Below are positions 1 through 64,000 of a stretch of 64,000 bases of DNA, piece by piece. The notes below the pieces were generated by a model that was not told where the DNA came from, ran no database searches, and was given only the letters and a program-made list of their open reading frames with translations. Source of the stretch: an uncultured bacterium (GTDB taxonomy: Bacteria > UBP4 > UBA4092); contig CAZXWN010000001.1 of the NCBI GenBank assembly GCA_964644695.1, forward strand, positions 244,869 through 308,868, written 5' to 3'. The position numbers and the translations under genes were made by a program. Position 1 is the stretch's first letter; the number at the start of each line of letters is the position of its first letter.

Positions 1-98
1 TTATTAGTGGTGAGAAGCCTTTAAGTGAGTTGCCTTTTTTATTTGATGAAATGGCCAATCGTTTAAATCAGTCTATTAAGATGGCAATTATTCCCTGA
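1..98 (+). CDS. 3' end of a gene entering the window, possibly a zinc-binding (MDR) dehydrogenase
   Basis: Open frame 3..98 reads ISGEKPLSELPFLFDEMANRLNQSIKMAIIP*; the KxxIxP ending resembles MDR dehydrogenase C-termini. Only 31 codons are visible. Confidence 0.4.
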   Translation, partial: ISGEKPLSELPFLFDEMANRLNQSIKMAIIP

Positions 99-129
99 TG
101 AACCCTCCGAAATCAGCTAGAATTATTCC

Positions 130-1029
130 ATGAAAATACCAGCAACTTTAATGAAAGATTATTCTCTTTTTTTTACGGGAAAGGAGAATACTCTTACACA
201 GGCTGAACGTTATTGCCAATATTTGGCAACTCACCATTATGAGAATTTTACAGTAGTTTCCTGGTTCTTACCCAAAGATAAGCGTCAGGACTTTTATAAC
301 ATCTATTCCTATTGCCGCTGGGCTGATGATCTTGGTGATGAAACTGGATCTGTTCAGCAATCCATTGACCTTTTAAGCTGGTGGGAAGATGAACTGATAT
401 CGTGTTATGCAGGAAAACCCAATCATCCAGTTTTTCAAGCACTCTATAAAACAATAGAAAAGTATGACATACCAATTCTCCCTTTTAAAAACCTAATTAA
501 AGCCTTCCTGCAGGATCAAACCGTAAATCGATACAAAACAATGGATGAACTTAAAGATTATTGCTGTCATTCAGCCAATCCAGTTGGACACCTCGTTTTA
601 TATCTTTGTGGATATCGTGATGAGAAGAGACAGTTATTATCCGATAAAACATGTACTGCTTTGCAGCTGGCTAATTTTTGGCAGGACATTACTGTTGATT
701 TGATGAAGGGTAGGATTTATCTGCCTTTAGATGATATTAAAATGTTTGGTTATAGTGAGGAAATGTTAAAAAACAAGATTTTTAATAATCAGTTCAAAAA
801 CCTTATGGAATATGAGGTTAATCTCACGCGGCAGATGTTTTATGATGGTCAGGAATTGTTTGAATTAATAGAAAAACCTCTGAGATTAGATATTGAATTA
901 TTCAACCAGGGCGGTTTGCTTATACTGGATGCAATCGAAAAAAACAATTATGATGTTTTGTGCAGAAGACCTTCTTTAACAAAAGTAACAAAATTAAGAC
1001 TAATGTTTCAAAGGATAATAGGGTTATAA
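130..1029 (+). CDS. hpnC: Squalene synthase HpnC (hydroxysqualene synthase)
   Basis: HYENF, RWADDLGDE, YCCHSANPVG and LQLANFWQD motifs; first of an hpnC-hpnD-hpnE trio. Confidence 0.9.
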   Translation: MKIPATLMKDYSLFFTGKENTLTQAERYCQYLATHHYENFTVVSWFLPKDKRQDFYNIYSYCRWADDLGDETGSVQQSIDLLSWWEDELISCYAGKPNHPVFQALYKTIEKYDIPILPFKNLIKAFLQDQTVNRYKTMDELKDYCCHSANPVGHLVLYLCGYRDEKRQLLSDKTCTALQLANFWQDITVDLMKGRIYLPLDDIKMFGYSEEMLKNKIFNNQFKNLMEYEVNLTRQMFYDGQELFELIEKPLRLDIELFNQGGLLILDAIEKNNYDVLCRRPSLTKVTKLRLMFQRIIGL

Positions 1030-1032
1030 AGA

Positions 1033-1893
1033 ATGGCTATTTCACTGGATGACTCATATCGTTATTGTGAACAAATAACCCGACATGCCGCCAAAAATTT
1101 CTACTATTCATTTCTTTTACTTCCCAGGGAAAAGAGACTATCTCTGTATGCAATTTATGCTTTCATGAGATATTGTGATGATGCCGTTGATGAGCCTGTA
1201 GAATATAAAGAACAAACATCTTCTGTCGCTATGTGTCGTGAGCAACTGGATATGGCTCTTAATAAAACGGTTCCTGACCACCCGCTTTTCCCAGCATTTA
1301 TTGATTCGATTGATAAATATAATATTCCTTCAAAGTATTTATATGAAGTCTTGGAGGGAATGGAAATGGACTTGGTCAAAAAAAGATATGAAACATTTGA
1401 GGAGTTAAAAAAATACTGTTACCATGCTGCTTCAGCTGTGGGCCTGGTAACTTTACAGGTTTTTGGTTATTCGGAACAATATAAGGTTTATCCTCTTGCT
1501 GTAGATTGTGGTATCGCCTTACAAATGACAAATATCATTAGGGATCTAAAGGAAGATGCAAATCGTGACAGAATATATTTTCCTCAATGTGACTGGAATC
1601 AATATGGTCTTTCTGAAGATGATTTTAAAACAAACAAGTCTTCACCGTTAATGACAAGTTATTTATCATCTGTTGTTCAACAAACAGAGCAATTTTACCA
1701 GTCAGCTTACAAACTAATTCCCTATATTGATAAAGACTCTCGATGTGCATTAAGTGCCATGATAGATATTTATCATCATATTCTCCTAAAGATTAAAGAT
1801 CATAATTACGATGTCTTTTCTCGAAGGATAAGTTTGCCACCTCTCCAGAAAATTGGTATTGGACTGAAATCTGTATTAAGAGAGAAAATATGA
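1033..1893 (+). CDS. hpnD: Presqualene diphosphate synthase HpnD (phytoene/squalene synthase family)
   Basis: AKNFYYSF, RYCDDAVD, GMEMDL, LQMTNIIRDLKED and RIY motifs. Confidence 0.88.
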   Translation: MAISLDDSYRYCEQITRHAAKNFYYSFLLLPREKRLSLYAIYAFMRYCDDAVDEPVEYKEQTSSVAMCREQLDMALNKTVPDHPLFPAFIDSIDKYNIPSKYLYEVLEGMEMDLVKKRYETFEELKKYCYHAASAVGLVTLQVFGYSEQYKVYPLAVDCGIALQMTNIIRDLKEDANRDRIYFPQCDWNQYGLSEDDFKTNKSSPLMTSYLSSVVQQTEQFYQSAYKLIPYIDKDSRCALSAMIDIYHHILLKIKDHNYDVFSRRISLPPLQKIGIGLKSVLREKI

Positions 1894-3206
1894 CTCGTGT
1901 TTTAGTTGTGGGGGGGGGCATTTCTGGAATAACAGCGGCCTTAAAATCTGCACAGGCAGGTTATGATGTGACACTTATAGAGAGTCGCCCTTATTTGGGC
2001 GGCAGAGCCTATTCGTATTGGGACTCTTCTCAAGAAGAATGGATCGATAATTGTCAACATATCATAATGGGATGTTGTAGGGAGATTACGGAACTTCTTA
2101 AAGAGTTAGATGTATATGAGAAAATTAAATGGTACGATAAATACCGTTTTTTATATGATTCAAAACAGATAAGTGAATTAACTTCTTCGATATTACCTGC
2201 ACCTTTTCATCTGATTCCATCATTTTTTAATAATCAGTATTATGGCACAAAGGATAAAATTCGACTTTGTCGATCCATCGCAAAGTTATGGTTAACTGAA
2301 ACAGTATTTATTGAACCCGAAGAGATTATCAGTGCGGAGGCGTGGCTCTTAAAAGCAGGACAATCTGAATGTCTTATGAATGGGTTTTGGCATCCACTGA
2401 TTGTGAGTGCTTTTAATACTCCCGCTAATGAAGTGCCTTGGACCGCTCTAAAGCAATCTATAGAGTTGGCCTTTTTAGGAAATAAAGATGGATATCGACT
2501 TGGTGTTTTTACCAATTCCCTCAACGAAATATTTCACCAAGCAGCAATGAGGAAATTAACTGAGCATAATGTCCATGTTTTGTTGAACACATCTATAAAT
2601 ACTGTTCATTGGGATGAGCTTGCTAAAGTTCGGGGGCTTATAAGCAAAAATCAAGAGATGTTTTATTCGGACGTTTATATTTCATGTCTACCCAATATGA
2701 GAAGCGCTGTCTTGTTTAATTCTCATAAGCAGAGATGTTTTAAACCTTCACCGATCATGTCACTTCATTTATGGGTCAAAGACGAAATTACTCAAGAAGA
2801 TTATCTCTGTTTGCCGGGACGGAAAATACATTGGATGTTTAATAAAAATAAGCAATATGATAGGTCGTTGAAAACAAATCAATATCTGACCTTTGTGATA
2901 AGCGCTGCATATGATTTAATGGATAAAACAAATCTTGAGATTCAGAAATTATTATTACCTGAGATTTTAGAAATATTTCCAAAGTTGGAAAATACTCAAA
3001 TTGAAGCCGTGAGAATTTTGAGAGAACCTGGCGCTACATTTAGATTTAACATCTCTTTCAGTCAAAAAAGACCCTATACCTATATGGGAGGAAATGTTCT
3101 TTTTTCTGGAGATTATACTGACACAGATTGGCCGGGTACTATGGAGGGTTCTGTCATCAGTGGTATAAATGCAGTTGAGATACTTAAGTCTTTATGGAAG
3201 CCTTAA
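1890..3206 (+). CDS. hpnE: Hydroxysqualene dehydroxylase HpnE (FAD-dependent)
   Basis: GGGISG FAD motif, LGGRAYS, DNCQH, GDYTDTDWPGTMEGSVISG; overlaps hpnD by 4 nt. Confidence 0.88.
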   Translation: MTRVLVVGGGISGITAALKSAQAGYDVTLIESRPYLGGRAYSYWDSSQEEWIDNCQHIIMGCCREITELLKELDVYEKIKWYDKYRFLYDSKQISELTSSILPAPFHLIPSFFNNQYYGTKDKIRLCRSIAKLWLTETVFIEPEEIISAEAWLLKAGQSECLMNGFWHPLIVSAFNTPANEVPWTALKQSIELAFLGNKDGYRLGVFTNSLNEIFHQAAMRKLTEHNVHVLLNTSINTVHWDELAKVRGLISKNQEMFYSDVYISCLPNMRSAVLFNSHKQRCFKPSPIMSLHLWVKDEITQEDYLCLPGRKIHWMFNKNKQYDRSLKTNQYLTFVISAAYDLMDKTNLEIQKLLLPEILEIFPKLENTQIEAVRILREPGATFRFNISFSQKRPYTYMGGNVLFSGDYTDTDWPGTMEGSVISGINAVEILKSLWKP

Positions 3207-3264
3207 TTGGAGCCAGAGCTTTTATTTGATGTGGTAAAATAGGAAACATTGAGGTAATTTCAAA

Positions 3265-3936
3265 ATGTTAAAAACAACCCGTCTTTTCATTATTTTTTTT
3301 CTGGTCGGACTCGTATTTGCAGCTGTTCCTACTGGTCAAGTTATCGAGGGTATCAAAAAGAAATTTGATAATACTAAGGACTTTCAAGCAACTATTGTTC
3401 AAACAAATGTTGATAGTTTTGGTGCGAAGACTGTTTATAAAGGTGATATTGTTTTTGTTCAACCTAATGTCGTTCGCTTGGCGTATTATGAAAAATTCCC
3501 CCAAAAACCTTCACAGGTTGCAGTGACTGATGGAAAATATCTCTGGATTTATACTGTGGAATTAAAACAAATAACAAAACAAAAGGTTGATAGTCGCAAT
3601 TTACCATTACCATTGATGATTTTAGGTGGTGCAGCACAGATTGATGAAAAGTTTAGGGATAAAAATTATATTCGCCCGATTGAGCGCGTGTCTCTAAATG
3701 GTAAAAAGGCATTAAACATAACCATTAAGCCAAAGAATAAGAACATGGATTATAAACAGCAAACATTATGGGTTGAATCGAGTACTTATCTTCCAATAAA
3801 AGCTGAATATAAAGATTTGTCTGGAAATGTATCTACCGTGACTTTTAATAATGTTAAGGTTGATAGTGGAGTTGATATTAAATCAATATCACTCGAAAAG
3901 AAAACTGGTGTAAAATTAATCGATCTTACAAAATAA
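3265..3936 (+). CDS. lolA: Outer-membrane lipoprotein carrier LolA family protein
   Basis: Signal peptide, FQATIVQT, QPNVVRLAY, VTDGKYLWIY; upstream of rimO-pgsA as is common. Confidence 0.75.
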   Translation: MLKTTRLFIIFFLVGLVFAAVPTGQVIEGIKKKFDNTKDFQATIVQTNVDSFGAKTVYKGDIVFVQPNVVRLAYYEKFPQKPSQVAVTDGKYLWIYTVELKQITKQKVDSRNLPLPLMILGGAAQIDEKFRDKNYIRPIERVSLNGKKALNITIKPKNKNMDYKQQTLWVESSTYLPIKAEYKDLSGNVSTVTFNNVKVDSGVDIKSISLEKKTGVKLIDLTK

Positions 3937-3939
3937 CCT

Positions 3940-5298
3940 ATGCTTTCATTAAATAGCTCATCTCAGGGGAAATTCAGTCTGGTCAGTCTTGGGTGTCCTA
4001 AAAACCTGGTTGACAGTGAACAAACAATCGCATTACTCGAAAATGCTGGTTATATTTTTACTCAGAATTTGGCTGACTCTTCAATAATATTGATAAATAC
4101 GTGTGGGTTCATTGATTCTTCAAAGAGAGAGTCTGTCGATACAATACTTGAAATTGCCCAATATAAGAAAAAAGGGAAATGTAAAAAAATTGTTGTAATG
4201 GGTTGTCTTGTACAGTTGTACAAGGAAAAGTTACTGAAAGAAATGCCTGAGATTGACGCTGTCATTGGAGTGTCAGATTATCATAGTATTGTCCGAATTG
4301 TTAATGAATTGAAAACTACAAAACACTATATTCAGGTTAGTTCTCCCGACTCTTTCTCCCAAAGTTCTATCCCGAGACATCTTTGTACATTGCCTCATAT
4401 TGCCTACGTCAAAATATCTGAGGGTTGTGATCACCTTTGTTCTTATTGCATAATACCCCAAATCAGAGGCAAGCAACAAAGTCGTTCAATTGATGATATT
4501 CTTGATGAAGTGAACAGTCTTGTTAAACAGGGAGTGAGGGAAATTATTCTCATTGGGCAGGATTTAACTGATTATGGCAGAGATATTTATGGTAATCGTT
4601 GTTTGTCAGAACTCCTTTACAAGCTTAATGAAGTGAAAAAGCTAAGCTGGATTCGACTTTTATATGCATATCCGAATTTAATTACTGACAAGCTAATATC
4701 TGCTATCAGGGATTGTGAAAAGGTTGTTAAATATATAGATATGCCTTTGCAGCATATTTCTAACTCAATTCTAAATTCAATGAATAGGCCGATTTCTAAA
4801 CAAAAAATAGTAAACCTAGTCGAAAAGCTTCGGAATGAAATCCCCAACATTATAATTCGAACCACCTTTATCGTTGGGTATCCTGGTGAAACTCAAGGTG
4901 AATTTAATGAGTTGAAGAGCTTTGTATTGAATAATAAGCTGGAACATGTAGGAGTGTTTACCTTTAGTCGAGAAAAAGGTACATCCTCTTATTTAATGAA
5001 ACCTCAAATAAGAAAGTCAGTAAAAGATATTAGGTATAATGAGTTAATGGAAATACAACAAAATATTGTGAAAATGCATAACATGAACCTGCTGGGGAAA
5101 ACCGTAGATGTAATTATTGATTGGATAGATGATGATGGGATAGCTGACAGTATTGGCAGAACCTATGGGCAGGCTCCAGATATTGATGGGATTACATATA
5201 TTGTCTCTTTGAAACCTAAAAAAGCAAAACCTGGTCAGATTGTAAAAGCAGTCATTCAGGATTATGATGGATATGATTTGTATGCGAAAGCTCTTTAA
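3940..5298 (+). CDS. rimO: Ribosomal protein S12 methylthiotransferase RimO
   Basis: SLGCPKNLVDSE, NTCGFI, radical SAM motif CDHLCSYC, APDIDG in the TRAM domain. Confidence 0.93.
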   Translation: MLSLNSSSQGKFSLVSLGCPKNLVDSEQTIALLENAGYIFTQNLADSSIILINTCGFIDSSKRESVDTILEIAQYKKKGKCKKIVVMGCLVQLYKEKLLKEMPEIDAVIGVSDYHSIVRIVNELKTTKHYIQVSSPDSFSQSSIPRHLCTLPHIAYVKISEGCDHLCSYCIIPQIRGKQQSRSIDDILDEVNSLVKQGVREIILIGQDLTDYGRDIYGNRCLSELLYKLNEVKKLSWIRLLYAYPNLITDKLISAIRDCEKVVKYIDMPLQHISNSILNSMNRPISKQKIVNLVEKLRNEIPNIIIRTTFIVGYPGETQGEFNELKSFVLNNKLEHVGVFTFSREKGTSSYLMKPQIRKSVKDIRYNELMEIQQNIVKMHNMNLLGKTVDVIIDWIDDDGIADSIGRTYGQAPDIDGITYIVSLKPKKAKPGQIVKAVIQDYDGYDLYAKAL

Positions 5299-5318
5299 AT
5301 ACGGAGATAGTACTGAAA

Positions 5319-5933
5319 ATGAATCTTCCAAATAAATTAACTCTCAGCAGAGTGATTGCGATTCCATTTGTTATGGCTGGATTACTTGTAGAATTTGAAA
5401 ATCCAAGTCTAAATATAACTGCTAAGTATTTTGCTTTAATTGTTTTTGTGATTGCAACAATTACCGATCTCTATGACGGGAAAATTGCCAGAAAACTGAA
5501 AATCGTCACACCTTTTGGGAGCTTTTTTGATCCTATTGCAGATAAATTATTAGTGAGTTCCGTCATGATTTGCTTTGTGGAAATGAGAATATTACCTGCT
5601 TGGATCGTTTCATTGATTATTTTTCGTGAATTTCTTATATCAGGATTACGTATTATTGGTGTAAGAGCGGGTGTCGATATTCCGGCCGGGAGTTTGGGTA
5701 AGCAAAAAACTGTTTCTCAAATGGTATTAATTATTACTATTTTAGTATATCTAGCTGCTCAATCTAGCCATGGACAATATTTTAAAAGTTTATTTATTTC
5801 TGGGCTATCACTCGATATGATTATTAATAATATCCTGATGTTCTTGATGATATGGACAATATTCGCAACCGTAATATCTGGGTATATGTATGTAAAAGAT
5901 CATTGGTATCTGATTATTGATGGAGCAAAATAG
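5319..5933 (+). CDS. pgsA: CDP-diacylglycerol--glycerol-3-phosphate 3-phosphatidyltransferase
   Basis: MNLPNKLTLSR; DLYDGKIAR...FGSFFDPIADK CDP-alcohol phosphotransferase motif. Confidence 0.93.
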   Translation: MNLPNKLTLSRVIAIPFVMAGLLVEFENPSLNITAKYFALIVFVIATITDLYDGKIARKLKIVTPFGSFFDPIADKLLVSSVMICFVEMRILPAWIVSLIIFREFLISGLRIIGVRAGVDIPAGSLGKQKTVSQMVLIITILVYLAAQSSHGQYFKSLFISGLSLDMIINNILMFLMIWTIFATVISGYMYVKDHWYLIIDGAK

Positions 5934-5936
5934 ACA

Positions 5937-6413
5937 GTGAAATTTAGGACAATAGTAAATCAAATTGGGTTTTACTCCTCAATAGGATTTGGTGTTGGTT
6001 ATATTCCTGTTGCATCAGGTACTTTTGGCTCATTACTAGCGTTTCCTATTCTATTCTTTATCAGTAAGTTAGCCCAATATGACTATTATTTATTAACAAC
6101 GATAATTCTGGGCACTTTTTACGGAATATGGTCTTCTAAAGTTGGTGAGATTAAATTAGCGACAAAAGATCCTCACCCAGTTGTAATTGATGAAGTATGT
6201 GGCATGATGATCTCTATGCTTTTTTTGCCGTTTACGTTAAAATACGCAATAGTTTGTTTTGTTATATTCAGGGTAATGGATGTGTTTAAGCCATGGCCTT
6301 GTTGGCGGTTACAAGATTTATCTGGTGGTTGGGGCATTATGTTGGACGATGTTGTTGCTGGAATTTATACATGTGCCCTAGTGCATATTTTAATTTGGAC
6401 TTCATTACTATAA
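5937..6413 (+). CDS. pgpA: Phosphatidylglycerophosphatase A
   Basis: GTFGS, DPHPVVIDEVCG, FRVMDVFKPWP, GIMLDDVVAG. Confidence 0.92.
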   Translation: MKFRTIVNQIGFYSSIGFGVGYIPVASGTFGSLLAFPILFFISKLAQYDYYLLTTIILGTFYGIWSSKVGEIKLATKDPHPVVIDEVCGMMISMLFLPFTLKYAIVCFVIFRVMDVFKPWPCWRLQDLSGGWGIMLDDVVAGIYTCALVHILIWTSLL

Positions 6414-6435
6414 TCAAATGAAGGAGAGTCTCCTC

Positions 6436-8370
6436 ATGAAATGTAAATCATTTTTTTGGAATCTATTACTAGTTTCTTTTGCAAGTTTATTTTTGACTGT
6501 ATCACTTTTTGCCGATGTGGTTTATCTTAAAAATGGTCGCAAGGTAACTGGTGAAATATTTGCAGAGTCTGATACTCAGATATCTGTTAAAACAGCGACA
6601 GGACGAGTTATTATTCGAAAAGCTGATGTTGATCGCATTTCGAAAGAGGAAGCTGAGATTAATTATCTTCGAAACGGAGATTATCTCATTTTGCGCGGAG
6701 AATATGACTTGGCAGTTGAGGCATACGAAGCTGCTTTACGGTTAGAGCCAAATAACCAAGAAATAATTAATAAATTAGAAGATGCTCGCAGAAAAGTAAT
6801 AGATAAACGTTCAGTTCAAATGGCCCCAGAATTTGCAAAGGGTGACGATTTCATGAATCGTGGTTATTATGAATCAGCCTTTAATGCTTATATGGCAATT
6901 CCAAAAGCAAAAGATGGTAATGCCTCTTATGTGGAAGAGGCTGGGAAAAAAATTAAGGTATTGCAGCAGGTTATGTTATCACGTGCTCAGGATTATTTAA
7001 GTCAACAAGACTATAATAAAGCTTTCCAGATATACAGTATTGGCACAACAGTGTTAACCGGTGAATTGTTTACTGAAATGGAAGTTGCTTTTAACGAAGC
7101 TCAAAAGGAATTTTTTAAAAAAGCCGATGAATCTAGAGATTCGGGATTGTTGGCAAAAGCCGCTTCTGATTATCGGCAGTTATATCTAACATATACTGGG
7201 GAATTTGTTCGTAAAGCTGTTGATGCTCGTTTATATGGTATTGGAGTTCCATTAACATATAATGATGACTCCACTCAGCTTGGTAAATATGTTACTAGAA
7301 TTTTAATTTCAGTGCCACAGACCTCTGTTGCACCATGGACAATTTATCAGCCAGGTAATGTGAAAAACTTATCACTGTTTTTGGAAAATACTTTTAGACC
7401 AGATGGGCAGGATGAAGCTGGTTTAACAAATGTTGACTTAACTGTCAGTCGAGTAAGTGTGAATATCGAAGAGTTTAATGGAACTAAAGTAAATGCTGAG
7501 TTGACAGATGCAGTGGGGAAAAAAGCCCCCGGACTGATGTCATTAAATGGTAAATTTGAACGTCCTGTTGATATGGGTAAGATTTTAGTTACATCTGTTG
7601 TAGATGGAACTAGTGCTTCAAACAATGCATTGGCTGGGATATTAGGTTTCTTATCCAGGTTTCCTTTTCTCAAAGAAGGTGAAATTAAGTTAAATGATGA
7701 GTGGAAAGAACCACTTAATGAGAGAAGAAGCGTAGGACCTCTTGAACTGAACACAATTGGAACTATGAAATATAAAGTTGTTGGATTCGAATCCTATATG
7801 GATATTGATTGTATAAAATTGGAAATGGAAGCTAATATTTACAACACTCTTCAGGGTACTATTGCTATTAATGAAGGGCAGCAGAAGAATATACGAATTA
7901 ATTATGAGACACCTTTAAAAGGTTATGCTTATATTGATCACACTAATCGGATTTTAACCCGATATAGTCTTAATGGTGATTTAAAATACAAAGGATCAAG
8001 TCAGATTATCCAAACAGTAAGTGATCAGAATGCTGGACAGGCTAATCCACAAAATATGGATGGCGCAATGATGATGCCAGGGATGGACCCGGCTATGATG
8101 GACCCAGCAATGATGATGAGACCGGGAATGGGTATGCAAGTACCTGGACAGCCAGTCCAAGGGCAGGATGGAACCCCACAGCAGATTGTAAATCCCGCTG
8201 TAAGCATAGCTGAAACAACAATTAAAATATCCATTGAACAAAGTTTCTTGGGATCAGAAAAGTATGAAATTCCTGTTTCTGAACAACCTGTTGAAAATAA
8301 TGAGGTGAGTACAACAGAAAAAACAGCGACAGATCAATCTAAAACCGAAGAGAATAAATTAGATAACTAA
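6436..8370 (+). CDS. Secreted TPR-containing hypothetical protein with a Met/Pro/Gly/Gln-rich insert
   Basis: AAGGAG RBS before ATG at 6436; signal peptide, DVVYLKNG motif, TPR-like helices (YEAALRLEPNN), low-complexity MMMPGMDPAMMDPAMMM. Confidence 0.65.
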   Translation: MKCKSFFWNLLLVSFASLFLTVSLFADVVYLKNGRKVTGEIFAESDTQISVKTATGRVIIRKADVDRISKEEAEINYLRNGDYLILRGEYDLAVEAYEAALRLEPNNQEIINKLEDARRKVIDKRSVQMAPEFAKGDDFMNRGYYESAFNAYMAIPKAKDGNASYVEEAGKKIKVLQQVMLSRAQDYLSQQDYNKAFQIYSIGTTVLTGELFTEMEVAFNEAQKEFFKKADESRDSGLLAKAASDYRQLYLTYTGEFVRKAVDARLYGIGVPLTYNDDSTQLGKYVTRILISVPQTSVAPWTIYQPGNVKNLSLFLENTFRPDGQDEAGLTNVDLTVSRVSVNIEEFNGTKVNAELTDAVGKKAPGLMSLNGKFERPVDMGKILVTSVVDGTSASNNALAGILGFLSRFPFLKEGEIKLNDEWKEPLNERRSVGPLELNTIGTMKYKVVGFESYMDIDCIKLEMEANIYNTLQGTIAINEGQQKNIRINYETPLKGYAYIDHTNRILTRYSLNGDLKYKGSSQIIQTVSDQNAGQANPQNMDGAMMMPGMDPAMMDPAMMMRPGMGMQVPGQPVQGQDGTPQQIVNPAVSIAETTIKISIEQSFLGSEKYEIPVSEQPVENNEVSTTEKTATDQSKTEENKLDN

Positions 8371-8396
8371 CAGTTAAATATTATTGTATTTGATTT

Positions 8397-8426
8397 AAAC
8401 AGCTTTTTCGTGAGGAAAAGCTGTTT
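8397..8426. terminator. Bidirectional intrinsic terminator between convergent genes
   Basis: Stem AAACAGCTTTT / AAAAGCTGTTT between stops at 8370 and 8426. Confidence 0.7.
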
Positions 8427-11185
8427 TATATTTTATTGAGGTCAGAGGCTAATTCCATAACATACGAGTATCGTTCATCAGGTTTTTTTGCTAAACAACG
8501 GGTTAATATATGTTTCATGGTTTCTGATAAGAAATCAGGTATCACTGGTTGTGTGTGTATATGATGATATGCAATATTTCCAGTCTTAAAGGGAGTTTCA
8601 CCCGTTACCAGTTCAAAGAGGAGAACTCCCAGAGAGTAAATATCTGATCTGGTATCAATAGTGTTACCCTGACACTGCTCGGGTGACATATAGAGAGGTG
8701 TACCCAGCATGTCGGTTGTGCTGGTCATCTGGTCAGAATTAATGTTTTTTGCGATGCCAAAATCCATAACTTTTACAATCTGGTTTATATCGATCATTAT
8801 ATTTGCCGGCTTAATATCTCTATGAATTATTCCTTGCTCATGGGCAGTAGACAATGCCTGACATATCTGGATAGTGATAATCGCCGCTTCTTTTTCTGAG
8901 AGCTTATCCCGCTCTTTTAATATTTGGCGAAGAGTTTTCCCTTTTATAAACTCCATGGAAATGAAAAGATGTCCCTGGTCTTCAACAACATCATAGATGC
9001 GGACAATATTTTTATGTATTAACTTGCGAGTTGCTTTTACTTCTCTTAAAAACCGTTCCCTCGCCTGAGGATCATCATCTAAACCCTGAGGGAGACTTTT
9101 CAAGGCAACCATTTCATTCAAAATAGTATCTAAGGCACAAAATACTATTCCCATGCCCCCCCGTGCAATTTCGTCAATGATTTGAAAGCGAGGACTTGTG
9201 GATTTATTGTCTACTTTCTTTGATGTGACATCTTGATGCCCTTTGATAAATGTTTGATGGCGTATTATATCAATATCTTTAAATTTTGAATCAACTTGAT
9301 GAATCTTATCTAAGATAACAACAGCCTTATCTGGCATTCCCTCATCTATATATTGTTTGGCCATTGAATACAGCATATCTTTCTGTGTTTCATTCAAATC
9401 TAAATCAGAAAATTGTCGTTCCGCGATATCAGGTTTACCCATTGCTAAGAAACAACTGGCGATATGTACTTTACTGGATGCTTCGAATTCAGCAAACTTT
9501 GCAGAGTGTTGAAATTGTATTATAGCTTCCTGCCATTGTTGTTTTTCCTCATAAAGAATTCCCAAATGGTAAAAGGATTCTGGTGGAGGATTATCAGTAT
9601 GTCTGATTTTGTGTCGATATAAATCGACTAATCTGTCATTAAACTGGGTATTAGATTCTTTTTGAGAACGTATCCATTCGTAATCTTCAATAGCTAAATC
9701 AATTTCACTGTCCTGTTCAGCCATTTCGGCACGTTTTACACGAGCTTCAAAATATTTGGGATCGACTTTTAAAATGTTTGTATAGTATTTAATCAGGTTT
9801 TTTGAAACCCCGGGATCATAAGCTGTTTGCTTGATATGTTCAATACTTTCTATTGCAAGTGAGTATTGTTTGAGGAGTATCAGTGATTGAATGTAAATAT
9901 CCAATAATCCTTCATGGTCAGGGTATTTTTTCAAGATTGGCGATAGATCGTTAACTAGATTTTGAGGCCAATGATCTGACATATCGAGTAGAATTAACCC
10001 ATGATTAATGATGTCACTTAGATTGTTTTCACGAAGGGCTTTTTTAAATAAGCAATAGTTTATTAAATCATCTTTGGGATGTATTAGTAGTTGTTCTTTA
10101 TAAATGGTAATAGATTCAGGATCAATGAGGTTTAATCCTGCTTTTGCTCTTGCAACACCGTAGAGATATTTACGTTCATCTGGATAATCTTGGTATAGTT
10201 TGGTGAATAGTTCTAAGGATTCGACATATTGACCCGTGCAGATATACATCTCACCTAGAAGCTCCATAACATCCTGGTCAAGGTCACCCTTTTCAATAAA
10301 ATATCTACATTGCTCAATGCATGGCCCTATCTTTTTTTGTCGGAGCAGGGCCTGTGACAACCTGATTCTGTATACTTTATTTTCGGGTTCATATCCAAGT
10401 GCCTTTTCGAAAAGATTGATAGTGCTGCCCGATAAATAATCCGGTTCAGTATAGTTATCGGCCAGATACTTTACTATATTCTGATCGGGTGGAATTTCCT
10501 GTAGAAATCCAATAGCAAGGCTCAGTAACTGTGGATCTGTGATTGCGTGTGATCTTACTATTTTGGTTAAAAGCTGTTTATCTTCTGTTTTAGAATCCAA
10601 TTGCATACATAAAGGAACCAAAAACAGTAGTGCCTCGGGAATATCTTTATTCTTAAAATAATACAATGCGGCGACTCTTAATATAGCTGTTTCGCGAATG
10701 CCCCATTCCAGTATTTTATGGTAAATCAAAAGTGCATCTTTATCCGTTTTCTCATGTTTTGCTAAACATCTTCCTAATTGGATAATGATGTTTTTATCTT
10801 GAGTATTATCGCGATAAACCTTGAGATATATTTCTTCTGCAAGAGTACTCACTTTACCCGAAGACGCATAGTAAGTTGCAATCTGATGAAGCAGTGTTTT
10901 ATTACTTGTTATTTTGGATTTATATAATTGAAGAGCCCGGTCATATTCATTTCGCGATAATAGGTCCTCTAATTTGGGTCGTCGAGGGGATACTATGGAT
11001 GATTTATACATCAGTATTCCCAACCAACCTACAAGGCTGGCTGCGAAAAGAACAGAAGAAATTCCTTTTGCCGTAGGGGATTGTATCCATCCCAAGTCAG
11101 CAGAATATGGCGTTTGGCTTTCTGCCTTCGAAAGAACAAAGAAGAGGGTTCCAATATATATATATTTCTTATTAAATGTTTTCAT
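8426..11185 (-). CDS. Membrane-anchored TPR-repeat Hanks-type Ser/Thr protein kinase (C-terminal kinase)
   Basis: IARGGMGIVF, VALK, HRDIKPANI, DFGIAK, GTPLYMSPEQ, DIYSLG; N-terminal hydrophobic segments and a long TPR-like region. Confidence 0.9.
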   Translation of the reverse strand: MKTFNKKYIYIGTLFFVLSKAESQTPYSADLGWIQSPTAKGISSVLFAASLVGWLGILMYKSSIVSPRRPKLEDLLSRNEYDRALQLYKSKITSNKTLLHQIATYYASSGKVSTLAEEIYLKVYRDNTQDKNIIIQLGRCLAKHEKTDKDALLIYHKILEWGIRETAILRVAALYYFKNKDIPEALLFLVPLCMQLDSKTEDKQLLTKIVRSHAITDPQLLSLAIGFLQEIPPDQNIVKYLADNYTEPDYLSGSTINLFEKALGYEPENKVYRIRLSQALLRQKKIGPCIEQCRYFIEKGDLDQDVMELLGEMYICTGQYVESLELFTKLYQDYPDERKYLYGVARAKAGLNLIDPESITIYKEQLLIHPKDDLINYCLFKKALRENNLSDIINHGLILLDMSDHWPQNLVNDLSPILKKYPDHEGLLDIYIQSLILLKQYSLAIESIEHIKQTAYDPGVSKNLIKYYTNILKVDPKYFEARVKRAEMAEQDSEIDLAIEDYEWIRSQKESNTQFNDRLVDLYRHKIRHTDNPPPESFYHLGILYEEKQQWQEAIIQFQHSAKFAEFEASSKVHIASCFLAMGKPDIAERQFSDLDLNETQKDMLYSMAKQYIDEGMPDKAVVILDKIHQVDSKFKDIDIIRHQTFIKGHQDVTSKKVDNKSTSPRFQIIDEIARGGMGIVFCALDTILNEMVALKSLPQGLDDDPQARERFLREVKATRKLIHKNIVRIYDVVEDQGHLFISMEFIKGKTLRQILKERDKLSEKEAAIITIQICQALSTAHEQGIIHRDIKPANIMIDINQIVKVMDFGIAKNINSDQMTSTTDMLGTPLYMSPEQCQGNTIDTRSDIYSLGVLLFELVTGETPFKTGNIAYHHIHTQPVIPDFLSETMKHILTRCLAKKPDERYSYVMELASDLNKI

Positions 11186-13295
11186 TACTTCCTTGATGTA
11201 TAGGTAAAGTGATAGTGAATGTCGTCCCTACACCTAATTGACTGTTTACTGCAATTGAGCCGGAATGTAACTCAACTAAGCTCTTTACAATATATAATCC
11301 AAGCCCTGTTCCCTTTATTTTTCCTTGGCTTTGACTGGTTCGATAAAAGCGATCAAATAAGTGTGGAATATCCTCTTCAGAAATACCCAATCCTGTATCT
11401 GCAACTTTGATGACATATTTGTTTTCATTATATTCACAAGATAGTGATACTTTACCCGGAGACTGTGTAAATTTCAAGGAATTATTGATAAGGTTGTTGA
11501 AAACTCTTTCAAGTTGAAGTGGATCACCCATTAAAATGGGGGTGGGGTTTGGGGGTAGGGATTGGCATAACTCTATACCCAGTTCGTTTGCCTGGGTTTG
11601 AAAATTGCTGATGATGCTGTTCAATAACTTCACAATATCAACTTCAATTGAAGCAATAGTGACTTTCCCTGAATCAAGTTTACTGACATCCAGGAAATTA
11701 TTAACAATTTCTAACATCGTGCGTGCATTTCTAAATATCGATTGAATCTGACCACTCATTTTGTCTGACAATTGTCCCAAGTATCCCTTTAAAAGCATCT
11801 GAGAGGATGTAAGTATCACTGTGAGGGGATTTTTTAAATCATGGGACAGCATGGATACAAAATCAGCTTTTAACTGTTCAATTTCAACATCATGAGTAAT
11901 GTCCTGGTTAACCAGAACTGATCCAAGGTAATTATTCTCATCATCACGAATAGGGGCAATATTGACTCGGATGTGTTGTTTTCCTAGTTGAATTCTGCAT
12001 TCAGAGAATATGGATCCAGGATCTTTCATTGCTTGTGACGGATTCTTTAAATCCTCAGCCATATCCTGAATTTCAGGAGGATATGTCGTAATCAGGCTCT
12101 GGTGGTCTTCTTCTGTAAGTTGAAAGAGATTCTTGGCTGCTGGGTTTAATAAAGTGAAATGGTCTTGGAGATCAGTGACGATTACGCCTTCACCCATGCA
12201 ATTAAGAATGGATTTCAATCTATTTTGTTCAAACGCAATTTCTCGCGTACGTGCTGTAACTTCATTTTCTAACTCATCATTGTAATTTTTCATTTTTCGC
12301 CATAGAACAGCATTATCCATGGCAATTCCCGTTTGGTTGGCAACTGCAGTGACGAGATCAAGATCATTTTCCTTGAATGAGTGATTTTTAATAATTGTAT
12401 CCAGATAAAGTACACCGTATATTTGATTCTTACCTTTGATTGGTACACAAAGCGTTGATTGAATGCCTTTTTTTACAACAGTTTCGGAAGTTGACATATC
12501 ATCAAAATCCTTAAGATTGGCAATCATAATAGATGTTTGTTCTTTAATCGCTTTATGTACGACAGTGCGGCTGATAATCAATTCGGGTGAAATTTGAGGA
12601 GAGGTAGTCTCCTTTTGCTTTAAAGACAGGGTTTTATATTGAAAACCTTCTGTGGATTGTGGGTCTTGAATGAGGACGACACAACCACGATCAGCAGGTA
12701 TGACGGCCATTAATTCATCCATCATTAAATCTAATAACCGTTCTTCCTCAAGTGAAGACATTAAAATACGGCTGATTTTATAAAGAACATGAAGAAAAGC
12801 CTGCTCACTCGATTCAGGCAATGTGATGATACTCTGGGTTAACTCTGTGGTGGATTTATTTAGGAAATCTGGTTTGTGTGTAATAGGTTTTTGGAAGCGT
12901 GTTTCATAATTAGTTGTGTCGGAAAAACGGTGATGAAAAGTCGTATCCGTTTTCTCTTCTTTATCTTCAATATCCCAACTTAATATCCAACGTGGATGAG
13001 CACCTAAAACGATAATATCTCCCTTATTTAAAGGGGATTCCTTGACAGGTTCTTGATTGATGAGTGTTCCATTAGCACTGGCTAAATCACTAATCCAATA
13101 ACGGTTATCTCTCATCTCAATAATACAGTGACGCCGAGATATATCGGGAGATTCAAAAACAAAATCACAGGCAGGACTTCGCCCTAATAAAAAAGGTTTA
13201 TCTCCAATGATAATTTGCTCTGTTTTATTTTCTTGAGCATCTTTAATTGTGAGTATTCCGTGCATTTTACATCCCATTCTGGATATTATCTTCAT
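11172..13295 (-). CDS. FHA-GAF-PAS sensor histidine kinase
   Basis: FHA (LGRS...ISRRH...SANGT), GAF (GVLYLD...AVANQ), PAS, H-box SHDLKNPL, N-box NLINNSLKF, G-boxes DTGLGI and GTGLGL. Start may be the ATG at 13265. Confidence 0.9.
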   Translation of the reverse strand: MKIISRMGCKMHGILTIKDAQENKTEQIIIGDKPFLLGRSPACDFVFESPDISRRHCIIEMRDNRYWISDLASANGTLINQEPVKESPLNKGDIIVLGAHPRWILSWDIEDKEEKTDTTFHHRFSDTTNYETRFQKPITHKPDFLNKSTTELTQSIITLPESSEQAFLHVLYKISRILMSSLEEERLLDLMMDELMAVIPADRGCVVLIQDPQSTEGFQYKTLSLKQKETTSPQISPELIISRTVVHKAIKEQTSIMIANLKDFDDMSTSETVVKKGIQSTLCVPIKGKNQIYGVLYLDTIIKNHSFKENDLDLVTAVANQTGIAMDNAVLWRKMKNYNDELENEVTARTREIAFEQNRLKSILNCMGEGVIVTDLQDHFTLLNPAAKNLFQLTEEDHQSLITTYPPEIQDMAEDLKNPSQAMKDPGSIFSECRIQLGKQHIRVNIAPIRDDENNYLGSVLVNQDITHDVEIEQLKADFVSMLSHDLKNPLTVILTSSQMLLKGYLGQLSDKMSGQIQSIFRNARTMLEIVNNFLDVSKLDSGKVTIASIEVDIVKLLNSIISNFQTQANELGIELCQSLPPNPTPILMGDPLQLERVFNNLINNSLKFTQSPGKVSLSCEYNENKYVIKVADTGLGISEEDIPHLFDRFYRTSQSQGKIKGTGLGLYIVKSLVELHSGSIAVNSQLGVGTTFTITLPIHQGSNENI

Positions 13296-13394
13296 AATAT
13301 TACAGATATCAAAGCATTACCACTTTTAAAATGTATTTTGTTTAAATTAAGTCATATTTACATATAAGATTCATGGAAACAGGGAATAAATGAC

Positions 13395-13422
13395 CATCGA
13401 ACAAGATCAATCTTGTTCGATG
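13395..13422. repeat. 28-bp palindromic intergenic repeat, copy 1
   Basis: CATCGAACAAGAT-CA-ATCTTGTTCGATG; arms extend by AC/GT. Confidence 0.9.
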
Positions 13423-13560
13423 GTACTTCGAAGGGGAAAATGCGGTCTAACTGATTTTATGTCAATAAATTATGTAATAAATTCTGGGGATTGATTTGCA
13501 CTAGTCAATATATTAGGTTATTTTGATAAAAGAGGATTTTTTTCTGATTAAGAGAAAAAG

Positions 13561-14337
13561 GTGGATAACATGGGAATATTAGATATCATTGCTTTTGGTG
13601 CACATCCTGATGATTGTGAGATAGGTGCCGGTGCGTTTTTATTGAAAATGAAGAAAAAAGGCTATCGCACGGGTCTTATTACATTAACCGAAGGGGATAT
13701 GGGGAGGGGCAATCCGAAGGAACGACGAAAAGAAACCCTTAAAGCAGCAAAAATCTTAAAGGTTGATACGGTTGAAATTCATAATTTAGGTGATTGTCGA
13801 TTAGAAGATAATCATGAGAACCGAATATATGTCGCTAGTATTATCCGAAAATATCAGCCAGATATGATTTTATGTCCATATTGGGGGATTGAACCTGGAA
13901 GGGGCAGGGGACATGCCGACCATATCGCTTGTGGACATTTGGTGACGCATGCCGCCAATTTTGCACATCTTGCAAAATATCCGGCAGATGGAGAACCCCA
14001 TGCGGTCAAAAGAATTTTATATTATTTCTTATCGCCCTATCATAAACCGTCATTTATTGTTCCCGTGGATGATGAACTGCTTTATATGGAAAAATCTATC
14101 CGTCAACATGTTTCACAGTTCGGGCCACAGGATTACCACAACCGGGTTCCCTCCATGTTGGATTCATTAGGGAGATTTTATGGCGCCATGATTGGTTCAA
14201 AATATGGTCAGCCATTTATGCTAAATGAAACGTTGCCCATGGAAGACCCTTTTGATTATTTGGTTAAAAAACGTCCTGTCATTACTCCTGCACCTTTGGG
14301 TCGTCGAAGCTCGAAACCCAGGGAGTCTTCAAAGTAA
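13561..14337 (+). CDS. PIG-L family N-acetylglucosaminyl deacetylase, BshB1-like
   Basis: GAHPDDCE, LTEGD, R(x2)E, HADH, HVSQF motifs. Confidence 0.8.
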   Translation: MDNMGILDIIAFGAHPDDCEIGAGAFLLKMKKKGYRTGLITLTEGDMGRGNPKERRKETLKAAKILKVDTVEIHNLGDCRLEDNHENRIYVASIIRKYQPDMILCPYWGIEPGRGRGHADHIACGHLVTHAANFAHLAKYPADGEPHAVKRILYYFLSPYHKPSFIVPVDDELLYMEKSIRQHVSQFGPQDYHNRVPSMLDSLGRFYGAMIGSKYGQPFMLNETLPMEDPFDYLVKKRPVITPAPLGRRSSKPRESSK

Positions 14338-14887
14338 CAGGTTTTCCTGTATGAATAAGAACATTTTCACTGTCATGGTCATGTCCGTGTGGCCAAGGTA
14401 ATGAATTGTTTGATGACCATTGTGAATTGATATATATACAGGATGCCATCCAGTAATTTCCTGACATTCCTGGTTTCACAAAGGGGCCTCCATTGTTCCA
14501 TGAAGCCCCATTCATGGCATATCGGAGATATTGACGCCGTCCCGGGTATCGTTTATACAGGGTTGGACACCAGAATACCTTTTTGTTGGTAACATACCCC
14601 AAATTGTAGAGAATCATGGGTACAGCACTCCAGTATCCATTCCCCGCGGGACCTTCCCCAAATTGGGTTTCCATGTTTTGTTCACCATATCCATCCGCTG
14701 CTGGATAACTATTAAAGTCTATGGCATAGGAGTTAAGTGCAATTCCCAAGGTTCGTAAATTAGATAAACATTCTACTGACTCTGCGCGTTGTGTAGCCAA
14801 TTGAAAATTAACCAGTGCAATGGCTGACAATATTCCAATGATTGCCACCACAACAAGCAATTCTATGAGGGTAAACCCTTTATTCAT
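14282..14887 (-). CDS. Prepilin-type N-terminal cleavage/methylation protein (pseudopilin-like)
   Basis: KG|FTLIELLVVVAIIGIL, CLSNLRTLG, FWCP, and a C-terminal H...NVLIHTG segment resembling the H-X9-DG tail. Confidence 0.85.
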   Translation of the reverse strand: MNKGFTLIELLVVVAIIGILSAIALVNFQLATQRAESVECLSNLRTLGIALNSYAIDFNSYPAADGYGEQNMETQFGEGPAGNGYWSAVPMILYNLGYVTNKKVFWCPTLYKRYPGRRQYLRYAMNGASWNNGGPFVKPGMSGNYWMASCIYINSQWSSNNSLPWPHGHDHDSENVLIHTGKPVTLKTPWVSSFDDPKVQE

Positions 14888-16133
14888 AAATATCCCAATT
14901 ATTTACATCCGTAGCATTCATCAAAACGCGATAATATATTGCAGATTCACTATCTCGATTATCTTGCCAGATAAGATGAACTGAGTTGTTTTTATCGACA
15001 GATAATCCCGGATATTGTGCATCTCCTTCACCGTTTGTTATCAGTTCTTGTGAACTCCAAACATTCATTCCAGGATTAAAAGTCTTGTAAAACAGGCGAT
15101 ATTTTCCATTGACTAAATCACTCCATACGATATGGAGGATTCCTTTATTATCAACAGCACAAACGGGACTAGTAGCTTGTTGTGAGTTTTCAGAAACAAT
15201 TGTGGGTGCAGACCATGCTTGAGTCAGGGGAGATAATGATTGGTAGTAAATAGTTTTCTTTTGGCTTGACAGTAGAGAATAGAACAAATGCAAGGTGTTT
15301 TCACTGGTCTGCGTCAGGCTGGGAAATTGCGCTGTGGCTCCAAGATAGGTGATTTGTTGGACAGCATTCCATGTATGAGTCGTTGGATTTTGGCTTATTG
15401 AAAATAACTCCACTGACCCCGCAGAATCATCGGACCATACAATAAACGGTGTTCCTGACTGCGTTAAGATAAAATCCGGAAACGGATTTTCATATAATGC
15501 GGAAGATGTGATCTTGAAATCATCCATACTCTCAACAGCATTCCATGTGGCAGGTGACGTCATCTTTCGATGGCATAACTCCGGTCGCCATCCATTCCAA
15601 TGGTAGTCATACCAGACAACATGTTGAATACTATTAGAATCTGTGCGGATAAGTGGAATATAACCGTTATCCCCATTAGTTGTGTTTTGGTCATTTGAGA
15701 TGGTCAGGCGGGTCTCGTTTGGCCAAGTTAATCCTTTATCATCTGACCGATTATAGTAAATCTCAAGATTATTGATTTGGCCATGCCGGTAGTCATGCCA
15801 CGCCAGGTGATAATCTCCATCAGGAGAGATTGATAGAGAAGGGTACCGGGAATTGAAACTGACGGTAGTTACTGAAATCGGTTCTCTCCATCCACCTTGG
15901 CTGCTCCGCCGCGAAAACATGACTTTTGAAGGATTTCCCGAGAACCATGTCACTGCGGGATTTCCAGATGAATCCACAACAATTGATGAGTGATTACCAC
16001 TGAAACCAGTTAATCCCAATGTTGCTCCCGAGTTGGCTATCTTTTCTTCAGACAGCCAGCTCCCAGTTGCAAATACCGAACTAAGAAGACTTGATATGAG
16101 GAGTATTGCCCCCATACATTTTTTTAATGACAT
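14880..16133 (-). CDS. Secreted beta-propeller-like (BNR/Asp-box) protein
   Basis: Signal peptide; repeated P-x(8-9)-H-x-[VA]W-x-D blades; Asp-box-like RSDDKGLTW; ends ...DVNNWDIYE. Confidence 0.7.
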   Translation of the reverse strand: MSLKKCMGAILLISSLLSSVFATGSWLSEEKIANSGATLGLTGFSGNHSSIVVDSSGNPAVTWFSGNPSKVMFSRRSSQGGWREPISVTTVSFNSRYPSLSISPDGDYHLAWHDYRHGQINNLEIYYNRSDDKGLTWPNETRLTISNDQNTTNGDNGYIPLIRTDSNSIQHVVWYDYHWNGWRPELCHRKMTSPATWNAVESMDDFKITSSALYENPFPDFILTQSGTPFIVWSDDSAGSVELFSISQNPTTHTWNAVQQITYLGATAQFPSLTQTSENTLHLFYSLLSSQKKTIYYQSLSPLTQAWSAPTIVSENSQQATSPVCAVDNKGILHIVWSDLVNGKYRLFYKTFNPGMNVWSSQELITNGEGDAQYPGLSVDKNNSVHLIWQDNRDSESAIYYRVLMNATDVNNWDIYE

Positions 16134-16141
16134 GATTATCG

Positions 16142-16924
16142 TTACTCCAAATTTTCCCAGTATTTATTGCTAACAGCCAATGGGTAGGTTAGTGAAATAT
16201 TATCGATTTTTCCTGATGCCGAGAAGGTGGCAGGTCCACCCCAGGATGCAGGTGTATCATCAAGCCAATTCGTAATGGCGAACTTGTCTAATGATATGGT
16301 TAAACCCGATAAATCCAAGGTAGAGAATGCGGGAAGGGGATTACCATTTTCAGACATAATGAGTTTCAGATTTTCTTCTGCGGCATTATATTGGAGCTTC
16401 ACATGATAAGTTGAGTCCATTTTCAGTGTATATGCCTTCGTATAAAATGTATTACCACCTTTTGAATTCATGAAACTACCTTGGTTATTGATAACTGACA
16501 TTCCCAGCCAATTTGGACCTCCATATGTAGCGTCAGTCCCTGGATAGTAACTCCATTCCATGATATTCATTGAACGATTATTACTGTTTGATGAGTTATA
16601 CAATCCAATGGAAAGAGGGTAATTACTGAAAGAACCCACGGATAGATTGCTTAGTGTTAAATCAAACTCAAGATTAAATGATTGATTTTGAGTGATGATT
16701 TTCCCTTCGTCCATGGAATGGGACAAATGGCTGGTTGTAACAGCGCTGTTCCAGTTAAATTGGATGTTTTGATTTTGACTATCCCAGCTATATAAGGAAT
16801 TGGTAGAACCTTGATAATTCCAGTTTGTTAATTGGGTAAATGAATCTGTCCAACCCCAGCTCCCGGCTAGTAGTGGTGTTGTTAATATACAAATACTAAT
16901 AATCAGTAATATTTTTTTAATCAT
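16142..16924 (-). CDS. Secreted beta-rich hypothetical protein (possible lectin/LamG-like fold)
   Basis: Signal peptide; Ser/Asn/Thr/Trp-rich beta-strand pattern; ends ...AVSNKYWENLE. Confidence 0.6.
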   Translation of the reverse strand: MIKKILLIISICILTTPLLAGSWGWTDSFTQLTNWNYQGSTNSLYSWDSQNQNIQFNWNSAVTTSHLSHSMDEGKIITQNQSFNLEFDLTLSNLSVGSFSNYPLSIGLYNSSNSNNRSMNIMEWSYYPGTDATYGGPNWLGMSVINNQGSFMNSKGGNTFYTKAYTLKMDSTYHVKLQYNAAEENLKLIMSENGNPLPAFSTLDLSGLTISLDKFAITNWLDDTPASWGGPATFSASGKIDNISLTYPLAVSNKYWENLE

Positions 16925-17732
16925 TATTTGCTTCCTTTGTGATTTGTGAAATAGTGGGATTTATAGCGACCATGGGGCATGATGTCTTCGGATGAGTAAG
17001 AAATTGCGGGGTTATCCCATATACATTATGAAGTGTTACTGCAGTTAACACTTCAGCTGGGGACCCTACGGCTTTCACTTCACCCGCTGAAATCATGATT
17101 AAGCGGTTACAGTACAAAGAGGCAATGTTTAAGTCATGAGTTACAAGTACTGTGGTTATGCCTTTTTCTTTATTTAAGGACAAAACAATATCCATTACTT
17201 CTTGTTGATGATTTATATCAAGGTGAGTCGTTGGCTCATCTAACAGTAATATCTCAGGTTCCTGAACAAGGGCTCTGGCAATTAGAACTCGCTGTCTTTC
17301 GCCTCCACTGAGTTCATTAAAGAACCTCCCTGCTAAATGATATGTATTGGTGCGTTTCATGACGTTCTGAGCTATTTGATAATCTTTTTCACTCTCAAAT
17401 TGTAGCCATCCCAAGTGGGGCGAGCGGCCCATTAAAACGATTTCTTCTACGGTGTACATAAAAGGTAAATAGGTGTCTTGCGGAACTATAGCGACTGTTT
17501 GTGCAAGAGTTTTTTGTCGCCATTTTTTGATAGAATGGTTTTTGATTTCAATCGAACCGGATTGAAGGGGTAATACCTTGGAGATTAGTTTTAAGATGGT
17601 TGATTTTCCGGATCCATTGGGTCCAATCAGTCCTATCCGTTCCCCTTTTGATATATCAAGATTGACCCCTCTCAATACCGGAGTTTTTTCATAACTGAAT
17701 GATATATTTGTTATTTTTATATGTGATTGCAT
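16917..17732 (-). CDS. btuD: Cobalamin/iron-siderophore ABC transporter ATPase (BtuD/FepC family)
   Basis: [31 protein letters not shown]; downstream of a B12 riboswitch. Confidence 0.85.
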   Translation of the reverse strand: MQSHIKITNISFSYEKTPVLRGVNLDISKGERIGLIGPNGSGKSTILKLISKVLPLQSGSIEIKNHSIKKWRQKTLAQTVAIVPQDTYLPFMYTVEEIVLMGRSPHLGWLQFESEKDYQIAQNVMKRTNTYHLAGRFFNELSGGERQRVLIARALVQEPEILLLDEPTTHLDINHQQEVMDIVLSLNKEKGITTVLVTHDLNIASLYCNRLIMISAGEVKAVGSPAEVLTAVTLHNVYGITPQFLTHPKTSCPMVAINPTISQITKEANND

Positions 17733-17734
17733 AT

Positions 17735-18793
17735 CTATATCCTTTTCCAGTAATTTTTACGAAGAATATAGATAAAAAATGGTGCGCCTAATAATGCTGT
17801 AATGACCCCCACAGGTAATTCTGTTGGAGACATAAGTGTTCTCGCCAGTGTGTCAGAGATAATCAGGAATATCGCACCACCAAGAGCTGATGCGGGTAAC
17901 AATATCCGATGATCCGATCCAACCCAGGATCGAATAATATGTGGTATAACTAATCCAACAAAACCAATTATTCCCGTCATACTGACAACCGCACTTGCTA
18001 ACAAGGATGCTGCTACAAAAGTTATTCTCTGAACAGTTGCAACATTAACTCCTAATTGGGTTGCTGTATCCGACCCAAGTGATAGTAAGTTGAGTGATTT
18101 TGAAAACAACCATAAAACGAAGAAGCCGATGAACACATAAAGGCTGCCAACAAAGAGAAGATGAGTGTCCGTAACTTCGATATGTCCAATCATCCAGAAC
18201 ATGTAGGATTGAATTCTACTTGCGTCAAGAACAGAAGCCAGAAAAAGAATGATTGCTGAAAAAAACGAATTCATAATGACACCTGCTAATAATAGGGTCT
18301 GAGATGAAAAACGACTTTTGTTTCCAGCAATAAACAGAATAACAAGAATGGTGGCTAATCCACCCGCTAAGGAAAATAGGGGGATAGACCAATTGCCCAG
18401 GAATGTATAAGAAGTTGATAATGATAATGCAATAACCGCTCCAACTGCGGCTCCAGAACTAACTCCTATCACAAAGGGATCAGCCAGGGGATTTCTCAAC
18501 AGGCTTTGAAAAACAGTGCCCGAAGATGCTAAAGCAATACCTGCTATGGCGGCTAAAAGAATCCGAGGGATTCTAATATCAGAGATGATTATGATGTCAC
18601 TCGGATCACTAGTCAGTGTTATCGGAATATGAAGCCATTGATTAAGTACTATCTTTAGTGTAGTCCAGGGCGATACATTGACTGAGCCTGCTGATGCACT
18701 CAAACAAATAATGATTGCCAATAAAATCAAAAGTAGAGCAATAATGAAACTCCAGCGCATGCGTTTTTGTTTATGTTTGTAGGGTAATAACAT
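17735..18793 (-). CDS. btuC: Cobalamin ABC transporter permease (BtuC/FecCD family)
   Basis: RIPR, RNPLADP, GIIGFVGLVIPH, ELPVG...GAPFF. Confidence 0.88.
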   Translation of the reverse strand: MLLPYKHKQKRMRWSFIIALLLILLAIIICLSASAGSVNVSPWTTLKIVLNQWLHIPITLTSDPSDIIIISDIRIPRILLAAIAGIALASSGTVFQSLLRNPLADPFVIGVSSGAAVGAVIALSLSTSYTFLGNWSIPLFSLAGGLATILVILFIAGNKSRFSSQTLLLAGVIMNSFFSAIILFLASVLDASRIQSYMFWMIGHIEVTDTHLLFVGSLYVFIGFFVLWLFSKSLNLLSLGSDTATQLGVNVATVQRITFVAASLLASAVVSMTGIIGFVGLVIPHIIRSWVGSDHRILLPASALGGAIFLIISDTLARTLMSPTELPVGVITALLGAPFFIYILRKNYWKRI

Positions 18794-19686
18794 TACTTTT
18801 GAACTTTCTCATTAATTGGATGGATTATCATAGATATGGTTTCAAATCCAGTGACTATGGAAGGAGCTGGTCTGGCTATATCATCTGGATTGATTGTGTA
18901 ATATCGATTATTCTTAATTGCGGATACAGCTTTAAGCTGTTTGAAAGAGGTTGGGATTTTGTGCCCCATTTCACTGCCCATAGCGGCACTGATAATAATA
19001 TCTGGATTAAGTCTGATTATCTGTTCATAATTAATCTGAGGATATTTGGTTTTGGTGTTCCCCATGACGTTTATTCCCCCAGAACGACTGATCAAGTCAT
19101 CCGTAAATGTATTCTGTCCACAGCTAATCATTGGATTTACGGACCAGAGAAAGAGCACCCGTGGTTTGGAACTTTTAGCAACTCTGGATTCTACTTTATT
19201 AATTCTGTTTTGTAGTCCTTGTGCTAACCTGTCTGAATTTGCAGTATGTCCGGTGATGTTGCCAATCTGTCTAATAGTTTCAAGGGTCTGGTTTAAATTG
19301 CGTGGATTTACAACAAAAACCCTGAATTTCAGTTGAACTAATTGATCATAAACCTTCCCCTGGTTACTATCGGCGGTCATTATGATTAAATCAGGTCTTA
19401 GGTGTGCAATGACTTCCAGATTGGGATTTATAAAACCACCCACAATTGTTTTGGTCTGTGCTTTGGACGGATATTTGCACCAGTCAGTTACCCCAACTAA
19501 TTGTTCTTCTGCGCCGATTGCATAGAGTATTTCTGTAATATTGGGAGCGAGAGAAATTATTCTTTTGGGTGATGATGAAATAGTAAGTAACTTTCCCGTT
19601 GCGTCTCTGTAAGAAGAAGCCACAGAAATGCTGCTGATTAAAAATGACAGGACTATTAAAGTTAATAACCTGTATGTCGTCCGCAT
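18793..19686 (-). CDS. btuF: Cobalamin-binding periplasmic protein BtuF
   Basis: RIISLAPNITEILYAIG, LVGVTDWC, PNLE; the ATG at 19686 has a GGAG RBS and is followed by a signal peptide. Confidence 0.87.
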   Translation of the reverse strand: MRTTYRLLTLIVLSFLISSISVASSYRDATGKLLTISSSPKRIISLAPNITEILYAIGAEEQLVGVTDWCKYPSKAQTKTIVGGFINPNLEVIAHLRPDLIIMTADSNQGKVYDQLVQLKFRVFVVNPRNLNQTLETIRQIGNITGHTANSDRLAQGLQNRINKVESRVAKSSKPRVLFLWSVNPMISCGQNTFTDDLISRSGGINVMGNTKTKYPQINYEQIIRLNPDIIISAAMGSEMGHKIPTSFKQLKAVSAIKNNRYYTINPDDIARPAPSIVTGFETISMIIHPINEKVQK

Positions 19687-19796
19687 ACGGCACTCCGTTT
19701 CTAAATGAATCCTGTACGGAGGGGAGGAAGGAAGTAATGCATTCACAAGTATGTGAGAGCACCCACCCCTTTTCTCCGAAGGGATTCGGTTTGACT

Positions 19797-19970
19797 CTTA
19801 CAGGCAGGTTTCCTGACTAAGGGGTCTTCCTAATAGCCGTGTCTTCCCATGTAGATTACACAGTGACAAGGTACGGTTTTCGTAACCCAATACAGTGGCG
19901 GGACCGTGATGGATTTTCACCATCTTCCCTTTTACCCATTTAATCGGATGATTAAATGAGCACCTGTAAG
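19797..19970 (-). ncRNA. Cobalamin (B12) riboswitch
   Basis: Minus strand: CTTACAGGTG...AAAAGGGAAGATGGTGAAAATCCATCACGGTCCCGCCACTGT...GTCACTG...GGGAAG...AGTCAGGAAACCTGCCTGTAAG, i.e. B12 box plus P1 CTTACAGG/CCTGTAAG; upstream of btuF. Confidence 0.93.
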
Positions 19971-19977
19971 ATGATAT

Positions 19978-20007
19978 ATTCTACCAAACATTGAAAAAGA
20001 CTGTCAA
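19978..20007 (-). promoter_or_regulatory. Sigma70-type promoter of the riboswitch/btu operon
   Basis: TTGACA-18 nt-TAGAAT with extended -10 TG; the predicted start falls just before riboswitch P1. Confidence 0.7.
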
Positions 20008-20053
20008 ATCATCCAGAATAATGGAGTTAGTTTGAAAATGGAGGATACCCCAT

Positions 20054-20971
20054 ATGTTAAGAGCTTTAGAGAAAAGACCATTAGTAAAAGACAATATTCC
20101 TGTTACTTTTATCGGATTTGGTGCATTGGAAATTGGCAGAGACTGGGGTTTAGGAAGTCCAGAGGATCGATGTCGGCCTAGTGATGAAGTGGCTGGTATT
20201 GTGTTGAATAAGGTCTTGGATTCTGGGATAAATTTTATAGATTCTGCACGTGCATATCATAGGAGTGAGGAACGAATTGGGAAATATCTGACGAATCGTC
20301 GTTCCGAATATGTGTTAGCGACGAAATGTGGTGAGCACTCGACAGAGCCAACGACCTATTATGATTTTTCATATGAAGCAGTAAAACATTCTATTGATAT
20401 TAGTTTAGAAAAGTTAAAGACAAATCAAATAGATTTGCTTCAGATACACTTTGGGCCTGAACCTGAAAAAGTATTAGCCTCAGGTGATACGTTGCGAGCA
20501 ATGAAGGAAGCTCGAGCTGAAGGAAAAGTAAAATACCTGGGTGCTTCAACTTATGGTGCAATTGCTCAGCAATGCATAGAATCTGGGGATTTTGATGTAC
20601 TTCAACTGGATTATAGTTTATTAAATACAAAGGACAGTGAGTTAATTACTCTTTGTGCCAGTCGTGGTATTGGCGTATTGATAAGGGGTGGGCTTGGATA
20701 TGGTCGCTTAACGAATAAAATTATTCCCAACCTTGATAAAGAAACAGAAGAAAAACGGGCCAAAATAAAAGCACTTCTGGAATTAGTCAATGGAGATACA
20801 TCGTTACTAACCCAAATAGCCCTTCACTTTTTATATCAGAATAAGGGAATTACCTCTATTTTGCTTGGCACAAAAAATGTGGATCACTTACTGCAAAATA
20901 TTGATTATTTGAATCAGGATGTTGATTCTGATATCTTGAAAAAAGCCACTGAAATCGCCTATAAGGAGTAG
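20054..20971 (+). CDS. Aldo/keto reductase
   Basis: IGFGA, FIDSARAY, LATKCG, SLEKLKTNQIDLLQIH, GKVKYLGAS. Confidence 0.9.
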   Translation: MLRALEKRPLVKDNIPVTFIGFGALEIGRDWGLGSPEDRCRPSDEVAGIVLNKVLDSGINFIDSARAYHRSEERIGKYLTNRRSEYVLATKCGEHSTEPTTYYDFSYEAVKHSIDISLEKLKTNQIDLLQIHFGPEPEKVLASGDTLRAMKEARAEGKVKYLGASTYGAIAQQCIESGDFDVLQLDYSLLNTKDSELITLCASRGIGVLIRGGLGYGRLTNKIIPNLDKETEEKRAKIKALLELVNGDTSLLTQIALHFLYQNKGITSILLGTKNVDHLLQNIDYLNQDVDSDILKKATEIAYKE

Positions 20972-21985
20972 TTGATGACGCGTTGTTTAAAGAATTCTGT
21001 GGGGATTTGGAGCTTTGGTATTAATCCAACAGAGCATTTATTGCAGGGATATCATCCTGAATATGGTACCGAGGGAATTATAGACAGGACTAATCGTGCT
21101 GTAGAGGGATTAGGTGATTTGGTGGATGGATTTGAATATCAATATCTTTATGAGATAAATGAATCCAATGCTGAATTAATAAATAATACCCTTGGTTCCA
21201 AAGATATATATTCTATTACTGTCAATCTTTGTATGATGTCGCAATACCGAGAGGGTGACTTTACAAATCCTGACAAACGAAAGAGAACGGAAGTTATTTG
21301 TTTATCGAAAAGCGCTATTGATTTAGCAGCGCAATTTAAGTCCCAAATAGTTCTTAAATATTCCTGTCCGGTCTTTAATCCGAAGGATATAAAAGAATAT
21401 CATAAGGCATGGTGTTTACTCATTGAAGGACTTCAGGAATGTCTTGAATATACGAATCAAAAGAAATTGAATATCTGTTTAAATCATAAACAGCAATCTC
21501 TTTTTGCGGGTTGGAGTAAACAAAGCGATTTGTATGTAATTAATAAATTGAAATCGCAAAATATCGATGTTTCATTTATGAAGATTAATATGAGTTGTCC
21601 CAAATTACAGCAGCAGAAAGTATCTTTAGCGGAGTATTCTGCTTTTCTGGGGATGGAAAAATCACTGGGTCATATTCATGCCAATCCGGGATGTAATGAC
21701 TTGTATGGCAATAGCCCAGAACTAGAAAATACCGTTTTATTTGCTCATACATTACAGAATATCGGATATGGGAAAAATGGTGAAAGAATTGGATTTGATG
21801 TGTTCCCTTATTCGGGTCATCAGATTGAAATAGTGAAAAACAGTATTAAGTATTGGAATTATTGTAATGAAATCGCTTCAAAGCTGAATTTGAAAGTAAG
21901 TGGCTTGGACTCGTCAAAATCAGACAATATGGATATCTATCGTAAGATATACAAAGAAGTGGGAATAAAAAGTGGAATTATATAG
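20972..21985 (+). CDS. Xylose isomerase-like TIM-barrel protein, apparently degenerate
   Basis: NSVGIW, DGFEY, GDFTNPD...R, LGHIHAN, GFDVFPY; several acidic metal ligands appear to be missing. Confidence 0.6.
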   Translation: MMTRCLKNSVGIWSFGINPTEHLLQGYHPEYGTEGIIDRTNRAVEGLGDLVDGFEYQYLYEINESNAELINNTLGSKDIYSITVNLCMMSQYREGDFTNPDKRKRTEVICLSKSAIDLAAQFKSQIVLKYSCPVFNPKDIKEYHKAWCLLIEGLQECLEYTNQKKLNICLNHKQQSLFAGWSKQSDLYVINKLKSQNIDVSFMKINMSCPKLQQQKVSLAEYSAFLGMEKSLGHIHANPGCNDLYGNSPELENTVLFAHTLQNIGYGKNGERIGFDVFPYSGHQIEIVKNSIKYWNYCNEIASKLNLKVSGLDSSKSDNMDIYRKIYKEVGIKSGII

Positions 21986-21999
21986 TTGTTGAAAAGAAT

Positions 22000-22034
22000 A
22001 AAGAGGGACGAGTAATATTCGTCCCTCTTTTTTT
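22000..22034. terminator. Bidirectional intrinsic terminator
   Basis: AAAGAGGGACGA-loop-TCGTCCCTCTTT followed by a T run, between convergent genes. Confidence 0.85.
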
Positions 22035-22037
22035 ATA

Positions 22038-23252
22038 TTAATTTAAAGCTCTGACTAATTCTCGAAGAAACGATTCAGAATCTGTTACCATCCCAATGGA
22101 TTGGGCACTGCCTCGATCCGATAATTTTGTTACAACAGCAGGATTAATATCGACACAGATGGTGTAAACTCGGGCAGGGAGGCAATTCCCCGTAGCAATT
22201 GCATGTAAAGTAGAGGCCACAATCAGGCAGATATCAACTTTCTGAGCCCAATATCTGATTTTGTCTTGTCCTACCATCGAATCCGTTATTACATCAGGTA
22301 AAGGGCCATCATCACGAATAGAACCAGTCAATACATAGGGAACACTGTTTTTAACACAGGAATACATAATGCCTCCACTGAGTATTCCTTTCTCGACTGC
22401 TTTGTGTATAGATCCTGCCTGTCGAATTGTATTAATGGCTCGTAAGTGATTACGATGTCCCCCATGAACGGGTGTACCCTTATCCAGATGGATTCCCAAT
22501 GATGTTCCGAAGAGGTTGCTCTCAATGTCATGGGTCGCAAATCCATTACCTGCTAGTAAAACCTGGATAAATCCTTTTTCAATTAGTTTGGAGACATATA
22601 CCCCAGCGCCAGTGTGAATGACTGCCGGACCTCCGACGAACATAATATTTTTGCCCTGTTTACGAGCGTTTTTGATGTTATGTGCTATCTCTGAAATGAG
22701 AAGATGTTTTGGTTTTTCAGAGGAAACGGAACTATTCATAAAACTGAACACTTCTCCATGTTGACTGCCTGACAACAGGGGAATGACTCGGACACCCTCA
22801 TGACCTACAATCACTCTGTCCCCTTTTTTTATATTAAACAGGGGCCTGCAGTAGGCCTTGAGTTTGACCGGATCAAATATTACGCCACAATCCATTTCAA
22901 TATTTTGAACGGGAATCCATTTGTTGTGATACCAAACTTGGGTTTCAAGGTTAGTCGTAGAATAAAAGTCATCGGGGAATACTCCATTCTTAGGTGCTTT
23001 TTTCCAATGTATCTCATCTTTTTCTTTTACGACGGCTCCGAGCTTTCCAATGGCTGCTAAAATGGAATCCAATGAATCCTGGTCCTTAGCTGAAACCTGA
23101 ATCTGAGTATAACTGGTGTCATCATTGGTTTTACCAAGTTCTATTTCATCCAGTTTGAAATCTCCTCCTAACTCGATTATTTTGTCCAAGGTTTTGGAAA
23201 GAGACATGGAGTTGATGATGTGTCCTTCCAAAGTGATTAATTCACTGGGCAT
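22038..23252 (-). CDS. TIGR00300 / LOR-SDH family protein (ornithine cyclodeaminase of the ArgZ C-terminal type)
   Basis: EGHIIN, PDDFYSTTN, EMDC, FSFMNSSVSSEKP, GPAVIHTG, HDIE, GSIRDDGPLP, LHAIATGN; AAGGAGG RBS before ATG 23252. Confidence 0.85.
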   Translation of the reverse strand: MPSELITLEGHIINSMSLSKTLDKIIELGGDFKLDEIELGKTNDDTSYTQIQVSAKDQDSLDSILAAIGKLGAVVKEKDEIHWKKAPKNGVFPDDFYSTTNLETQVWYHNKWIPVQNIEMDCGVIFDPVKLKAYCRPLFNIKKGDRVIVGHEGVRVIPLLSGSQHGEVFSFMNSSVSSEKPKHLLISEIAHNIKNARKQGKNIMFVGGPAVIHTGAGVYVSKLIEKGFIQVLLAGNGFATHDIESNLFGTSLGIHLDKGTPVHGGHRNHLRAINTIRQAGSIHKAVEKGILSGGIMYSCVKNSVPYVLTGSIRDDGPLPDVITDSMVGQDKIRYWAQKVDICLIVASTLHAIATGNCLPARVYTICVDINPAVVTKLSDRGSAQSIGMVTDSESFLRELVRALN

Positions 23253-23362
23253 AATTACCTCCTTTTCTATTAAGCTGTTTATTAAAAACGATGTCAATCT
23301 CTGGGTAGTATCTACAATTTAGTGAGAATTGTCAAATTGACAGGATTTGAAACAAAAAGAAA

Positions 23363-23390
23363 CATCGAACAAGATCGATCTTGTTCGATG
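23363..23390. repeat. 28-bp palindromic intergenic repeat, copy 2 (perfect palindrome)
   Basis: CATCGAACAAGAT-CG-ATCTTGTTCGATG; arms extend by AA/TT. Confidence 0.9.
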
Positions 23391-23422
23391 TTCCTTCGTT
23401 AATAAATCTATTGTATTTGTGA

Positions 23423-24478
23423 TTAAGAATTGACTTGTAATGGGAACTTAACGGGTTTACCTGTTTTCGAAGATTCATAAATAGCAAGGATAACTTCGAG
23501 GGCTTTCCGACCTTCAGAACCCGTGATGACTGGATCCCGATTTTCTCTGACAGCATCTGCTAAATCGGCAATGATGATTCCATGCCCTTGCATTGAGATG
23601 GCTGTGGGATCTGTGAGTGCCTGGTTAGTTCCATCACCAAATACAAGTTTATCTACCGGATTTCCATCAGGGCCTTTCACCACCCATTTGGAAACGCCTT
23701 CACCAGAAAGCATTATGGTTCCTTCGGAGCCATGCAGTTCTAAGCGATGGGGTACATCGGGATAAACGGAAGTGGTTCCCTCAATAATGCCAACACATCC
23801 ATTTTTGAATTTCACTGTGGCAATAGCCGTATCTTCCACTTCAATATTGTGAACCTGAGTTCGACAGACGGAATAGATTTCATCAACATCACCAGCCATC
23901 CAAAGTAACTGGTCAATCATGTGAATTCCCTGATTCATCAAGGCACCACCACCATCATATTCCCAAGTGCCGCGCCATCCTGCTGAATCGTAATAGGCCT
24001 GAGAGCGATAGTACTTTGCATAAATATCAGCCAGTGCAAGTTTTCCGATTTCGCCAGAGTCTACCGCTTTTTTTATGGATACAAAGGGCTCCTGGAATCG
24101 ACGTTGGAATATACAGGCCAATTTCACATTTGCATCTTTGCAGGCTTTGATCATGGCATCTGCCCGTTCCAGTTTTGTAGCCATGGGCTTTTCAGTTAAA
24201 ACATTTTTTCCATATTTGGCTGCTAGAATCGCCATCTCTGGATGAAGGGAAGATGGGGTACAGATAGATACGCAATCAATATCGTCTCTTTTCAACATTT
24301 CTTCCAGGTCAGTGTAATATTCACAACCGTACTTTTCTGCTTTTTCCCGGGCTTTTTCTTCGATGATGTCGCAGACGGCAATCAATTTTACTCCCTGGGT
24401 TTTAAGCACATTCTCAATGTGCCAGGGAGAAATAACGCCACAGCCAACAACAGCCCAGCCAACAATACCATTTTTCAT
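23423..24478 (-). CDS. Gfo/Idh/MocA family NAD(P)-dependent oxidoreductase
   Basis: VVGCGVI, CTPSSLH, LTEKPMA, FQRRF, GGGALMNQGIH, VEDTA. Confidence 0.9.
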   Translation of the reverse strand: MKNGIVGWAVVGCGVISPWHIENVLKTQGVKLIAVCDIIEEKAREKAEKYGCEYYTDLEEMLKRDDIDCVSICTPSSLHPEMAILAAKYGKNVLTEKPMATKLERADAMIKACKDANVKLACIFQRRFQEPFVSIKKAVDSGEIGKLALADIYAKYYRSQAYYDSAGWRGTWEYDGGGALMNQGIHMIDQLLWMAGDVDEIYSVCRTQVHNIEVEDTAIATVKFKNGCVGIIEGTTSVYPDVPHRLELHGSEGTIMLSGEGVSKWVVKGPDGNPVDKLVFGDGTNQALTDPTAISMQGHGIIIADLADAVRENRDPVITGSEGRKALEVILAIYESSKTGKPVKFPLQVNS

Positions 24479-24481
24479 TAA

Positions 24482-26029
24482 TTAATCCTCCTGATTTGGA
24501 TTATTTGTAGTAAAGAAAGAGGCTCCATCCACAGATGTACAGATTTCACATCCTGAAGGAAGGTCCTTTTTATAATAATAGTTTTTGTTAAGAACATCTA
24601 TTAGATTTTCTGCTGAATCCTCTTTTACGAGAACTAACACACATCCACCCAGACCTGCTCCTGTTAATCCTGCGCCCATTACACCCGGAACTGTTTTTGC
24701 TAAATCCACAATTAAATCCAGTTCTTCACAGCTACAACCATATCCACCGGGTTGCAAATATAACCTTGCATCTGGTTCTCCCCGCATCGCTTCAGAAGTT
24801 AATTTTACGAGTTGCTCATCTGTTACATCATACGTCCAAGGCAGTATCTTTCCATCAGGGGTATGTTGCGTGACTCTATCACCATCATGAGACAAATACA
24901 TAAGTCTACCGAATTTATCAATTTCTCCAGATTTTAAGAACTCAGCACAAACTTCACCTCTGCTGCATTCAGCTAAACCAAATAAACAAACTTTTCGAAC
25001 TTCATATCCACCTTCAGGTTCATCGTGAGAGCTGTAAATTGATTCTAAAGCTTGCTTTTCTTGCGGTAAAATTTGGGTTAGTTCTTGTCGGGTGATTCTA
25101 TGGGGTAATTCTAACAACATGCGATACAGCCAGACATCATCCCTTAATAAGAGGTCTCTTAAATGATGGACTTGTCTGGCAGTTTCAGGAAACTTTTGTT
25201 TAATTAAAAGTAAGGCTACCTGATATGTTGCTACTTTTGAGTTGAAAGTGTTTCTGGCATCTTTTGACTTTACGGCTTTAACCATGGAGTTACACATCAC
25301 AACCTTATATCCTTGTGGGAAAGGAACACGAGTATATGTAAAGGGAAAGAATTGAGCATGAAGTACGCTATCTTTTTTGGAGAAAATCATGGCGGCATGA
25401 TCACCAGCCCCCCCTCGCGTTCCAACATACCACTCACCCATACCACAAAGTTCTGCTAAATCATTATCACCCAATGAAAGACCATTGACCTGAAGTCCAC
25501 ATAATACGGTTCCAACGACTAACGATGATGATGAACTAAGTCCTCCGCCCATGGGAATTTCTGAATCTACCAATAAATTCATTCCATGCAGGGGTGCTTC
25601 AGCAAAATGATCCTGCAGTTTCAATATTCCACCCTTGATATAATTTGACCAATGACCTCTTACTAGTTCTATTGATTGAATATATTGAATCCAGTTGCCT
25701 CTCTGATCTTCGGGAAGTTCATCTGAAAGAGTAAATGTGCAGGATTCAAACTGGGGATTTGTATTTCTAAGTAAGACTTTATCATCTTGCCTTTTTTGAC
25801 AAATGAACCAGGCTTCTTTGTTGATGGCCATGTAATTCACATAACCACCCCGATGTTCGATATGAACACCTTTTAGGTTTATCCGAGCCGGGACTCTCAA
25901 AATAGATACAGGTAAATCATCGCTGAATTCCTGAATAAAAGTATTAAGCATTTTGTGAAGCCGAGAATCACTATATTTTTTAATCCACTGGCTGGGTTTC
26001 ATTTCATTCACTTGTAACATTGTATTCAA
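24482..26029 (-). CDS. Galactokinase-like GHMP sugar kinase with an altered sugar-binding motif
   Basis: PARINLKGVHIEH, IPMGGGLSSSSS, GAGDH, GAGLTGAGLGGC. Confidence 0.8.
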   Translation of the reverse strand: MNTMLQVNEMKPSQWIKKYSDSRLHKMLNTFIQEFSDDLPVSILRVPARINLKGVHIEHRGGYVNYMAINKEAWFICQKRQDDKVLLRNTNPQFESCTFTLSDELPEDQRGNWIQYIQSIELVRGHWSNYIKGGILKLQDHFAEAPLHGMNLLVDSEIPMGGGLSSSSSLVVGTVLCGLQVNGLSLGDNDLAELCGMGEWYVGTRGGAGDHAAMIFSKKDSVLHAQFFPFTYTRVPFPQGYKVVMCNSMVKAVKSKDARNTFNSKVATYQVALLLIKQKFPETARQVHHLRDLLLRDDVWLYRMLLELPHRITRQELTQILPQEKQALESIYSSHDEPEGGYEVRKVCLFGLAECSRGEVCAEFLKSGEIDKFGRLMYLSHDGDRVTQHTPDGKILPWTYDVTDEQLVKLTSEAMRGEPDARLYLQPGGYGCSCEELDLIVDLAKTVPGVMGAGLTGAGLGGCVLVLVKEDSAENLIDVLNKNYYYKKDLPSGCEICTSVDGASFFTTNNPNQED

Positions 26030-27441
26030 CCTCGAAAATATTCGTAAATTAGACTGGAAATGTATAAATCATTTTTATTAAGATTCATTAAACGACTATG
26101 TGCTAAACCCGATGGCCTCGAGTTTATTTCAATAACAACAGGAACCACTTTATTGGAAGTGTCATACTCAATAACGGTATCGACTCCAGCGGCTCCTAAT
26201 TCAAATGAACGGGCATTATTAATGGTTTTTAAGGCTAAGACTGCTGTCTGGGTAATTGTGTCAATATCTGATTGGGATATAGGATATGAATGAAATTGGC
26301 CCTCAATATTGAAGGCTAAAGAAGAAAACAACTCACAGGGTGAGACAATATCACTCCCATGACTTCTGGAGCATATCCAATTGTCGGGCTTAGAAGAAAT
26401 TAGTCCAAAACCAGATTTCGCCTCATAACATCCGTCTTTAGAAAAAACATTCACTCGCAATACAAAAGGATAGAAAACATTCTCTTTCTTGAAATAAAAG
26501 TTACCTCTTCTATGTCTTACTATCATTGAGTTGTTTTTTTCTAAACCCTGGCCGATAAATTGGGTTATTGAAGAGGCTGCCTGTTCATTTCTTTTAAAAG
26601 TTTGGATATCTATGCCTTCAGTCATCCTGTCTGGTTGTGCAATGAAATCATCATTCAATCTATTCGTGTTTAGAAAATTCCTTATGAAGATTTCACTTAT
26701 CGGGCTGGATTTATCAAAGTACATACACTCGGGTGTGGGTATGTTCGGTTTCCAAATTGAGTGGCACCAGGATTTACTATCCGGAGACTTCGATGAATCA
26801 AACTCAGGATTAACTATCTTTACAGCACTATTATGAAATGTCATCGTTAATTCACGATGGACTCTTTGTTCAGTGTCGATATCCAGATGCGTGATAAAAG
26901 CGCACTTAATAAATACGGGCTCTATAAAAGTCTCTTCCACTATAAGGCCCTTGTTATCGATACTTAAGCCTCTGTGGGTTGATGGTGTATTAGTGGAAAA
27001 ATCCAACCAGTCTTTATGTATGCCCATTATACGGATGGGCATACCCTCATTACAGGATTTCCACGAATCATTCTGCATTTGATGGATAGTGTCTTGAATT
27101 AGTGTAGCGCTGGAGTTAAATATGATTGCAAAAACAGGGTCTGTATATGCTGATTGAGGAATGGGATTTACTCGCAAGCATGGGGACTTCAATGTGACTC
27201 TCTCTTGTTGAATTGCTGATACTCTATCCAAGAAAGATTGAAGGACATTACCTCGAGATAATAAATCCCAGTCGATAATGTCGGGATACAGTGTTTTTAT
27301 TGATGAAAGAGACTGATGGAAAGTGTTAATAGGATATAGGTCCTGAAGAATCATCAGCATTACACTGATGTCTTCAGGACCTAATTTATCACTGGGAGAA
27401 TATCCCACTTCCTCACAAACTAGAGTTGTTAACTGATTCAC
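26026..27441 (-). CDS. Hypothetical protein with a C-terminal ATP-grasp-like domain
   Basis: IPTP, QPDRMTEG, LRVNV, AGVD...VIEINSRP (ExN metal motif). Confidence 0.6.
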   Translation of the reverse strand: MNQLTTLVCEEVGYSPSDKLGPEDISVMLMILQDLYPINTFHQSLSSIKTLYPDIIDWDLLSRGNVLQSFLDRVSAIQQERVTLKSPCLRVNPIPQSAYTDPVFAIIFNSSATLIQDTIHQMQNDSWKSCNEGMPIRIMGIHKDWLDFSTNTPSTHRGLSIDNKGLIVEETFIEPVFIKCAFITHLDIDTEQRVHRELTMTFHNSAVKIVNPEFDSSKSPDSKSWCHSIWKPNIPTPECMYFDKSSPISEIFIRNFLNTNRLNDDFIAQPDRMTEGIDIQTFKRNEQAASSITQFIGQGLEKNNSMIVRHRRGNFYFKKENVFYPFVLRVNVFSKDGCYEAKSGFGLISSKPDNWICSRSHGSDIVSPCELFSSLAFNIEGQFHSYPISQSDIDTITQTAVLALKTINNARSFELGAAGVDTVIEYDTSNKVVPVVIEINSRPSGLAHSRLMNLNKNDLYISSLIYEYFRG

Positions 27442-27446
27442 AGTAT

Positions 27447-30400
27447 TTATCTCTGTTGAGACTTACGATATTCTCGAGCTCTTTCACCTAATGATTTGAA
27501 TATGAGATAAACGCCTTCACCTTTTCGTTCCACTGGTAATTGATCATCGTGTGGACGCCAGAGACCCGCACCTGGATTGGGCTCAATCTTAAAGACAACT
27601 AAAGGCGATATCTGATTTCCTTTTTTATCGAAATAATCAACAGGTTGATTGTTTTGATCCTTACAGACAAAAGGTGGTCGTACTGCCTTACCTGATTTGT
27701 TGAAAAGCTGTATAACGGGTTTTCCTTTTTCAAACAGGGGGAGAATAATTTCAGACTCTTCATCATAGTAACTGACTAATTCATCATTTACATTTGTCAT
27801 GAAAACAGGCATATAATCTCCCATTTCATAGGGGATGTCTGTAATTTGAAGCTCTCGTTCAATGTTAATCGTATCCCCAAATTCAGGATGTGACTGTAAA
27901 TACTCATCAAGAATTTGACGGCCATGTTTTTTCAGGTATTGGCTTTGAGAATTAATTGAACAGAAACACGCTTTCTGCATTTCTCTCCACAATGCATCTC
28001 TATATATTGGATTTATAAACTCATCTCTATACTCATAAAGAAGTCCGCCCTGGCCTACATTAGCAACACCCTGAGTACTTAATACAGTGATGCGGTGAGT
28101 TATTCTGTAATTTTCTTTACCCTTCACAACAATAAGTCGGAAGTAAGAGAATAGGGGAGTTCTGGGTTCGTTTAATAAATTTACAGGAATACCTATTTTG
28201 ATGAATCGATTAATCATGTCGTGCAGGAAATCTTGGCTGTAGAGCTTTCTTACATGGGATTTCAAGACTTCCTGAATGACTACATTATCGACTTTTGATA
28301 TTTCATAAATGTGTCGTGAAAGAATATCAAGGTTCTCATTAATTAATGAATTGTTCTTTCTGACGGGTAGAATCATGGCGCTTCGTCCACCAGATTCTTT
28401 CTCCGATTTTACAATTAACGCATCATGATTTTTGGCCAGTTTAGTGATTTGTTTTTTTATTTCAGATATCGCTTTTTCTGTTTTCATTTTGAGCGTATCT
28501 TTTTGTAACCAGTTAGCTTGATCGGCTGTTCTTGCTGAACTTCCTTTCAACATATCTGGAAGCCGACATTTAAGGTGTGTGGCTGCTTCCCAAAGGAAAG
28601 GTTGAATTACAGGGATATCTAATGCATCAACCTTCAATCTCAGGTAATGTGTGAAATGGAAGAAAATAGCATCGGGAGGTAATGGATTTGAGAATTGAAC
28701 CATAACTAATATGTTATCTTCAGCAATTGGAATATTACGATTTAGTGTGGAATCAACTAACCCAGCATTTTTGATCTCATTAAAATCTTCTTTTGAAACA
28801 AACATGAAGCTATCATGAAGATCTAATGAAGATTGACCCTTATTTTCTTTCATTTCAGGGAAGGCTGATAACATGAGATTTATGTTATCCAGTCTCGACA
28901 ATTTGCTGCCTTGTTGTAAAGCTACTGGAACGGTTGTGTTTCCATGTGGATATATGATGGCAACATTGATACGCTCTGGTTTATTGATATAAGAAGGAGG
29001 TAAGTTGTTAATCAGGATGGGAAGAGGAATTCCCTCATGCATTAATACTGCGACATCTCTCAATCTGGCATAACTGAACCAGAATTGCTCATTGGGATTT
29101 TCTAATTTCACTCCCAATGGAGAATGGTTATTCAGAATGTCCCCAATCCATTGATTTCTATATGCCTCAGAGGTTGTCTTCAAAGGAGATTCTTCTGAAA
29201 GAATATACTGAATATGTTGATATAGCCATTGATGATGTGATACGGAAAGACTAAATAATTCTGTCCTTGAGTAATGTTTGAATGCTGTGCCTCGTTCAGT
29301 ATGGTAGTGATAAGGGAGATAATCGAATATGTGATTATTTATTGTCAGATCAAAGAAACGAGCCACTTCCAGCATTTTTTCTTCTGGAGTATCCGTGCAG
29401 AGCATTTTTTCTAATAAAAAGGCTATATCTAAAAGTTCAAATGTATAAGCAATTTCTGATAAATCGGAGTTTGTTTTAAACTGTTCTGCTGCCTTTGCTA
29501 ATACTTTCGCCAAATGTGTGTATTGTTCAGGCGTTAGTTCATATGATGATATGAGATTATTGATTGCGTCTGTTAAGTTGGTTTTAGCCGGACTATCAGA
29601 TAATTTTGAAATAATAATCTCAAGGGATTTGTAAAGATGAAACATTAAAATCCCTAATTGTGTATTATCATTTAACTCTTTAATAGATAATTTAGCGATG
29701 GCCTGCTTATAAATCAATTCGATATTATGTTCAGTATTGCAGAGATTTGAAGATTGGAAAGCGATTTTTCTCTGCTGAATACCGAGAACTCGACGAGTTG
29801 TTTTTCGCCGTTCATTTAATTTTTCTAAACGAGAAGTTTTTTCCTCAACTGCTTTTAATGAACCACCAATTCCTGTTTTAATTTCTCTATACTCATCTGA
29901 GATATTAATCTTAAAAACAGGTCTGAACAGGGAAGATATAATTTCGTTGATTTCCGATTCATTAAACTCAGGACGTGAGCCTTTTCTAGGGATTGATTTT
30001 TCGAATGACTTGCGAATGTTTACTAATTCTTCATTCGTAATTTTTCCATTTACAACATATGAACCACCTAATATCAACCATGCTCCAAAGTCAAGATCTT
30101 CTAATCTATATTCTGATACAAGTCTTCCATAGGCACGAGATATGTATCTATCAATAGGTTTCCAGACTCCATTATCCCGGGCTTTCTTTTCTTCAGTGGT
30201 TGCTTGAAGCGCTTTATCGTAAAGTTTTGCTGATGTCACAATCTTGTTTAATACAGCTCGTGATTCTGTGTGATTTTTGTTTGTAATTGAAGCGAATAAT
30301 TCGTCACAAAGGTTTTTCTCGAGTTCCATCTCTTGCCGCCACTGGTCTACCGTTTCCTGACCCAAACCGAGAGATCCATAGACTGCATTTGGTTCATATG

Positions 30401-33400
30401 CAAAGAGCTCTTTTACTTTTCTGCGAGATGAAGCATATCTGAAAGAAAATGTTCTTCTCCGACCACCTGATGTACCATCAGCAAATACTAATGCGGAATC
30501 GGGTCTGCCAAATCTCATTAATGCACAGAGTTTTGGAAAGTTATCGATTAAATCTAATAGTCCAGGATCAGGAATACCTAAATCAATAAAATCAACGCCT
30601 TGAACTGCTTCATCATAAGTTGCAAATGTTCCACGCCGATCAGTGACCAGTAAATGAATACTGGGCCCAATCTCAGATAACAATGCCGACTTAACGGAAT
30701 CTGCTAACTCTTGTATACCTGTCCAGTTCTTTAAATCTCCGCCATAGACTCTACAGTTTGCATCAATCTGTGCTTGATTTAGTCCTGCATCAATTAGTTT
30801 CTGATTTATTTGCTCTTTTAAATCTTCTAAGCCCGAACCAGGAACATAGTTTAGAATGTCAGAACCTGTACATGTACCCACAAATCGTATATCGGAAACA
30901 GTCTTGAAATCCCTAAACATATTTCTGAGGACTTCTCTACCTTCTGGATCAATATCTTTAAGTAGATTTTTTTCATAAGTCCCTGAATATATTTCTAATT
31001 TACGAGCACCGGCACTGAATCTTACATCAGTAATTGGAATCTCAAGGCCATCTTTATTTAAAGCTCCTTCTTTATAAGAGGCTGTCATCACTCCGATAAG
31101 CTGGGTGTCATCTGGAATGTTTGGATTTCTCTGACGTGATTTATTGAGAAGGTTTCGAATCAATTGGACTTTTCGGAAAGGGCCAATTCGGTTTATTTCT
31201 TCCAAGCCTTGAGCTTTTTTATTTATCCAGTTGGTAAGCCTTAATGTTTCATCCGTTTCTTTTTCTGAGGTTGTTGATATTACATTGGCTTTTGAAAATG
31301 TATTGGCCAATGCAAATGGATTGGGAAGATAGAAACAGCCGTTTTCTGTTGTAAAGTATTCCTTATATTTTTCTGTTAAATATTTCTGACATGCATCTTC
31401 CCAATCTAATATTGAGTCAAATTCAATTCGTCTTGCTAAAATCTTGCGCATATCATCTACAAGAGAAGGTTGAATTGCTGTTGGGATGTTAAAACTGGTC
31501 AGTAGTTTTGCAGAGGTATCTTTATCAACGGCCGCTAAAGTGACTGCGTAAAGAAGTGTGAATTCCTTAGGTACACAAAATCCACCATACGTTTCACCGG
31601 TGGGCAAGACCAAACGGTCTTCACGCATATTCCATTGATCTCTGAAAAACTCGAAATCACCGATTCCAACAGCATCAATATTTGCTCCGGCTGCGAGAGA
31701 AAGGTAATAAACCCCACCTCTCGTGAAAAAGTTTTCTCCTACTTTCATAAACTCTGCTAATCTTGGAGAATTTACGGCTTGTGGATTGGCATTATACAGG
31801 GAATATAATTCTTTACCACGAATTGATGCAGCTTGATCTCTTCCTCCAAGCCACTTTGGAATTCCTTGGACAGAGTAAACTTCTTCTATTCCAAGATCAA
31901 CACGGCTAGGTGTATATAAAAGATTGTATCGTTTGTAAGGACCACTTGCTTCATATCGATATAGAGGATCCATTAATAAAGAAGACAATCCCTCCGCAGC
32001 GATGACTTCTCTACGAGCAGAGATTGTTGCCATTGTATTGTCAAGCTGTCGATAAAGATCCTTGGTTTCAATTGACAGTGCTTTTGCTGTTGCCTTTGCA
32101 ACTTCAGGATATGACATTAGTAGTTTTATAACGCATTTGTTTAAATCTTGTTCTAGGGAAGCGTTGAGCCCTTCATCCCTGATTAGATTTAATAATGTTC
32201 CTTCGAGTTCAAGCTCTCTGATGACAGTATTGGCAGAATCAATAATTGTTTTTTTATACCCTTTAATTATGGCAGCAACTTTTCCTTGAAGATTAAATGC
32301 ACGGATTACGTTGAATAATGCCATTGTCTCTTGCAACCAATTTTCAACATTTACTTCCGTTTCGCCAGGGCCAAGTGTGGTGAGAACATGAATACATGGT
32401 AATGGTCTAACCTTATCAAATACATGGTTATGGTAAATGGAATTGTTTAATGGTTTCGTTTTGTGATTATTTATTTTTTTGATTAACCTACTGTCGTTTT
32501 GAGCTGTCAGCCATAATGCTTCTAGTCTGCTGCTCCCTTTTTCTATCTCATAACCAATGGTCTTAACGTGTTTTTTACTTATATCTTCGACTAATTCTGA
32601 TACCCAAACTATCCTGTTAGAAAGATTATATTTTTTTATTTTATTCACGATTTGTGAATGTGATAATTTATTCCAGTTTGATATTAATAATCTACGTGCA
32701 ACTTCAACATTCTCTATGAACATCACCTCTTCAATATTTATTGCCCAATCATCAGCATGTCTTCGATACATCTCTTCCAAAGAAGCTCTCTGTACTTGTG
32801 CCGTAATATCATAACCCCCTTCGGTTTTAGGAGTTATTTTATAGGATGCATATGCAGGAAGTGCTTCAATCCAATCATCACATTTTTGTAACCATGTATT
32901 TAAATGGGGCGTAATATATGAGTTTGGAGCAGATGTTTCTAACAGCTGTAGGATGTGTTCATCTTGTCCAAAAAAAGGATCCTTTTTTTCATTAAGCATG
33001 CCAATATTGATAGAACCTGTATTGGTTATTCGTTGGAAATATACAAGAAAAGCCGGATCATATTGGGAAGCTTTTTGTATACTCTTTTCAAGATTTGTAA
33101 CCAGCTGTCTTAATTTCAATGTAATACTAATCAATTTATTGTATTCAATAACGAATTGATCATGATTCAATCCGTGTTTAGATTCTAGGACAGAAGTTGT
33201 CTTACTCTCATAACTCTGTAGCGATTTTTTCAGCCTTGAGAGAATCCCATTAATTTCAGCTAAAGATACTTTTTCCTTTGAATTTAGGTTAATTAGAGAC
33301 TGAATATCAGAACCTAAATATGTTTCAATGGAGTAAAAATCTCTATTTTGTTTGAGAAATGCGACGATTTTTTGAATGGGAATGTGGATGCTGACTGATT

Positions 33401-33662
33401 CAATGACTTTTGCTGAAGCCATCAACATACCATCAATGTAAAAGGCTCTAGAAAAACGGCCACATATTAATCGTGTGTCATTTGCTCTGCACCAATCAGA
33501 TACAGTATGTACGTTATTAATTTCTATAGAGTTATCAAAAGTTTCAGCAATGTCTCTGTAAATTGCTTCACGAAGCGAGGCCAAGTCCGAGTATTGTTCT
33601 ATATCCTTTTTTATCTTTGAACGATCATATGGAGTATTTACTGTGATTTTTTCGTTAGGCAT
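27447..33662 (-). CDS. 2071-aa multidomain protein: NDP-sugar 6-dehydrogenase-like core plus C-terminal ATP-grasp
   Basis: YTPSRVDLG, IPKWLGG, AEFMKVGEN, GETYGGFCVPKE, SYKEG...TDVRFS (UGDH/WbpA-like); IVKSEKESGG, VVIQE, ANVGQGG, KIEPNPG (ATP-grasp-like). Confidence 0.7.
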   Translation of the reverse strand: MPNEKITVNTPYDRSKIKKDIEQYSDLASLREAIYRDIAETFDNSIEINNVHTVSDWCRANDTRLICGRFSRAFYIDGMLMASAKVIESVSIHIPIQKIVAFLKQNRDFYSIETYLGSDIQSLINLNSKEKVSLAEINGILSRLKKSLQSYESKTTSVLESKHGLNHDQFVIEYNKLISITLKLRQLVTNLEKSIQKASQYDPAFLVYFQRITNTGSINIGMLNEKKDPFFGQDEHILQLLETSAPNSYITPHLNTWLQKCDDWIEALPAYASYKITPKTEGGYDITAQVQRASLEEMYRRHADDWAINIEEVMFIENVEVARRLLISNWNKLSHSQIVNKIKKYNLSNRIVWVSELVEDISKKHVKTIGYEIEKGSSRLEALWLTAQNDSRLIKKINNHKTKPLNNSIYHNHVFDKVRPLPCIHVLTTLGPGETEVNVENWLQETMALFNVIRAFNLQGKVAAIIKGYKKTIIDSANTVIRELELEGTLLNLIRDEGLNASLEQDLNKCVIKLLMSYPEVAKATAKALSIETKDLYRQLDNTMATISARREVIAAEGLSSLLMDPLYRYEASGPYKRYNLLYTPSRVDLGIEEVYSVQGIPKWLGGRDQAASIRGKELYSLYNANPQAVNSPRLAEFMKVGENFFTRGGVYYLSLAAGANIDAVGIGDFEFFRDQWNMREDRLVLPTGETYGGFCVPKEFTLLYAVTLAAVDKDTSAKLLTSFNIPTAIQPSLVDDMRKILARRIEFDSILDWEDACQKYLTEKYKEYFTTENGCFYLPNPFALANTFSKANVISTTSEKETDETLRLTNWINKKAQGLEEINRIGPFRKVQLIRNLLNKSRQRNPNIPDDTQLIGVMTASYKEGALNKDGLEIPITDVRFSAGARKLEIYSGTYEKNLLKDIDPEGREVLRNMFRDFKTVSDIRFVGTCTGSDILNYVPGSGLEDLKEQINQKLIDAGLNQAQIDANCRVYGGDLKNWTGIQELADSVKSALLSEIGPSIHLLVTDRRGTFATYDEAVQGVDFIDLGIPDPGLLDLIDNFPKLCALMRFGRPDSALVFADGTSGGRRRTFSFRYASSRRKVKELFAYEPNAVYGSLGLGQETVDQWRQEMELEKNLCDELFASITNKNHTESRAVLNKIVTSAKLYDKALQATTEEKKARDNGVWKPIDRYISRAYGRLVSEYRLEDLDFGAWLILGGSYVVNGKITNEELVNIRKSFEKSIPRKGSRPEFNESEINEIISSLFRPVFKINISDEYREIKTGIGGSLKAVEEKTSRLEKLNERRKTTRRVLGIQQRKIAFQSSNLCNTEHNIELIYKQAIAKLSIKELNDNTQLGILMFHLYKSLEIIISKLSDSPAKTNLTDAINNLISSYELTPEQYTHLAKVLAKAAEQFKTNSDLSEIAYTFELLDIAFLLEKMLCTDTPEEKMLEVARFFDLTINNHIFDYLPYHYHTERGTAFKHYSRTELFSLSVSHHQWLYQHIQYILSEESPLKTTSEAYRNQWIGDILNNHSPLGVKLENPNEQFWFSYARLRDVAVLMHEGIPLPILINNLPPSYINKPERINVAIIYPHGNTTVPVALQQGSKLSRLDNINLMLSAFPEMKENKGQSSLDLHDSFMFVSKEDFNEIKNAGLVDSTLNRNIPIAEDNILVMVQFSNPLPPDAIFFHFTHYLRLKVDALDIPVIQPFLWEAATHLKCRLPDMLKGSSARTADQANWLQKDTLKMKTEKAISEIKKQITKLAKNHDALIVKSEKESGGRSAMILPVRKNNSLINENLDILSRHIYEISKVDNVVIQEVLKSHVRKLYSQDFLHDMINRFIKIGIPVNLLNEPRTPLFSYFRLIVVKGKENYRITHRITVLSTQGVANVGQGGLLYEYRDEFINPIYRDALWREMQKACFCSINSQSQYLKKHGRQILDEYLQSHPEFGDTINIERELQITDIPYEMGDYMPVFMTNVNDELVSYYDEESEIILPLFEKGKPVIQLFNKSGKAVRPPFVCKDQNNQPVDYFDKKGNQISPLVVFKIEPNPGAGLWRPHDDQLPVERKGEGVYLIFKSLGERAREYRKSQQR

Positions 33663-34500
33663 TTTTGAGCAGAGACTCCTTCATTTCGATATTGTTCAAA
33701 ATATTTTTTAAGGAACGAATAGCTTCTCTTGTGGGTTCTATGCCACTAAATCCGCCTTTGGAATCCCCACCTTGAAGATGTGGTTCTAATGAAATAACAT
33801 CTGTCTGTTTAAGTTTGCATAATTCTGTGATTATTTTTTCAAATTCGCAATCACCTTTTCCTGGTACAAGAAATTGATTGCTACCAAGTTTTATATCTTT
33901 TACATGTAAATAGCCAGTTAAAGGCAACATCAGTGGGGTCATTTCGTGACTAACAGCTTCTCTCATGAAATATATGTAATTCCCTGGGTCATATAGAAAG
34001 TCAAAATTTGGAGAGGAAATATGTTTATTTATAAAACGCACTTCATCAGGAGTGGATCCAAAGAGTGAACCATCTTCATTTTCTAGATGGAGTATATGCC
34101 CTCTTGCTTTTGCTGTTTCAAGAAGTATATGCAACCTGTCGACAACAGCATTTCCCCAAGAGATATGATCAGTATCTGGTAAATAATAACCGAATATTCG
34201 GATGTTGTTGGTTTGAAAATAGTCTGCATAATCAAGAATTTTTTGGAAGTTTGCGAGTGATAAATCTGGAGGATCGGTGATAGGTGTTTTACCAATTGGA
34301 GAGGATAATCCAGACACAGTAATATTATTATCATCAAGAAGTTTTTTGACTTCAGATAATTCATGAGAAGTCCAATTAACAATATTTTTGTTGTTGATAC
34401 TACGCAATTCAATATGGTTAATGTTTTCCTGGATTAAAAGATTGACTTGTTCTTGCAAATTACTTGATATCTCATCACCAATAACACTTAGTTTAAACAT
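33655..34500 (-). CDS. Sugar phosphate isomerase/epimerase (AP endonuclease family 2 TIM barrel)
   Basis: SVIGDEIS, IELRS, SPIGK, IRIF, HLENE, DPGNY, HVKD, PGKGD, SLEPH; metal ligands intact. Start placed at the ATG at 34500. Confidence 0.85.
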   Translation of the reverse strand: MFKLSVIGDEISSNLQEQVNLLIQENINHIELRSINNKNIVNWTSHELSEVKKLLDDNNITVSGLSSPIGKTPITDPPDLSLANFQKILDYADYFQTNNIRIFGYYLPDTDHISWGNAVVDRLHILLETAKARGHILHLENEDGSLFGSTPDEVRFINKHISSPNFDFLYDPGNYIYFMREAVSHEMTPLMLPLTGYLHVKDIKLGSNQFLVPGKGDCEFEKIITELCKLKQTDVISLEPHLQGGDSKGGFSGIEPTREAIRSLKNILNNIEMKESLLKNA

Positions 34501-34693
34501 AATGAACTCTTTCATTCTAATATTATAGTTACGCATATATATTTATCAATAAATAAATCTATATTCATATTATACGACTAAATATGATGAAATGTATTAA
34601 AAAATAAACATATTTGTAATTATGTTTATATATATATGATATTAAAGGGTTTAGGTTGTTTTTTTATTGCGAAATAGAATCGACTTTGTGAAT

Positions 34694-34710
34694 TTGTACG
34701 AATCGTACAA
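34694..34710. promoter_or_regulatory. Candidate operator upstream of the sugar operon
   Basis: Perfect inverted repeat TTGTACGA-A-TCGTACAA in an AT-rich intergenic region. Confidence 0.45.
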
Positions 34711-34980
34711 TAGTTTCATCAAAAACAAAGATTTTGCTTGAAAATATGATATTCAAACAATATTCATGAAGAAAGCAAATTTTAATTAAGAAATAGCGTC
34801 AAGATTATATTGGATGGAAGTTTTGTTAAAAGTACGTATAAATAAACTCCAAAGGAATTTACATGAGTTAGGGGAAACGACTATATTGTTATTTTGAAAA
34901 TAAATACTCTTCTTTTAATCCGGATTATCGAGTACCCAAAATACTATATTCCGAAATCAAAAGCCTTTTAGAAAAAATCC

Positions 34981-35604
34981 TTATTTCATCATTCCAAAGT
35001 TTTTCAGAAATTGTAATCCAATTTTTTGACTTTTTTCGGGGTGAAACTGCGTGGCTACAACATTATCTTTTGCTACAACTGTTGTAAATTCGCCTTCATA
35101 ATCAGTTATTGCTGCAATCCATTCAGGGTTCGATGGTTTTACATAGAAGGAATGATCATAATAGACGTATGATTCGTTCTGTATGTTGTCGAAGATGGGT
35201 ATATTTTTCTTGATAATTAGTTGGTTCCAACCAATATGAGGAATCTTCATTGATCCGCTAAAACGAACAACCTCACCTGGAATTACATTCATACCATCGA
35301 AAACCCCACCCTCATAACTGACGGTAAAGAGCATCTGCAAACCTAAACAAATGCCCAGGAATGGTTTTCCACTCTGAATGGCTGAGATTACTTCTCCCGT
35401 TAACTTATTTTCTTCAAGGCAACGTTTTGCATCGCAAAATGCACCCTGCCCAGGTACAACAACGTGGGTAGCATTTCTTATTGATTGCCGATTTTGAGTG
35501 ATTTCAGCGGTATAGCCAACTTTTTCAATAGCTTTTTGTACGGAACGAAGGTTACCCATTCCATAATCAATAATGACGATTCGTGGTTCCATAGGTCCTA
35601 CCAT
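34981..35604 (-). CDS. hisH: Imidazole glycerol phosphate synthase glutaminase subunit HisH
   Basis: IIDYGMGNLRSV, PGQGAF, LGICLGLQ, PHIGWN, QFHPEKS. Confidence 0.93.
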   Translation of the reverse strand: MVGPMEPRIVIIDYGMGNLRSVQKAIEKVGYTAEITQNRQSIRNATHVVVPGQGAFCDAKRCLEENKLTGEVISAIQSGKPFLGICLGLQMLFTVSYEGGVFDGMNVIPGEVVRFSGSMKIPHIGWNQLIIKKNIPIFDNIQNESYVYYDHSFYVKPSNPEWIAAITDYEGEFTTVVAKDNVVATQFHPEKSQKIGLQFLKNFGMMK

Positions 35605-36698
35605 TTTGATTTTAAATTATTAAACTTATTTTCCTTAATTGCGTAATCTAAAGTGAAAATAATAACACCCTTTGAAGGTGGTCTTAACGCTTCATTGATA
35701 GCACTGGTAAATTCTTTATTACTAAGTTCTGAAGGAATACTGCATGCCTGAATAATTGGCACGATAGGTTTATTCGTTTGGTTTGACTGATAATTTATTA
35801 TCGCGTTAATCCAGTTAATATCACGATAGCATAATTTATGATAAACCATGGGAGTAAAAACATCTACATAGGGGCTTAATGTTTTATAATTCTGTCCAAT
35901 TGTTGAATGTATTGCATTATTAAAATCATCAGGAGTCCACGGAACTCCAAAGAATCCAACCACGATAGATGGATTCTTGGATTTAATTTGCTGATACGCT
36001 TTTCTTGTGAAGGTGGTAATATTCTGACATTTCCAATCTATCCATGCTTGATTGTGAGTTTTGAGGATCCAGGCTGCCTTATCAGCAGTCTTGGTTAGGT
36101 TTGTGGGAATTTGAATTCTTGTATCTTTCTGAAATTTTGCCAGACAAATCGGACAGAAACATGTCTGGTCTAAACGGGGATTTTTTACTTCCCAATGGGT
36201 TGGATAGCGGATAAAATCCAGCCATATCCCATCAACATCATATTTATCAATTAATTCGGATATTTCATGTAATCGTTTCTCTTGTAATTTGGGTTGATTA
36301 GGGCATAGGCCACCATACCAATCATCTTTTTCTATTGGTTTGCCAGATGATGTGATGGGCCTATATTCGGGATTCATTTTCCATAATCCAGTCCCTGCAA
36401 ATAATGTTATCTCTGCATAAACATTTATTTGATTTTGTTTCAAAAGTTTTCGTAGCTCAGTATTTTTATATCCCCCAAAAACACTATTAATCTTATTTTC
36501 TTTTAGAAGCTTTATGACATCTTCATCAGTCTTGCCTGGAAATTGTAGTTGGGGAGAATCATTTAGTCCGTAAACCGATTTTACAGGGAACTGAATCCTT
36601 AAATTTGGTTTTTTCATTGTTGAACCCCATCCAATTCCAATCAAGAGATGAATTAAGACAAGAACTAGGTAGATATGTTTATTTTGTGGGAAAACCAT
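35598..36698 (-). CDS. Putative glycoside hydrolase (GHL10/DUF187-like TIM barrel)
   Basis: LCPNQP, YDVDGIWLDFIRYP, CFCPICLAKF, WIDWK, PMVYH; N-terminal hydrophobic segment. Confidence 0.65.
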   Translation of the reverse strand: MVFPQNKHIYLVLVLIHLLIGIGWGSTMKKPNLRIQFPVKSVYGLNDSPQLQFPGKTDEDVIKLLKENKINSVFGGYKNTELRKLLKQNQINVYAEITLFAGTGLWKMNPEYRPITSSGKPIEKDDWYGGLCPNQPKLQEKRLHEISELIDKYDVDGIWLDFIRYPTHWEVKNPRLDQTCFCPICLAKFQKDTRIQIPTNLTKTADKAAWILKTHNQAWIDWKCQNITTFTRKAYQQIKSKNPSIVVGFFGVPWTPDDFNNAIHSTIGQNYKTLSPYVDVFTPMVYHKLCYRDINWINAIINYQSNQTNKPIVPIIQACSIPSELSNKEFTSAINEALRPPSKGVIIFTLDYAIKENKFNNLKSKW

Positions 36699-36762
36699 AG
36701 GTATATTTTACCTTACAAATAATATGTTTTTTATTTTCATTCCGTTGATATGCCTAAATTTC

Positions 36763-36808
36763 ATTTATGTCAGTAATAATTGACATAAATATTAATATTA
36801 GTTAGGAT
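36763..36808 (+). promoter_or_regulatory. suf operon promoter with an overlapping inverted repeat (candidate SufR operator)
   Basis: TTGACA(36780)-17 nt-TAGGAT(36803); ATTTATGTCA-N8-TGACATAAAT at 36763..36790. Confidence 0.65.
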
Positions 36809-36850
36809 GGTTAATGAATAGAGTGATAATGAAGGAGAATCTAAATTCAG

Positions 36851-37513
36851 ATGAAAAAAGAAATATTTGATAGCCCTTCAGGTAAGATCTTTCGCTTTAT
36901 TTTGGAACAGGGGGAGGTTACTATAAAAGAAATTGAAGAAGGTCTTGTCGTAACTCGGAATGCAATTCGTCCCCAACTGGATAGTTTAATTATTCAAGGT
37001 TTAATTGGCTCGAGATTGGTCAAAACTGAACGGGGAAGACCCTATAATTTATATTATGTAACAGAGATTGGAAGAGATTCGTTGCCTGACCAGTACAAGG
37101 CATTATTTAGGAGCATATGGCAGGAGATTAATTCGTTATCTGATTCAACTTTAAAGGCTCGTTTAATGGAGGTTATTAGTACCCGTATGGCTGAAGAGTA
37201 TGAGATTGAACTGCGCGGAGTATCTCCAGAAAACAGATTAAATCGATTTATTGAGTTATTAAATACAAGGGGAATTCCGACTCAAATTAAAGAAGAAGAT
37301 GACAGTTTTGAGTGGAAAGAATATGTATGTCCTTATTATCAAGTTGCGAAAGCTGATCCTGATGTTTGTCTCATGGAACTTGAAATGATGAAAAAAGTAT
37401 TAGGCAAAGAAGTGGAACGGCATGAGTGGATAATGAAAGGCTCGTCCGGGTGCAAGTTCCGTATTAATAAAGATTCAAATATTAACCCGTTTTCACAGGA
37501 GGATACTAGATAA
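36851..37513 (+). CDS. sufR: SufR-like Fe-S cluster transcriptional regulator (wHTH)
   Basis: HTH then RGRP...Y.VT..G; C-terminal CPY...VC..E...C ligands; first gene of the suf operon. Confidence 0.75.
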
Positions 37514-37514
37514 A

Positions 37515-38366
37515 ATGGCTGGCAAAACTTTAGAGATTAAAGATCTTCATGTTTCAGTCGAAGGTAAGGAAATATTAAAAGGTGTGAATTTGAACATTAA
37601 TCAGGGTGAAGTTCATGCCTTAATGGGTCCAAATGGATCAGGTAAAAGCACTTTAGCGTACACCTTAATTGGACATCCTCGCTATGAGGTGACATCAGGG
37701 GAAGTCTTATTGAATGGTGAAAATGTTTTAGATATGGAACCTAGTGAGAGAGCTATAAAAGGACTCTTTTTGGCCTATCAGTATCCTGTGGCAATACCGG
37801 GTGTGAGTGTTGCAAATTTTCTAAGGTCTTCTGTGAGTGCAGTGCGGCAACATGGAAAAAATATGAGTGAAACAGAAAAAGCCGCTTCAAGTCAGGACAG
37901 TCATTTAATTCCAATGCGTGATTTCCGAAAAGAACTTGATGAGCAGATGAAGCAGATGGGTGTTGAAAAAGCATTCGCACGTCGTTCGTTGAATGACGGT
38001 TTTTCGGGTGGCGAAAAGAAGAGAATGGAAATCTTGCAAATGAGCATGTTAAAGCCCAAATATGCCGTGTTGGATGAGACTGACTCTGGGTTAGATATTG
38101 ATGCTCTTCGATTTGTCTCTGAAGGTGTGAATAGATTATCAGGACCCGAATTGGGTGTTTTAATTATTACCCACTATCAACGGATTTTGAATTATATAAA
38201 ACCACAATTTGTTCATATATTTATGGCTGGAAAAATTGTGGAATCCGGGGGGCCTGAACTTGCCTTAATGCTGGAAGAAAGTGGATACGAAGCTATTAGA
38301 AGGAAATATAATTTAGATATCAATTTATCTGATGAAGACAAAACTGCTTTAAAACCGGTCGTCTAA
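37515..38366 (+). CDS. sufC: Fe-S assembly ATPase SufC
   Basis: [42 protein letters not shown]. Confidence 0.95.
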
Positions 38367-38387
38367 TTTAAAGAAAAGGAGACCGAT

Positions 38388-39800
38388 ATGTCAAATACTA
38401 AAAATGAAAATGCAGAAGCATTAACGCAAGAGTATAAATATGGATTTCATGATGACCGAAAGAATATCTACGAAGTCCAAAAAGGTTTAAATCCTCGAAT
38501 TGTAAATCAAATATCAGACATCAAAGGTGAACCGGAGTGGATGAGAGAATTCCGTCTTAAATCTTTGAATGTGTTTTTTGCAAAACCAGATTTGAATTGG
38601 GGTGCTGATCTTTCCGCACTTGATTTCCAAGACATCTATTATTATGTGAAACCCTCCAATCGTGCAGAGCGAACATGGGAAGATGTCCCAGATGATATTA
38701 AAAATACTTTTGAAAGACTGGGTATCCCTGAGGCTGAAAGAAAATATTTGGCGGGTGTCGGTGCACAATATGATTCAGAAGTTGTTTATCACAAATTAAA
38801 AGAAGATTTGGAAAGTAAGGGTGTGATTTTTGTTGGAACTGACCAGGCCTTGAAAGAATATCCTGATTTATTTAAAGAGTATTTTGGGACGGTTATTCCT
38901 CCAGATGACAATAAATTTGCCGCATTAAATAGTGCGGTGTGGTCGGGAGGAAGTTTTATTTATGTCCCCCCTGGAGTGAAGGTTGATATTCCTTTGCAAG
39001 CCTATTTCCGTATAAATTCTGAACGTATGGGGCAATTCGAACGAACTTTAATCATTGCTGATGAAGGTAGTTTTGTTCACTATGTCGAGGGATGTACTGC
39101 TCCTACTTATTCATCCGAGTCACTTCATAGTGCGGTTGTTGAAATCATCGTGAAACGGGGTGCCCGTGTCAGATATACCACTATTCAGAACTGGGCAAAC
39201 AATGTTTACAATCTGGTTACCAAACGAGCCGTTTGTCATGAAGATGCGACCATGGAGTGGGTAGATGGAAATTTAGGCAGTAAGGTGACTATGAAATATC
39301 CGGCAGTTTATATGATGGGGAAGGGTGCTCACGGTGAAATCCTTTCAATAGCTTTTGCCGGAAAAGGTCAACAACTGGATGCCGGTGCAAAAGTGGTTCA
39401 TGGGGCTCCCTATACAACTTCCCGGATTATTTCGAAATCTATTAGTAAGGATGGTGGACAGTCTTCATATCGTGGACTGTTAAAAGTTGTTAATGGGGCT
39501 ATTGGTTCAAAATCAAATGTTGTGTGCGATGCTTTGATTTTAGATGAATTATCTCGTTCAGACACCTATCCTTATATTGAGGTAGAAGAAAAGAAAGTAT
39601 CCATCGGACATGAAGCCACTGTCAGTAAAATCAATGATGAGCAACTGTTGTATTTGATGAGTCGTGGTATATCTGAGCAGGAAGCATCCTCCATGATAGT
39701 TGCGGGATTTATAGAGCCCCTGGTAAAAGAATTACCCATGGAATATGCTCTTGAGATGAACCGGCTGATTCAGCTTCAAATGGAAGGTTCCGTAGGCTGA
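38388..39800 (+). CDS. sufB: Fe-S assembly protein SufB
   Basis: [48 protein letters not shown]. Confidence 0.96.
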
Positions 39801-39839
39801 CATTAAATCAAAATAGCCCATACATGAGGTGAGATAATT

Positions 39840-41201
39840 GTGAGTACCGATATTAAAACTAATCAAACATCATTCAATAAAATCAATCCCGATGTCTTCA
39901 ATCTGTTTTGTAAAAAACGTGATGAAAATAAATGGTTTGTGAGTTGTCGAGAATCTGCCTGGCAGGCCTGGCAAACACTGCCATTTCCAACTTTAAAGGA
40001 TGAATCATGGAGACGGACAGATATCAGGACACTTTCACTTGATTCTTATGAATTTGAATCTCTTGGAAATGCTGGAACGCCCCAGCCTGCTGCTCTTAAA
40101 GCTGAGGAAATCATCCAGAATCTAACATCTTCCTGGGGAGATTCTGCCGGAACACTAATAACCCTGGATAGTAAACCTTTCTTTAGAAAGATGGCTTCAT
40201 CATCTCCTCAAGGGGTAGTATTTGATCATTTTGAAAATCTGGTAAAAGAATCAAATCCCTTAATTGAAAAATATTATTCCAAAGCTGTACCTGTTAATGA
40301 TAGTAAGTTTTCCGCGCTGCATTATGCTTTTGAATCGGGTGGAGCGCTTCTTTATATTCCCCAGGACACGGTTGTAGAACTGCCATTTAATTATTTTATT
40401 GAGCTGTCCAAAAACAAAGGTATTGATACTTCTCATCTACTGGTTATTGCCGGAAAAAATAGTAAATTTTCTATTATTCGGCAAACTGAAAGTCTGGATG
40501 AAAAACTGGATGGTTTCCATACAGGCGTTGTTGAACTTTTCCTTGAAGAAGGAGCCAATGTATCTTTTGTTGATGTTCAGAATTGGAACTTAAAATCATG
40601 GCATATTGATACACATCGAGCTTTTCTTGCCAAGGATGCTCATCTGGAATGGGTTGCTGTTGGGTTAGGGGGTAGGGTGTCTAAAACAGATTCCAATACT
40701 CATCTTCAAGGGGAAGGAAGCCGGGTGGATATGTTGGGACTTGTTTGTTCAGAAGGAAAACAACATCTGGATTATCATACTCTTCAGGATCATGACGCAC
40801 CTAATGCATTCTCCGATTTACTCTACAATACTGTTCTAAAAGATAAATCACGGACTGTATTTAGAGGGATGATAAAAGTCCATCCGCACGCTCAGAAGAC
40901 GGATGCGTACCAGAAAAATAATAATCTTTCATTAAGTTCCCATGCAAGAGCTGACTCAATCCCGGGTTTGGAAATATCGGCTAATGATGTTCGTTGCACT
41001 CACGGTTCAACGACCAGTGAGATAGATAATGATCAAGTTCTTTATTTAATGAGTCGTGGTATTTCACGACAGGACGCGGATAATTTAATCGTTGAAGGTT
41101 TCTTTGAAACCGTGATGCAACGAATGCAATCTGAATATATTCGTGAACATGTTCGTGGGTTAATATTAAATAAGCTTGGTTTATCTTCTGTTTTATCTTA
41201 A
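39840..41201 (+). CDS. sufD: Fe-S assembly protein SufD
   Basis: E.WRRTD, AQKTDAYQ, PGLEISANDVRCTHG, YLMSRG. Confidence 0.92.
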   Translation: MSTDIKTNQTSFNKINPDVFNLFCKKRDENKWFVSCRESAWQAWQTLPFPTLKDESWRRTDIRTLSLDSYEFESLGNAGTPQPAALKAEEIIQNLTSSWGDSAGTLITLDSKPFFRKMASSSPQGVVFDHFENLVKESNPLIEKYYSKAVPVNDSKFSALHYAFESGGALLYIPQDTVVELPFNYFIELSKNKGIDTSHLLVIAGKNSKFSIIRQTESLDEKLDGFHTGVVELFLEEGANVSFVDVQNWNLKSWHIDTHRAFLAKDAHLEWVAVGLGGRVSKTDSNTHLQGEGSRVDMLGLVCSEGKQHLDYHTLQDHDAPNAFSDLLYNTVLKDKSRTVFRGMIKVHPHAQKTDAYQKNNNLSLSSHARADSIPGLEISANDVRCTHGSTTSEIDNDQVLYLMSRGISRQDADNLIVEGFFETVMQRMQSEYIREHVRGLILNKLGLSSVLS

Positions 41202-41231
41202 TAAGACTTTTATTTAAGGACTGAAACGAAA

Positions 41232-41690
41232 ATGAGTAATTCACGATCTCGTGAAGAACAAATTGATGACCTGATGGATCATTACGAAGATCCCAGGCAT
41301 TATGGAAAATTGGAAAACCCAACAGTTACGATCCGAATGACCAATCCAGGTTGTGGAGATATCATTAATCTTTATGCAAAGATTGGGCCAGATGGAAAGT
41401 TGGAAGATGTGTCTTTTGAAGGCGAAGGATGCACTATTAGCCAGGCTGCTGCATCAATGGCAATGGAAGTGGTCTTTGGTAAAGATATGGATGATATTAT
41501 GAATTTACCTCAAGACTATATGATGGAAATTGTTGGAAATGAAATTGCGTTGACCCGCCCTAAATGTTCAACTCTGGGATTAAATGCTGTTCGCGAAGCT
41601 ATTCGTGAGTATATCCGTAAAAAACATGGAATGGATACTTCTGACCAAGATAATCAAGGTGAATCCCCGAAGGCGTGCCCGTCTCATTAA
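41232..41690 (+). CDS. sufU: SufU/IscU-like Fe-S scaffold or sulfur-transfer protein
   Basis: DHYEDPRHYG, NPGCGD, GCTISQA, RPKC. Confidence 0.85.
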   Translation: MSNSRSREEQIDDLMDHYEDPRHYGKLENPTVTIRMTNPGCGDIINLYAKIGPDGKLEDVSFEGEGCTISQAAASMAMEVVFGKDMDDIMNLPQDYMMEIVGNEIALTRPKCSTLGLNAVREAIREYIRKKHGMDTSDQDNQGESPKACPSH

Positions 41691-41705
41691 TAAAGGGTTT
41701 TAATA

Positions 41706-42008
41706 ATGATAAAAGTATGTTCTGCCCGTGAAATTGAATTAGTACAGAAGAAGCTTTTTGATATTGATGGTTTGGTTATTGCAGTATTTTATGTAGAGGG
41801 TAAGTTTTATGCAATGGAAGACATCTGTACTCATGATGGAGGGCCGGTCATTGAGGGTCCCTTAAATGGGCATGAGATAACTTGCCCCCGGCATGGTGCC
41901 CGATTTGATGTCCGTACGGGTAAGCCATTGTGTATGCCTGCTTTTGTTCCAATTCAAACATTTCCAGTTGAAGTCAAAGATGGCGATATATATATTGATT
42001 TAGATTAA
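41706..42008 (+). CDS. Rieske-type ferredoxin
   Basis: CTH...CPRHGARFD. Confidence 0.9.
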   Translation: MIKVCSAREIELVQKKLFDIDGLVIAVFYVEGKFYAMEDICTHDGGPVIEGPLNGHEITCPRHGARFDVRTGKPLCMPAFVPIQTFPVEVKDGDIYIDLD

Positions 42009-42025
42009 AAATAAAGAGTGGACAC

Positions 42026-42328
42026 ATGGTAACTGAAGAAATCATACGAGAAGCACTAAAGGTAGTTAAAGACCCTGAGATTGGAATGGATATTGTTAAT
42101 TTGGGTCTGGTTTATGATATTTCCATTGAAGAAAATAGTAAGGTATTTGTAAAAATGACGCTTACTAGCCCTGCTTGTCCGGTTGGTCCACAAATAATGG
42201 CAGAGGCTGATTCGATAATTCGAGAAATCGAAGGCGTTGATTTGGTGGATGTTGAATTGGTTTGGACCCCACCTTGGAATCCTGACATGATGTCTGATGA
42301 AGCCCGTGATCATCTGGGGATTTACTAG
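42026..42328 (+). CDS. DUF59 / SufT-like metal-sulfur cluster assembly factor
   Basis: DPEIG...IVNLGLVY, MTLTSPACP, PPWNPDMMS. Confidence 0.9.
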   Translation: MVTEEIIREALKVVKDPEIGMDIVNLGLVYDISIEENSKVFVKMTLTSPACPVGPQIMAEADSIIREIEGVDLVDVELVWTPPWNPDMMSDEARDHLGIY

Positions 42329-42347
42329 AGAAAAACCTTCTAAACAG

Positions 42348-42375
42348 CATCGAACAAGATCCATCTTGTTCGATG
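42348..42375. repeat. 28-bp palindromic intergenic repeat, copy 3
   Basis: CATCGAACAAGAT-CC-ATCTTGTTCGATG; arms extend by AAACAG/CTGTTT (42342..42381). Confidence 0.9.
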
Positions 42376-42385
42376 CTGTTTCGCT

Positions 42386-43303
42386 TTGAATAAAGAACTA
42401 TTAAATATTGGGTTAATATTTGTGAAGAATGCTGATATTAAAAGAGATAGGCCGGAATGGTTTAAGAAGAATCTTGCTCCAGCAGGTCAAACCAGGCTTG
42501 TGAGCCAGACTGTTCATCATCAGGTATTAAATACCGTATGTCAAAGTGCGCAATGCCCGAATAAGCAAGAATGTTGGGCAAAAAATACGGCAACTTTCAT
42601 GATATTAGGGAATACTTGTTCTCGTTTCTGTCGATTCTGTGCTGTTTCTCATGGAGAACCTTCTGCTTTAGATTGTGCAGAGCCTGAGCGAGTTGCAGAT
42701 GCAATCCAGAAGTTGAATATTAGCCATGCGGTTGTAACATCCGTAACGCGTGATGATTTACTCGATGAAGGTGCCCATCATTTTAATAAGGTCATATCAG
42801 AAATCAAGAAAACAACCCCTTCGATTACTATTGAGGTTTTGACTCCAGATTTTCATGGACGAAAAGAACTAATTAAGATTGTTCTTGAATCGTCTCCTGA
42901 TGTCTATGGTCATAATCTGGAAACCGTAGAGAGGCTTACATCCCATATCCGTCATCGAGCCAGTTATTCATGTTCATTATCTGTTATTCAATCCGTAAAA
43001 GAATTGAAACCAGATATAGTGACCAAGTCGGGAATCATGGTAGGTTTAGGTGAGACTGAAGATGATATTATTAAGACAATGGATGATTTGTTAAACGTGG
43101 GTTGTGATATATTAACCCTCGGTCACTATTTACGGCCTACAAGAGAACAATTACCAGTGGTAAAATATTATTCTTTAGAAGACTTTATAAGATGGCAAGA
43201 AATAGCCATATCTAAAGGTTTTAAATATGTTGTAAGTCATCCGATGGCACGAAGTTCTTACCATGCTGAAGAGGCTTACCGCCAGGTTAAAAAAACGAAA
43301 TAA
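42386..43303 (+). CDS. lipA: Lipoyl synthase
   Basis: CQSAQCPNKQEC, CSRFCRFC, TSVTRDDL, HNLETV, RSSY. True start may be the GTG at 42422. Confidence 0.93.
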   Translation: MNKELLNIGLIFVKNADIKRDRPEWFKKNLAPAGQTRLVSQTVHHQVLNTVCQSAQCPNKQECWAKNTATFMILGNTCSRFCRFCAVSHGEPSALDCAEPERVADAIQKLNISHAVVTSVTRDDLLDEGAHHFNKVISEIKKTTPSITIEVLTPDFHGRKELIKIVLESSPDVYGHNLETVERLTSHIRHRASYSCSLSVIQSVKELKPDIVTKSGIMVGLGETEDDIIKTMDDLLNVGCDILTLGHYLRPTREQLPVVKYYSLEDFIRWQEIAISKGFKYVVSHPMARSSYHAEEAYRQVKKTK

Positions 43304-43341
43304 ACCTCTTGGAAAGAAAGATTCATCAAGGAGAATTAAAA

Positions 43342-43581
43342 ATGGCCACAGAAATCATTTTACCCGACTTGAATGTTGATGTTGATGAAGTGCTTATCAA
43401 TACCTGGCATTTTAAAGAAGGTGATCGGGTGAACGAAGGCGATGATCTGGTGGAATTACAGGTCGGTACTACTATTTTTAATTTGCCCACACCGGTGAGT
43501 GGTATTTTATTAGAGATACTGGTAGATGAGGGAGACGCGGTGGAGTTTGGTGAAGCTCTTGCCACTGTAGATGAAGAATAA
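43342..43581 (+). CDS. Stand-alone lipoyl/biotinyl-like domain lacking the canonical lysine
   Basis: W...EGDRV.EGDDLVEL...PTPVSG.L..I.V.EGD.V..G pattern; QVGTT where ETDKA is expected. AGGAG RBS before ATG 43342. Confidence 0.8.
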   Translation: MATEIILPDLNVDVDEVLINTWHFKEGDRVNEGDDLVELQVGTTIFNLPTPVSGILLEILVDEGDAVEFGEALATVDEE

Positions 43582-43674
43582 TTTATTGTACATAAGATAA
43601 TTGGATAACCCTCCCTTTAAAACAGGGATTGGGTATTTTTTGTTTAGTAATTCAGTATTGGAAGGAGCTCTTCA

Positions 43675-44601
43675 GTGAGTGTATTAATAGTTGGTTCCGT
43701 GGCTCTTGATAATGTAACAACACCTCATGGTGAAGTAAAGGATATTCTGGGTGGGTCTGCTACCCATGCTTCTTATTCTGCCAGTTTCTTTTCTCCAATT
43801 AACCTGGTAGGGGTAGTAGGTAAAGATTTTCCAAATCAATATATTGATTTATTGAAACAGAGAAATGTTTCTTTAGATGGATTACAAATAGTTGATGGAA
43901 AGACTTTCCGTTGGACCGGATATTATGAATACGATATGAATCATGCTTATACCCTTAATACAGAATTAAATGTATTTGCTGATTTTCATCCTCATATTCC
44001 TGAATCATACCGAGACAGTGAATATGTATTCCTGGCAAATATTGACCCCGTTTTACAGTTGGAAGTGCTGGATCAGATACATAGTCCCAAGTTTACGGCG
44101 CTGGATACCATGAACCTTTGGATTCAAAATAAAAAAGAAGACTTAATAAAAGTTATTTCTAAAGTCGATATGGTATTGCTGAATGATGGGGAAGCACGAA
44201 TGTTATGCAATACCTCAAATCTTTTAGCAGCCGCCCGACAAGTCCTCGAAATGGGTCCTCGTATTGTTATTATCAAAAAAGGTGAATATGGGGCTTCGAT
44301 GATTACTAAAGACGAAGTGTTTATTGCCCCCGCTTATCCTCTGGCTGCAATATATGATCCCACAGGTGCTGGTGATACCTTTGCGGGTGGATTTATGGGG
44401 TATCTCGCCTCCACCGGTAATCCTACTAATGGCAATTTACGAAAAGCCGTTGTTATGGGGAGTACAATAGCTTCCTTTAATGTTGAAGACTTTAGTTTAA
44501 ATCGATTAACTCGGTTGAAACCTGATGAAATTAGAAAACGATATTCTGAATTTCACACACTTACGCATTTTGAACCCTTACATGAACGGGAGATTAATTA
44601 A
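43675..44601 (+). CDS. PfkB family sugar/nucleoside kinase
   Basis: GSVALD, GGSA, DTMNLWI, DPTGAGDTFAGG. Confidence 0.9.
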   Translation: MSVLIVGSVALDNVTTPHGEVKDILGGSATHASYSASFFSPINLVGVVGKDFPNQYIDLLKQRNVSLDGLQIVDGKTFRWTGYYEYDMNHAYTLNTELNVFADFHPHIPESYRDSEYVFLANIDPVLQLEVLDQIHSPKFTALDTMNLWIQNKKEDLIKVISKVDMVLLNDGEARMLCNTSNLLAAARQVLEMGPRIVIIKKGEYGASMITKDEVFIAPAYPLAAIYDPTGAGDTFAGGFMGYLASTGNPTNGNLRKAVVMGSTIASFNVEDFSLNRLTRLKPDEIRKRYSEFHTLTHFEPLHEREIN

Positions 44602-45890
44602 TGAAAAAAATTAATGTAGGTTTAATCGGATGTGGTACGGTTGGAACGGGTGTTGCCAAAGTTCTCTTGGAAAAAAGAGATTGGTTATCTAAAACAACGG
44701 GCGTTGATTTTGTCTTAACCAAAATTGCTGAGAAGGACCAAAAGAGAAAACGGCCCGTTCGTATCCCCCGCAATCTTTGGACTGATGATGCGTATGATTT
44801 GATTAACACCCCCGATATAGATATTGTTATTGAGCTGGTGGGTGGCACTACTATTGCAAAGGATTTCATATCTGCTGCTCTGCAAAAGAAAAAACATGTT
44901 GTTACTGCGAATAAAGCGTTATTGGCTGACCACGGACAAAAACTCATGTCTCTGGCAACCACCAACAGAGTTCAGCTTGAATTTGAAGCCAGTGTGGCTG
45001 GCGGTATTCCAATTATTAACGCCATGCGTTCCGGATTGATCGCTAATAAAATCCAAAGTATTTTCGGAATCTTGAATGGAACAACAAACTATATTCTCAG
45101 TAAGATGACCTCTGAAGGTTTGGACTATGCCACTGTCCTGAAGGAAGCTCAGGAGTTAGGATTTGCTGAAGCCGATCCGTATCTGGATATTAGTGGTCAT
45201 GATGCTGCTCATAAAATAGCCATATTGAGTTTTCTCTCTGTTCATGGTTGGGTCAATATGAAGGACCTTTATGTGGAAGGCATTACTCAAATCAATGCCC
45301 AGGATATTAAATATGCGTCTGAACTGGGATATGTTATTAAACTTTTAGCTATTGCCAAGTTCATGGACAAGGGTGTTGATTTACGTGTTCATCCAACAAT
45401 GATTCCTAAGGATAATTTGCTGGCCTCTGTAAACGGTGCATATAATGGCGTCCTGGTTACAGGTGATGTGGTTGGAACAACTATGTATTATGGTAAAGGT
45501 GCAGGTATGTTACCCACTGCCAGTGCCGTTGTCAGTGATGTTATTCGGATTGGTCAGAAACTTGCCGCCGGCGGTATGGTTAATACTCCAGTCAAATCCG
45601 AATACGGATGTGTTCCTGTTTTGCCCATTGGCGATATTATCAGTCAATATTATTTGCGGTGCAGTGTTATTGACCGGCCTGGTGCTTTTGCTCAGATTTC
45701 AACCATCTTAGGAAAACATAAAATCAGTATCGCTTCCGTTATTCAGAAAAACCGTAAAGCAGGCGATGCCGTACCCGTAATGATGATGACTCATGAAGCA
45801 AAAGAATCATCTATGCAGGCTGCCATCAAAGAAATTGATCGGCTTCGAGTTATCAAAGACAAGACATTTATCATTCGTGTTGAAAAATAA
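44601..45890 (+). CDS. hom: Homoserine dehydrogenase with ACT domain
   Basis: [45 protein letters not shown] domain. Confidence 0.95.
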
Positions 45891-45922
45891 AAATATCATT
45901 GATCTTGAAAGGATCTATCATA

Positions 45923-46996
45923 ATGTCCGATAAAAAGTTTTATTATTGGCCTGGTTTAGTTGAGCACTACAGAAAATATTTACCTGTTTCTGAGAAGACA
46001 ACTATTGTTACTTTGCAGGAAGGAAATACTCCACTTATTCCTTGTTGTAATCTAGCTGATTACTTAAAAGCTGATATTAATATTTTTGTTAAGTTTGAAG
46101 GGACCAATCCTACCGGGTCCTTTAAAGACCGCGGTATGACTATGGCTATTACCAAAGCTTTGGAAGAAGGTAGTAAAGCCGTTATGTGTGCTTCTACTGG
46201 AAATACATCCGCTTCAGCTGCTGCCTATGCTGCTAAGGCAAATATGGATTGCATCGTACTTATTCCTGAAGGAAAAATTGCTTTGGGTAAACTGGCCCAG
46301 GCGATTATGCATGGTGCAAAGGTTATTCAAGTGTTAGGTAATTTTGATGATGCACTCAAAATGGTTTGTAGTATTACTGATAAATATCCCATCACTCTTG
46401 TAAATTCGATTAACCCCTATCGTATTGAAGGACAAAAAACAGGTGCTTTTGAAGTGTGTGATCAATTGGAAAGAGTCCCTGATTTTCATTTCATTCCCGT
46501 AGGAAATGCAGGTAACATTACTGCTTATTGGAAAGGTTATAAAGAATATAAAGATGTAGGGATTACTGATAGATTACCAAAGATGATGGGATATCAGGCG
46601 GCTGGATCGGCTCCTATCGTTGAAAACCGGATAATTGAAAAACCTGAGACTCTTGCAACAGCCATTCGTATTGGTAATCCTGCATCATGGAAAACTGCTG
46701 TTGCTGCTCGTGATGAATCTGGTGGAATTATTGATAAGGTAACAGATGATGAAATCCTTGAGGCCTATGGTTTGATTGCTTCCCAAGAAGGTGTAATGTG
46801 TGAACCAGGTTCTGCTGCTTCTGTTGCAGGATTAATCAAAGCATTGAAAGAAAACCGTGTTCCTGCTGGTTCTACGGTTGTATGTACTCTTACCGGACAT
46901 GGCCTGAAAGATCCAGATCGTGCTGTGGCTTTTGGACAAAAGCCAGTGACTTTACCTTCTGACTTGAATGAAATTATCAAATACCTCGGTTATTAA
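45923..46996 (+). CDS. thrC: Threonine synthase
   Basis: [40 protein letters not shown]. Confidence 0.95.
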
Positions 46997-47010
46997 AGAA
47001 TATAGGGAAA

Positions 47011-48231
47011 ATGAAGATGAAAAAAATCGTTTTAATTGGTGACGGCATGGCCGATTGGCCAATTGATACGTTAGATGGCAAAACTCCAATGGAAGTTGCT
47101 TATACGCCCAATATGGACCGATTGGCCCAGAAGGGTATTCAGCTGCTTTGCAAAACTGTTCCTGATGGAATTCTCCCTGGTTCTGACGTTGCTATTCTCT
47201 CAATTATGGGATATGACCCTCAGACCCATTATACTGGACGTGCTCCTATGGAAGCGGCCAGTATGGGAGTACCTGTTCCAGAGGATTATACTGTCTTCCG
47301 TTGCAACACTGTAACAACAAAAGACGGGTTTATGGAAGATTACTCTGCAGGACATATCACAACTCCTGAATCACAGACCATTATTCAGGACTTGGATAAA
47401 GAATTGACAGCTCCCAACTATAAATTTTTTCCTGGAGTAAGTTATCGGCATCTTCTTGTTATTCAAGGCGATTATAGAGATTTAAAATGTACGCCTCCTC
47501 ATGATATTCTCAATAAAGAAATAGCAAACTATCTTCCGACGGGACCGGGCCAAAATATCATTAGAGAACTTATGGATAAATCAATTGCTATTTGTGGTTC
47601 TCATCCAGTCAATGATAAACGCATAGCTGATGGGCATTCTCCTGCAACCCAGATATGGTTATGGGGACAAGGTAAAATGCCACAGTTGGAATCTTTCTGT
47701 GAAAAATATGATATCAATGGCGGTACTATAATTTCTGCGGTAGATTTGGTTAAAGGTATTGGCATTTTAGCTAAGTTGGATGTTCCCCAAGTTGAAGGAC
47801 TTACTGGTTATTTGGATACCAATTATGCAAATAAAGTTAAATCCGGTCTCGAAGGGTTAAAAAAGAATGAATTTCTTTTAATCCATGTTGAAGCACCCGA
47901 TGAATGCGGACATCAAGGCCGGCCTGATTTAAAAGTGAAAGCTATCGAAGATTTTGATTGTCATATTGTTGGTCCTATCTTGGACTGGGCTGAAGAAAAC
48001 GGTGACTGTGACATTATGGTATTGCCAGATCATCCAACTCCTTGTGCATTTCGTACTCATGTAAGTGAGCCTGTTCCCGTGTTAATTGGTTCAATCAACG
48101 CATCGCAAACGGAAAAAAAAGTTTCAACCTACTGTGAAAAAACAGCAAAAGAATCCAACCTTTTTATTGACCATGGACATGATCTGATGGGATTCTTTAT
48201 GAAAAGTAGTTGGAAAACAGAAATCCGATAA
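47011..48231 (+). CDS. apgM: Cofactor-independent phosphoglycerate mutase, ApgM type (TIGR02535 'proposed homoserine kinase' context)
   Basis: GDGMAD, PGSDVA, GRAPMEAA, HVEAPDECGH, PDHPTP...H. Confidence 0.85.
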   Translation: MKMKKIVLIGDGMADWPIDTLDGKTPMEVAYTPNMDRLAQKGIQLLCKTVPDGILPGSDVAILSIMGYDPQTHYTGRAPMEAASMGVPVPEDYTVFRCNTVTTKDGFMEDYSAGHITTPESQTIIQDLDKELTAPNYKFFPGVSYRHLLVIQGDYRDLKCTPPHDILNKEIANYLPTGPGQNIIRELMDKSIAICGSHPVNDKRIADGHSPATQIWLWGQGKMPQLESFCEKYDINGGTIISAVDLVKGIGILAKLDVPQVEGLTGYLDTNYANKVKSGLEGLKKNEFLLIHVEAPDECGHQGRPDLKVKAIEDFDCHIVGPILDWAEENGDCDIMVLPDHPTPCAFRTHVSEPVPVLIGSINASQTEKKVSTYCEKTAKESNLFIDHGHDLMGFFMKSSWKTEIR

Positions 48232-48250
48232 AGTACTGTTTGATAGGTCT

Positions 48251-48290
48251 AAAGGGATATCTTATAATTAAATAAGTAAGATTTCCCTTT
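48251..48290 (+). terminator. Possible intrinsic terminator after apgM
   Basis: AAAGGGA-T-ATCTTA ... TAAGAT-T-TCCCTTT followed by a T-rich run. Confidence 0.45.
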
Positions 48291-48311
48291 TATTCTTTTA
48301 ATAAGATTGGT

Positions 48312-49325
48312 ATGTTGAGTTTGCCTATACAAAACAACATAATATCAACTGTAAATCCTTACCCCTTAATTGACGAGCTTCTATACTCTCATCTTGATAA
48401 ACTTGAAGCATTGTTAATTCAATCTGTTCGGACTGATTCAACTTTAGTATCAAAATCAGCTGAATACCTGGTAAAAGCAGGCGGTAAACGTTTTCGACCC
48501 ATGCTGGCATTATTGTTTTCAGGTATGACGGGTGGTATATCCCCCTTTATCTTGGATTTATCAGCCGCGATTGAATTATGCCATACGGCAACACTGATTC
48601 ATGATGATATTATCGACGATGCAAATGTTAGACGTGGTATTCCAAGTGTAAATCAGAAATATGGAAATCAGGTTGCTGTATTAAGTGGAGACTATCTTTA
48701 TGCTGTGGCTAGTCAAATCATGGCAAGGAATAAAGATTTATCTTTTAATAAATTATTTGCAAACTGTGTAAAGAACCTTGTTGAAGGGGAAATTATTGAA
48801 ATTGAAAAAGGTTTTCAATTCGATACAACAATTGATGAGTATTTGAGGATTATCAATAAAAAAACAGCTGTTTTAATTGCTCTTAGCTGCAGATTTGGCG
48901 CAATGGTCAATGAGAGTAGTACTGAAAAAGTTGAGGCTGCAGAAAGATATGGCCATAATTTAGGTATTGTTTTCCAAATTATTGATGACCTATTGGACTA
49001 TACAAGCAGTGCGGATGAATTTGGCAAACCTGTCTTACATGACATGGTTGAAGGTAAAATTACTTTACCATTAATTATGTTGAGAGACTCATTAGATTTG
49101 AATGACAGAAATCGTTTAGAGAGTATCCTTGGTGATAGTATAGAGATTAAGGATTTGGAGTGGGTACTTGATATGATGCACACACTGCAAATTACTAATA
49201 AAGTCAGAGAATATGCTTTAAATATCGCTATGGATGGTAAAGAACAGCTGAATGTTTTTCCTGATTCAAAGTATAAGCAGGCCTTAATCCAGTTAAGTGA
49301 GTTTGTTGTATCTCGACGAAGCTAA
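48312..49325 (+). CDS. Polyprenyl diphosphate synthase (IspB/HepT-like)
   Basis: GGKRFRP, LIHDDIID...RRG, KTA, FQIIDDLLD. Confidence 0.92.
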   Translation: MLSLPIQNNIISTVNPYPLIDELLYSHLDKLEALLIQSVRTDSTLVSKSAEYLVKAGGKRFRPMLALLFSGMTGGISPFILDLSAAIELCHTATLIHDDIIDDANVRRGIPSVNQKYGNQVAVLSGDYLYAVASQIMARNKDLSFNKLFANCVKNLVEGEIIEIEKGFQFDTTIDEYLRIINKKTAVLIALSCRFGAMVNESSTEKVEAAERYGHNLGIVFQIIDDLLDYTSSADEFGKPVLHDMVEGKITLPLIMLRDSLDLNDRNRLESILGDSIEIKDLEWVLDMMHTLQITNKVREYALNIAMDGKEQLNVFPDSKYKQALIQLSEFVVSRRS

Positions 49326-49330
49326 ATCAA

Positions 49331-50068
49331 ATGCCCTTACATAATAAGGCAATCAAAGTATTCCTATCAATAATTAACGTCCTCTCTTCGAAAATATTTT
49401 TTCTAATTATTGCCTCTTTACTAATTCTATTTTGTTTCTTTAGTTTATTAGTTCCCCAGCTTTCTTCCAGCAATGATATTGTTGGGCAAAATTCTACAGC
49501 ATTTATACAAGTTATTTCACTGATTCAATTAAATGCCATATTTCAATCGTATTTCATGATTATATTGTTTGCTCTTCTTTACATTGGGCTGGTGATTTCC
49601 TGCATAAAAAGTGTTTTTTGTAAATGTTCCATAAGTGCAACGGATGTAATACATTTGGCGATTATCATTACTTTGTCAGGATTTATCCTTAACTTATCCT
49701 TTTGGTCTTGGAATGAGAATTATGAAGTACTGATTAGTCCAAACGAAAAGATTACTGTGCCCAAGAGTAATGTTATTCTTCAGTTAGAAATGATTACTTT
49801 CAATTCCCATAATCAACCGTTGTCAGTCGTTTGCGTCCATACTTCCAGCCAAAATGGATTTGAAACTGAATTGGGGGTAAATAAGCCATTAAAAGTATCT
49901 GGATATTATCTTCACCAGGTTGGGATATATGATAATAACTCACTTATATGGAATGTATCACGATACCCATTTGATTGGTTGATAAATAGCGGATTTATCA
50001 TGATAGTTCTTGGAATGATAATCTGGGTGTTTGAAAGTAACTATCCCAAAAGTCTAAAAAAGGATTAA
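49331..50068 (+). CDS. Short ResB/CcsB-like cytochrome c biogenesis protein
   Basis: SLLVPQ, IFQSYFM..LF, VIHLAII, VNKPLKVSGY.LHQ, C-terminal TM; upstream of ccsA. Confidence 0.6.
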   Translation: MPLHNKAIKVFLSIINVLSSKIFFLIIASLLILFCFFSLLVPQLSSSNDIVGQNSTAFIQVISLIQLNAIFQSYFMIILFALLYIGLVISCIKSVFCKCSISATDVIHLAIIITLSGFILNLSFWSWNENYEVLISPNEKITVPKSNVILQLEMITFNSHNQPLSVVCVHTSSQNGFETELGVNKPLKVSGYYLHQVGIYDNNSLIWNVSRYPFDWLINSGFIMIVLGMIIWVFESNYPKSLKKD

Positions 50069-50083
50069 AGGGTAGCTTATTCA

Positions 50084-50989
50084 ATGATCCATATCTCATG
50101 CAGTGAAATAATTATTTCGTTGGTTTATGTATTAATGGGAATACAGTTGTTTATTGCTTTTTTTACTTCGGAAAAGCAATGGTACATATATTTTCAAAAA
50201 ATAAGTGTTTTGGTGTTTACGATTTTAATGGGAATGGGACTTTGTTTGCGTTGGATTGAGTCTGGGCATGTACCATTTTCTAATATGTATGAGAGTATGT
50301 TGTTATTTGTTTTCTCAGTAATACTTGTACAAATGTTTCTATACTTTAGAAACGATAGATATTGTAAGGCCATAAATTTAAATGTATTTCTATTAATATT
50401 CTTGGGATATGCGTTAGCTTTACCACCAGTAAGCTGGCTTATAAATATTGGCAATCTCATAACGGGTAAACTGTTTTCAAGAAACTGGATTGTGTATCCT
50501 GAGAAGCTTCCTGAAAGGTTAAATCCAATCTTAGATACTATTTGGTTTCAAATCCATGTGCCCCTTTTCTTTATAGGATTTTCATTCCTGGCTGTTGGCT
50601 CCTTTTTATCATATAGATATCTGATGAATTCTTATCATGAATCATCAGAATCAAATGCAATTGACTACTTCAAATCATCTTACTACTTAAATCAAATTGG
50701 TTTTTTATTTATAACAGCTGGATTAGTTTCAGGTGCATATTGGGCGAAAATAGCATGGACGCGATATTGGAATTGGGATCCAAAGGAAACGTGGAGTTTA
50801 ATCCTGTGGTTGGCATATGCTTTTTACTTTCATGTCGAAAAGACAAAACTTGATGCACCTAAAAGAATGGCTTATATATCGGTATTTGGACTTGTTATCA
50901 TATTATTATGTTATCTTGGAGTAAATGTAATATTTCCCCAATTCACTGGTAAGGATATGGGGCTCCATTCTTATGGCGTAATTAAATAG
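50084..50989 (+). CDS. ccsA: Cytochrome c biogenesis protein CcsA/ResC (system II)
   Basis: HVPFSNMYES, W..IHV, GAYWA..AW.RYWNWDPKETW (WWD domain), GLHSY. Confidence 0.9.
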   Translation: MIHISCSEIIISLVYVLMGIQLFIAFFTSEKQWYIYFQKISVLVFTILMGMGLCLRWIESGHVPFSNMYESMLLFVFSVILVQMFLYFRNDRYCKAINLNVFLLIFLGYALALPPVSWLINIGNLITGKLFSRNWIVYPEKLPERLNPILDTIWFQIHVPLFFIGFSFLAVGSFLSYRYLMNSYHESSESNAIDYFKSSYYLNQIGFLFITAGLVSGAYWAKIAWTRYWNWDPKETWSLILWLAYAFYFHVEKTKLDAPKRMAYISVFGLVIILLCYLGVNVIFPQFTGKDMGLHSYGVIK

Positions 50990-51008
50990 AAAGAGAGAAC
51001 ATGTTATT

Positions 51009-51701
51009 GTGAGTGTTGATGAAAACATTCGAATATTAAAGGATCGTATTCAGCAAGCAGCTGAAAAATCGTCCCGAAATCCTAATGATATAACTCTAAT
51101 GGCTGTAACAAAAATGGTCTCTGCTGAACTGATAAATAATGCAATTGATTGTGGAATTACATGTATTGGAGAAAACTGGGTTCAAGAGGCCAGGGAGAAA
51201 TTTCATTTAATTAAGCCCGTTGAAAAACACATGATTGGTCATTTACAAACCAATAAGGTTAGATATGCATTGGATTTATTTGATTGTATCCAATCGGTTG
51301 ATAGAAAAAATCTGGTTGATGAGATTGTGAAGAGGACACAAGTAAATCGTAAAAGCATACGTACCTTTATAGAGGTAAATACATCTGCTGAAGAGCAAAA
51401 ACATGGATGTATGCCTGAATCTGTATATGAATTGGTAAAATATGTAGGAGACTATCCTTCAATTATCGTTGAAGGGTTAATGACTGTTGGACCTCTTACT
51501 GAGGATAAAACTAAAGTTCGAGATAGTTTCAAGAAGTTGAAAGAGATATTTGAAAGTGTAAAATTAATGAATATCCCCAATGTTAAAATGTGTCATTTAT
51601 CAATGGGGATGAGTGGCGATTTCGAGGAAGCGATAGAAGAGGGCAGCACAATTATACGGGTTGGCACTGCAATATTTGGTTCCCGTGCATACAATAAATG
51701 A
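51009..51701 (+). CDS. yggS: PLP homeostasis protein YggS
   Basis: AVTK, GENWVQE, HMIGHLQTNKV, LSMGMSGDF, RVGTAIFG. Confidence 0.95.
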   Translation: MSVDENIRILKDRIQQAAEKSSRNPNDITLMAVTKMVSAELINNAIDCGITCIGENWVQEAREKFHLIKPVEKHMIGHLQTNKVRYALDLFDCIQSVDRKNLVDEIVKRTQVNRKSIRTFIEVNTSAEEQKHGCMPESVYELVKYVGDYPSIIVEGLMTVGPLTEDKTKVRDSFKKLKEIFESVKLMNIPNVKMCHLSMGMSGDFEEAIEEGSTIIRVGTAIFGSRAYNK

Positions 51702-51711
51702 AAGGTAAATT

Positions 51712-52527
51712 ATGAGCAATAACTTAAAGATTGGTGTGATTGGTGGAGGCAATATGGCCGAAGCCATTGTTAAAGGTTTATTAAAATCAGAAAACAATCG
51801 ACCTGCCAGTATTATTGTGAGCGATGTGTCAGCTTCAAGAAGAGACTATTTGGCACAAACATTACATGTGACTGTAACTGACGATAATACCCAGATTATT
51901 TTAAATTCTGATGTTGTTGTATTGGCAGTTAAACCAAATGTGGTCGAAGAAGTTATCGGGAATATTCGTGAAACGATAACGGACAAGCAGACGATTATCA
52001 GTATTGCTGCCGGTGTCAAAACTAAAAGTATAGAGAAATGGCTAAATCATCCAATTCCAGTCATAAGGGTAATGCCAAATACACCAGCCCTGGTGGGAGC
52101 AGGTATTTCTGCATTGGCTGCTGGGAAATATGCTTGTGATGAGAATATGAATATTGCCCGGGAAATCTTATCTAGTATCGGTAAGGTGGTGGATACAGAT
52201 GAGAAATTACTTGATGCCGTGACCGGTTTGTCAGGTAGTGGGCCGGCCTATGTTTTTGAGTTCATTGATGCGTTGGCGGCCGGTGGAGTAAAAGAAGGCT
52301 TGCGTAAAGATGTAGCATTATTATTGGCAGCCCAGACAGTTTTAGGTTCTGCACTGCTTGTTCTTGAATCAGGTGACCATCCTTCTATTTTGCGCGACAA
52401 AGTGACTTCACCGGGTGGAACTACGATAGCAGGTTTATATGCTTTAGAATCAGGCAGTTTCAAGGCTACGGTTATGGATGCCGTATCTTGTGCGACTGAA
52501 CGCTCACGCGAGTTAAGTGAAAAATAA
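51712..52527 (+). CDS. proC: Pyrroline-5-carboxylate reductase
   Basis: GGGNMA, LAVKP, RVMPNTP, GSGPAY, VTSPGGTT. Confidence 0.95.
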   Translation: MSNNLKIGVIGGGNMAEAIVKGLLKSENNRPASIIVSDVSASRRDYLAQTLHVTVTDDNTQIILNSDVVVLAVKPNVVEEVIGNIRETITDKQTIISIAAGVKTKSIEKWLNHPIPVIRVMPNTPALVGAGISALAAGKYACDENMNIAREILSSIGKVVDTDEKLLDAVTGLSGSGPAYVFEFIDALAAGGVKEGLRKDVALLLAAQTVLGSALLVLESGDHPSILRDKVTSPGGTTIAGLYALESGSFKATVMDAVSCATERSRELSEK

Positions 52528-52529
52528 AA

Positions 52530-53165
52530 ATGATCGATAAACCTTATATTCGTGAACAGATTGTCCAAATTGGTAAACGGTTGTACTCTCATGGTTATAT
52601 TGTTGGCGCAGAAGGCAATATCAGTTTCAGGATTGAAAACGGTCTCTTGATAACGCCTTCTGGTAAATGTAAAGGTGAGATGGCCCCGGATGAAATAGTG
52701 GAGGTTTATTTATCAGATAATGACCAACCCTTTGCATCCAGTGAACTTCCTTTTCATCAATCAATTTACAGCAATAGACCTGATGTAATGGCTGTTATTC
52801 ATGCTCATCCAGCCACTGTGACCGCTATGGCAATTACAGGTCAAAAAATGGATAAGATATTTTTGCCAGAGATGATCCATACTACCGGTCCAATAGGATG
52901 GGTTGATTATGCCCCCCCTGGGACCGTTTTACTTGCGAAAGAAATTGGAAAAGAGATTGTTGAACATAATGTGGTTATTCTTGAAAATCATGGAGCAATA
53001 AGTGTTGGAAAGACACTTGAAGAGGCTCTTTATAGAATCGAGTATCTTGAACGGTATTGTAAGGTTTTATTGATGGCAAAAATGATTGGACCGGTAAACT
53101 ACCTGTCTGACAGACAAATAAATACTTTGTATGATTTGATTAAAGAAAGGAATAAGGAGATATAA
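52530..53165 (+). CDS. Class II aldolase/adducin family protein
   Basis: GNIS.R, ITPSG, SSE..FH, HAHP, LENHG. Confidence 0.88.
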   Translation: MIDKPYIREQIVQIGKRLYSHGYIVGAEGNISFRIENGLLITPSGKCKGEMAPDEIVEVYLSDNDQPFASSELPFHQSIYSNRPDVMAVIHAHPATVTAMAITGQKMDKIFLPEMIHTTGPIGWVDYAPPGTVLLAKEIGKEIVEHNVVILENHGAISVGKTLEEALYRIEYLERYCKVLLMAKMIGPVNYLSDRQINTLYDLIKERNKEI

Positions 53166-54056
53166 ATGAGTCAATTTTTGGAACGATTAAAAAGAGGGGA
53201 AGTATTAATTCTCGATGGAGCTATGGGGACTCAATTACAGTTAGCGGGTCTTGAATCTGGCGGCTGTGGTGATATTTGGAATATAGAGGAGCCAGAAAAA
53301 GTACAGGCTATTCACCGTACTTATTTAAATGCAGGTTCTGATATTGTTCTAACTAATACATTTGGTTCAAATTCATTAAGACTGCGTCATTATGATTTAC
53401 AAGACCGTTGCCTGGAAATTAATAGAGCAGGGGGGCAAATTGCCCGAAATGTTTTACCTGATAATCAGCATTATGTATTTGGAGATATTGGGCCCAGCGG
53501 TGAAATACTTGAGACTTCAGGAGGCCTTTTTGATGAAAAAGAGCTTTATGAAGTTTTTAAGCAGCAGGCAATGGCACTCTCAGATGGGGGTGTCGATGCC
53601 ATTGTAGTTGAGACAATGATGGCCTTGGATGAACTGTTATGTGCTATTCGTGCTGCCAAGGAAAACACTTCTTTACCGGTTGTTGCCTCTATGTGTTTTT
53701 CTCCAGGAGCCTTTGGTTATAAGACAATGATGGGTATTAGCCCAGAAAAACTTGTTACGGAAGCCATTGCTGCGGGAGCTAATGTTGTGGGGACTAATTG
53801 TGGTGATTGTACTATCGATCACATGATTCAAGTTATAACTCAGATGAAACAAGCTGCGCCAGATGCACTTTTAATGGCGGAGCCAAATGCCGGGTTACCT
53901 GTATTGGAAAATGGCGCCGTTGTTTATAAAGATACTCCTGAAATGATGGCAGAAAAATATCCATTACTTATTAGTGCTGGAGCTAATATTGTTGGTGGGT
54001 GTTGTGGTACAACTCCAAACCATATTGCGGCTTTGGCAAAAATTGTAAAAAAATAA
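53166..54056 (+). CDS. Homocysteine S-methyltransferase family protein (stand-alone MetH N-terminal-like domain)
   Basis: LDGAMGTQL, TNTFG, ETM, GTNC, PNAGLP, GGCCGTTP. Confidence 0.9.
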   Translation: MSQFLERLKRGEVLILDGAMGTQLQLAGLESGGCGDIWNIEEPEKVQAIHRTYLNAGSDIVLTNTFGSNSLRLRHYDLQDRCLEINRAGGQIARNVLPDNQHYVFGDIGPSGEILETSGGLFDEKELYEVFKQQAMALSDGGVDAIVVETMMALDELLCAIRAAKENTSLPVVASMCFSPGAFGYKTMMGISPEKLVTEAIAAGANVVGTNCGDCTIDHMIQVITQMKQAAPDALLMAEPNAGLPVLENGAVVYKDTPEMMAEKYPLLISAGANIVGGCCGTTPNHIAALAKIVKK

Positions 54057-54878
54057 CTATTTTTGGCAGACAGGGCAAAAATGAGTGCTTCTGCCTGCGA
54101 GAGTAATTTTATTAACGGGAGAACCGCAATTTACACAGGGTTCTCCCGTTTTTCCATAAACTTTCAAAAACTTCTGAAACTTCCCTGATTTTTCTTCATC
54201 GTCAACAAAAGTGTATACTGTCGTTCCCTTCATTCTTATTGCTGTTGTTAAAACATTGGGTATTGTTTTGCAGAGAAGGTCTATTTGTTCAGCCTTTAAT
54301 TGAGAAACATGTTTTAAAGGGTGAATACCTGCACGGAACAAACACTCATCAACATAAATATTCCCCAGCCCAGCAATTTTACTTTGATCCATCAGAAAAG
54401 CTTTTATGGGTCTATTGCTCTTGAAAAGAGCAACTATATTTGATTTCGAGAATGCCTTTGATAATGGGTCTATTCCTAAATGATAAAGTCCAGGTAAGGG
54501 GGAATAATCACTGGTATTCAACAAAGCTATTCGTCCAAAGGTTCGTGGGTCAATAAAACATAAAATCTGATTATTATCGAGGTGAAAAGTTATATGCGTA
54601 TGTTTGGGGAAAGTAGTATGACTATCAACAAGTAACAATCTGCCAGACATTCCCAGGTGAATAACCAATGTTTTCTCATCTGACAATTCAATGAGTAGAT
54701 ATTTCCCTTTTCGAGATATAGCATTAATTGCTAGATTCTGGATAGACTGCTGGAAGATTTTGGGTTTAGGATACTTTATAAGACGAGGGAGCAGGATTCG
54801 TGCAGAACGAATAACCCGATTTTTAATCTTCGGTTCCAGACTTCTTCTGACGGTTTCAACTTCCGGCAATTCAGGCAT
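54057..54878 (-). CDS. mutM: Formamidopyrimidine-DNA glycosylase
   Basis: PELPEVET, RKGKYL, HLGMSG, DPRTFG, GLGNIY, zinc finger CVNC...CPVCQ. Confidence 0.96.
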   Translation of the reverse strand: MPELPEVETVRRSLEPKIKNRVIRSARILLPRLIKYPKPKIFQQSIQNLAINAISRKGKYLLIELSDEKTLVIHLGMSGRLLLVDSHTTFPKHTHITFHLDNNQILCFIDPRTFGRIALLNTSDYSPLPGLYHLGIDPLSKAFSKSNIVALFKSNRPIKAFLMDQSKIAGLGNIYVDECLFRAGIHPLKHVSQLKAEQIDLLCKTIPNVLTTAIRMKGTTVYTFVDDEEKSGKFQKFLKVYGKTGEPCVNCGSPVNKITLAGRSTHFCPVCQK

Positions 54879-54882
54879 ATAT

Positions 54883-54915
54883 AAAAACCCCTAATGAATA
54901 TATCATAAGGGGTTT
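54883..54915 (-). terminator. Hairpin plus U-tract after pdaD, overlapping the probable mutM RBS
   Basis: Minus strand AAACCCCTTATGA-TATAT-TCATTAGGGGTTTTT, ending just before the mutM ATG. Confidence 0.5.
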
Positions 54916-54932
54916 CATTTCTTCAGATTCTA

Positions 54933-55481
54933 TTAGTCAATAAAAACGGCTGCAGAAACAACTGTGGTCCAAAGACCATCCTTGTCGCCTTCAGCAGTTT
55001 GAGTGACATTGGTGGTACGGTATATTTTATTATGTACTTTCCATAATTCTTTCCGAGCATCCCAATGAACATCTTCGTCAAAATCTATGCCCAAAGTTGA
55101 AGCTAACATGCATGCAGCCAAATCTTCAGTGTAATCAGCTGCATCATCTTCTTTCATACCAAAGGTATGGTGTTCACTTAAATATCCATATTGATTGGGA
55201 TCGGCTGGAACGGCAACACCCACGGAGGATGTGACAAGACGATTAGGTTCGTTTGTTGTATTTTCAGCAAGAACGACGAATACGATTTGACCCGGTTTTA
55301 ATAATGCTAATCCTTGTTTCTTGGAGATGATTTTGCACCCCGGGGGAAGAATACTGGATACTCTGACCAAGTTACATTTTTCAATACCTGCTTCACGCAG
55401 GGCAAGCTCAAATGATGACAGTTTTTGGCGATGCTTGCCAACACCTTTGGTAAAAAATACCTTAGTCGGGACGATGGGCAT
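54933..55481 (-). CDS. pdaD: Pyruvoyl-dependent arginine decarboxylase
   Basis: [22 protein letters not shown] (Ser-Ser self-cleavage), [16 protein letters not shown]. Confidence 0.9.
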
Positions 55482-55610
55482 GGACGCTAATTCATCTCCT
55501 CTGAAATAGAATAAAGATATATTAAAATATTAATCCATTTCTTAATAAAAATAAAGGATTGACAATCTTAATAAATAAATGCTTATTATGCAAAATTGTT
55601 CTAAAATGTA

Positions 55611-55638
55611 CATCGAACAAGATTGATCTCGTTCGATG
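55611..55638. repeat. 28-bp palindromic intergenic repeat, copy 4 (one mismatch)
   Basis: CATCGAACAAGAT-TG-ATCTCGTTCGATG. Confidence 0.88.
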
Positions 55639-55652
55639 TTCTTTTAACTCAG

Positions 55653-58600
55653 TTATGATGACAATTTATCCTTCAAATTCTGCAGGTTTGAAGAATCGGG
55701 GAAATAGGATAAGGCTTCCATTACAGCCTCTAACGCCTTGTCATTCTGTTGCTTATCTAAGTGTTTCTCAATCAGGATTATGTATTGTTCGAGAGCCTCT
55801 TTTTTCATATCCCGGACCATTAAGAGATCAATAAGTCTCCGTCGAATTGCAAAATGATAGGGATTGATGGAAAGAGTGCGATAAAAACTATCTGTTCGTG
55901 TATTACTTGTCTCATCATTTAATGTGGACGTCACACTGTTATCAACAGGTGCTGATGTTGTTGCCTGGGGTTTTTCTTCTGGTTTTTGAATCTGAGTTTT
56001 TATCTGGCTCAGATTGTTTTTTGCAATTTCAGCTTCCTGAACTTTATTCATTCTGCTGAAAGCCGTTTCATTGGTGGGATCAATTTTAAACACTTTATCA
56101 TATTGAGAAAGTGCATTTGTAAAATCATTGTAATAAAGGTAAGCGTCCCCTAAAGCAATATATTCATCAATCAATTCCGCTTCCATTCCTTGTTCAAGAA
56201 ATGTATCAATATATGCTTGATGCATCAGAATATCATTGGGTGTAACTTCGAGGATCTTTTTAAGGGTAACAAGAGTATTTTCAAGATCCCCTTTCATTTT
56301 ATAGATATCAACCAGTTTTTTGTATGTTTCAAGAGATTTATCTTTTTGGCCATTTGCTAAATAGCCTGAGGCAAGATGTTCAAAGGTTTTTAAGTTTGAA
56401 CCATCTAATTGAACACCTTTTTCTCCAGCCAACAATGCTTCCTGAGTATCACCGCTTCGACTGAAGAAATCGCATAAACGATGATAAAACCTTGCCAATT
56501 CAAGAGAGGGAGGACATTTAACCATATATTTAAGCAATAGCTTATGGTGAGACACATCAACAGGGCCAATACGGAATATATCTTTACAGATATTCCATCC
56601 CCGCGAAATATCATTTTGTTTGAAATATAACCCGGCTACTAAAAGATAATCATCAAGCAGATCTTCTTCAGGTCTGTATTTACGGGCATATTCCAGTATC
56701 ATTAAGCGCAAATCAACATTTTCCGGGTCTATGTCTGCTGCGCGTGAATAGTTGGCTAATGCTTCATCTGCATTGCTGGTTCGTTTGTAGTATTCAGCGA
56801 TATTAATGTATTCAGTAAGTGCTTTTTCTTTATTTCCAGAATCCAGATAGGTCTTTGCTAAGTGATGGCGAATTTCCATATCATTTGGATTGATCTTTAT
56901 AGCCATATCCAGGTTTTCGATTGCTTTCTCAAAATTGTTTTGAGATACATACAATCGGGCTACTTCACGGTACTCACGTATTACATCAGCTGGTCTTTCG
57001 GTCTGAATATACAAGTTAGCCAATGCTTGGTGCATTTCTATAGAGTCTGGAATCTTATTTAATACTTCTAACAGTATTTTTTCAGCTTCTTTGTACTGAT
57101 TATTATCACTATAAATTTTTGCGACATAAAGGGCTATCTTAATTGCTTGAGCGAAGTCCTTCTGATGATAATACACATCTAACAATAAGCGCTGAACATC
57201 CTTGTTAAGCGGTACTATTCCAATAGCTTCCTCTAAGATATTACGGGCTTTACTGTGTTCATTGTTTGATAGGTAAGTATTTGCTAATTTTAAATAATAT
57301 GAGATGTCCTGTTCAGAAGGCCCTTCCTGGAAGAATGCACAAATGAGTGATTCCAAAATACTAATGTTATTGGGATTTATTTCATAAGCTTTCTTCCAAT
57401 AAGTAACAGCGTCTGACCATTTTTCAAGTTCTTCATAAAGCGTTGCAATATTGATGAGCAAGGGCTCAGCCTTATCCATTTTGTTTGTTTCAAGGAAAGC
57501 TGTGGCTAATTTTATACGAGGGTCAATGGCTGTCCTGTCAGAATGAATAATATACTCAAGGACAGGAATGGCTTCCTGGTACGATTTATTACCCAGGTAA
57601 TAATCCCCCGCCGTTTGGAATTCTTTTAAAGCTTCATCCTTACGGTTTAATTGTTCAAGTAACCGGCCTGCTTCAAGCCTGAATCTTATTTCGTCAGGAT
57701 AATTCTCGACAACTTCATAGGTTACTGTCAGCGCATCATCGTATTGTCCCATTTCCTTGTGAAGAATTATTATTTTTTCAAAGGCTTTTAGAGCATCATT
57801 GGGCTTATTGTGATTTAGATAGAGATGGGCAATTCGCTGATATGTTGGAATATGATTAGGTGATATTTCCAGAATAGACGCCAATATTTTCAGATAGTGA
57901 GAAAGATCTCTATTTGCTAATAAGGCATCCGCTAACGTAGTTAGGGTATTAATACTGTCTTCGATTCGGTTTTGCTGTAAATAGCTTTTTGATAATGTAA
58001 CTGCGGCATTTGCATTTAAGGGTTCAATTTCCAATACTTGTTGCAATGCGTCATCTGCATCTTTGACTTGTCCTGATTTTCCATATAATGCGGATAAAGA
58101 TAATAAGGTCTTTATCGTAGAGTCTTTATCTCCATCTTGTTTATATTCAAAAACCAGCTGTTCAAGAGCCAGAACATCATTTTGATTCAAGGAAACAATT
58201 TTCTCAAGGATTGGTTTTATTGAACGACTGAGCTGTATATCCCGGATGAGCCTGATTGCTTTCCACAGGTAGTCAGGCGCTTTTTCTGACTGATTGGCAG
58301 AAATCAATACATCCGCAATCTCAAGCAGATAATGCTCATTAGTTGGATTATAACGACACAATTCCTCGAGATAACTCAGAGCGTTATCATAATCATTGTT
58401 ATTCACTGAATTGGATACTAATCTCTCAATATCCGTTGTAATATCTTGAGACTTTATCATTCCCTGGGACAATAAGCGCCGATCAGCGGATACTTTTAAA
58501 GTCAGAATTTCATAATCATCAGCATTTAATTCTAAAATTGATTGATAAATGGATGATGCATTTACCCAACTTTCTGTTTTCTGATGAACATTTGCTAAGT

Positions 58601-61600
58601 GAACTGAAATTTTTCTATATGCTTCGTAGTTATTGGTTTCTTTATAGATAACTCTGCATCTTTGTAATAATGAAATGTTATCAGGTAATAAATCTCGGCT
58701 CTTTTGATAGCAGTCTATCGCTTTAGAGGCATCTTTAATTGTGTCTCTATAAATATCTCCGCAACGGCGCATCCATACAGCCTTACGATGTGGAAGAGTT
58801 TCCAATTCGCAGGCTTTCTCATATGCTTTAATCTCAATTGGATTAATACATATAATTCGGTAACAGTAATTTATAGCCTTGCGAGCAATGTCTGTATGCT
58901 GGATTAGTTTGTAATAAGTAGCTATTTCTGACTTGATGTTTTTAGTCTGATGATAGAGTCCTGTCAGGGAAAGCAATAAATCACAATCATTTTCGATGAT
59001 AGCGATACATGATTCACCAAAAGCTATCTTCTTATTTATATCTCCAGGGTTATTGGTATTCTTAAATAAGTATCTAAATTCATTCGCTGCAGATTCTTTG
59101 TCGCCGGATTCCAGATACCACTGACTTGAATACTCATGACAGGTATAATTATCAGGTTCAATTTGAAGTGCTTCTTTTACCTGATAAAGTGCCTTTTCAA
59201 TATTTCCATTTTTATGGTAAATCAACGCTAATTTTTGCAGCTGTGGAACTAAGGATGATTTTGATTGTTCATCCCGAGTTAGGTGTTTACTTGTCTCCAG
59301 CTTTTGCTCAAGGATTTCTATGTTCTCGGGTTCATAATCCAAGGCTTCATTAATGTACTTTAGAGCTTCACTAAAGAGTCCTCGATTAAATAAGCAATTG
59401 GAAATATGAATGAGTGATTTTACTATTTCATTTGCTCCCAATTTTTGAATCTTCATTAATTCCAAAGAACGAGTAAGTAAAGAGTGATTATTGGGGAGCA
59501 GGGCAAGTGCTTTGGATATGAATGTATGGGATTTATCGTAATTTTTGGACTTGAATTCAATATCGGACAATCGGCGATATAAAACTGATTTGCGAGCACC
59601 AGATTCCATTTCTAATAGTGAAGTCAGCGCTGTCACATCCGCAGGTGAAAGGCCGATGATGCTCTTTAAAACTTTAAGTTTTTGTTCTTTATCTTGTGCC
59701 TCTGTGAGATTTTTTGCCCATTGATGCTTGATTGAAACTTCATTCCCGATATCACCCTTTTCGTGGAAAAGAAGCGATAAAACCTGATAAGTCGAAAATG
59801 ATCTTGGATTAATTCTGAAAATCAATCCACTTACTTTTATCGCTGAATCAATATCTTTTATTTCTTTGTAGTAATCAAATGCAATTAAATAATGATTTAT
59901 TGCAGACTTACTGTCCTTGATATTTTCATAATATTGACCTATATCAATATTTAGAGGGACTTGGGTCTTGTCAATTACCAGAATCTGTTTAAGCAATTCT
60001 ATTGAACGGGCATAATCCCCTTTTTTACTGGTTAAATCGTGATATGCCGATAAATCAGAAATAAATTCCTTCTGAGTCTGTTCAGTCGGATTATTTGAAT
60101 ATAGAGTATGATCGATTTGCAGAATATCTTCCCAGATGCTTTTTTGATCGGGGAAAAGATTAAGTATTGTCTGATAAACTTTTCTAGCTTCCCCAAGATG
60201 TCCTAAAGATTTGTGTGTATCGGCAAGTAGTCTTAAATACTGATGAATGTCCTTGGGGGATGCTTTTATTTTTCCTAATAAAGTTAAAAGAGATTCTATG
60301 AGGCTGATATTATTGGGGACTTGTTCAATGGCAGATTTTAGATGGCTGATGGCATCTTGGAAGTTGTTTTGAGATATCAGAGCCCTTGAACATTGACGAT
60401 GATAAACAGCTTTTCTTGCAGAAGATGATGACATATCTATCAACTGAAGAGTTGCTGCTATATGATTGGGTTCAATAGATCTTATACGGTAACAAACAGC
60501 CTTTCGTTTTTGGTCATCTTTTTCTTTTTGATAAAGATTGGAAGCTTCAAGCAAATAGTCAATTTCTGGCCCAGCTTCTTTTATGGCGTGATATGCATCC
60601 GCCATGGCATGAATGATTTGTAAACTCTCTGGTTTCCAAGTTAATAACAGTTTTCCATATTTAATGGTTTTGGAATATTCTTGAACGGCAGTGACTTGGT
60701 CGAAGATAATTTGATAGTGAATAAAAGCTTTATCAATTTCTTTTTCTTTAATGTACAGATCTGCCAGTTCTAACCTAAGATTCTGACTATCTGGAACTAG
60801 TTCACAGGATTCTTCAAAAAGGACTAGTGCTTGTTTTGTTTGTTTTTGTACTAAATAAAGCCTTGCCAATTTTGCTGTTTCTGCGGCCAGGCGGGACTTG
60901 TCTTTCTCTGTCTCACGGATAATACTCAGTCGTTCCTGATGATACGATAAGTTATTTGAATCGAGCTGTATAAGTAATTCCGACCATTTAAAGGAGTTAC
61001 TTAAATCATTTTTATGTTTATAGTTATTAAATATTGATTCTGATAATGGGATTAATAACGAGGGTTTTATTTTTAATTCTTGATAAGTATTGAATAATCG
61101 AAGTAGTAATGTGATATTATCCGGGACAAGGTTCAGGGCAGCTTTTAGATGTTTTTCTGACTGGTTCCAGTCTTTTTGGGTGCAGGCAATATCTGATAAT
61201 CTTCTGTAATATGTAGAAATTCGTGCTTTGTTGGATTCGAAAGATATTAAGAAATTTAAAGCTGCTATATTACTTGAATCAATGCTTAATACCGACTTGG
61301 CTGTCTTTCTTGCAGAGGCGAGGTCCTCATTGTTTTTATAGACACCGGCTAAATCCAGTAATGTTTGGATATACTTGGATGTATTGCCAACAGATTCGTA
61401 AAATTTTATCAATCGTTGGTAATGTTCAGGATTTGTATTATCTGCCTGGATAATACGCCAGCCAGTCTTATCTGTTAATTCGATGTTCCCTGATTGTTTG
61501 TATGAGGTAAACAGATATATTAAATGACGTATTGAATCTTCTGCCTTATTTTGATTTGAATATAGAAGGGCAAGACTTTCATGACAGCTTAAATCCTCAT

Positions 61601-64000
61601 AATTCAACTGGCATGCTTCTTCTAATAATTCAATCGTTCTCGTCGTATGTTTCTTCTGAGTGTATAGCTGTGAAAGCCCTTTAATATATTCGATTAATTG
61701 ATTCTTATTAGTTTCATTAGGATTATCGTCAAAGATATTCCTTAAAATGGATAACTTAATTTCATGGATGGATAAATCACTGGGTTGGTTTTCAAGTATT
61801 TTTTCAGTGTAGAGCAGGGCCGTTTTGAATTGTTTTAACTCAATACAGCGTTCTGATATTAATCGATAAACGCTGAGTATTTCTTTGGTTGATGCTTTCG
61901 ATAATTCCAAGGATTCAGAAAGTCTATATAGAATTGATAAACTATTAGGAAAACTTCCCAATAAACCCTTATAAATATCGAGAACTTTCCCCCAATTTCC
62001 TAATCTCTTATAAATCTCAGCTAATCTGTCTAATTGTACAGATTTTCTATGGATGTTTGTTTCAGTCTTTACCAGATATATGGCGGCATCCAGATAATCT
62101 ATATCAATTTTTAAAATATCTTTGCAAATAAGTCGTGCATTTTTTATATCAGAATCTTTATCGAGTTGCAGCACCAATTCCCAAAGAGTGTTTAATTGTT
62201 TTGCTTTTGCTTTTGTGTCTCTATACAAACAAGCCAATTGCAAATGTGATTTTATTTGACGAGGGTCAGCTTCGATGATTTTCTTTGCCCATATCTCTGC
62301 ATATTGAATATTACCTTGTTTGTTATAGACCTCATATACTTTTTGGTAATTCTCTACAGCCTTATTATTATCTCCAGTTTTTTGGTAAAGACTGCCTAAA
62401 ATTTCAAATAAATCAGAGTGAGTGGGTAATGTTTCTCGAAGTTTTTCGATGACCTCAATTGCAGCGGAATAATTCTCATTATTCTCATATAGAGAGGATA
62501 TTTTTATCCCTAATTCCTTAAGTGAAATTTCAGAAGTATCCGTAGGATTAATATCTGATAGTTTTTTTAATATCGAGTACTTATATTCTAATAACGATAA
62601 ATCATCAGGTTCTATTTGCAACAATCGATCAATTGCTTGTAATGAATACTGGTAACGGCCTTTTTGCTCATTAGCTTCTGCCAGTTCTTTGTAGACCTTT
62701 TTTAAAATAAACGGCTGGAAATTGCCTTTATCCATGGCAATCGCTAAGTTGCTTAATAGTGAAAGATTATTAGGCACTTTTTCCAAAGCAGATTGATATT
62801 CTGTCGCTGCTCTATCGTACTGCTTGTTCTTAAAGTATAAATTACCTAGTCTGCGTAAATGACATGCAATTCGAGGCTTTGACTTTTCCAGATTGATGAC
62901 TTGCCGTAGTGCGTCTATGTCTTCAGGTAATAGTTTTAATAATTGTTTGGAAATACTATATGCTTTAACTGTGTTCTTTTGGCTTAATAAGTACTCCAAA
63001 TAACGTTTTAATATATCCGCAACTTTTTCAATTTTATTTTCAGATAAGTATAATTTAGACAATTCCAAATAGATTAGTTCCTGTGAGTTGTCTAAAACTA
63101 GGATTTCAACACCAATTTTTTCAATTTCATCTTTGCTATTACTTGTTAATGCTTTATTGAATAAAACCAGGTAGTTTTTAATTGCTTCTTTTATTTGATT
63201 AGACTCAACATGAATTTTGGCTAACAACTCATGAATCTCTTTATTGTCTGGCGCCCATCGTAGAGCTTCATCTAGCAATGCTGTTGATTTAGGTGCGTCT
63301 TTTCGACTTAGATATATGTTGGCTAAACCAATTAGCTGTTTTGTGAATAGTGATTGTTCTTCTTTTGATGCTTGCTTTGAAATAAGCGGCCTGGTGATAT
63401 CAATCATATGCTGTCTGGCCTGAATATGATTTGCATCAAGGGCAATTATCTTATTTAACAATAATTGTGCTTTATCAATTTTCTGTTTTTCAAGATATAA
63501 ATCTGAACAATACTGATAAATTGGGATGATTTCTTTTGGGTGAACCTTGTTTTTCTCTAAAACAGTAATAACTCTCTCATATAAAGAAATATTGCTGGGT
63601 AGTATTTTCTGCGCTGATCTATATTGAATTAAGGCTTCTTTTTCGTTCTTGACCGCCGATATATCTCCTAATCTTCTAAGATATACAGCTTGCCGACCCG
63701 GGACATTAGTTAATGCGAGAAGTTTACCTAGAGCGATCACATGCTTGGGATCAATTTTTAAAATCTCGCGATAATGTCCAATGGCATCTGTCAGTTTTCC
63801 TTTATATTGTTCTAATTGTGCGAGATTTAACAAAGCACTGATTTCTGATTGGGGTTCATTTAGAGAACGGCTTAGTTTAACCATCTGAGCCCAGGAATCA
63901 ATATTTGTTTTATCTAAAGACAAGATTGTATTGAGAGTTTTAAAGGCATCCTTTATGGCATCTGCTTGAATTTGGAGGCTAAATAATTTTTGTAAGTGAT
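55653..64000 (-). CDS. Giant TPR-repeat protein (>2780 aa, 5' end outside the window)
   Basis: Continuous TPR-like helices; the frame stays open upstream of the TTG at 63923 to the window edge (HLQKLFSLQ...). Confidence 0.85.
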   Translation of the reverse strand, partial: HLQKLFSLQIQADAIKDAFKTLNTILSLDKTNIDSWAQMVKLSRSLNEPQSEISALLNLAQLEQYKGKLTDAIGHYREILKIDPKHVIALGKLLALTNVPGRQAVYLRRLGDISAVKNEKEALIQYRSAQKILPSNISLYERVITVLEKNKVHPKEIIPIYQYCSDLYLEKQKIDKAQLLLNKIIALDANHIQARQHMIDITRPLISKQASKEEQSLFTKQLIGLANIYLSRKDAPKSTALLDEALRWAPDNKEIHELLAKIHVESNQIKEAIKNYLVLFNKALTSNSKDEIEKIGVEILVLDNSQELIYLELSKLYLSENKIEKVADILKRYLEYLLSQKNTVKAYSISKQLLKLLPEDIDALRQVINLEKSKPRIACHLRRLGNLYFKNKQYDRAATEYQSALEKVPNNLSLLSNLAIAMDKGNFQPFILKKVYKELAEANEQKGRYQYSLQAIDRLLQIEPDDLSLLEYKYSILKKLSDINPTDTSEISLKELGIKISSLYENNENYSAAIEVIEKLRETLPTHSDLFEILGSLYQKTGDNNKAVENYQKVYEVYNKQGNIQYAEIWAKKIIEADPRQIKSHLQLACLYRDTKAKAKQLNTLWELVLQLDKDSDIKNARLICKDILKIDIDYLDAAIYLVKTETNIHRKSVQLDRLAEIYKRLGNWGKVLDIYKGLLGSFPNSLSILYRLSESLELSKASTKEILSVYRLISERCIELKQFKTALLYTEKILENQPSDLSIHEIKLSILRNIFDDNPNETNKNQLIEYIKGLSQLYTQKKHTTRTIELLEEACQLNYEDLSCHESLALLYSNQNKAEDSIRHLIYLFTSYKQSGNIELTDKTGWRIIQADNTNPEHYQRLIKFYESVGNTSKYIQTLLDLAGVYKNNEDLASARKTAKSVLSIDSSNIAALNFLISFESNKARISTYYRRLSDIACTQKDWNQSEKHLKAALNLVPDNITLLLRLFNTYQELKIKPSLLIPLSESIFNNYKHKNDLSNSFKWSELLIQLDSNNLSYHQERLSIIRETEKDKSRLAAETAKLARLYLVQKQTKQALVLFEESCELVPDSQNLRLELADLYIKEKEIDKAFIHYQIIFDQVTAVQEYSKTIKYGKLLLTWKPESLQIIHAMADAYHAIKEAGPEIDYLLEASNLYQKEKDDQKRKAVCYRIRSIEPNHIAATLQLIDMSSSSARKAVYHRQCSRALISQNNFQDAISHLKSAIEQVPNNISLIESLLTLLGKIKASPKDIHQYLRLLADTHKSLGHLGEARKVYQTILNLFPDQKSIWEDILQIDHTLYSNNPTEQTQKEFISDLSAYHDLTSKKGDYARSIELLKQILVIDKTQVPLNIDIGQYYENIKDSKSAINHYLIAFDYYKEIKDIDSAIKVSGLIFRINPRSFSTYQVLSLLFHEKGDIGNEVSIKHQWAKNLTEAQDKEQKLKVLKSIIGLSPADVTALTSLLEMESGARKSVLYRRLSDIEFKSKNYDKSHTFISKALALLPNNHSLLTRSLELMKIQKLGANEIVKSLIHISNCLFNRGLFSEALKYINEALDYEPENIEILEQKLETSKHLTRDEQSKSSLVPQLQKLALIYHKNGNIEKALYQVKEALQIEPDNYTCHEYSSQWYLESGDKESAANEFRYLFKNTNNPGDINKKIAFGESCIAIIENDCDLLLSLTGLYHQTKNIKSEIATYYKLIQHTDIARKAINYCYRIICINPIEIKAYEKACELETLPHRKAVWMRRCGDIYRDTIKDASKAIDCYQKSRDLLPDNISLLQRCRVIYKETNNYEAYRKISVHLANVHQKTESWVNASSIYQSILELNADDYEILTLKVSADRRLLSQGMIKSQDITTDIERLVSNSVNNNDYDNALSYLEELCRYNPTNEHYLLEIADVLISANQSEKAPDYLWKAIRLIRDIQLSRSIKPILEKIVSLNQNDVLALEQLVFEYKQDGDKDSTIKTLLSLSALYGKSGQVKDADDALQQVLEIEPLNANAAVTLSKSYLQQNRIEDSINTLTTLADALLANRDLSHYLKILASILEISPNHIPTYQRIAHLYLNHNKPNDALKAFEKIIILHKEMGQYDDALTVTYEVVENYPDEIRFRLEAGRLLEQLNRKDEALKEFQTAGDYYLGNKSYQEAIPVLEYIIHSDRTAIDPRIKLATAFLETNKMDKAEPLLINIATLYEELEKWSDAVTYWKKAYEINPNNISILESLICAFFQEGPSEQDISYYLKLANTYLSNNEHSKARNILEEAIGIVPLNKDVQRLLLDVYYHQKDFAQAIKIALYVAKIYSDNNQYKEAEKILLEVLNKIPDSIEMHQALANLYIQTERPADVIREYREVARLYVSQNNFEKAIENLDMAIKINPNDMEIRHHLAKTYLDSGNKEKALTEYINIAEYYKRTSNADEALANYSRAADIDPENVDLRLMILEYARKYRPEEDLLDDYLLVAGLYFKQNDISRGWNICKDIFRIGPVDVSHHKLLLKYMVKCPPSLELARFYHRLCDFFSRSGDTQEALLAGEKGVQLDGSNLKTFEHLASGYLANGQKDKSLETYKKLVDIYKMKGDLENTLVTLKKILEVTPNDILMHQAYIDTFLEQGMEAELIDEYIALGDAYLYYNDFTNALSQYDKVFKIDPTNETAFSRMNKVQEAEIAKNNLSQIKTQIQKPEEKPQATTSAPVDNSVTSTLNDETSNTRTDSFYRTLSINPYHFAIRRRLIDLLMVRDMKKEALEQYIILIEKHLDKQQNDKALEAVMEALSYFPDSSNLQNLKDKLSS

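Follow-up and report, generated by a model that had tools for sequence, protein, structure and literature searches.

What pathway is encoded by an operon that joins sugar enzymes to two ATP-grasp ligases? The locus lies in a 64,000-nucleotide stretch of DNA from an uncultured bacterium (the window), where an initial annotation had proposed a five-gene pathway that makes or recycles an amidated or aminoacylated uronate or other modified sugar.

Five genes in one transcription unit

The minus-strand operon (23423-34536) consists of five ORFs, and their coordinates agree with the tight coupling claimed for them, neighbouring genes in the ORF listing either overlapping or lying 3-5 nt apart. From head to tail its features are:

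34522..34549, minus strand: promoter-like site TTGATA-16 nt-TATAAT at the operon head (11/12 consensus match only)
33655..34536, minus strand: TIM barrel gene, 293 aa as called, AP_endonuc_2; 8-nt overlap with the BIG start
27447..33662, minus strand: BIG gene (P0001), 2071 aa, a multi-domain enzyme
26026..27441, minus strand: P471 gene (P0002), 471 aa, GTG start; 5 nt past the BIG stop
24482..26029, minus strand: long GHMP kinase gene, 515 aa; 4-nt overlap with the P471 stop
23423..24478, minus strand: Gfo/Idh/MocA gene (Gfo), 351 aa; 3 nt past the kinase stop
23356..23397, minus strand: terminator-like hairpin, 19-bp stem plus T-run, directly past the operon's last stop

Since the junctions computed from the ORF coordinates are -8 (TIM/BIG), +5 (BIG/P471), -4 (P471/kinase) and +3 nt (kinase/Gfo), and promoter-like and terminator-like sites lie at the two ends, the five genes are one transcription unit. 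Promoter-like sites in the region numbered 27, fewer than in shuffled sequence (mean 49.6). The true TIM start is more likely ATG 34500 than ATG 34536, because the -10 box falls inside the ORF called from the latter; ATG 34500 is preceded by GAAAGAG and yields a product of 281 aa. Membrane-like segments were found in none of the five proteins, and a Pfam scan of the five genes agreed with the earlier statement that they include no glycosyltransferase or nucleotidyltransferase.

All five domain assignments made from the letters were right, by Pfam for the TIM barrel, kinase and Gfo and by fold and profile evidence for BIG and P471. The TIM barrel matched PF01261 (79.5 bits, cut-off 31.1) and is xylose-isomerase-like; its NCBIfam match was weak (L-ribulose-5-phosphate 3-epimerase, 25 bits against a cut-off of 317), no PDB sequence match was found, and its orthologue in the sister genus G001 is 40% identical. 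Gfo matched the Pfam Gfo/Idh/MocA NAD(P) sugar dehydrogenase family, with NCBIfam matches under cut-off to inositol 2-dehydrogenase (175 bits; 355) and archaeal UDP-GlcNAc 3-dehydrogenase (139; 450). The kinase carries GHMP_kinases_N, GHMP_kinases_C and GalKase_gal_bdg, that is, the N and C domains and galactose-binding signature of galactokinases and GalNAc kinases. However, at 515 aa (relatives 500-650 aa) it is longer than most solved galactokinases (~350-480 aa), and it scored 163.9 bits against TIGR00131 galactokinase, under the 226.65 cut-off; its closest solved relative is the N-acetylgalactosamine kinase 2a2c (6.5e-40; galactokinases ~1e-24). A further GalK-like gene of ordinary type lies elsewhere in the window's genome, on contig C3, and is 33% identical to the operon kinase.

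The calls for BIG and P471 were not obvious, because the window copies had no Pfam match at E<=0.001, their best NCBIfam matches fell far under cut-off, and no PDB sequence match was better than E=0.09. For P471, the assignment as a second ATP-grasp gained its support from relatives (314 family representatives at E<=1e-3): among 66 family members scanned with Pfam, 27 matched PF14397 ATPgrasp_ST, 20 ATP-grasp_3 and 8 ATPgrasp_YheCD, and the family profile found LysX/RimK-type structures best in the PDB (1.4e-3), then Ddl (3e-3). By sequence relationship, P471 is thus assigned to the ATP-grasp family.

The conserved core and its genomic context

Across genomes, BIG homologues keep company with P471 and the kinase, as a shared pathway had led the initial annotation to expect. 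Of the 24 assessable locus clusters, 21 have P471 directly downstream of BIG and on its strand, and 18 of 41 clusters (many of them on truncated contigs) have a long GalK-type kinase inside the BIG locus, 2 more having a shorter GalK type. Neither P471 nor kinase adjoins BIG in clusters L047, L055 and L057, which have ample downstream DNA, and the well-flanked clusters L016/17/39/40 and L051 have P471 and no kinase within 10 kb. Moreover, the three are fused elsewhere: the best 149 P471-family representatives include eight BIG-P471-kinase, six BIG-P471 and two P471-kinase fusions, always in this order, and the complete fusions are single proteins of 3,000-4,700 aa. When 17 long proteins were scanned with Pfam, 10 carried GHMP_kinases_N after their P471 part; unlike galactokinases, the operon-type kinase is fused behind an ATP-grasp in other organisms. 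The protein P0140 aligns to BIG (E 4e-35).

On the other hand, a Gfo homologue was near BIG in only 5 of 41 clusters, and no orthologous TIM barrel turned up outside the window's own family. The proposed five-gene unit thus holds up only for BIG, P471 and the long kinase, which are the conserved unit, while Gfo and TIM are lineage-level additions. Among five species representatives of the window's phylum, G000 and G001 carry the full set of five in one shared order; BIG and P471 are missing from G002, G003 and G004, and the only counterparts of the kinase and Gfo in G002 are paralogues of 30-32% identity.

The genes around BIG (Amidohydro_2, SGL lactonase-type, Gfo, SDR, AKR, FGGY kinase, arabinose isomerase, glycoside hydrolases and a glucuronyl-esterase-like gene) make a catabolic context. 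No recurring gene for amine supply or product export was found in these neighbourhoods.

This context bears on whether the operon makes a cell-surface glycan precursor, such as an amidated NDP-hexuronate for capsule or O-antigen. Four observations point that way: i) the commonest Pfam match of P471 relatives, PF14397, is 'sugar-transfer associated ATP-grasp'; ii) the best PDB relatives of Gfo, 3q2k (1.8e-59) and 3q2i (3.5e-56; the next match only 2.8e-30), are structures which we take to be WlbA, UDP-GlcNAcA 3-dehydrogenases; iii) the Campylobacter UGDH Cj1441 (7kws) is among the fold matches of the UGDH-like module of BIG (VIA-align Z 16.8); iv) in UDP-ManNAc3NAcA synthesis, the 6-dehydrogenase WbpA and then the 3-dehydrogenase WbpB catalyse consecutive steps (PMC10622841). 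WbpA and WbpB (WlbA) are a UGDH-fold and Gfo/Idh/MocA pair, as found together in the window operon, but this operon is without aminotransferase, acetyltransferase and 2-epimerase, and Gfo here stands outside the conserved module. Besides the catabolic context, three findings argue against a surface glycan: a Pfam scan of 87 neighbour ORFs from 20 loci turned up neither a glycosyltransferase nor a flippase, polymerase or export gene; the nucleotidyltransferase NTP_transf_4 is near BIG in only 3 clusters (L014/L049, L015 and L047); and the BIG module is present in archaea and in widely differing cell-envelope types. We therefore regard such a precursor as quite unlikely.

A remodelled sugar-dehydrogenase fold fused to a ligase

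Wherever a source names any of the 89 BIG homologues (~1,170-2,570 aa), the name is 'hypothetical protein'. BIG is conserved from end to end, many residues being invariant. Structure prediction bore out the proposed dehydrogenase-family/ATP-grasp fusion, the AlphaFold models showing complete UGDH and ATP-grasp folds:

30363..33485, minus strand: UGDH-like module (residues ~60-1100), complete three-domain UGDH fold plus ~600 residues of insertions
31575..31577, minus strand: Cys696 codon, in the invariant motif Y-G-G-F-C-V-P-K-E, aligned to UGDH G-G-H-C-I-P
28974..30362, minus strand: helical region (residues ~1101-1563), all-helical by DSSP on the AlphaFold model
27471..28973, minus strand: ATP-grasp module (residues ~1564-2064), complete ATP-grasp ligase fold with insertions

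The UGDH-like module (mean pLDDT 87.4) has the three-domain fold in common with NDP-sugar 6-dehydrogenases (UDPG_MGDP_dh: UDP-glucose dehydrogenase, UGDH; UDP-ManNAc dehydrogenase, 4r16 and Cap5O 3ojl; NDP-GalNAcA dehydrogenase, 3g79; GDP-mannose dehydrogenase, 1mfz; CalS8, 4xr9). VIA-align gave Z of ~19-22 against CalS8, 4r16, 3g79, GDP-mannose dehydrogenase and human UGDH, with ~360-430 of the 418-475 reference residues aligned to model residues 58-1110; the top Foldseek matches were all of the UGDH family and weak (best E 2.3e-3), and hhalign against four true UGDHs gave a probability of 96.6% (E 5e-10). In the hhalign alignment K640, N644 and C696 pair with UGDH K204, N208 and C259, while E700, the Glu that stands for Asp after the Cys, pairs with D263 only after a one-column extension. 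These four residues are kept in 36/36 close homologues and 12/12 divergent fused forms. By eye, the kept T-T-L-G-P-G-E motif resembles the UGDH E-S-T-x-x-P-G-T loop, and the Y-K...D-x-R-x-S motif of the UGDH C-terminal domain is also kept.

In contrast, the GxGxxG NAD fingerprint is absent from BIG: where UGDHs read G-L-G-Y-V-G at the beta1-loop-helix, BIG (residues 64-75) reads R-L-I-C-G-R-F-S-R-A-F-Y, with R69, F70, R72 and A73 invariant in close homologues and the Arg-rich R-x-x-R-A loop kept in 7 of 9 divergent fusions aligned there. Moreover, Ser586 replaces the Glu of UGDH P-E-R-V (now P-S-R-V) in 36/36 and 12/12 sequences. BIG further differs from these dehydrogenases in continuing, as one fused chain, into a helical region of 460 residues and then an ATP-grasp ligase, and in being accompanied by a kinase instead of a nucleotidyltransferase. 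Because the GxGxxG loop is absent, NAD binding is unproven, and with it oxidation by the module; that it acts as a dehydrogenase is therefore unproven. The uronate-making step of the initial annotation thus finds support in the fold and the Cys/Lys/Asn/acid set and is called into question by the lost fingerprint and the invariant Ser.

Two other chemistries can be weighed against these residues. One, which we consider somewhat unlikely, is that the module is non-redox and binds no NAD(P), serving as a sugar-(phosphate/nucleotide)-binding or acyl-S-enzyme part in which Cys696 would form a thioester from the acyl phosphate made by the fused ATP-grasp and hand the acyl group to an acceptor. The invariant Arg-rich loop in place of GxGxxG, the Glu-to-Ser change and the ATP-grasp fused in cis all fit this, as does the persistence of Cys696 despite the lost fingerprint (being invariant, it must do something). 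However, the kept Lys/Asn pair, acid after the Cys and T-T-L-G-P-G-E motif fit retained UGDH-type chemistry, and ATP-grasp ligases normally work without a thioester relay.

The other, which appears unlikely, is reverse C6 chemistry, with an ATP-dependent uronate reductase serving catabolism or salvage. Here the kinase would make uronate-1-phosphate, the ATP-grasp a C6 acyl phosphate and Cys696 a thioester, which hydride would take to aldehyde and then alcohol, giving a neutral sugar-1-phosphate. The acyl-phosphate reductases ArgC, LysY and Asd share this logic. In UGDHs the conserved Glu serves as the base in thioester hydrolysis, and with an invariant Ser in its place the lost hydrolysis would suit the reverse reaction; the catabolic, glycosyltransferase-free neighbourhoods also favour it. 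The PDB entry 3khu is titled 'Glu161Gln, in complex with thiohemiacetal intermediate'. Yet the reaction requires NAD(P)H and the glycine-rich loop is absent, the near-obligatory second ATP-grasp is left without a role, and the closest solved kinase relative is a GalNAc kinase, not a uronate kinase.

The helical region has a mean pLDDT of 86.6 and one disordered stretch. The ATP-grasp module beyond it has a complete fold in common with ligases of the RimK, LysX/ArgX, DcsG and D-Ala-D-Ala ligase type. Foldseek returned 75 matches at E<=1e-3 (best VanG, 5.4e-6), and VIA-align placed DcsG first (Z 16.9, 277/298 residues aligned, rmsd 3.6), with ArgX at 15.7, RimK 15.6, LysX/ArgX 15.5 and Ddl about 14, the alignments spanning whole chains. 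K1752, S-G-G-R 1757-1760 and E2027-x-N2029 are invariant in 36/36 sequences. Unlike those ligases it contains ~220 inserted residues and is fused to a sugar-dehydrogenase fold, and neither ATP-grasp of the window passes Pfam. Paralogy between this module and P471 was not demonstrable (hhalign probability 3.8%).

Structural relatives such as LysX/ArgX, RimK and tubulin-tyrosine ligase, and the LysX/RimK-type matches of the P471 profile, raise the idea that the ATP-grasps modify a protein or peptide carboxylate, the sugar modules being accessory. We hold this to be very unlikely: genes for a carrier protein or a precursor peptide do not recur next to the module, its obligatory companions, joined by fusion in cis, are instead a sugar kinase and the fold of a sugar dehydrogenase, and likeness of ATP-grasp fold does not report substrate.

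A candidate pathway of sugar-acid activation and ligation

The core therefore comprises four catalytic modules: the anomeric-type sugar kinase, the remodelled UGDH fold, its fused ATP-grasp and the separate second ATP-grasp. The literature searched contained no described pathway or family of such composition, in agreement with the earlier claim that no such operon had been described. We tentatively favour, as the most likely function, a cytoplasmic pathway of sugar-acid activation and ligation. In this proposal i) the whole system would be cytoplasmic; ii) the kinase would phosphorylate a hexose or N-acetylhexosamine at C1; iii) the UGDH-like module would bind the C1-phosphorylated sugar, as 1-phosphate or nucleotide derivative, and handle C6 at the carboxylate oxidation level via a covalent Cys696 intermediate; iv) the two ATP-grasp modules would convert carboxylate to acyl phosphate and form two amide (or ester) bonds in succession. 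This would probably yield a small sugar acid in amidated or aminoacylated form. Tailoring or supply of the sugar may, in the lineage of the window, fall to Gfo, as a sugar oxidoreductase resembling 3-dehydrogenases, and to the TIM barrel (of keto-sugar/sugar-phosphate isomerase/epimerase type).

A similar logic, C6 oxidation followed by ATP-dependent amidation of the uronate, underlies glucuronamide formation for the capsule of Campylobacter jejuni, where an ATP-dependent amidoligase acts alongside the UGDH Cj1441. The C. jejuni system, however, uses separate enzymes and a canonical NAD-binding UGDH in a capsule locus with glycosyltransferases, whereas the window operon has a cytoplasmic/catabolic context, a remodelled dehydrogenase fold, and two ligases with a kinase. 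The BIG/P471/kinase core is the split form of an ancient, widespread and uncharacterised system that elsewhere is a single chain with its parts in the same order.

The five-gene operon and its flanks

ORF listing reproduced exactly the five minus-strand ORFs described in the initial annotation, and a consensus scan placed a promoter-like site and a terminator-like hairpin at their two ends:

34549-34522, minus strand: promoter-like site TTGATA-16 nt-TATAAT (11/12 consensus positions, the best in the region)
33655-34536 as called, minus strand: AP_endonuc_2 TIM-barrel gene (TIM), 293 aa
27447-33662, minus strand: gene of the giant protein (BIG), 2071 aa
26026-27441, minus strand: gene of a 471-aa protein (P471), with a GTG start
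24482-26029, minus strand: GHMP kinase gene (the kinase), 515 aa
23423-24478, minus strand: Gfo/Idh/MocA gene (Gfo), 351 aa
23397-23356, minus strand: terminator-like hairpin (19-bp stem and T-run), directly 3' of the last stop codon

Neighbouring genes overlapped by 8 nt (TIM/BIG) and 4 nt (P471/kinase) or stood 5 nt (BIG/P471) and 3 nt (kinase/Gfo) apart, and the promoter-like and terminator-like matches suggest that the five genes are co-transcribed. Because the -10 box falls within the TIM ORF as called, translation of TIM more likely starts at ATG 34500, which is preceded by GAAAGAG and is also the point where the TIM protein of the sister genus begins to align. None of the five window proteins contained a membrane-like segment.

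Upstream of the operon lies hisH; a link to histidine biosynthesis was rejected, as 444 nt and the operon's promoter-like site lie between. At 34981-36698 (minus strand), a gene for a DUF4015/GHL10-like putative glycosyl hydrolase overlapped hisH, and this hydrolase-hisH pair upstream of the operon was kept in the lineage (the window; locus L008, 1654-4070; locus L021, 5188-6911), with hisF next after the pair in the UBP4 relative. Further features of the flanks were: i) directly downstream of the operon terminator, a gene for a nickel-pincer-nucleotide-dependent ornithine cyclodeaminase (22038-23297, minus strand; TIGR00300, 533 bits, above cut-off), for which a promoter-like site at 23335-23307 suggests a promoter of its own; ii) on the opposite strand and 2 kb from the operon, an aldo/keto reductase gene abutting a second, weak AP_endonuc_2-like TIM barrel (20054-21985, plus strand), which may be another sugar-handling pair; iii) a cobalamin riboswitch (19786-19982, minus strand; 118 bits) upstream of periplasmic-binding-protein and FecCD permease genes (18793-19746 and 17735-18793, both minus strand), which looks like an ordinary B12-regulated uptake operon; and iv) ahead of an ABC ATPase gene, a gene for a small protein (36851-37513, plus strand) whose weak matches, to TFIIE-alpha and 'methanogen output domain 1', are unusual in a bacterium.

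Pfam supported each of the identities proposed for Gfo (Gfo/Idh/MocA), the kinase (GalK-like GHMP) and TIM (AP_endonuc_2). Gfo matched PF01408, PF22725 and PF02894, all above cut-off (N-terminal Rossmann and C-terminal alpha/beta domains); the kinase matched PF00288, PF08544 and PF10509 (GHMP N, GHMP C and galactokinase signature at 57.6, 50.2 and 36.8 bits respectively, all above cut-off); and TIM matched PF01261 (79.5 bits vs. a cut-off of 31.1). None of the three reached an NCBIfam equivalog cut-off: for example, the kinase scored 163.9 bits against the galactokinase equivalog TIGR00131, whose cut-off is 226.65, and its nearest solved relative was N-acetylgalactosamine kinase (6.5e-40; galactokinases, ~1e-24). 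For Gfo, the PDB relatives 3q2k (1.8e-59) and 3q2i (3.5e-56), which we take to be WlbA, UDP-GlcNAcA 3-dehydrogenase, stood out from the next match (2.8e-30). TIM had no sequence relative in PDB, and no subfamily could be assigned to it from NCBIfam or PDB.

Folds and active sites of BIG and P471

BIG and P471 had no Pfam match, only noise in NCBIfam and nothing usable in PDB (phmmer); for BIG, a Pfam search at E<=10 returned nothing except one unrelated match, and NCBIfam no relevant one. A word-indexed search collected a BIG family of 89 proteins (about 1,170-2,570 aa, 36-98% identical to BIG), for which 'hypothetical protein' was the only name that any source supplied. A 36-member alignment revealed conservation over the full length with many invariant residues, and the two overlapping AlphaFold models built on it had a mean pLDDT of 87.4 (residues 1-1200) and 86.6 (residues 1100-2071). 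Given this full-length conservation and the confident models, the possibility that the giant ORF is an artefact was rejected. Several homologues on MAG or metagenome contigs were broken into two to four ORFs (L015, 4057-11767; L056, 1210-7123; L053, 3-5872); the gene is very long, and frameshifts or errors of sequencing account for these splits.

For the N-terminal half of BIG, the top Foldseek matches were all NDP-sugar 6-dehydrogenases (UGDH family) and were weak (best E 2.3e-3). VIA-align placed about 360-430 of the 418-475 residues of UGDH chains on model residues 58-1110 with Z of 19-22, and the three domains of the UGDH fold (N-terminal Rossmann, central helical and C-terminal Rossmann-like) were present in the model. 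Such scores over nearly whole chains argue that residues ~60-1100, as modelled, form the entire three-domain UGDH fold, expanded by insertions that total ~600 residues; residues ~1101-1563 are helical in the model. At the sequence level, BIG matched none of the curated UGDH models (PF03721, PF00984, PF03720 and the NCBIfam equivalogs), and the BIG family profile reached just E=0.034 against PDB sequences, to 3g79.

Weak tblastn matches of BIG residues 563-705 in unrelated genomes fell within genuine UGDH genes, four of which were aligned. UGDHs have a catalytic Cys in G-G-x-C-x-P, together with a pair of Lys and Asn residues and an Asp that follows the Cys. Comparison of BIG with the four true UGDHs via hhalign (probability 96.6%, E 5e-10, over just 137 columns) aligned K640, N644 and C696 with UGDH K204, N208 and C259; E700 falls on UGDH D263, one column past the end of the alignment, and Y863-K864 and D879-x-R881-x-S883 resemble, by eye, UGDH Y322-K323 and D328-x-R330-x-S332. 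K640, N644, C696, E700 and the Y-K...D-x-R-x-S residues were found in 36/36 close homologues and in 12/12 divergent fused forms. Moreover, P585-S586-R587-V588 aligned with UGDH P150-E151-R152-V153, the conserved Glu being replaced by Ser, and this Ser586 was equally constant (36/36 and 12/12).

The GxGxxG dinucleotide-binding fingerprint was absent at the N-terminal loop of BIG in both model and alignment, the register being taken from the model: beta1 comprises residues 64-69, the next helix runs from 72, and the first residue of the aligned UGDH chains falls at 64. The loop reads G-R-F-S-R-A-F-Y vs. G-L-G-Y-V-G in true UGDHs; R69, F70, R72 and A73 were invariant (36/36), and R-x-x-R-A was kept in seven of the nine divergent fusions aligned there. 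In either plausible register, bulky residues would replace at least two of the three loop glycines. The dehydrogenase module proposed earlier was thus borne out in its UGDH fold and its Cys/Lys/Asn/acid set, but not in its GxGxxG fingerprint and conserved Glu.

Because the NAD loop is changed and the Glu is replaced by Ser, there is serious room for three rivals to an oxidise-or-bind, then ligate reading of the system: i) the UGDH-like module is non-redox; ii) the chemistry is reversed, with ATP driving the reduction of uronates; and iii) the operon makes an envelope-glycan precursor. A non-redox module, to which the altered loop would be suited and for which the retained catalytic set speaks less well, is unlikely. 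The same two substitutions leave room for reversed chemistry; we consider this rival quite improbable.

For the C-terminal half of BIG, Foldseek returned 75 matches to ATP-grasp ligases at E<=1e-3. VIA-align of residues 1564-2064 (465-965 of the model) gave Z of 16.9 with DcsG (277/298 residues aligned), 15.7 with ArgX, 15.6 with RimK, 15.5 with LysX/ArgX and ~14 with Ddl; the three-subdomain ATP-grasp fold was found, with whole chains aligned at Z of 14-17. ATP-grasp enzymes bind ATP and Mg via a Lys in the strand before a Gly-rich loop and via an E-x-N motif. K1752, S1757-G-G-R1760, E2027 and N2029 were present in 36/36 BIG homologues, and the K and S-G-(G/A)-R in 12/12 divergent fusions. 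Curated ATP-grasp sequence models did not match the window protein; one homologue (P0007) carried a precomputed PF02955 match. Foldseek, VIA-align and the invariant motifs together support the ATP-grasp part claimed for BIG.

The second ATP-grasp that had been claimed, P471, found its support at the family level. The window copy had weak matches (ATP-grasp_3, E=0.097 in Pfam; MptN, E=0.0028 in NCBIfam) and no ATP-grasp Pfam match at E<=0.01. A word-indexed search returned one 94% identical copy only; therefore the P471 family was built from the genes that follow BIG homologues and extended by a profile search of 1.84 billion representatives, which yielded 314 proteins at E<=1e-3, of which 186 reached E<=1e-30. 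Among 66 aligned members, 27 matched ATPgrasp_ST, 20 ATP-grasp_3 and eight ATPgrasp_YheCD, and a few matched the RimK, TTL or Ddl Pfam models; against PDB, the family profile matched a LysX/RimK-type protein (1.4e-3) and D-Ala-D-Ala ligases (~3e-3). Because its family matches ATP-grasp Pfam models and PDB ligases, P471 is by family membership a predicted ATP-grasp ligase. P471 and the ATP-grasp half of BIG aligned collinearly in hhalign with a probability of 3.8%, not significant for common origin. Complex prediction for the kinase and P471 returned no answer (score 0.00 in two runs without controls), which speaks neither for nor against a complex.

Gene neighbourhoods, fusions and lineage

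We collected loci with BIG homologues from named MAGs (12 loci; UBP4, Omnitrophota, Latescibacterota, Elusimicrobia, Zipacnadia, four Bathyarchaeota and one unclassified bacterium) and metagenomes (48 loci), plus pieces of the sister genome. They were searched with the family profiles and the window proteins, and merged where the BIG DNA was at least 90% identical, resulting in 43 groups, or 41 clusters once three pieces of one genome were joined. Of the 24 assessable clusters (those with the BIG 3' end and at least 1.2 kb beyond), 21 had P471 as the next gene downstream of BIG, in the same orientation and at -427 to +469 nt, and the other three (L047, L055 and L057) lacked it there. A long kinase, matching that of the window at E<1e-40, was found in the locus in 18/41 clusters, many contigs ending too early to judge; in most cases it either immediately preceded BIG or came next after P471. 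Two further clusters had a shorter GalK-type gene 2.7-3.9 kb upstream; in the well-flanked L016/17/39/40 and L051, P471 was present and the kinase was not found within 10 kb. Gfo homologues were near BIG in five of the 41 clusters by phmmer (six by blastp grouping), L050 being the sole case of a tight Gfo-kinase-BIG-P471 operon. An orthologous TIM barrel was confined to the window's own family (L002/L008 and the 98% identical L020/L021), the AP_endonuc_2 genes near BIG in L015 and L057 being unrelated to it. Co-occurrence of the four other genes with BIG was thus confirmed for P471 and the kinase, but failed to extend to Gfo and TIM.

In L055 (16753-21441), which has neither P471 nor a GalK-type kinase, the gene that follows BIG encodes an FGGY carbohydrate kinase, and Gfo and myo-inositol-1-phosphate synthase genes lie nearby on the opposite strand; here the system may be wired differently.

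The strongest evidence that BIG, P471 and the kinase work as one system came from natural fusions: among the 149 best P471-family representatives, the three profiles identified eight BIG-P471-kinase, six BIG-P471 and two P471-kinase fusions, always in the order BIG, P471, kinase, which is the gene order of the window. Pfam detected GHMP_kinases_N behind the P471 part in 10 of the 17 long proteins scanned, with P0148, P0157 and P0187 being cases that the kinase profile had missed. One long protein, P0140 (4,332 aa), matched BIG 575-2062 at E 4e-35 with 22% identity. Fused forms reached lengths of 3,000-7,900 aa, and two of them, P0208 (7,944 aa) and P0167 (6,162 aa), had 1,200-3,400 extra N-terminal residues that matched none of the three profiles.

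The window's phylum was represented by five species (G000-G004), all at least 95% complete and too few for statistics. BIG and P471 were present in two of them, G000 and the sister genus G001. G001 kept the window's gene order over two contigs, C78 (TIM and the N-terminal part of BIG) and C65 (the C-terminal part of BIG, P471, kinase and Gfo), with identities to the window of 40% (TIM), ~60% (BIG), ~30% (P471), 64% (kinase) and 78% (Gfo). BIG and P471 were absent from G002, G003 and G004: in G002 there was no TIM match, and the kinase and Gfo were represented just by 30-32% identical paralogues; in G003 and G004 TIM matches were at 25-27% only. Therefore the five genes travel together in the window's family, with Gfo and TIM outside the universal core of BIG, P471 and kinase; these two are lineage-specific additions, which vary together with that core within UBP4. 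The kinase match (C65:3752-5242, locus L069) and the TIM-barrel match (C78:4650-5474) of G001 each contained one in-frame stop, TAG and TAA respectively, which may reflect faults of assembly, the edges of the matches or genes in decay.

The BIG family spreads over many uncultivated bacterial phyla, including Omnitrophota, Latescibacterota, Planctomycetota, Armatimonadota, Poribacteria, Sumerlaeota, Elusimicrobia and UBP4, and over Bathyarchaeota MAGs. One BIG-bearing contig had CdvA, Snf7 and a Vps4-like AAA gene aboard, and therefore the family is genuinely in archaea. A Pfam scan of 87 neighbour ORFs from 20 loci found mostly genes of carbohydrate and sugar-acid catabolism around BIG homologues:

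Genes neighbouring BIG homologues (Pfam)
Amidohydro_2: L047, L054 and L057
SMP-30/gluconolactonase-like propellers: L017 and L019
SDRs: L034 and L045, just upstream of the kinase
AKR, DUF4432, FGGY kinase, an arabinose-isomerase-like gene and myo-inositol-1-phosphate synthase
Glycoside hydrolases and a glucuronyl-esterase-like gene
Radical SAM genes: three clusters
NTP_transf_4 nucleotidyltransferases: three clusters

The context of the BIG loci is catabolic, not envelope. A capsule or O-antigen locus was rejected, as no glycosyltransferase or polysaccharide-export gene was among the 87 neighbour ORFs. The production of an envelope-glycan precursor, for which the altered active site leaves room and to which this catabolic setting runs counter, is very unlikely.

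Possible chemistry and significance

The data above show which modules make up the system, how they are linked and which of their residues are conserved. The oxidise-or-bind, then ligate reading of the whole system is plausible if somewhat short of probable. It would proceed as follows: i) the kinase would produce a sugar-1-phosphate; ii) the UGDH-like module would act on C6 via Cys696; iii) the two ATP-grasp modules would activate a carboxylate and form two bonds; and iv) Gfo and TIM would tailor or feed the sugar in the window's lineage.

There is also a small chance that BIG couples ATP-grasp acyl-phosphate chemistry to a Cys-thioester on the UGDH-derived module, which has neither the hydrolytic Glu nor the classical NAD loop, in either of two directions. 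One would be the ATP-driven reduction or transfer of uronate carboxylates ('reverse UGDH' or an acyl-S relay). The other would be an oxidation that conserves energy, the thioester being cleaved by phosphate and ATP being made by the ATP-grasp; this would amount to a GAPDH/PGK-like substrate-level phosphorylation on sugar C6.

The claim that no operon of this make-up had been described agrees with our survey, in which the openly searchable literature, as distinct from subscription journals and bioRxiv supplements, yielded no account of the BIG architecture, nor did the WlbA/3Q2K literature. The parts come from known enzyme superfamilies; neither their architecture nor the pathway has been described. 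For the BIG family, at over 2,000 residues and with dozens of invariant positions, no annotation, curated model or paper was found. The fusions confirm its tie to the second ligase and the kinase, and this tie defines a complete and undescribed pathway. In practice, several hundred 'hypothetical proteins' become easier to annotate, and Gfo and TIM can be told apart as the operon's two lineage-specific add-ons. With its Cys kept and its NAD loop and conserved Glu changed, the remodelled active site may hold chemistry unseen in the well-studied UGDH family. If the acyl-phosphate/thioester reading were true, it would mean that sugar acids are handled by an enzyme logic of a new kind, in one multi-module machine that bacteria and archaea share.
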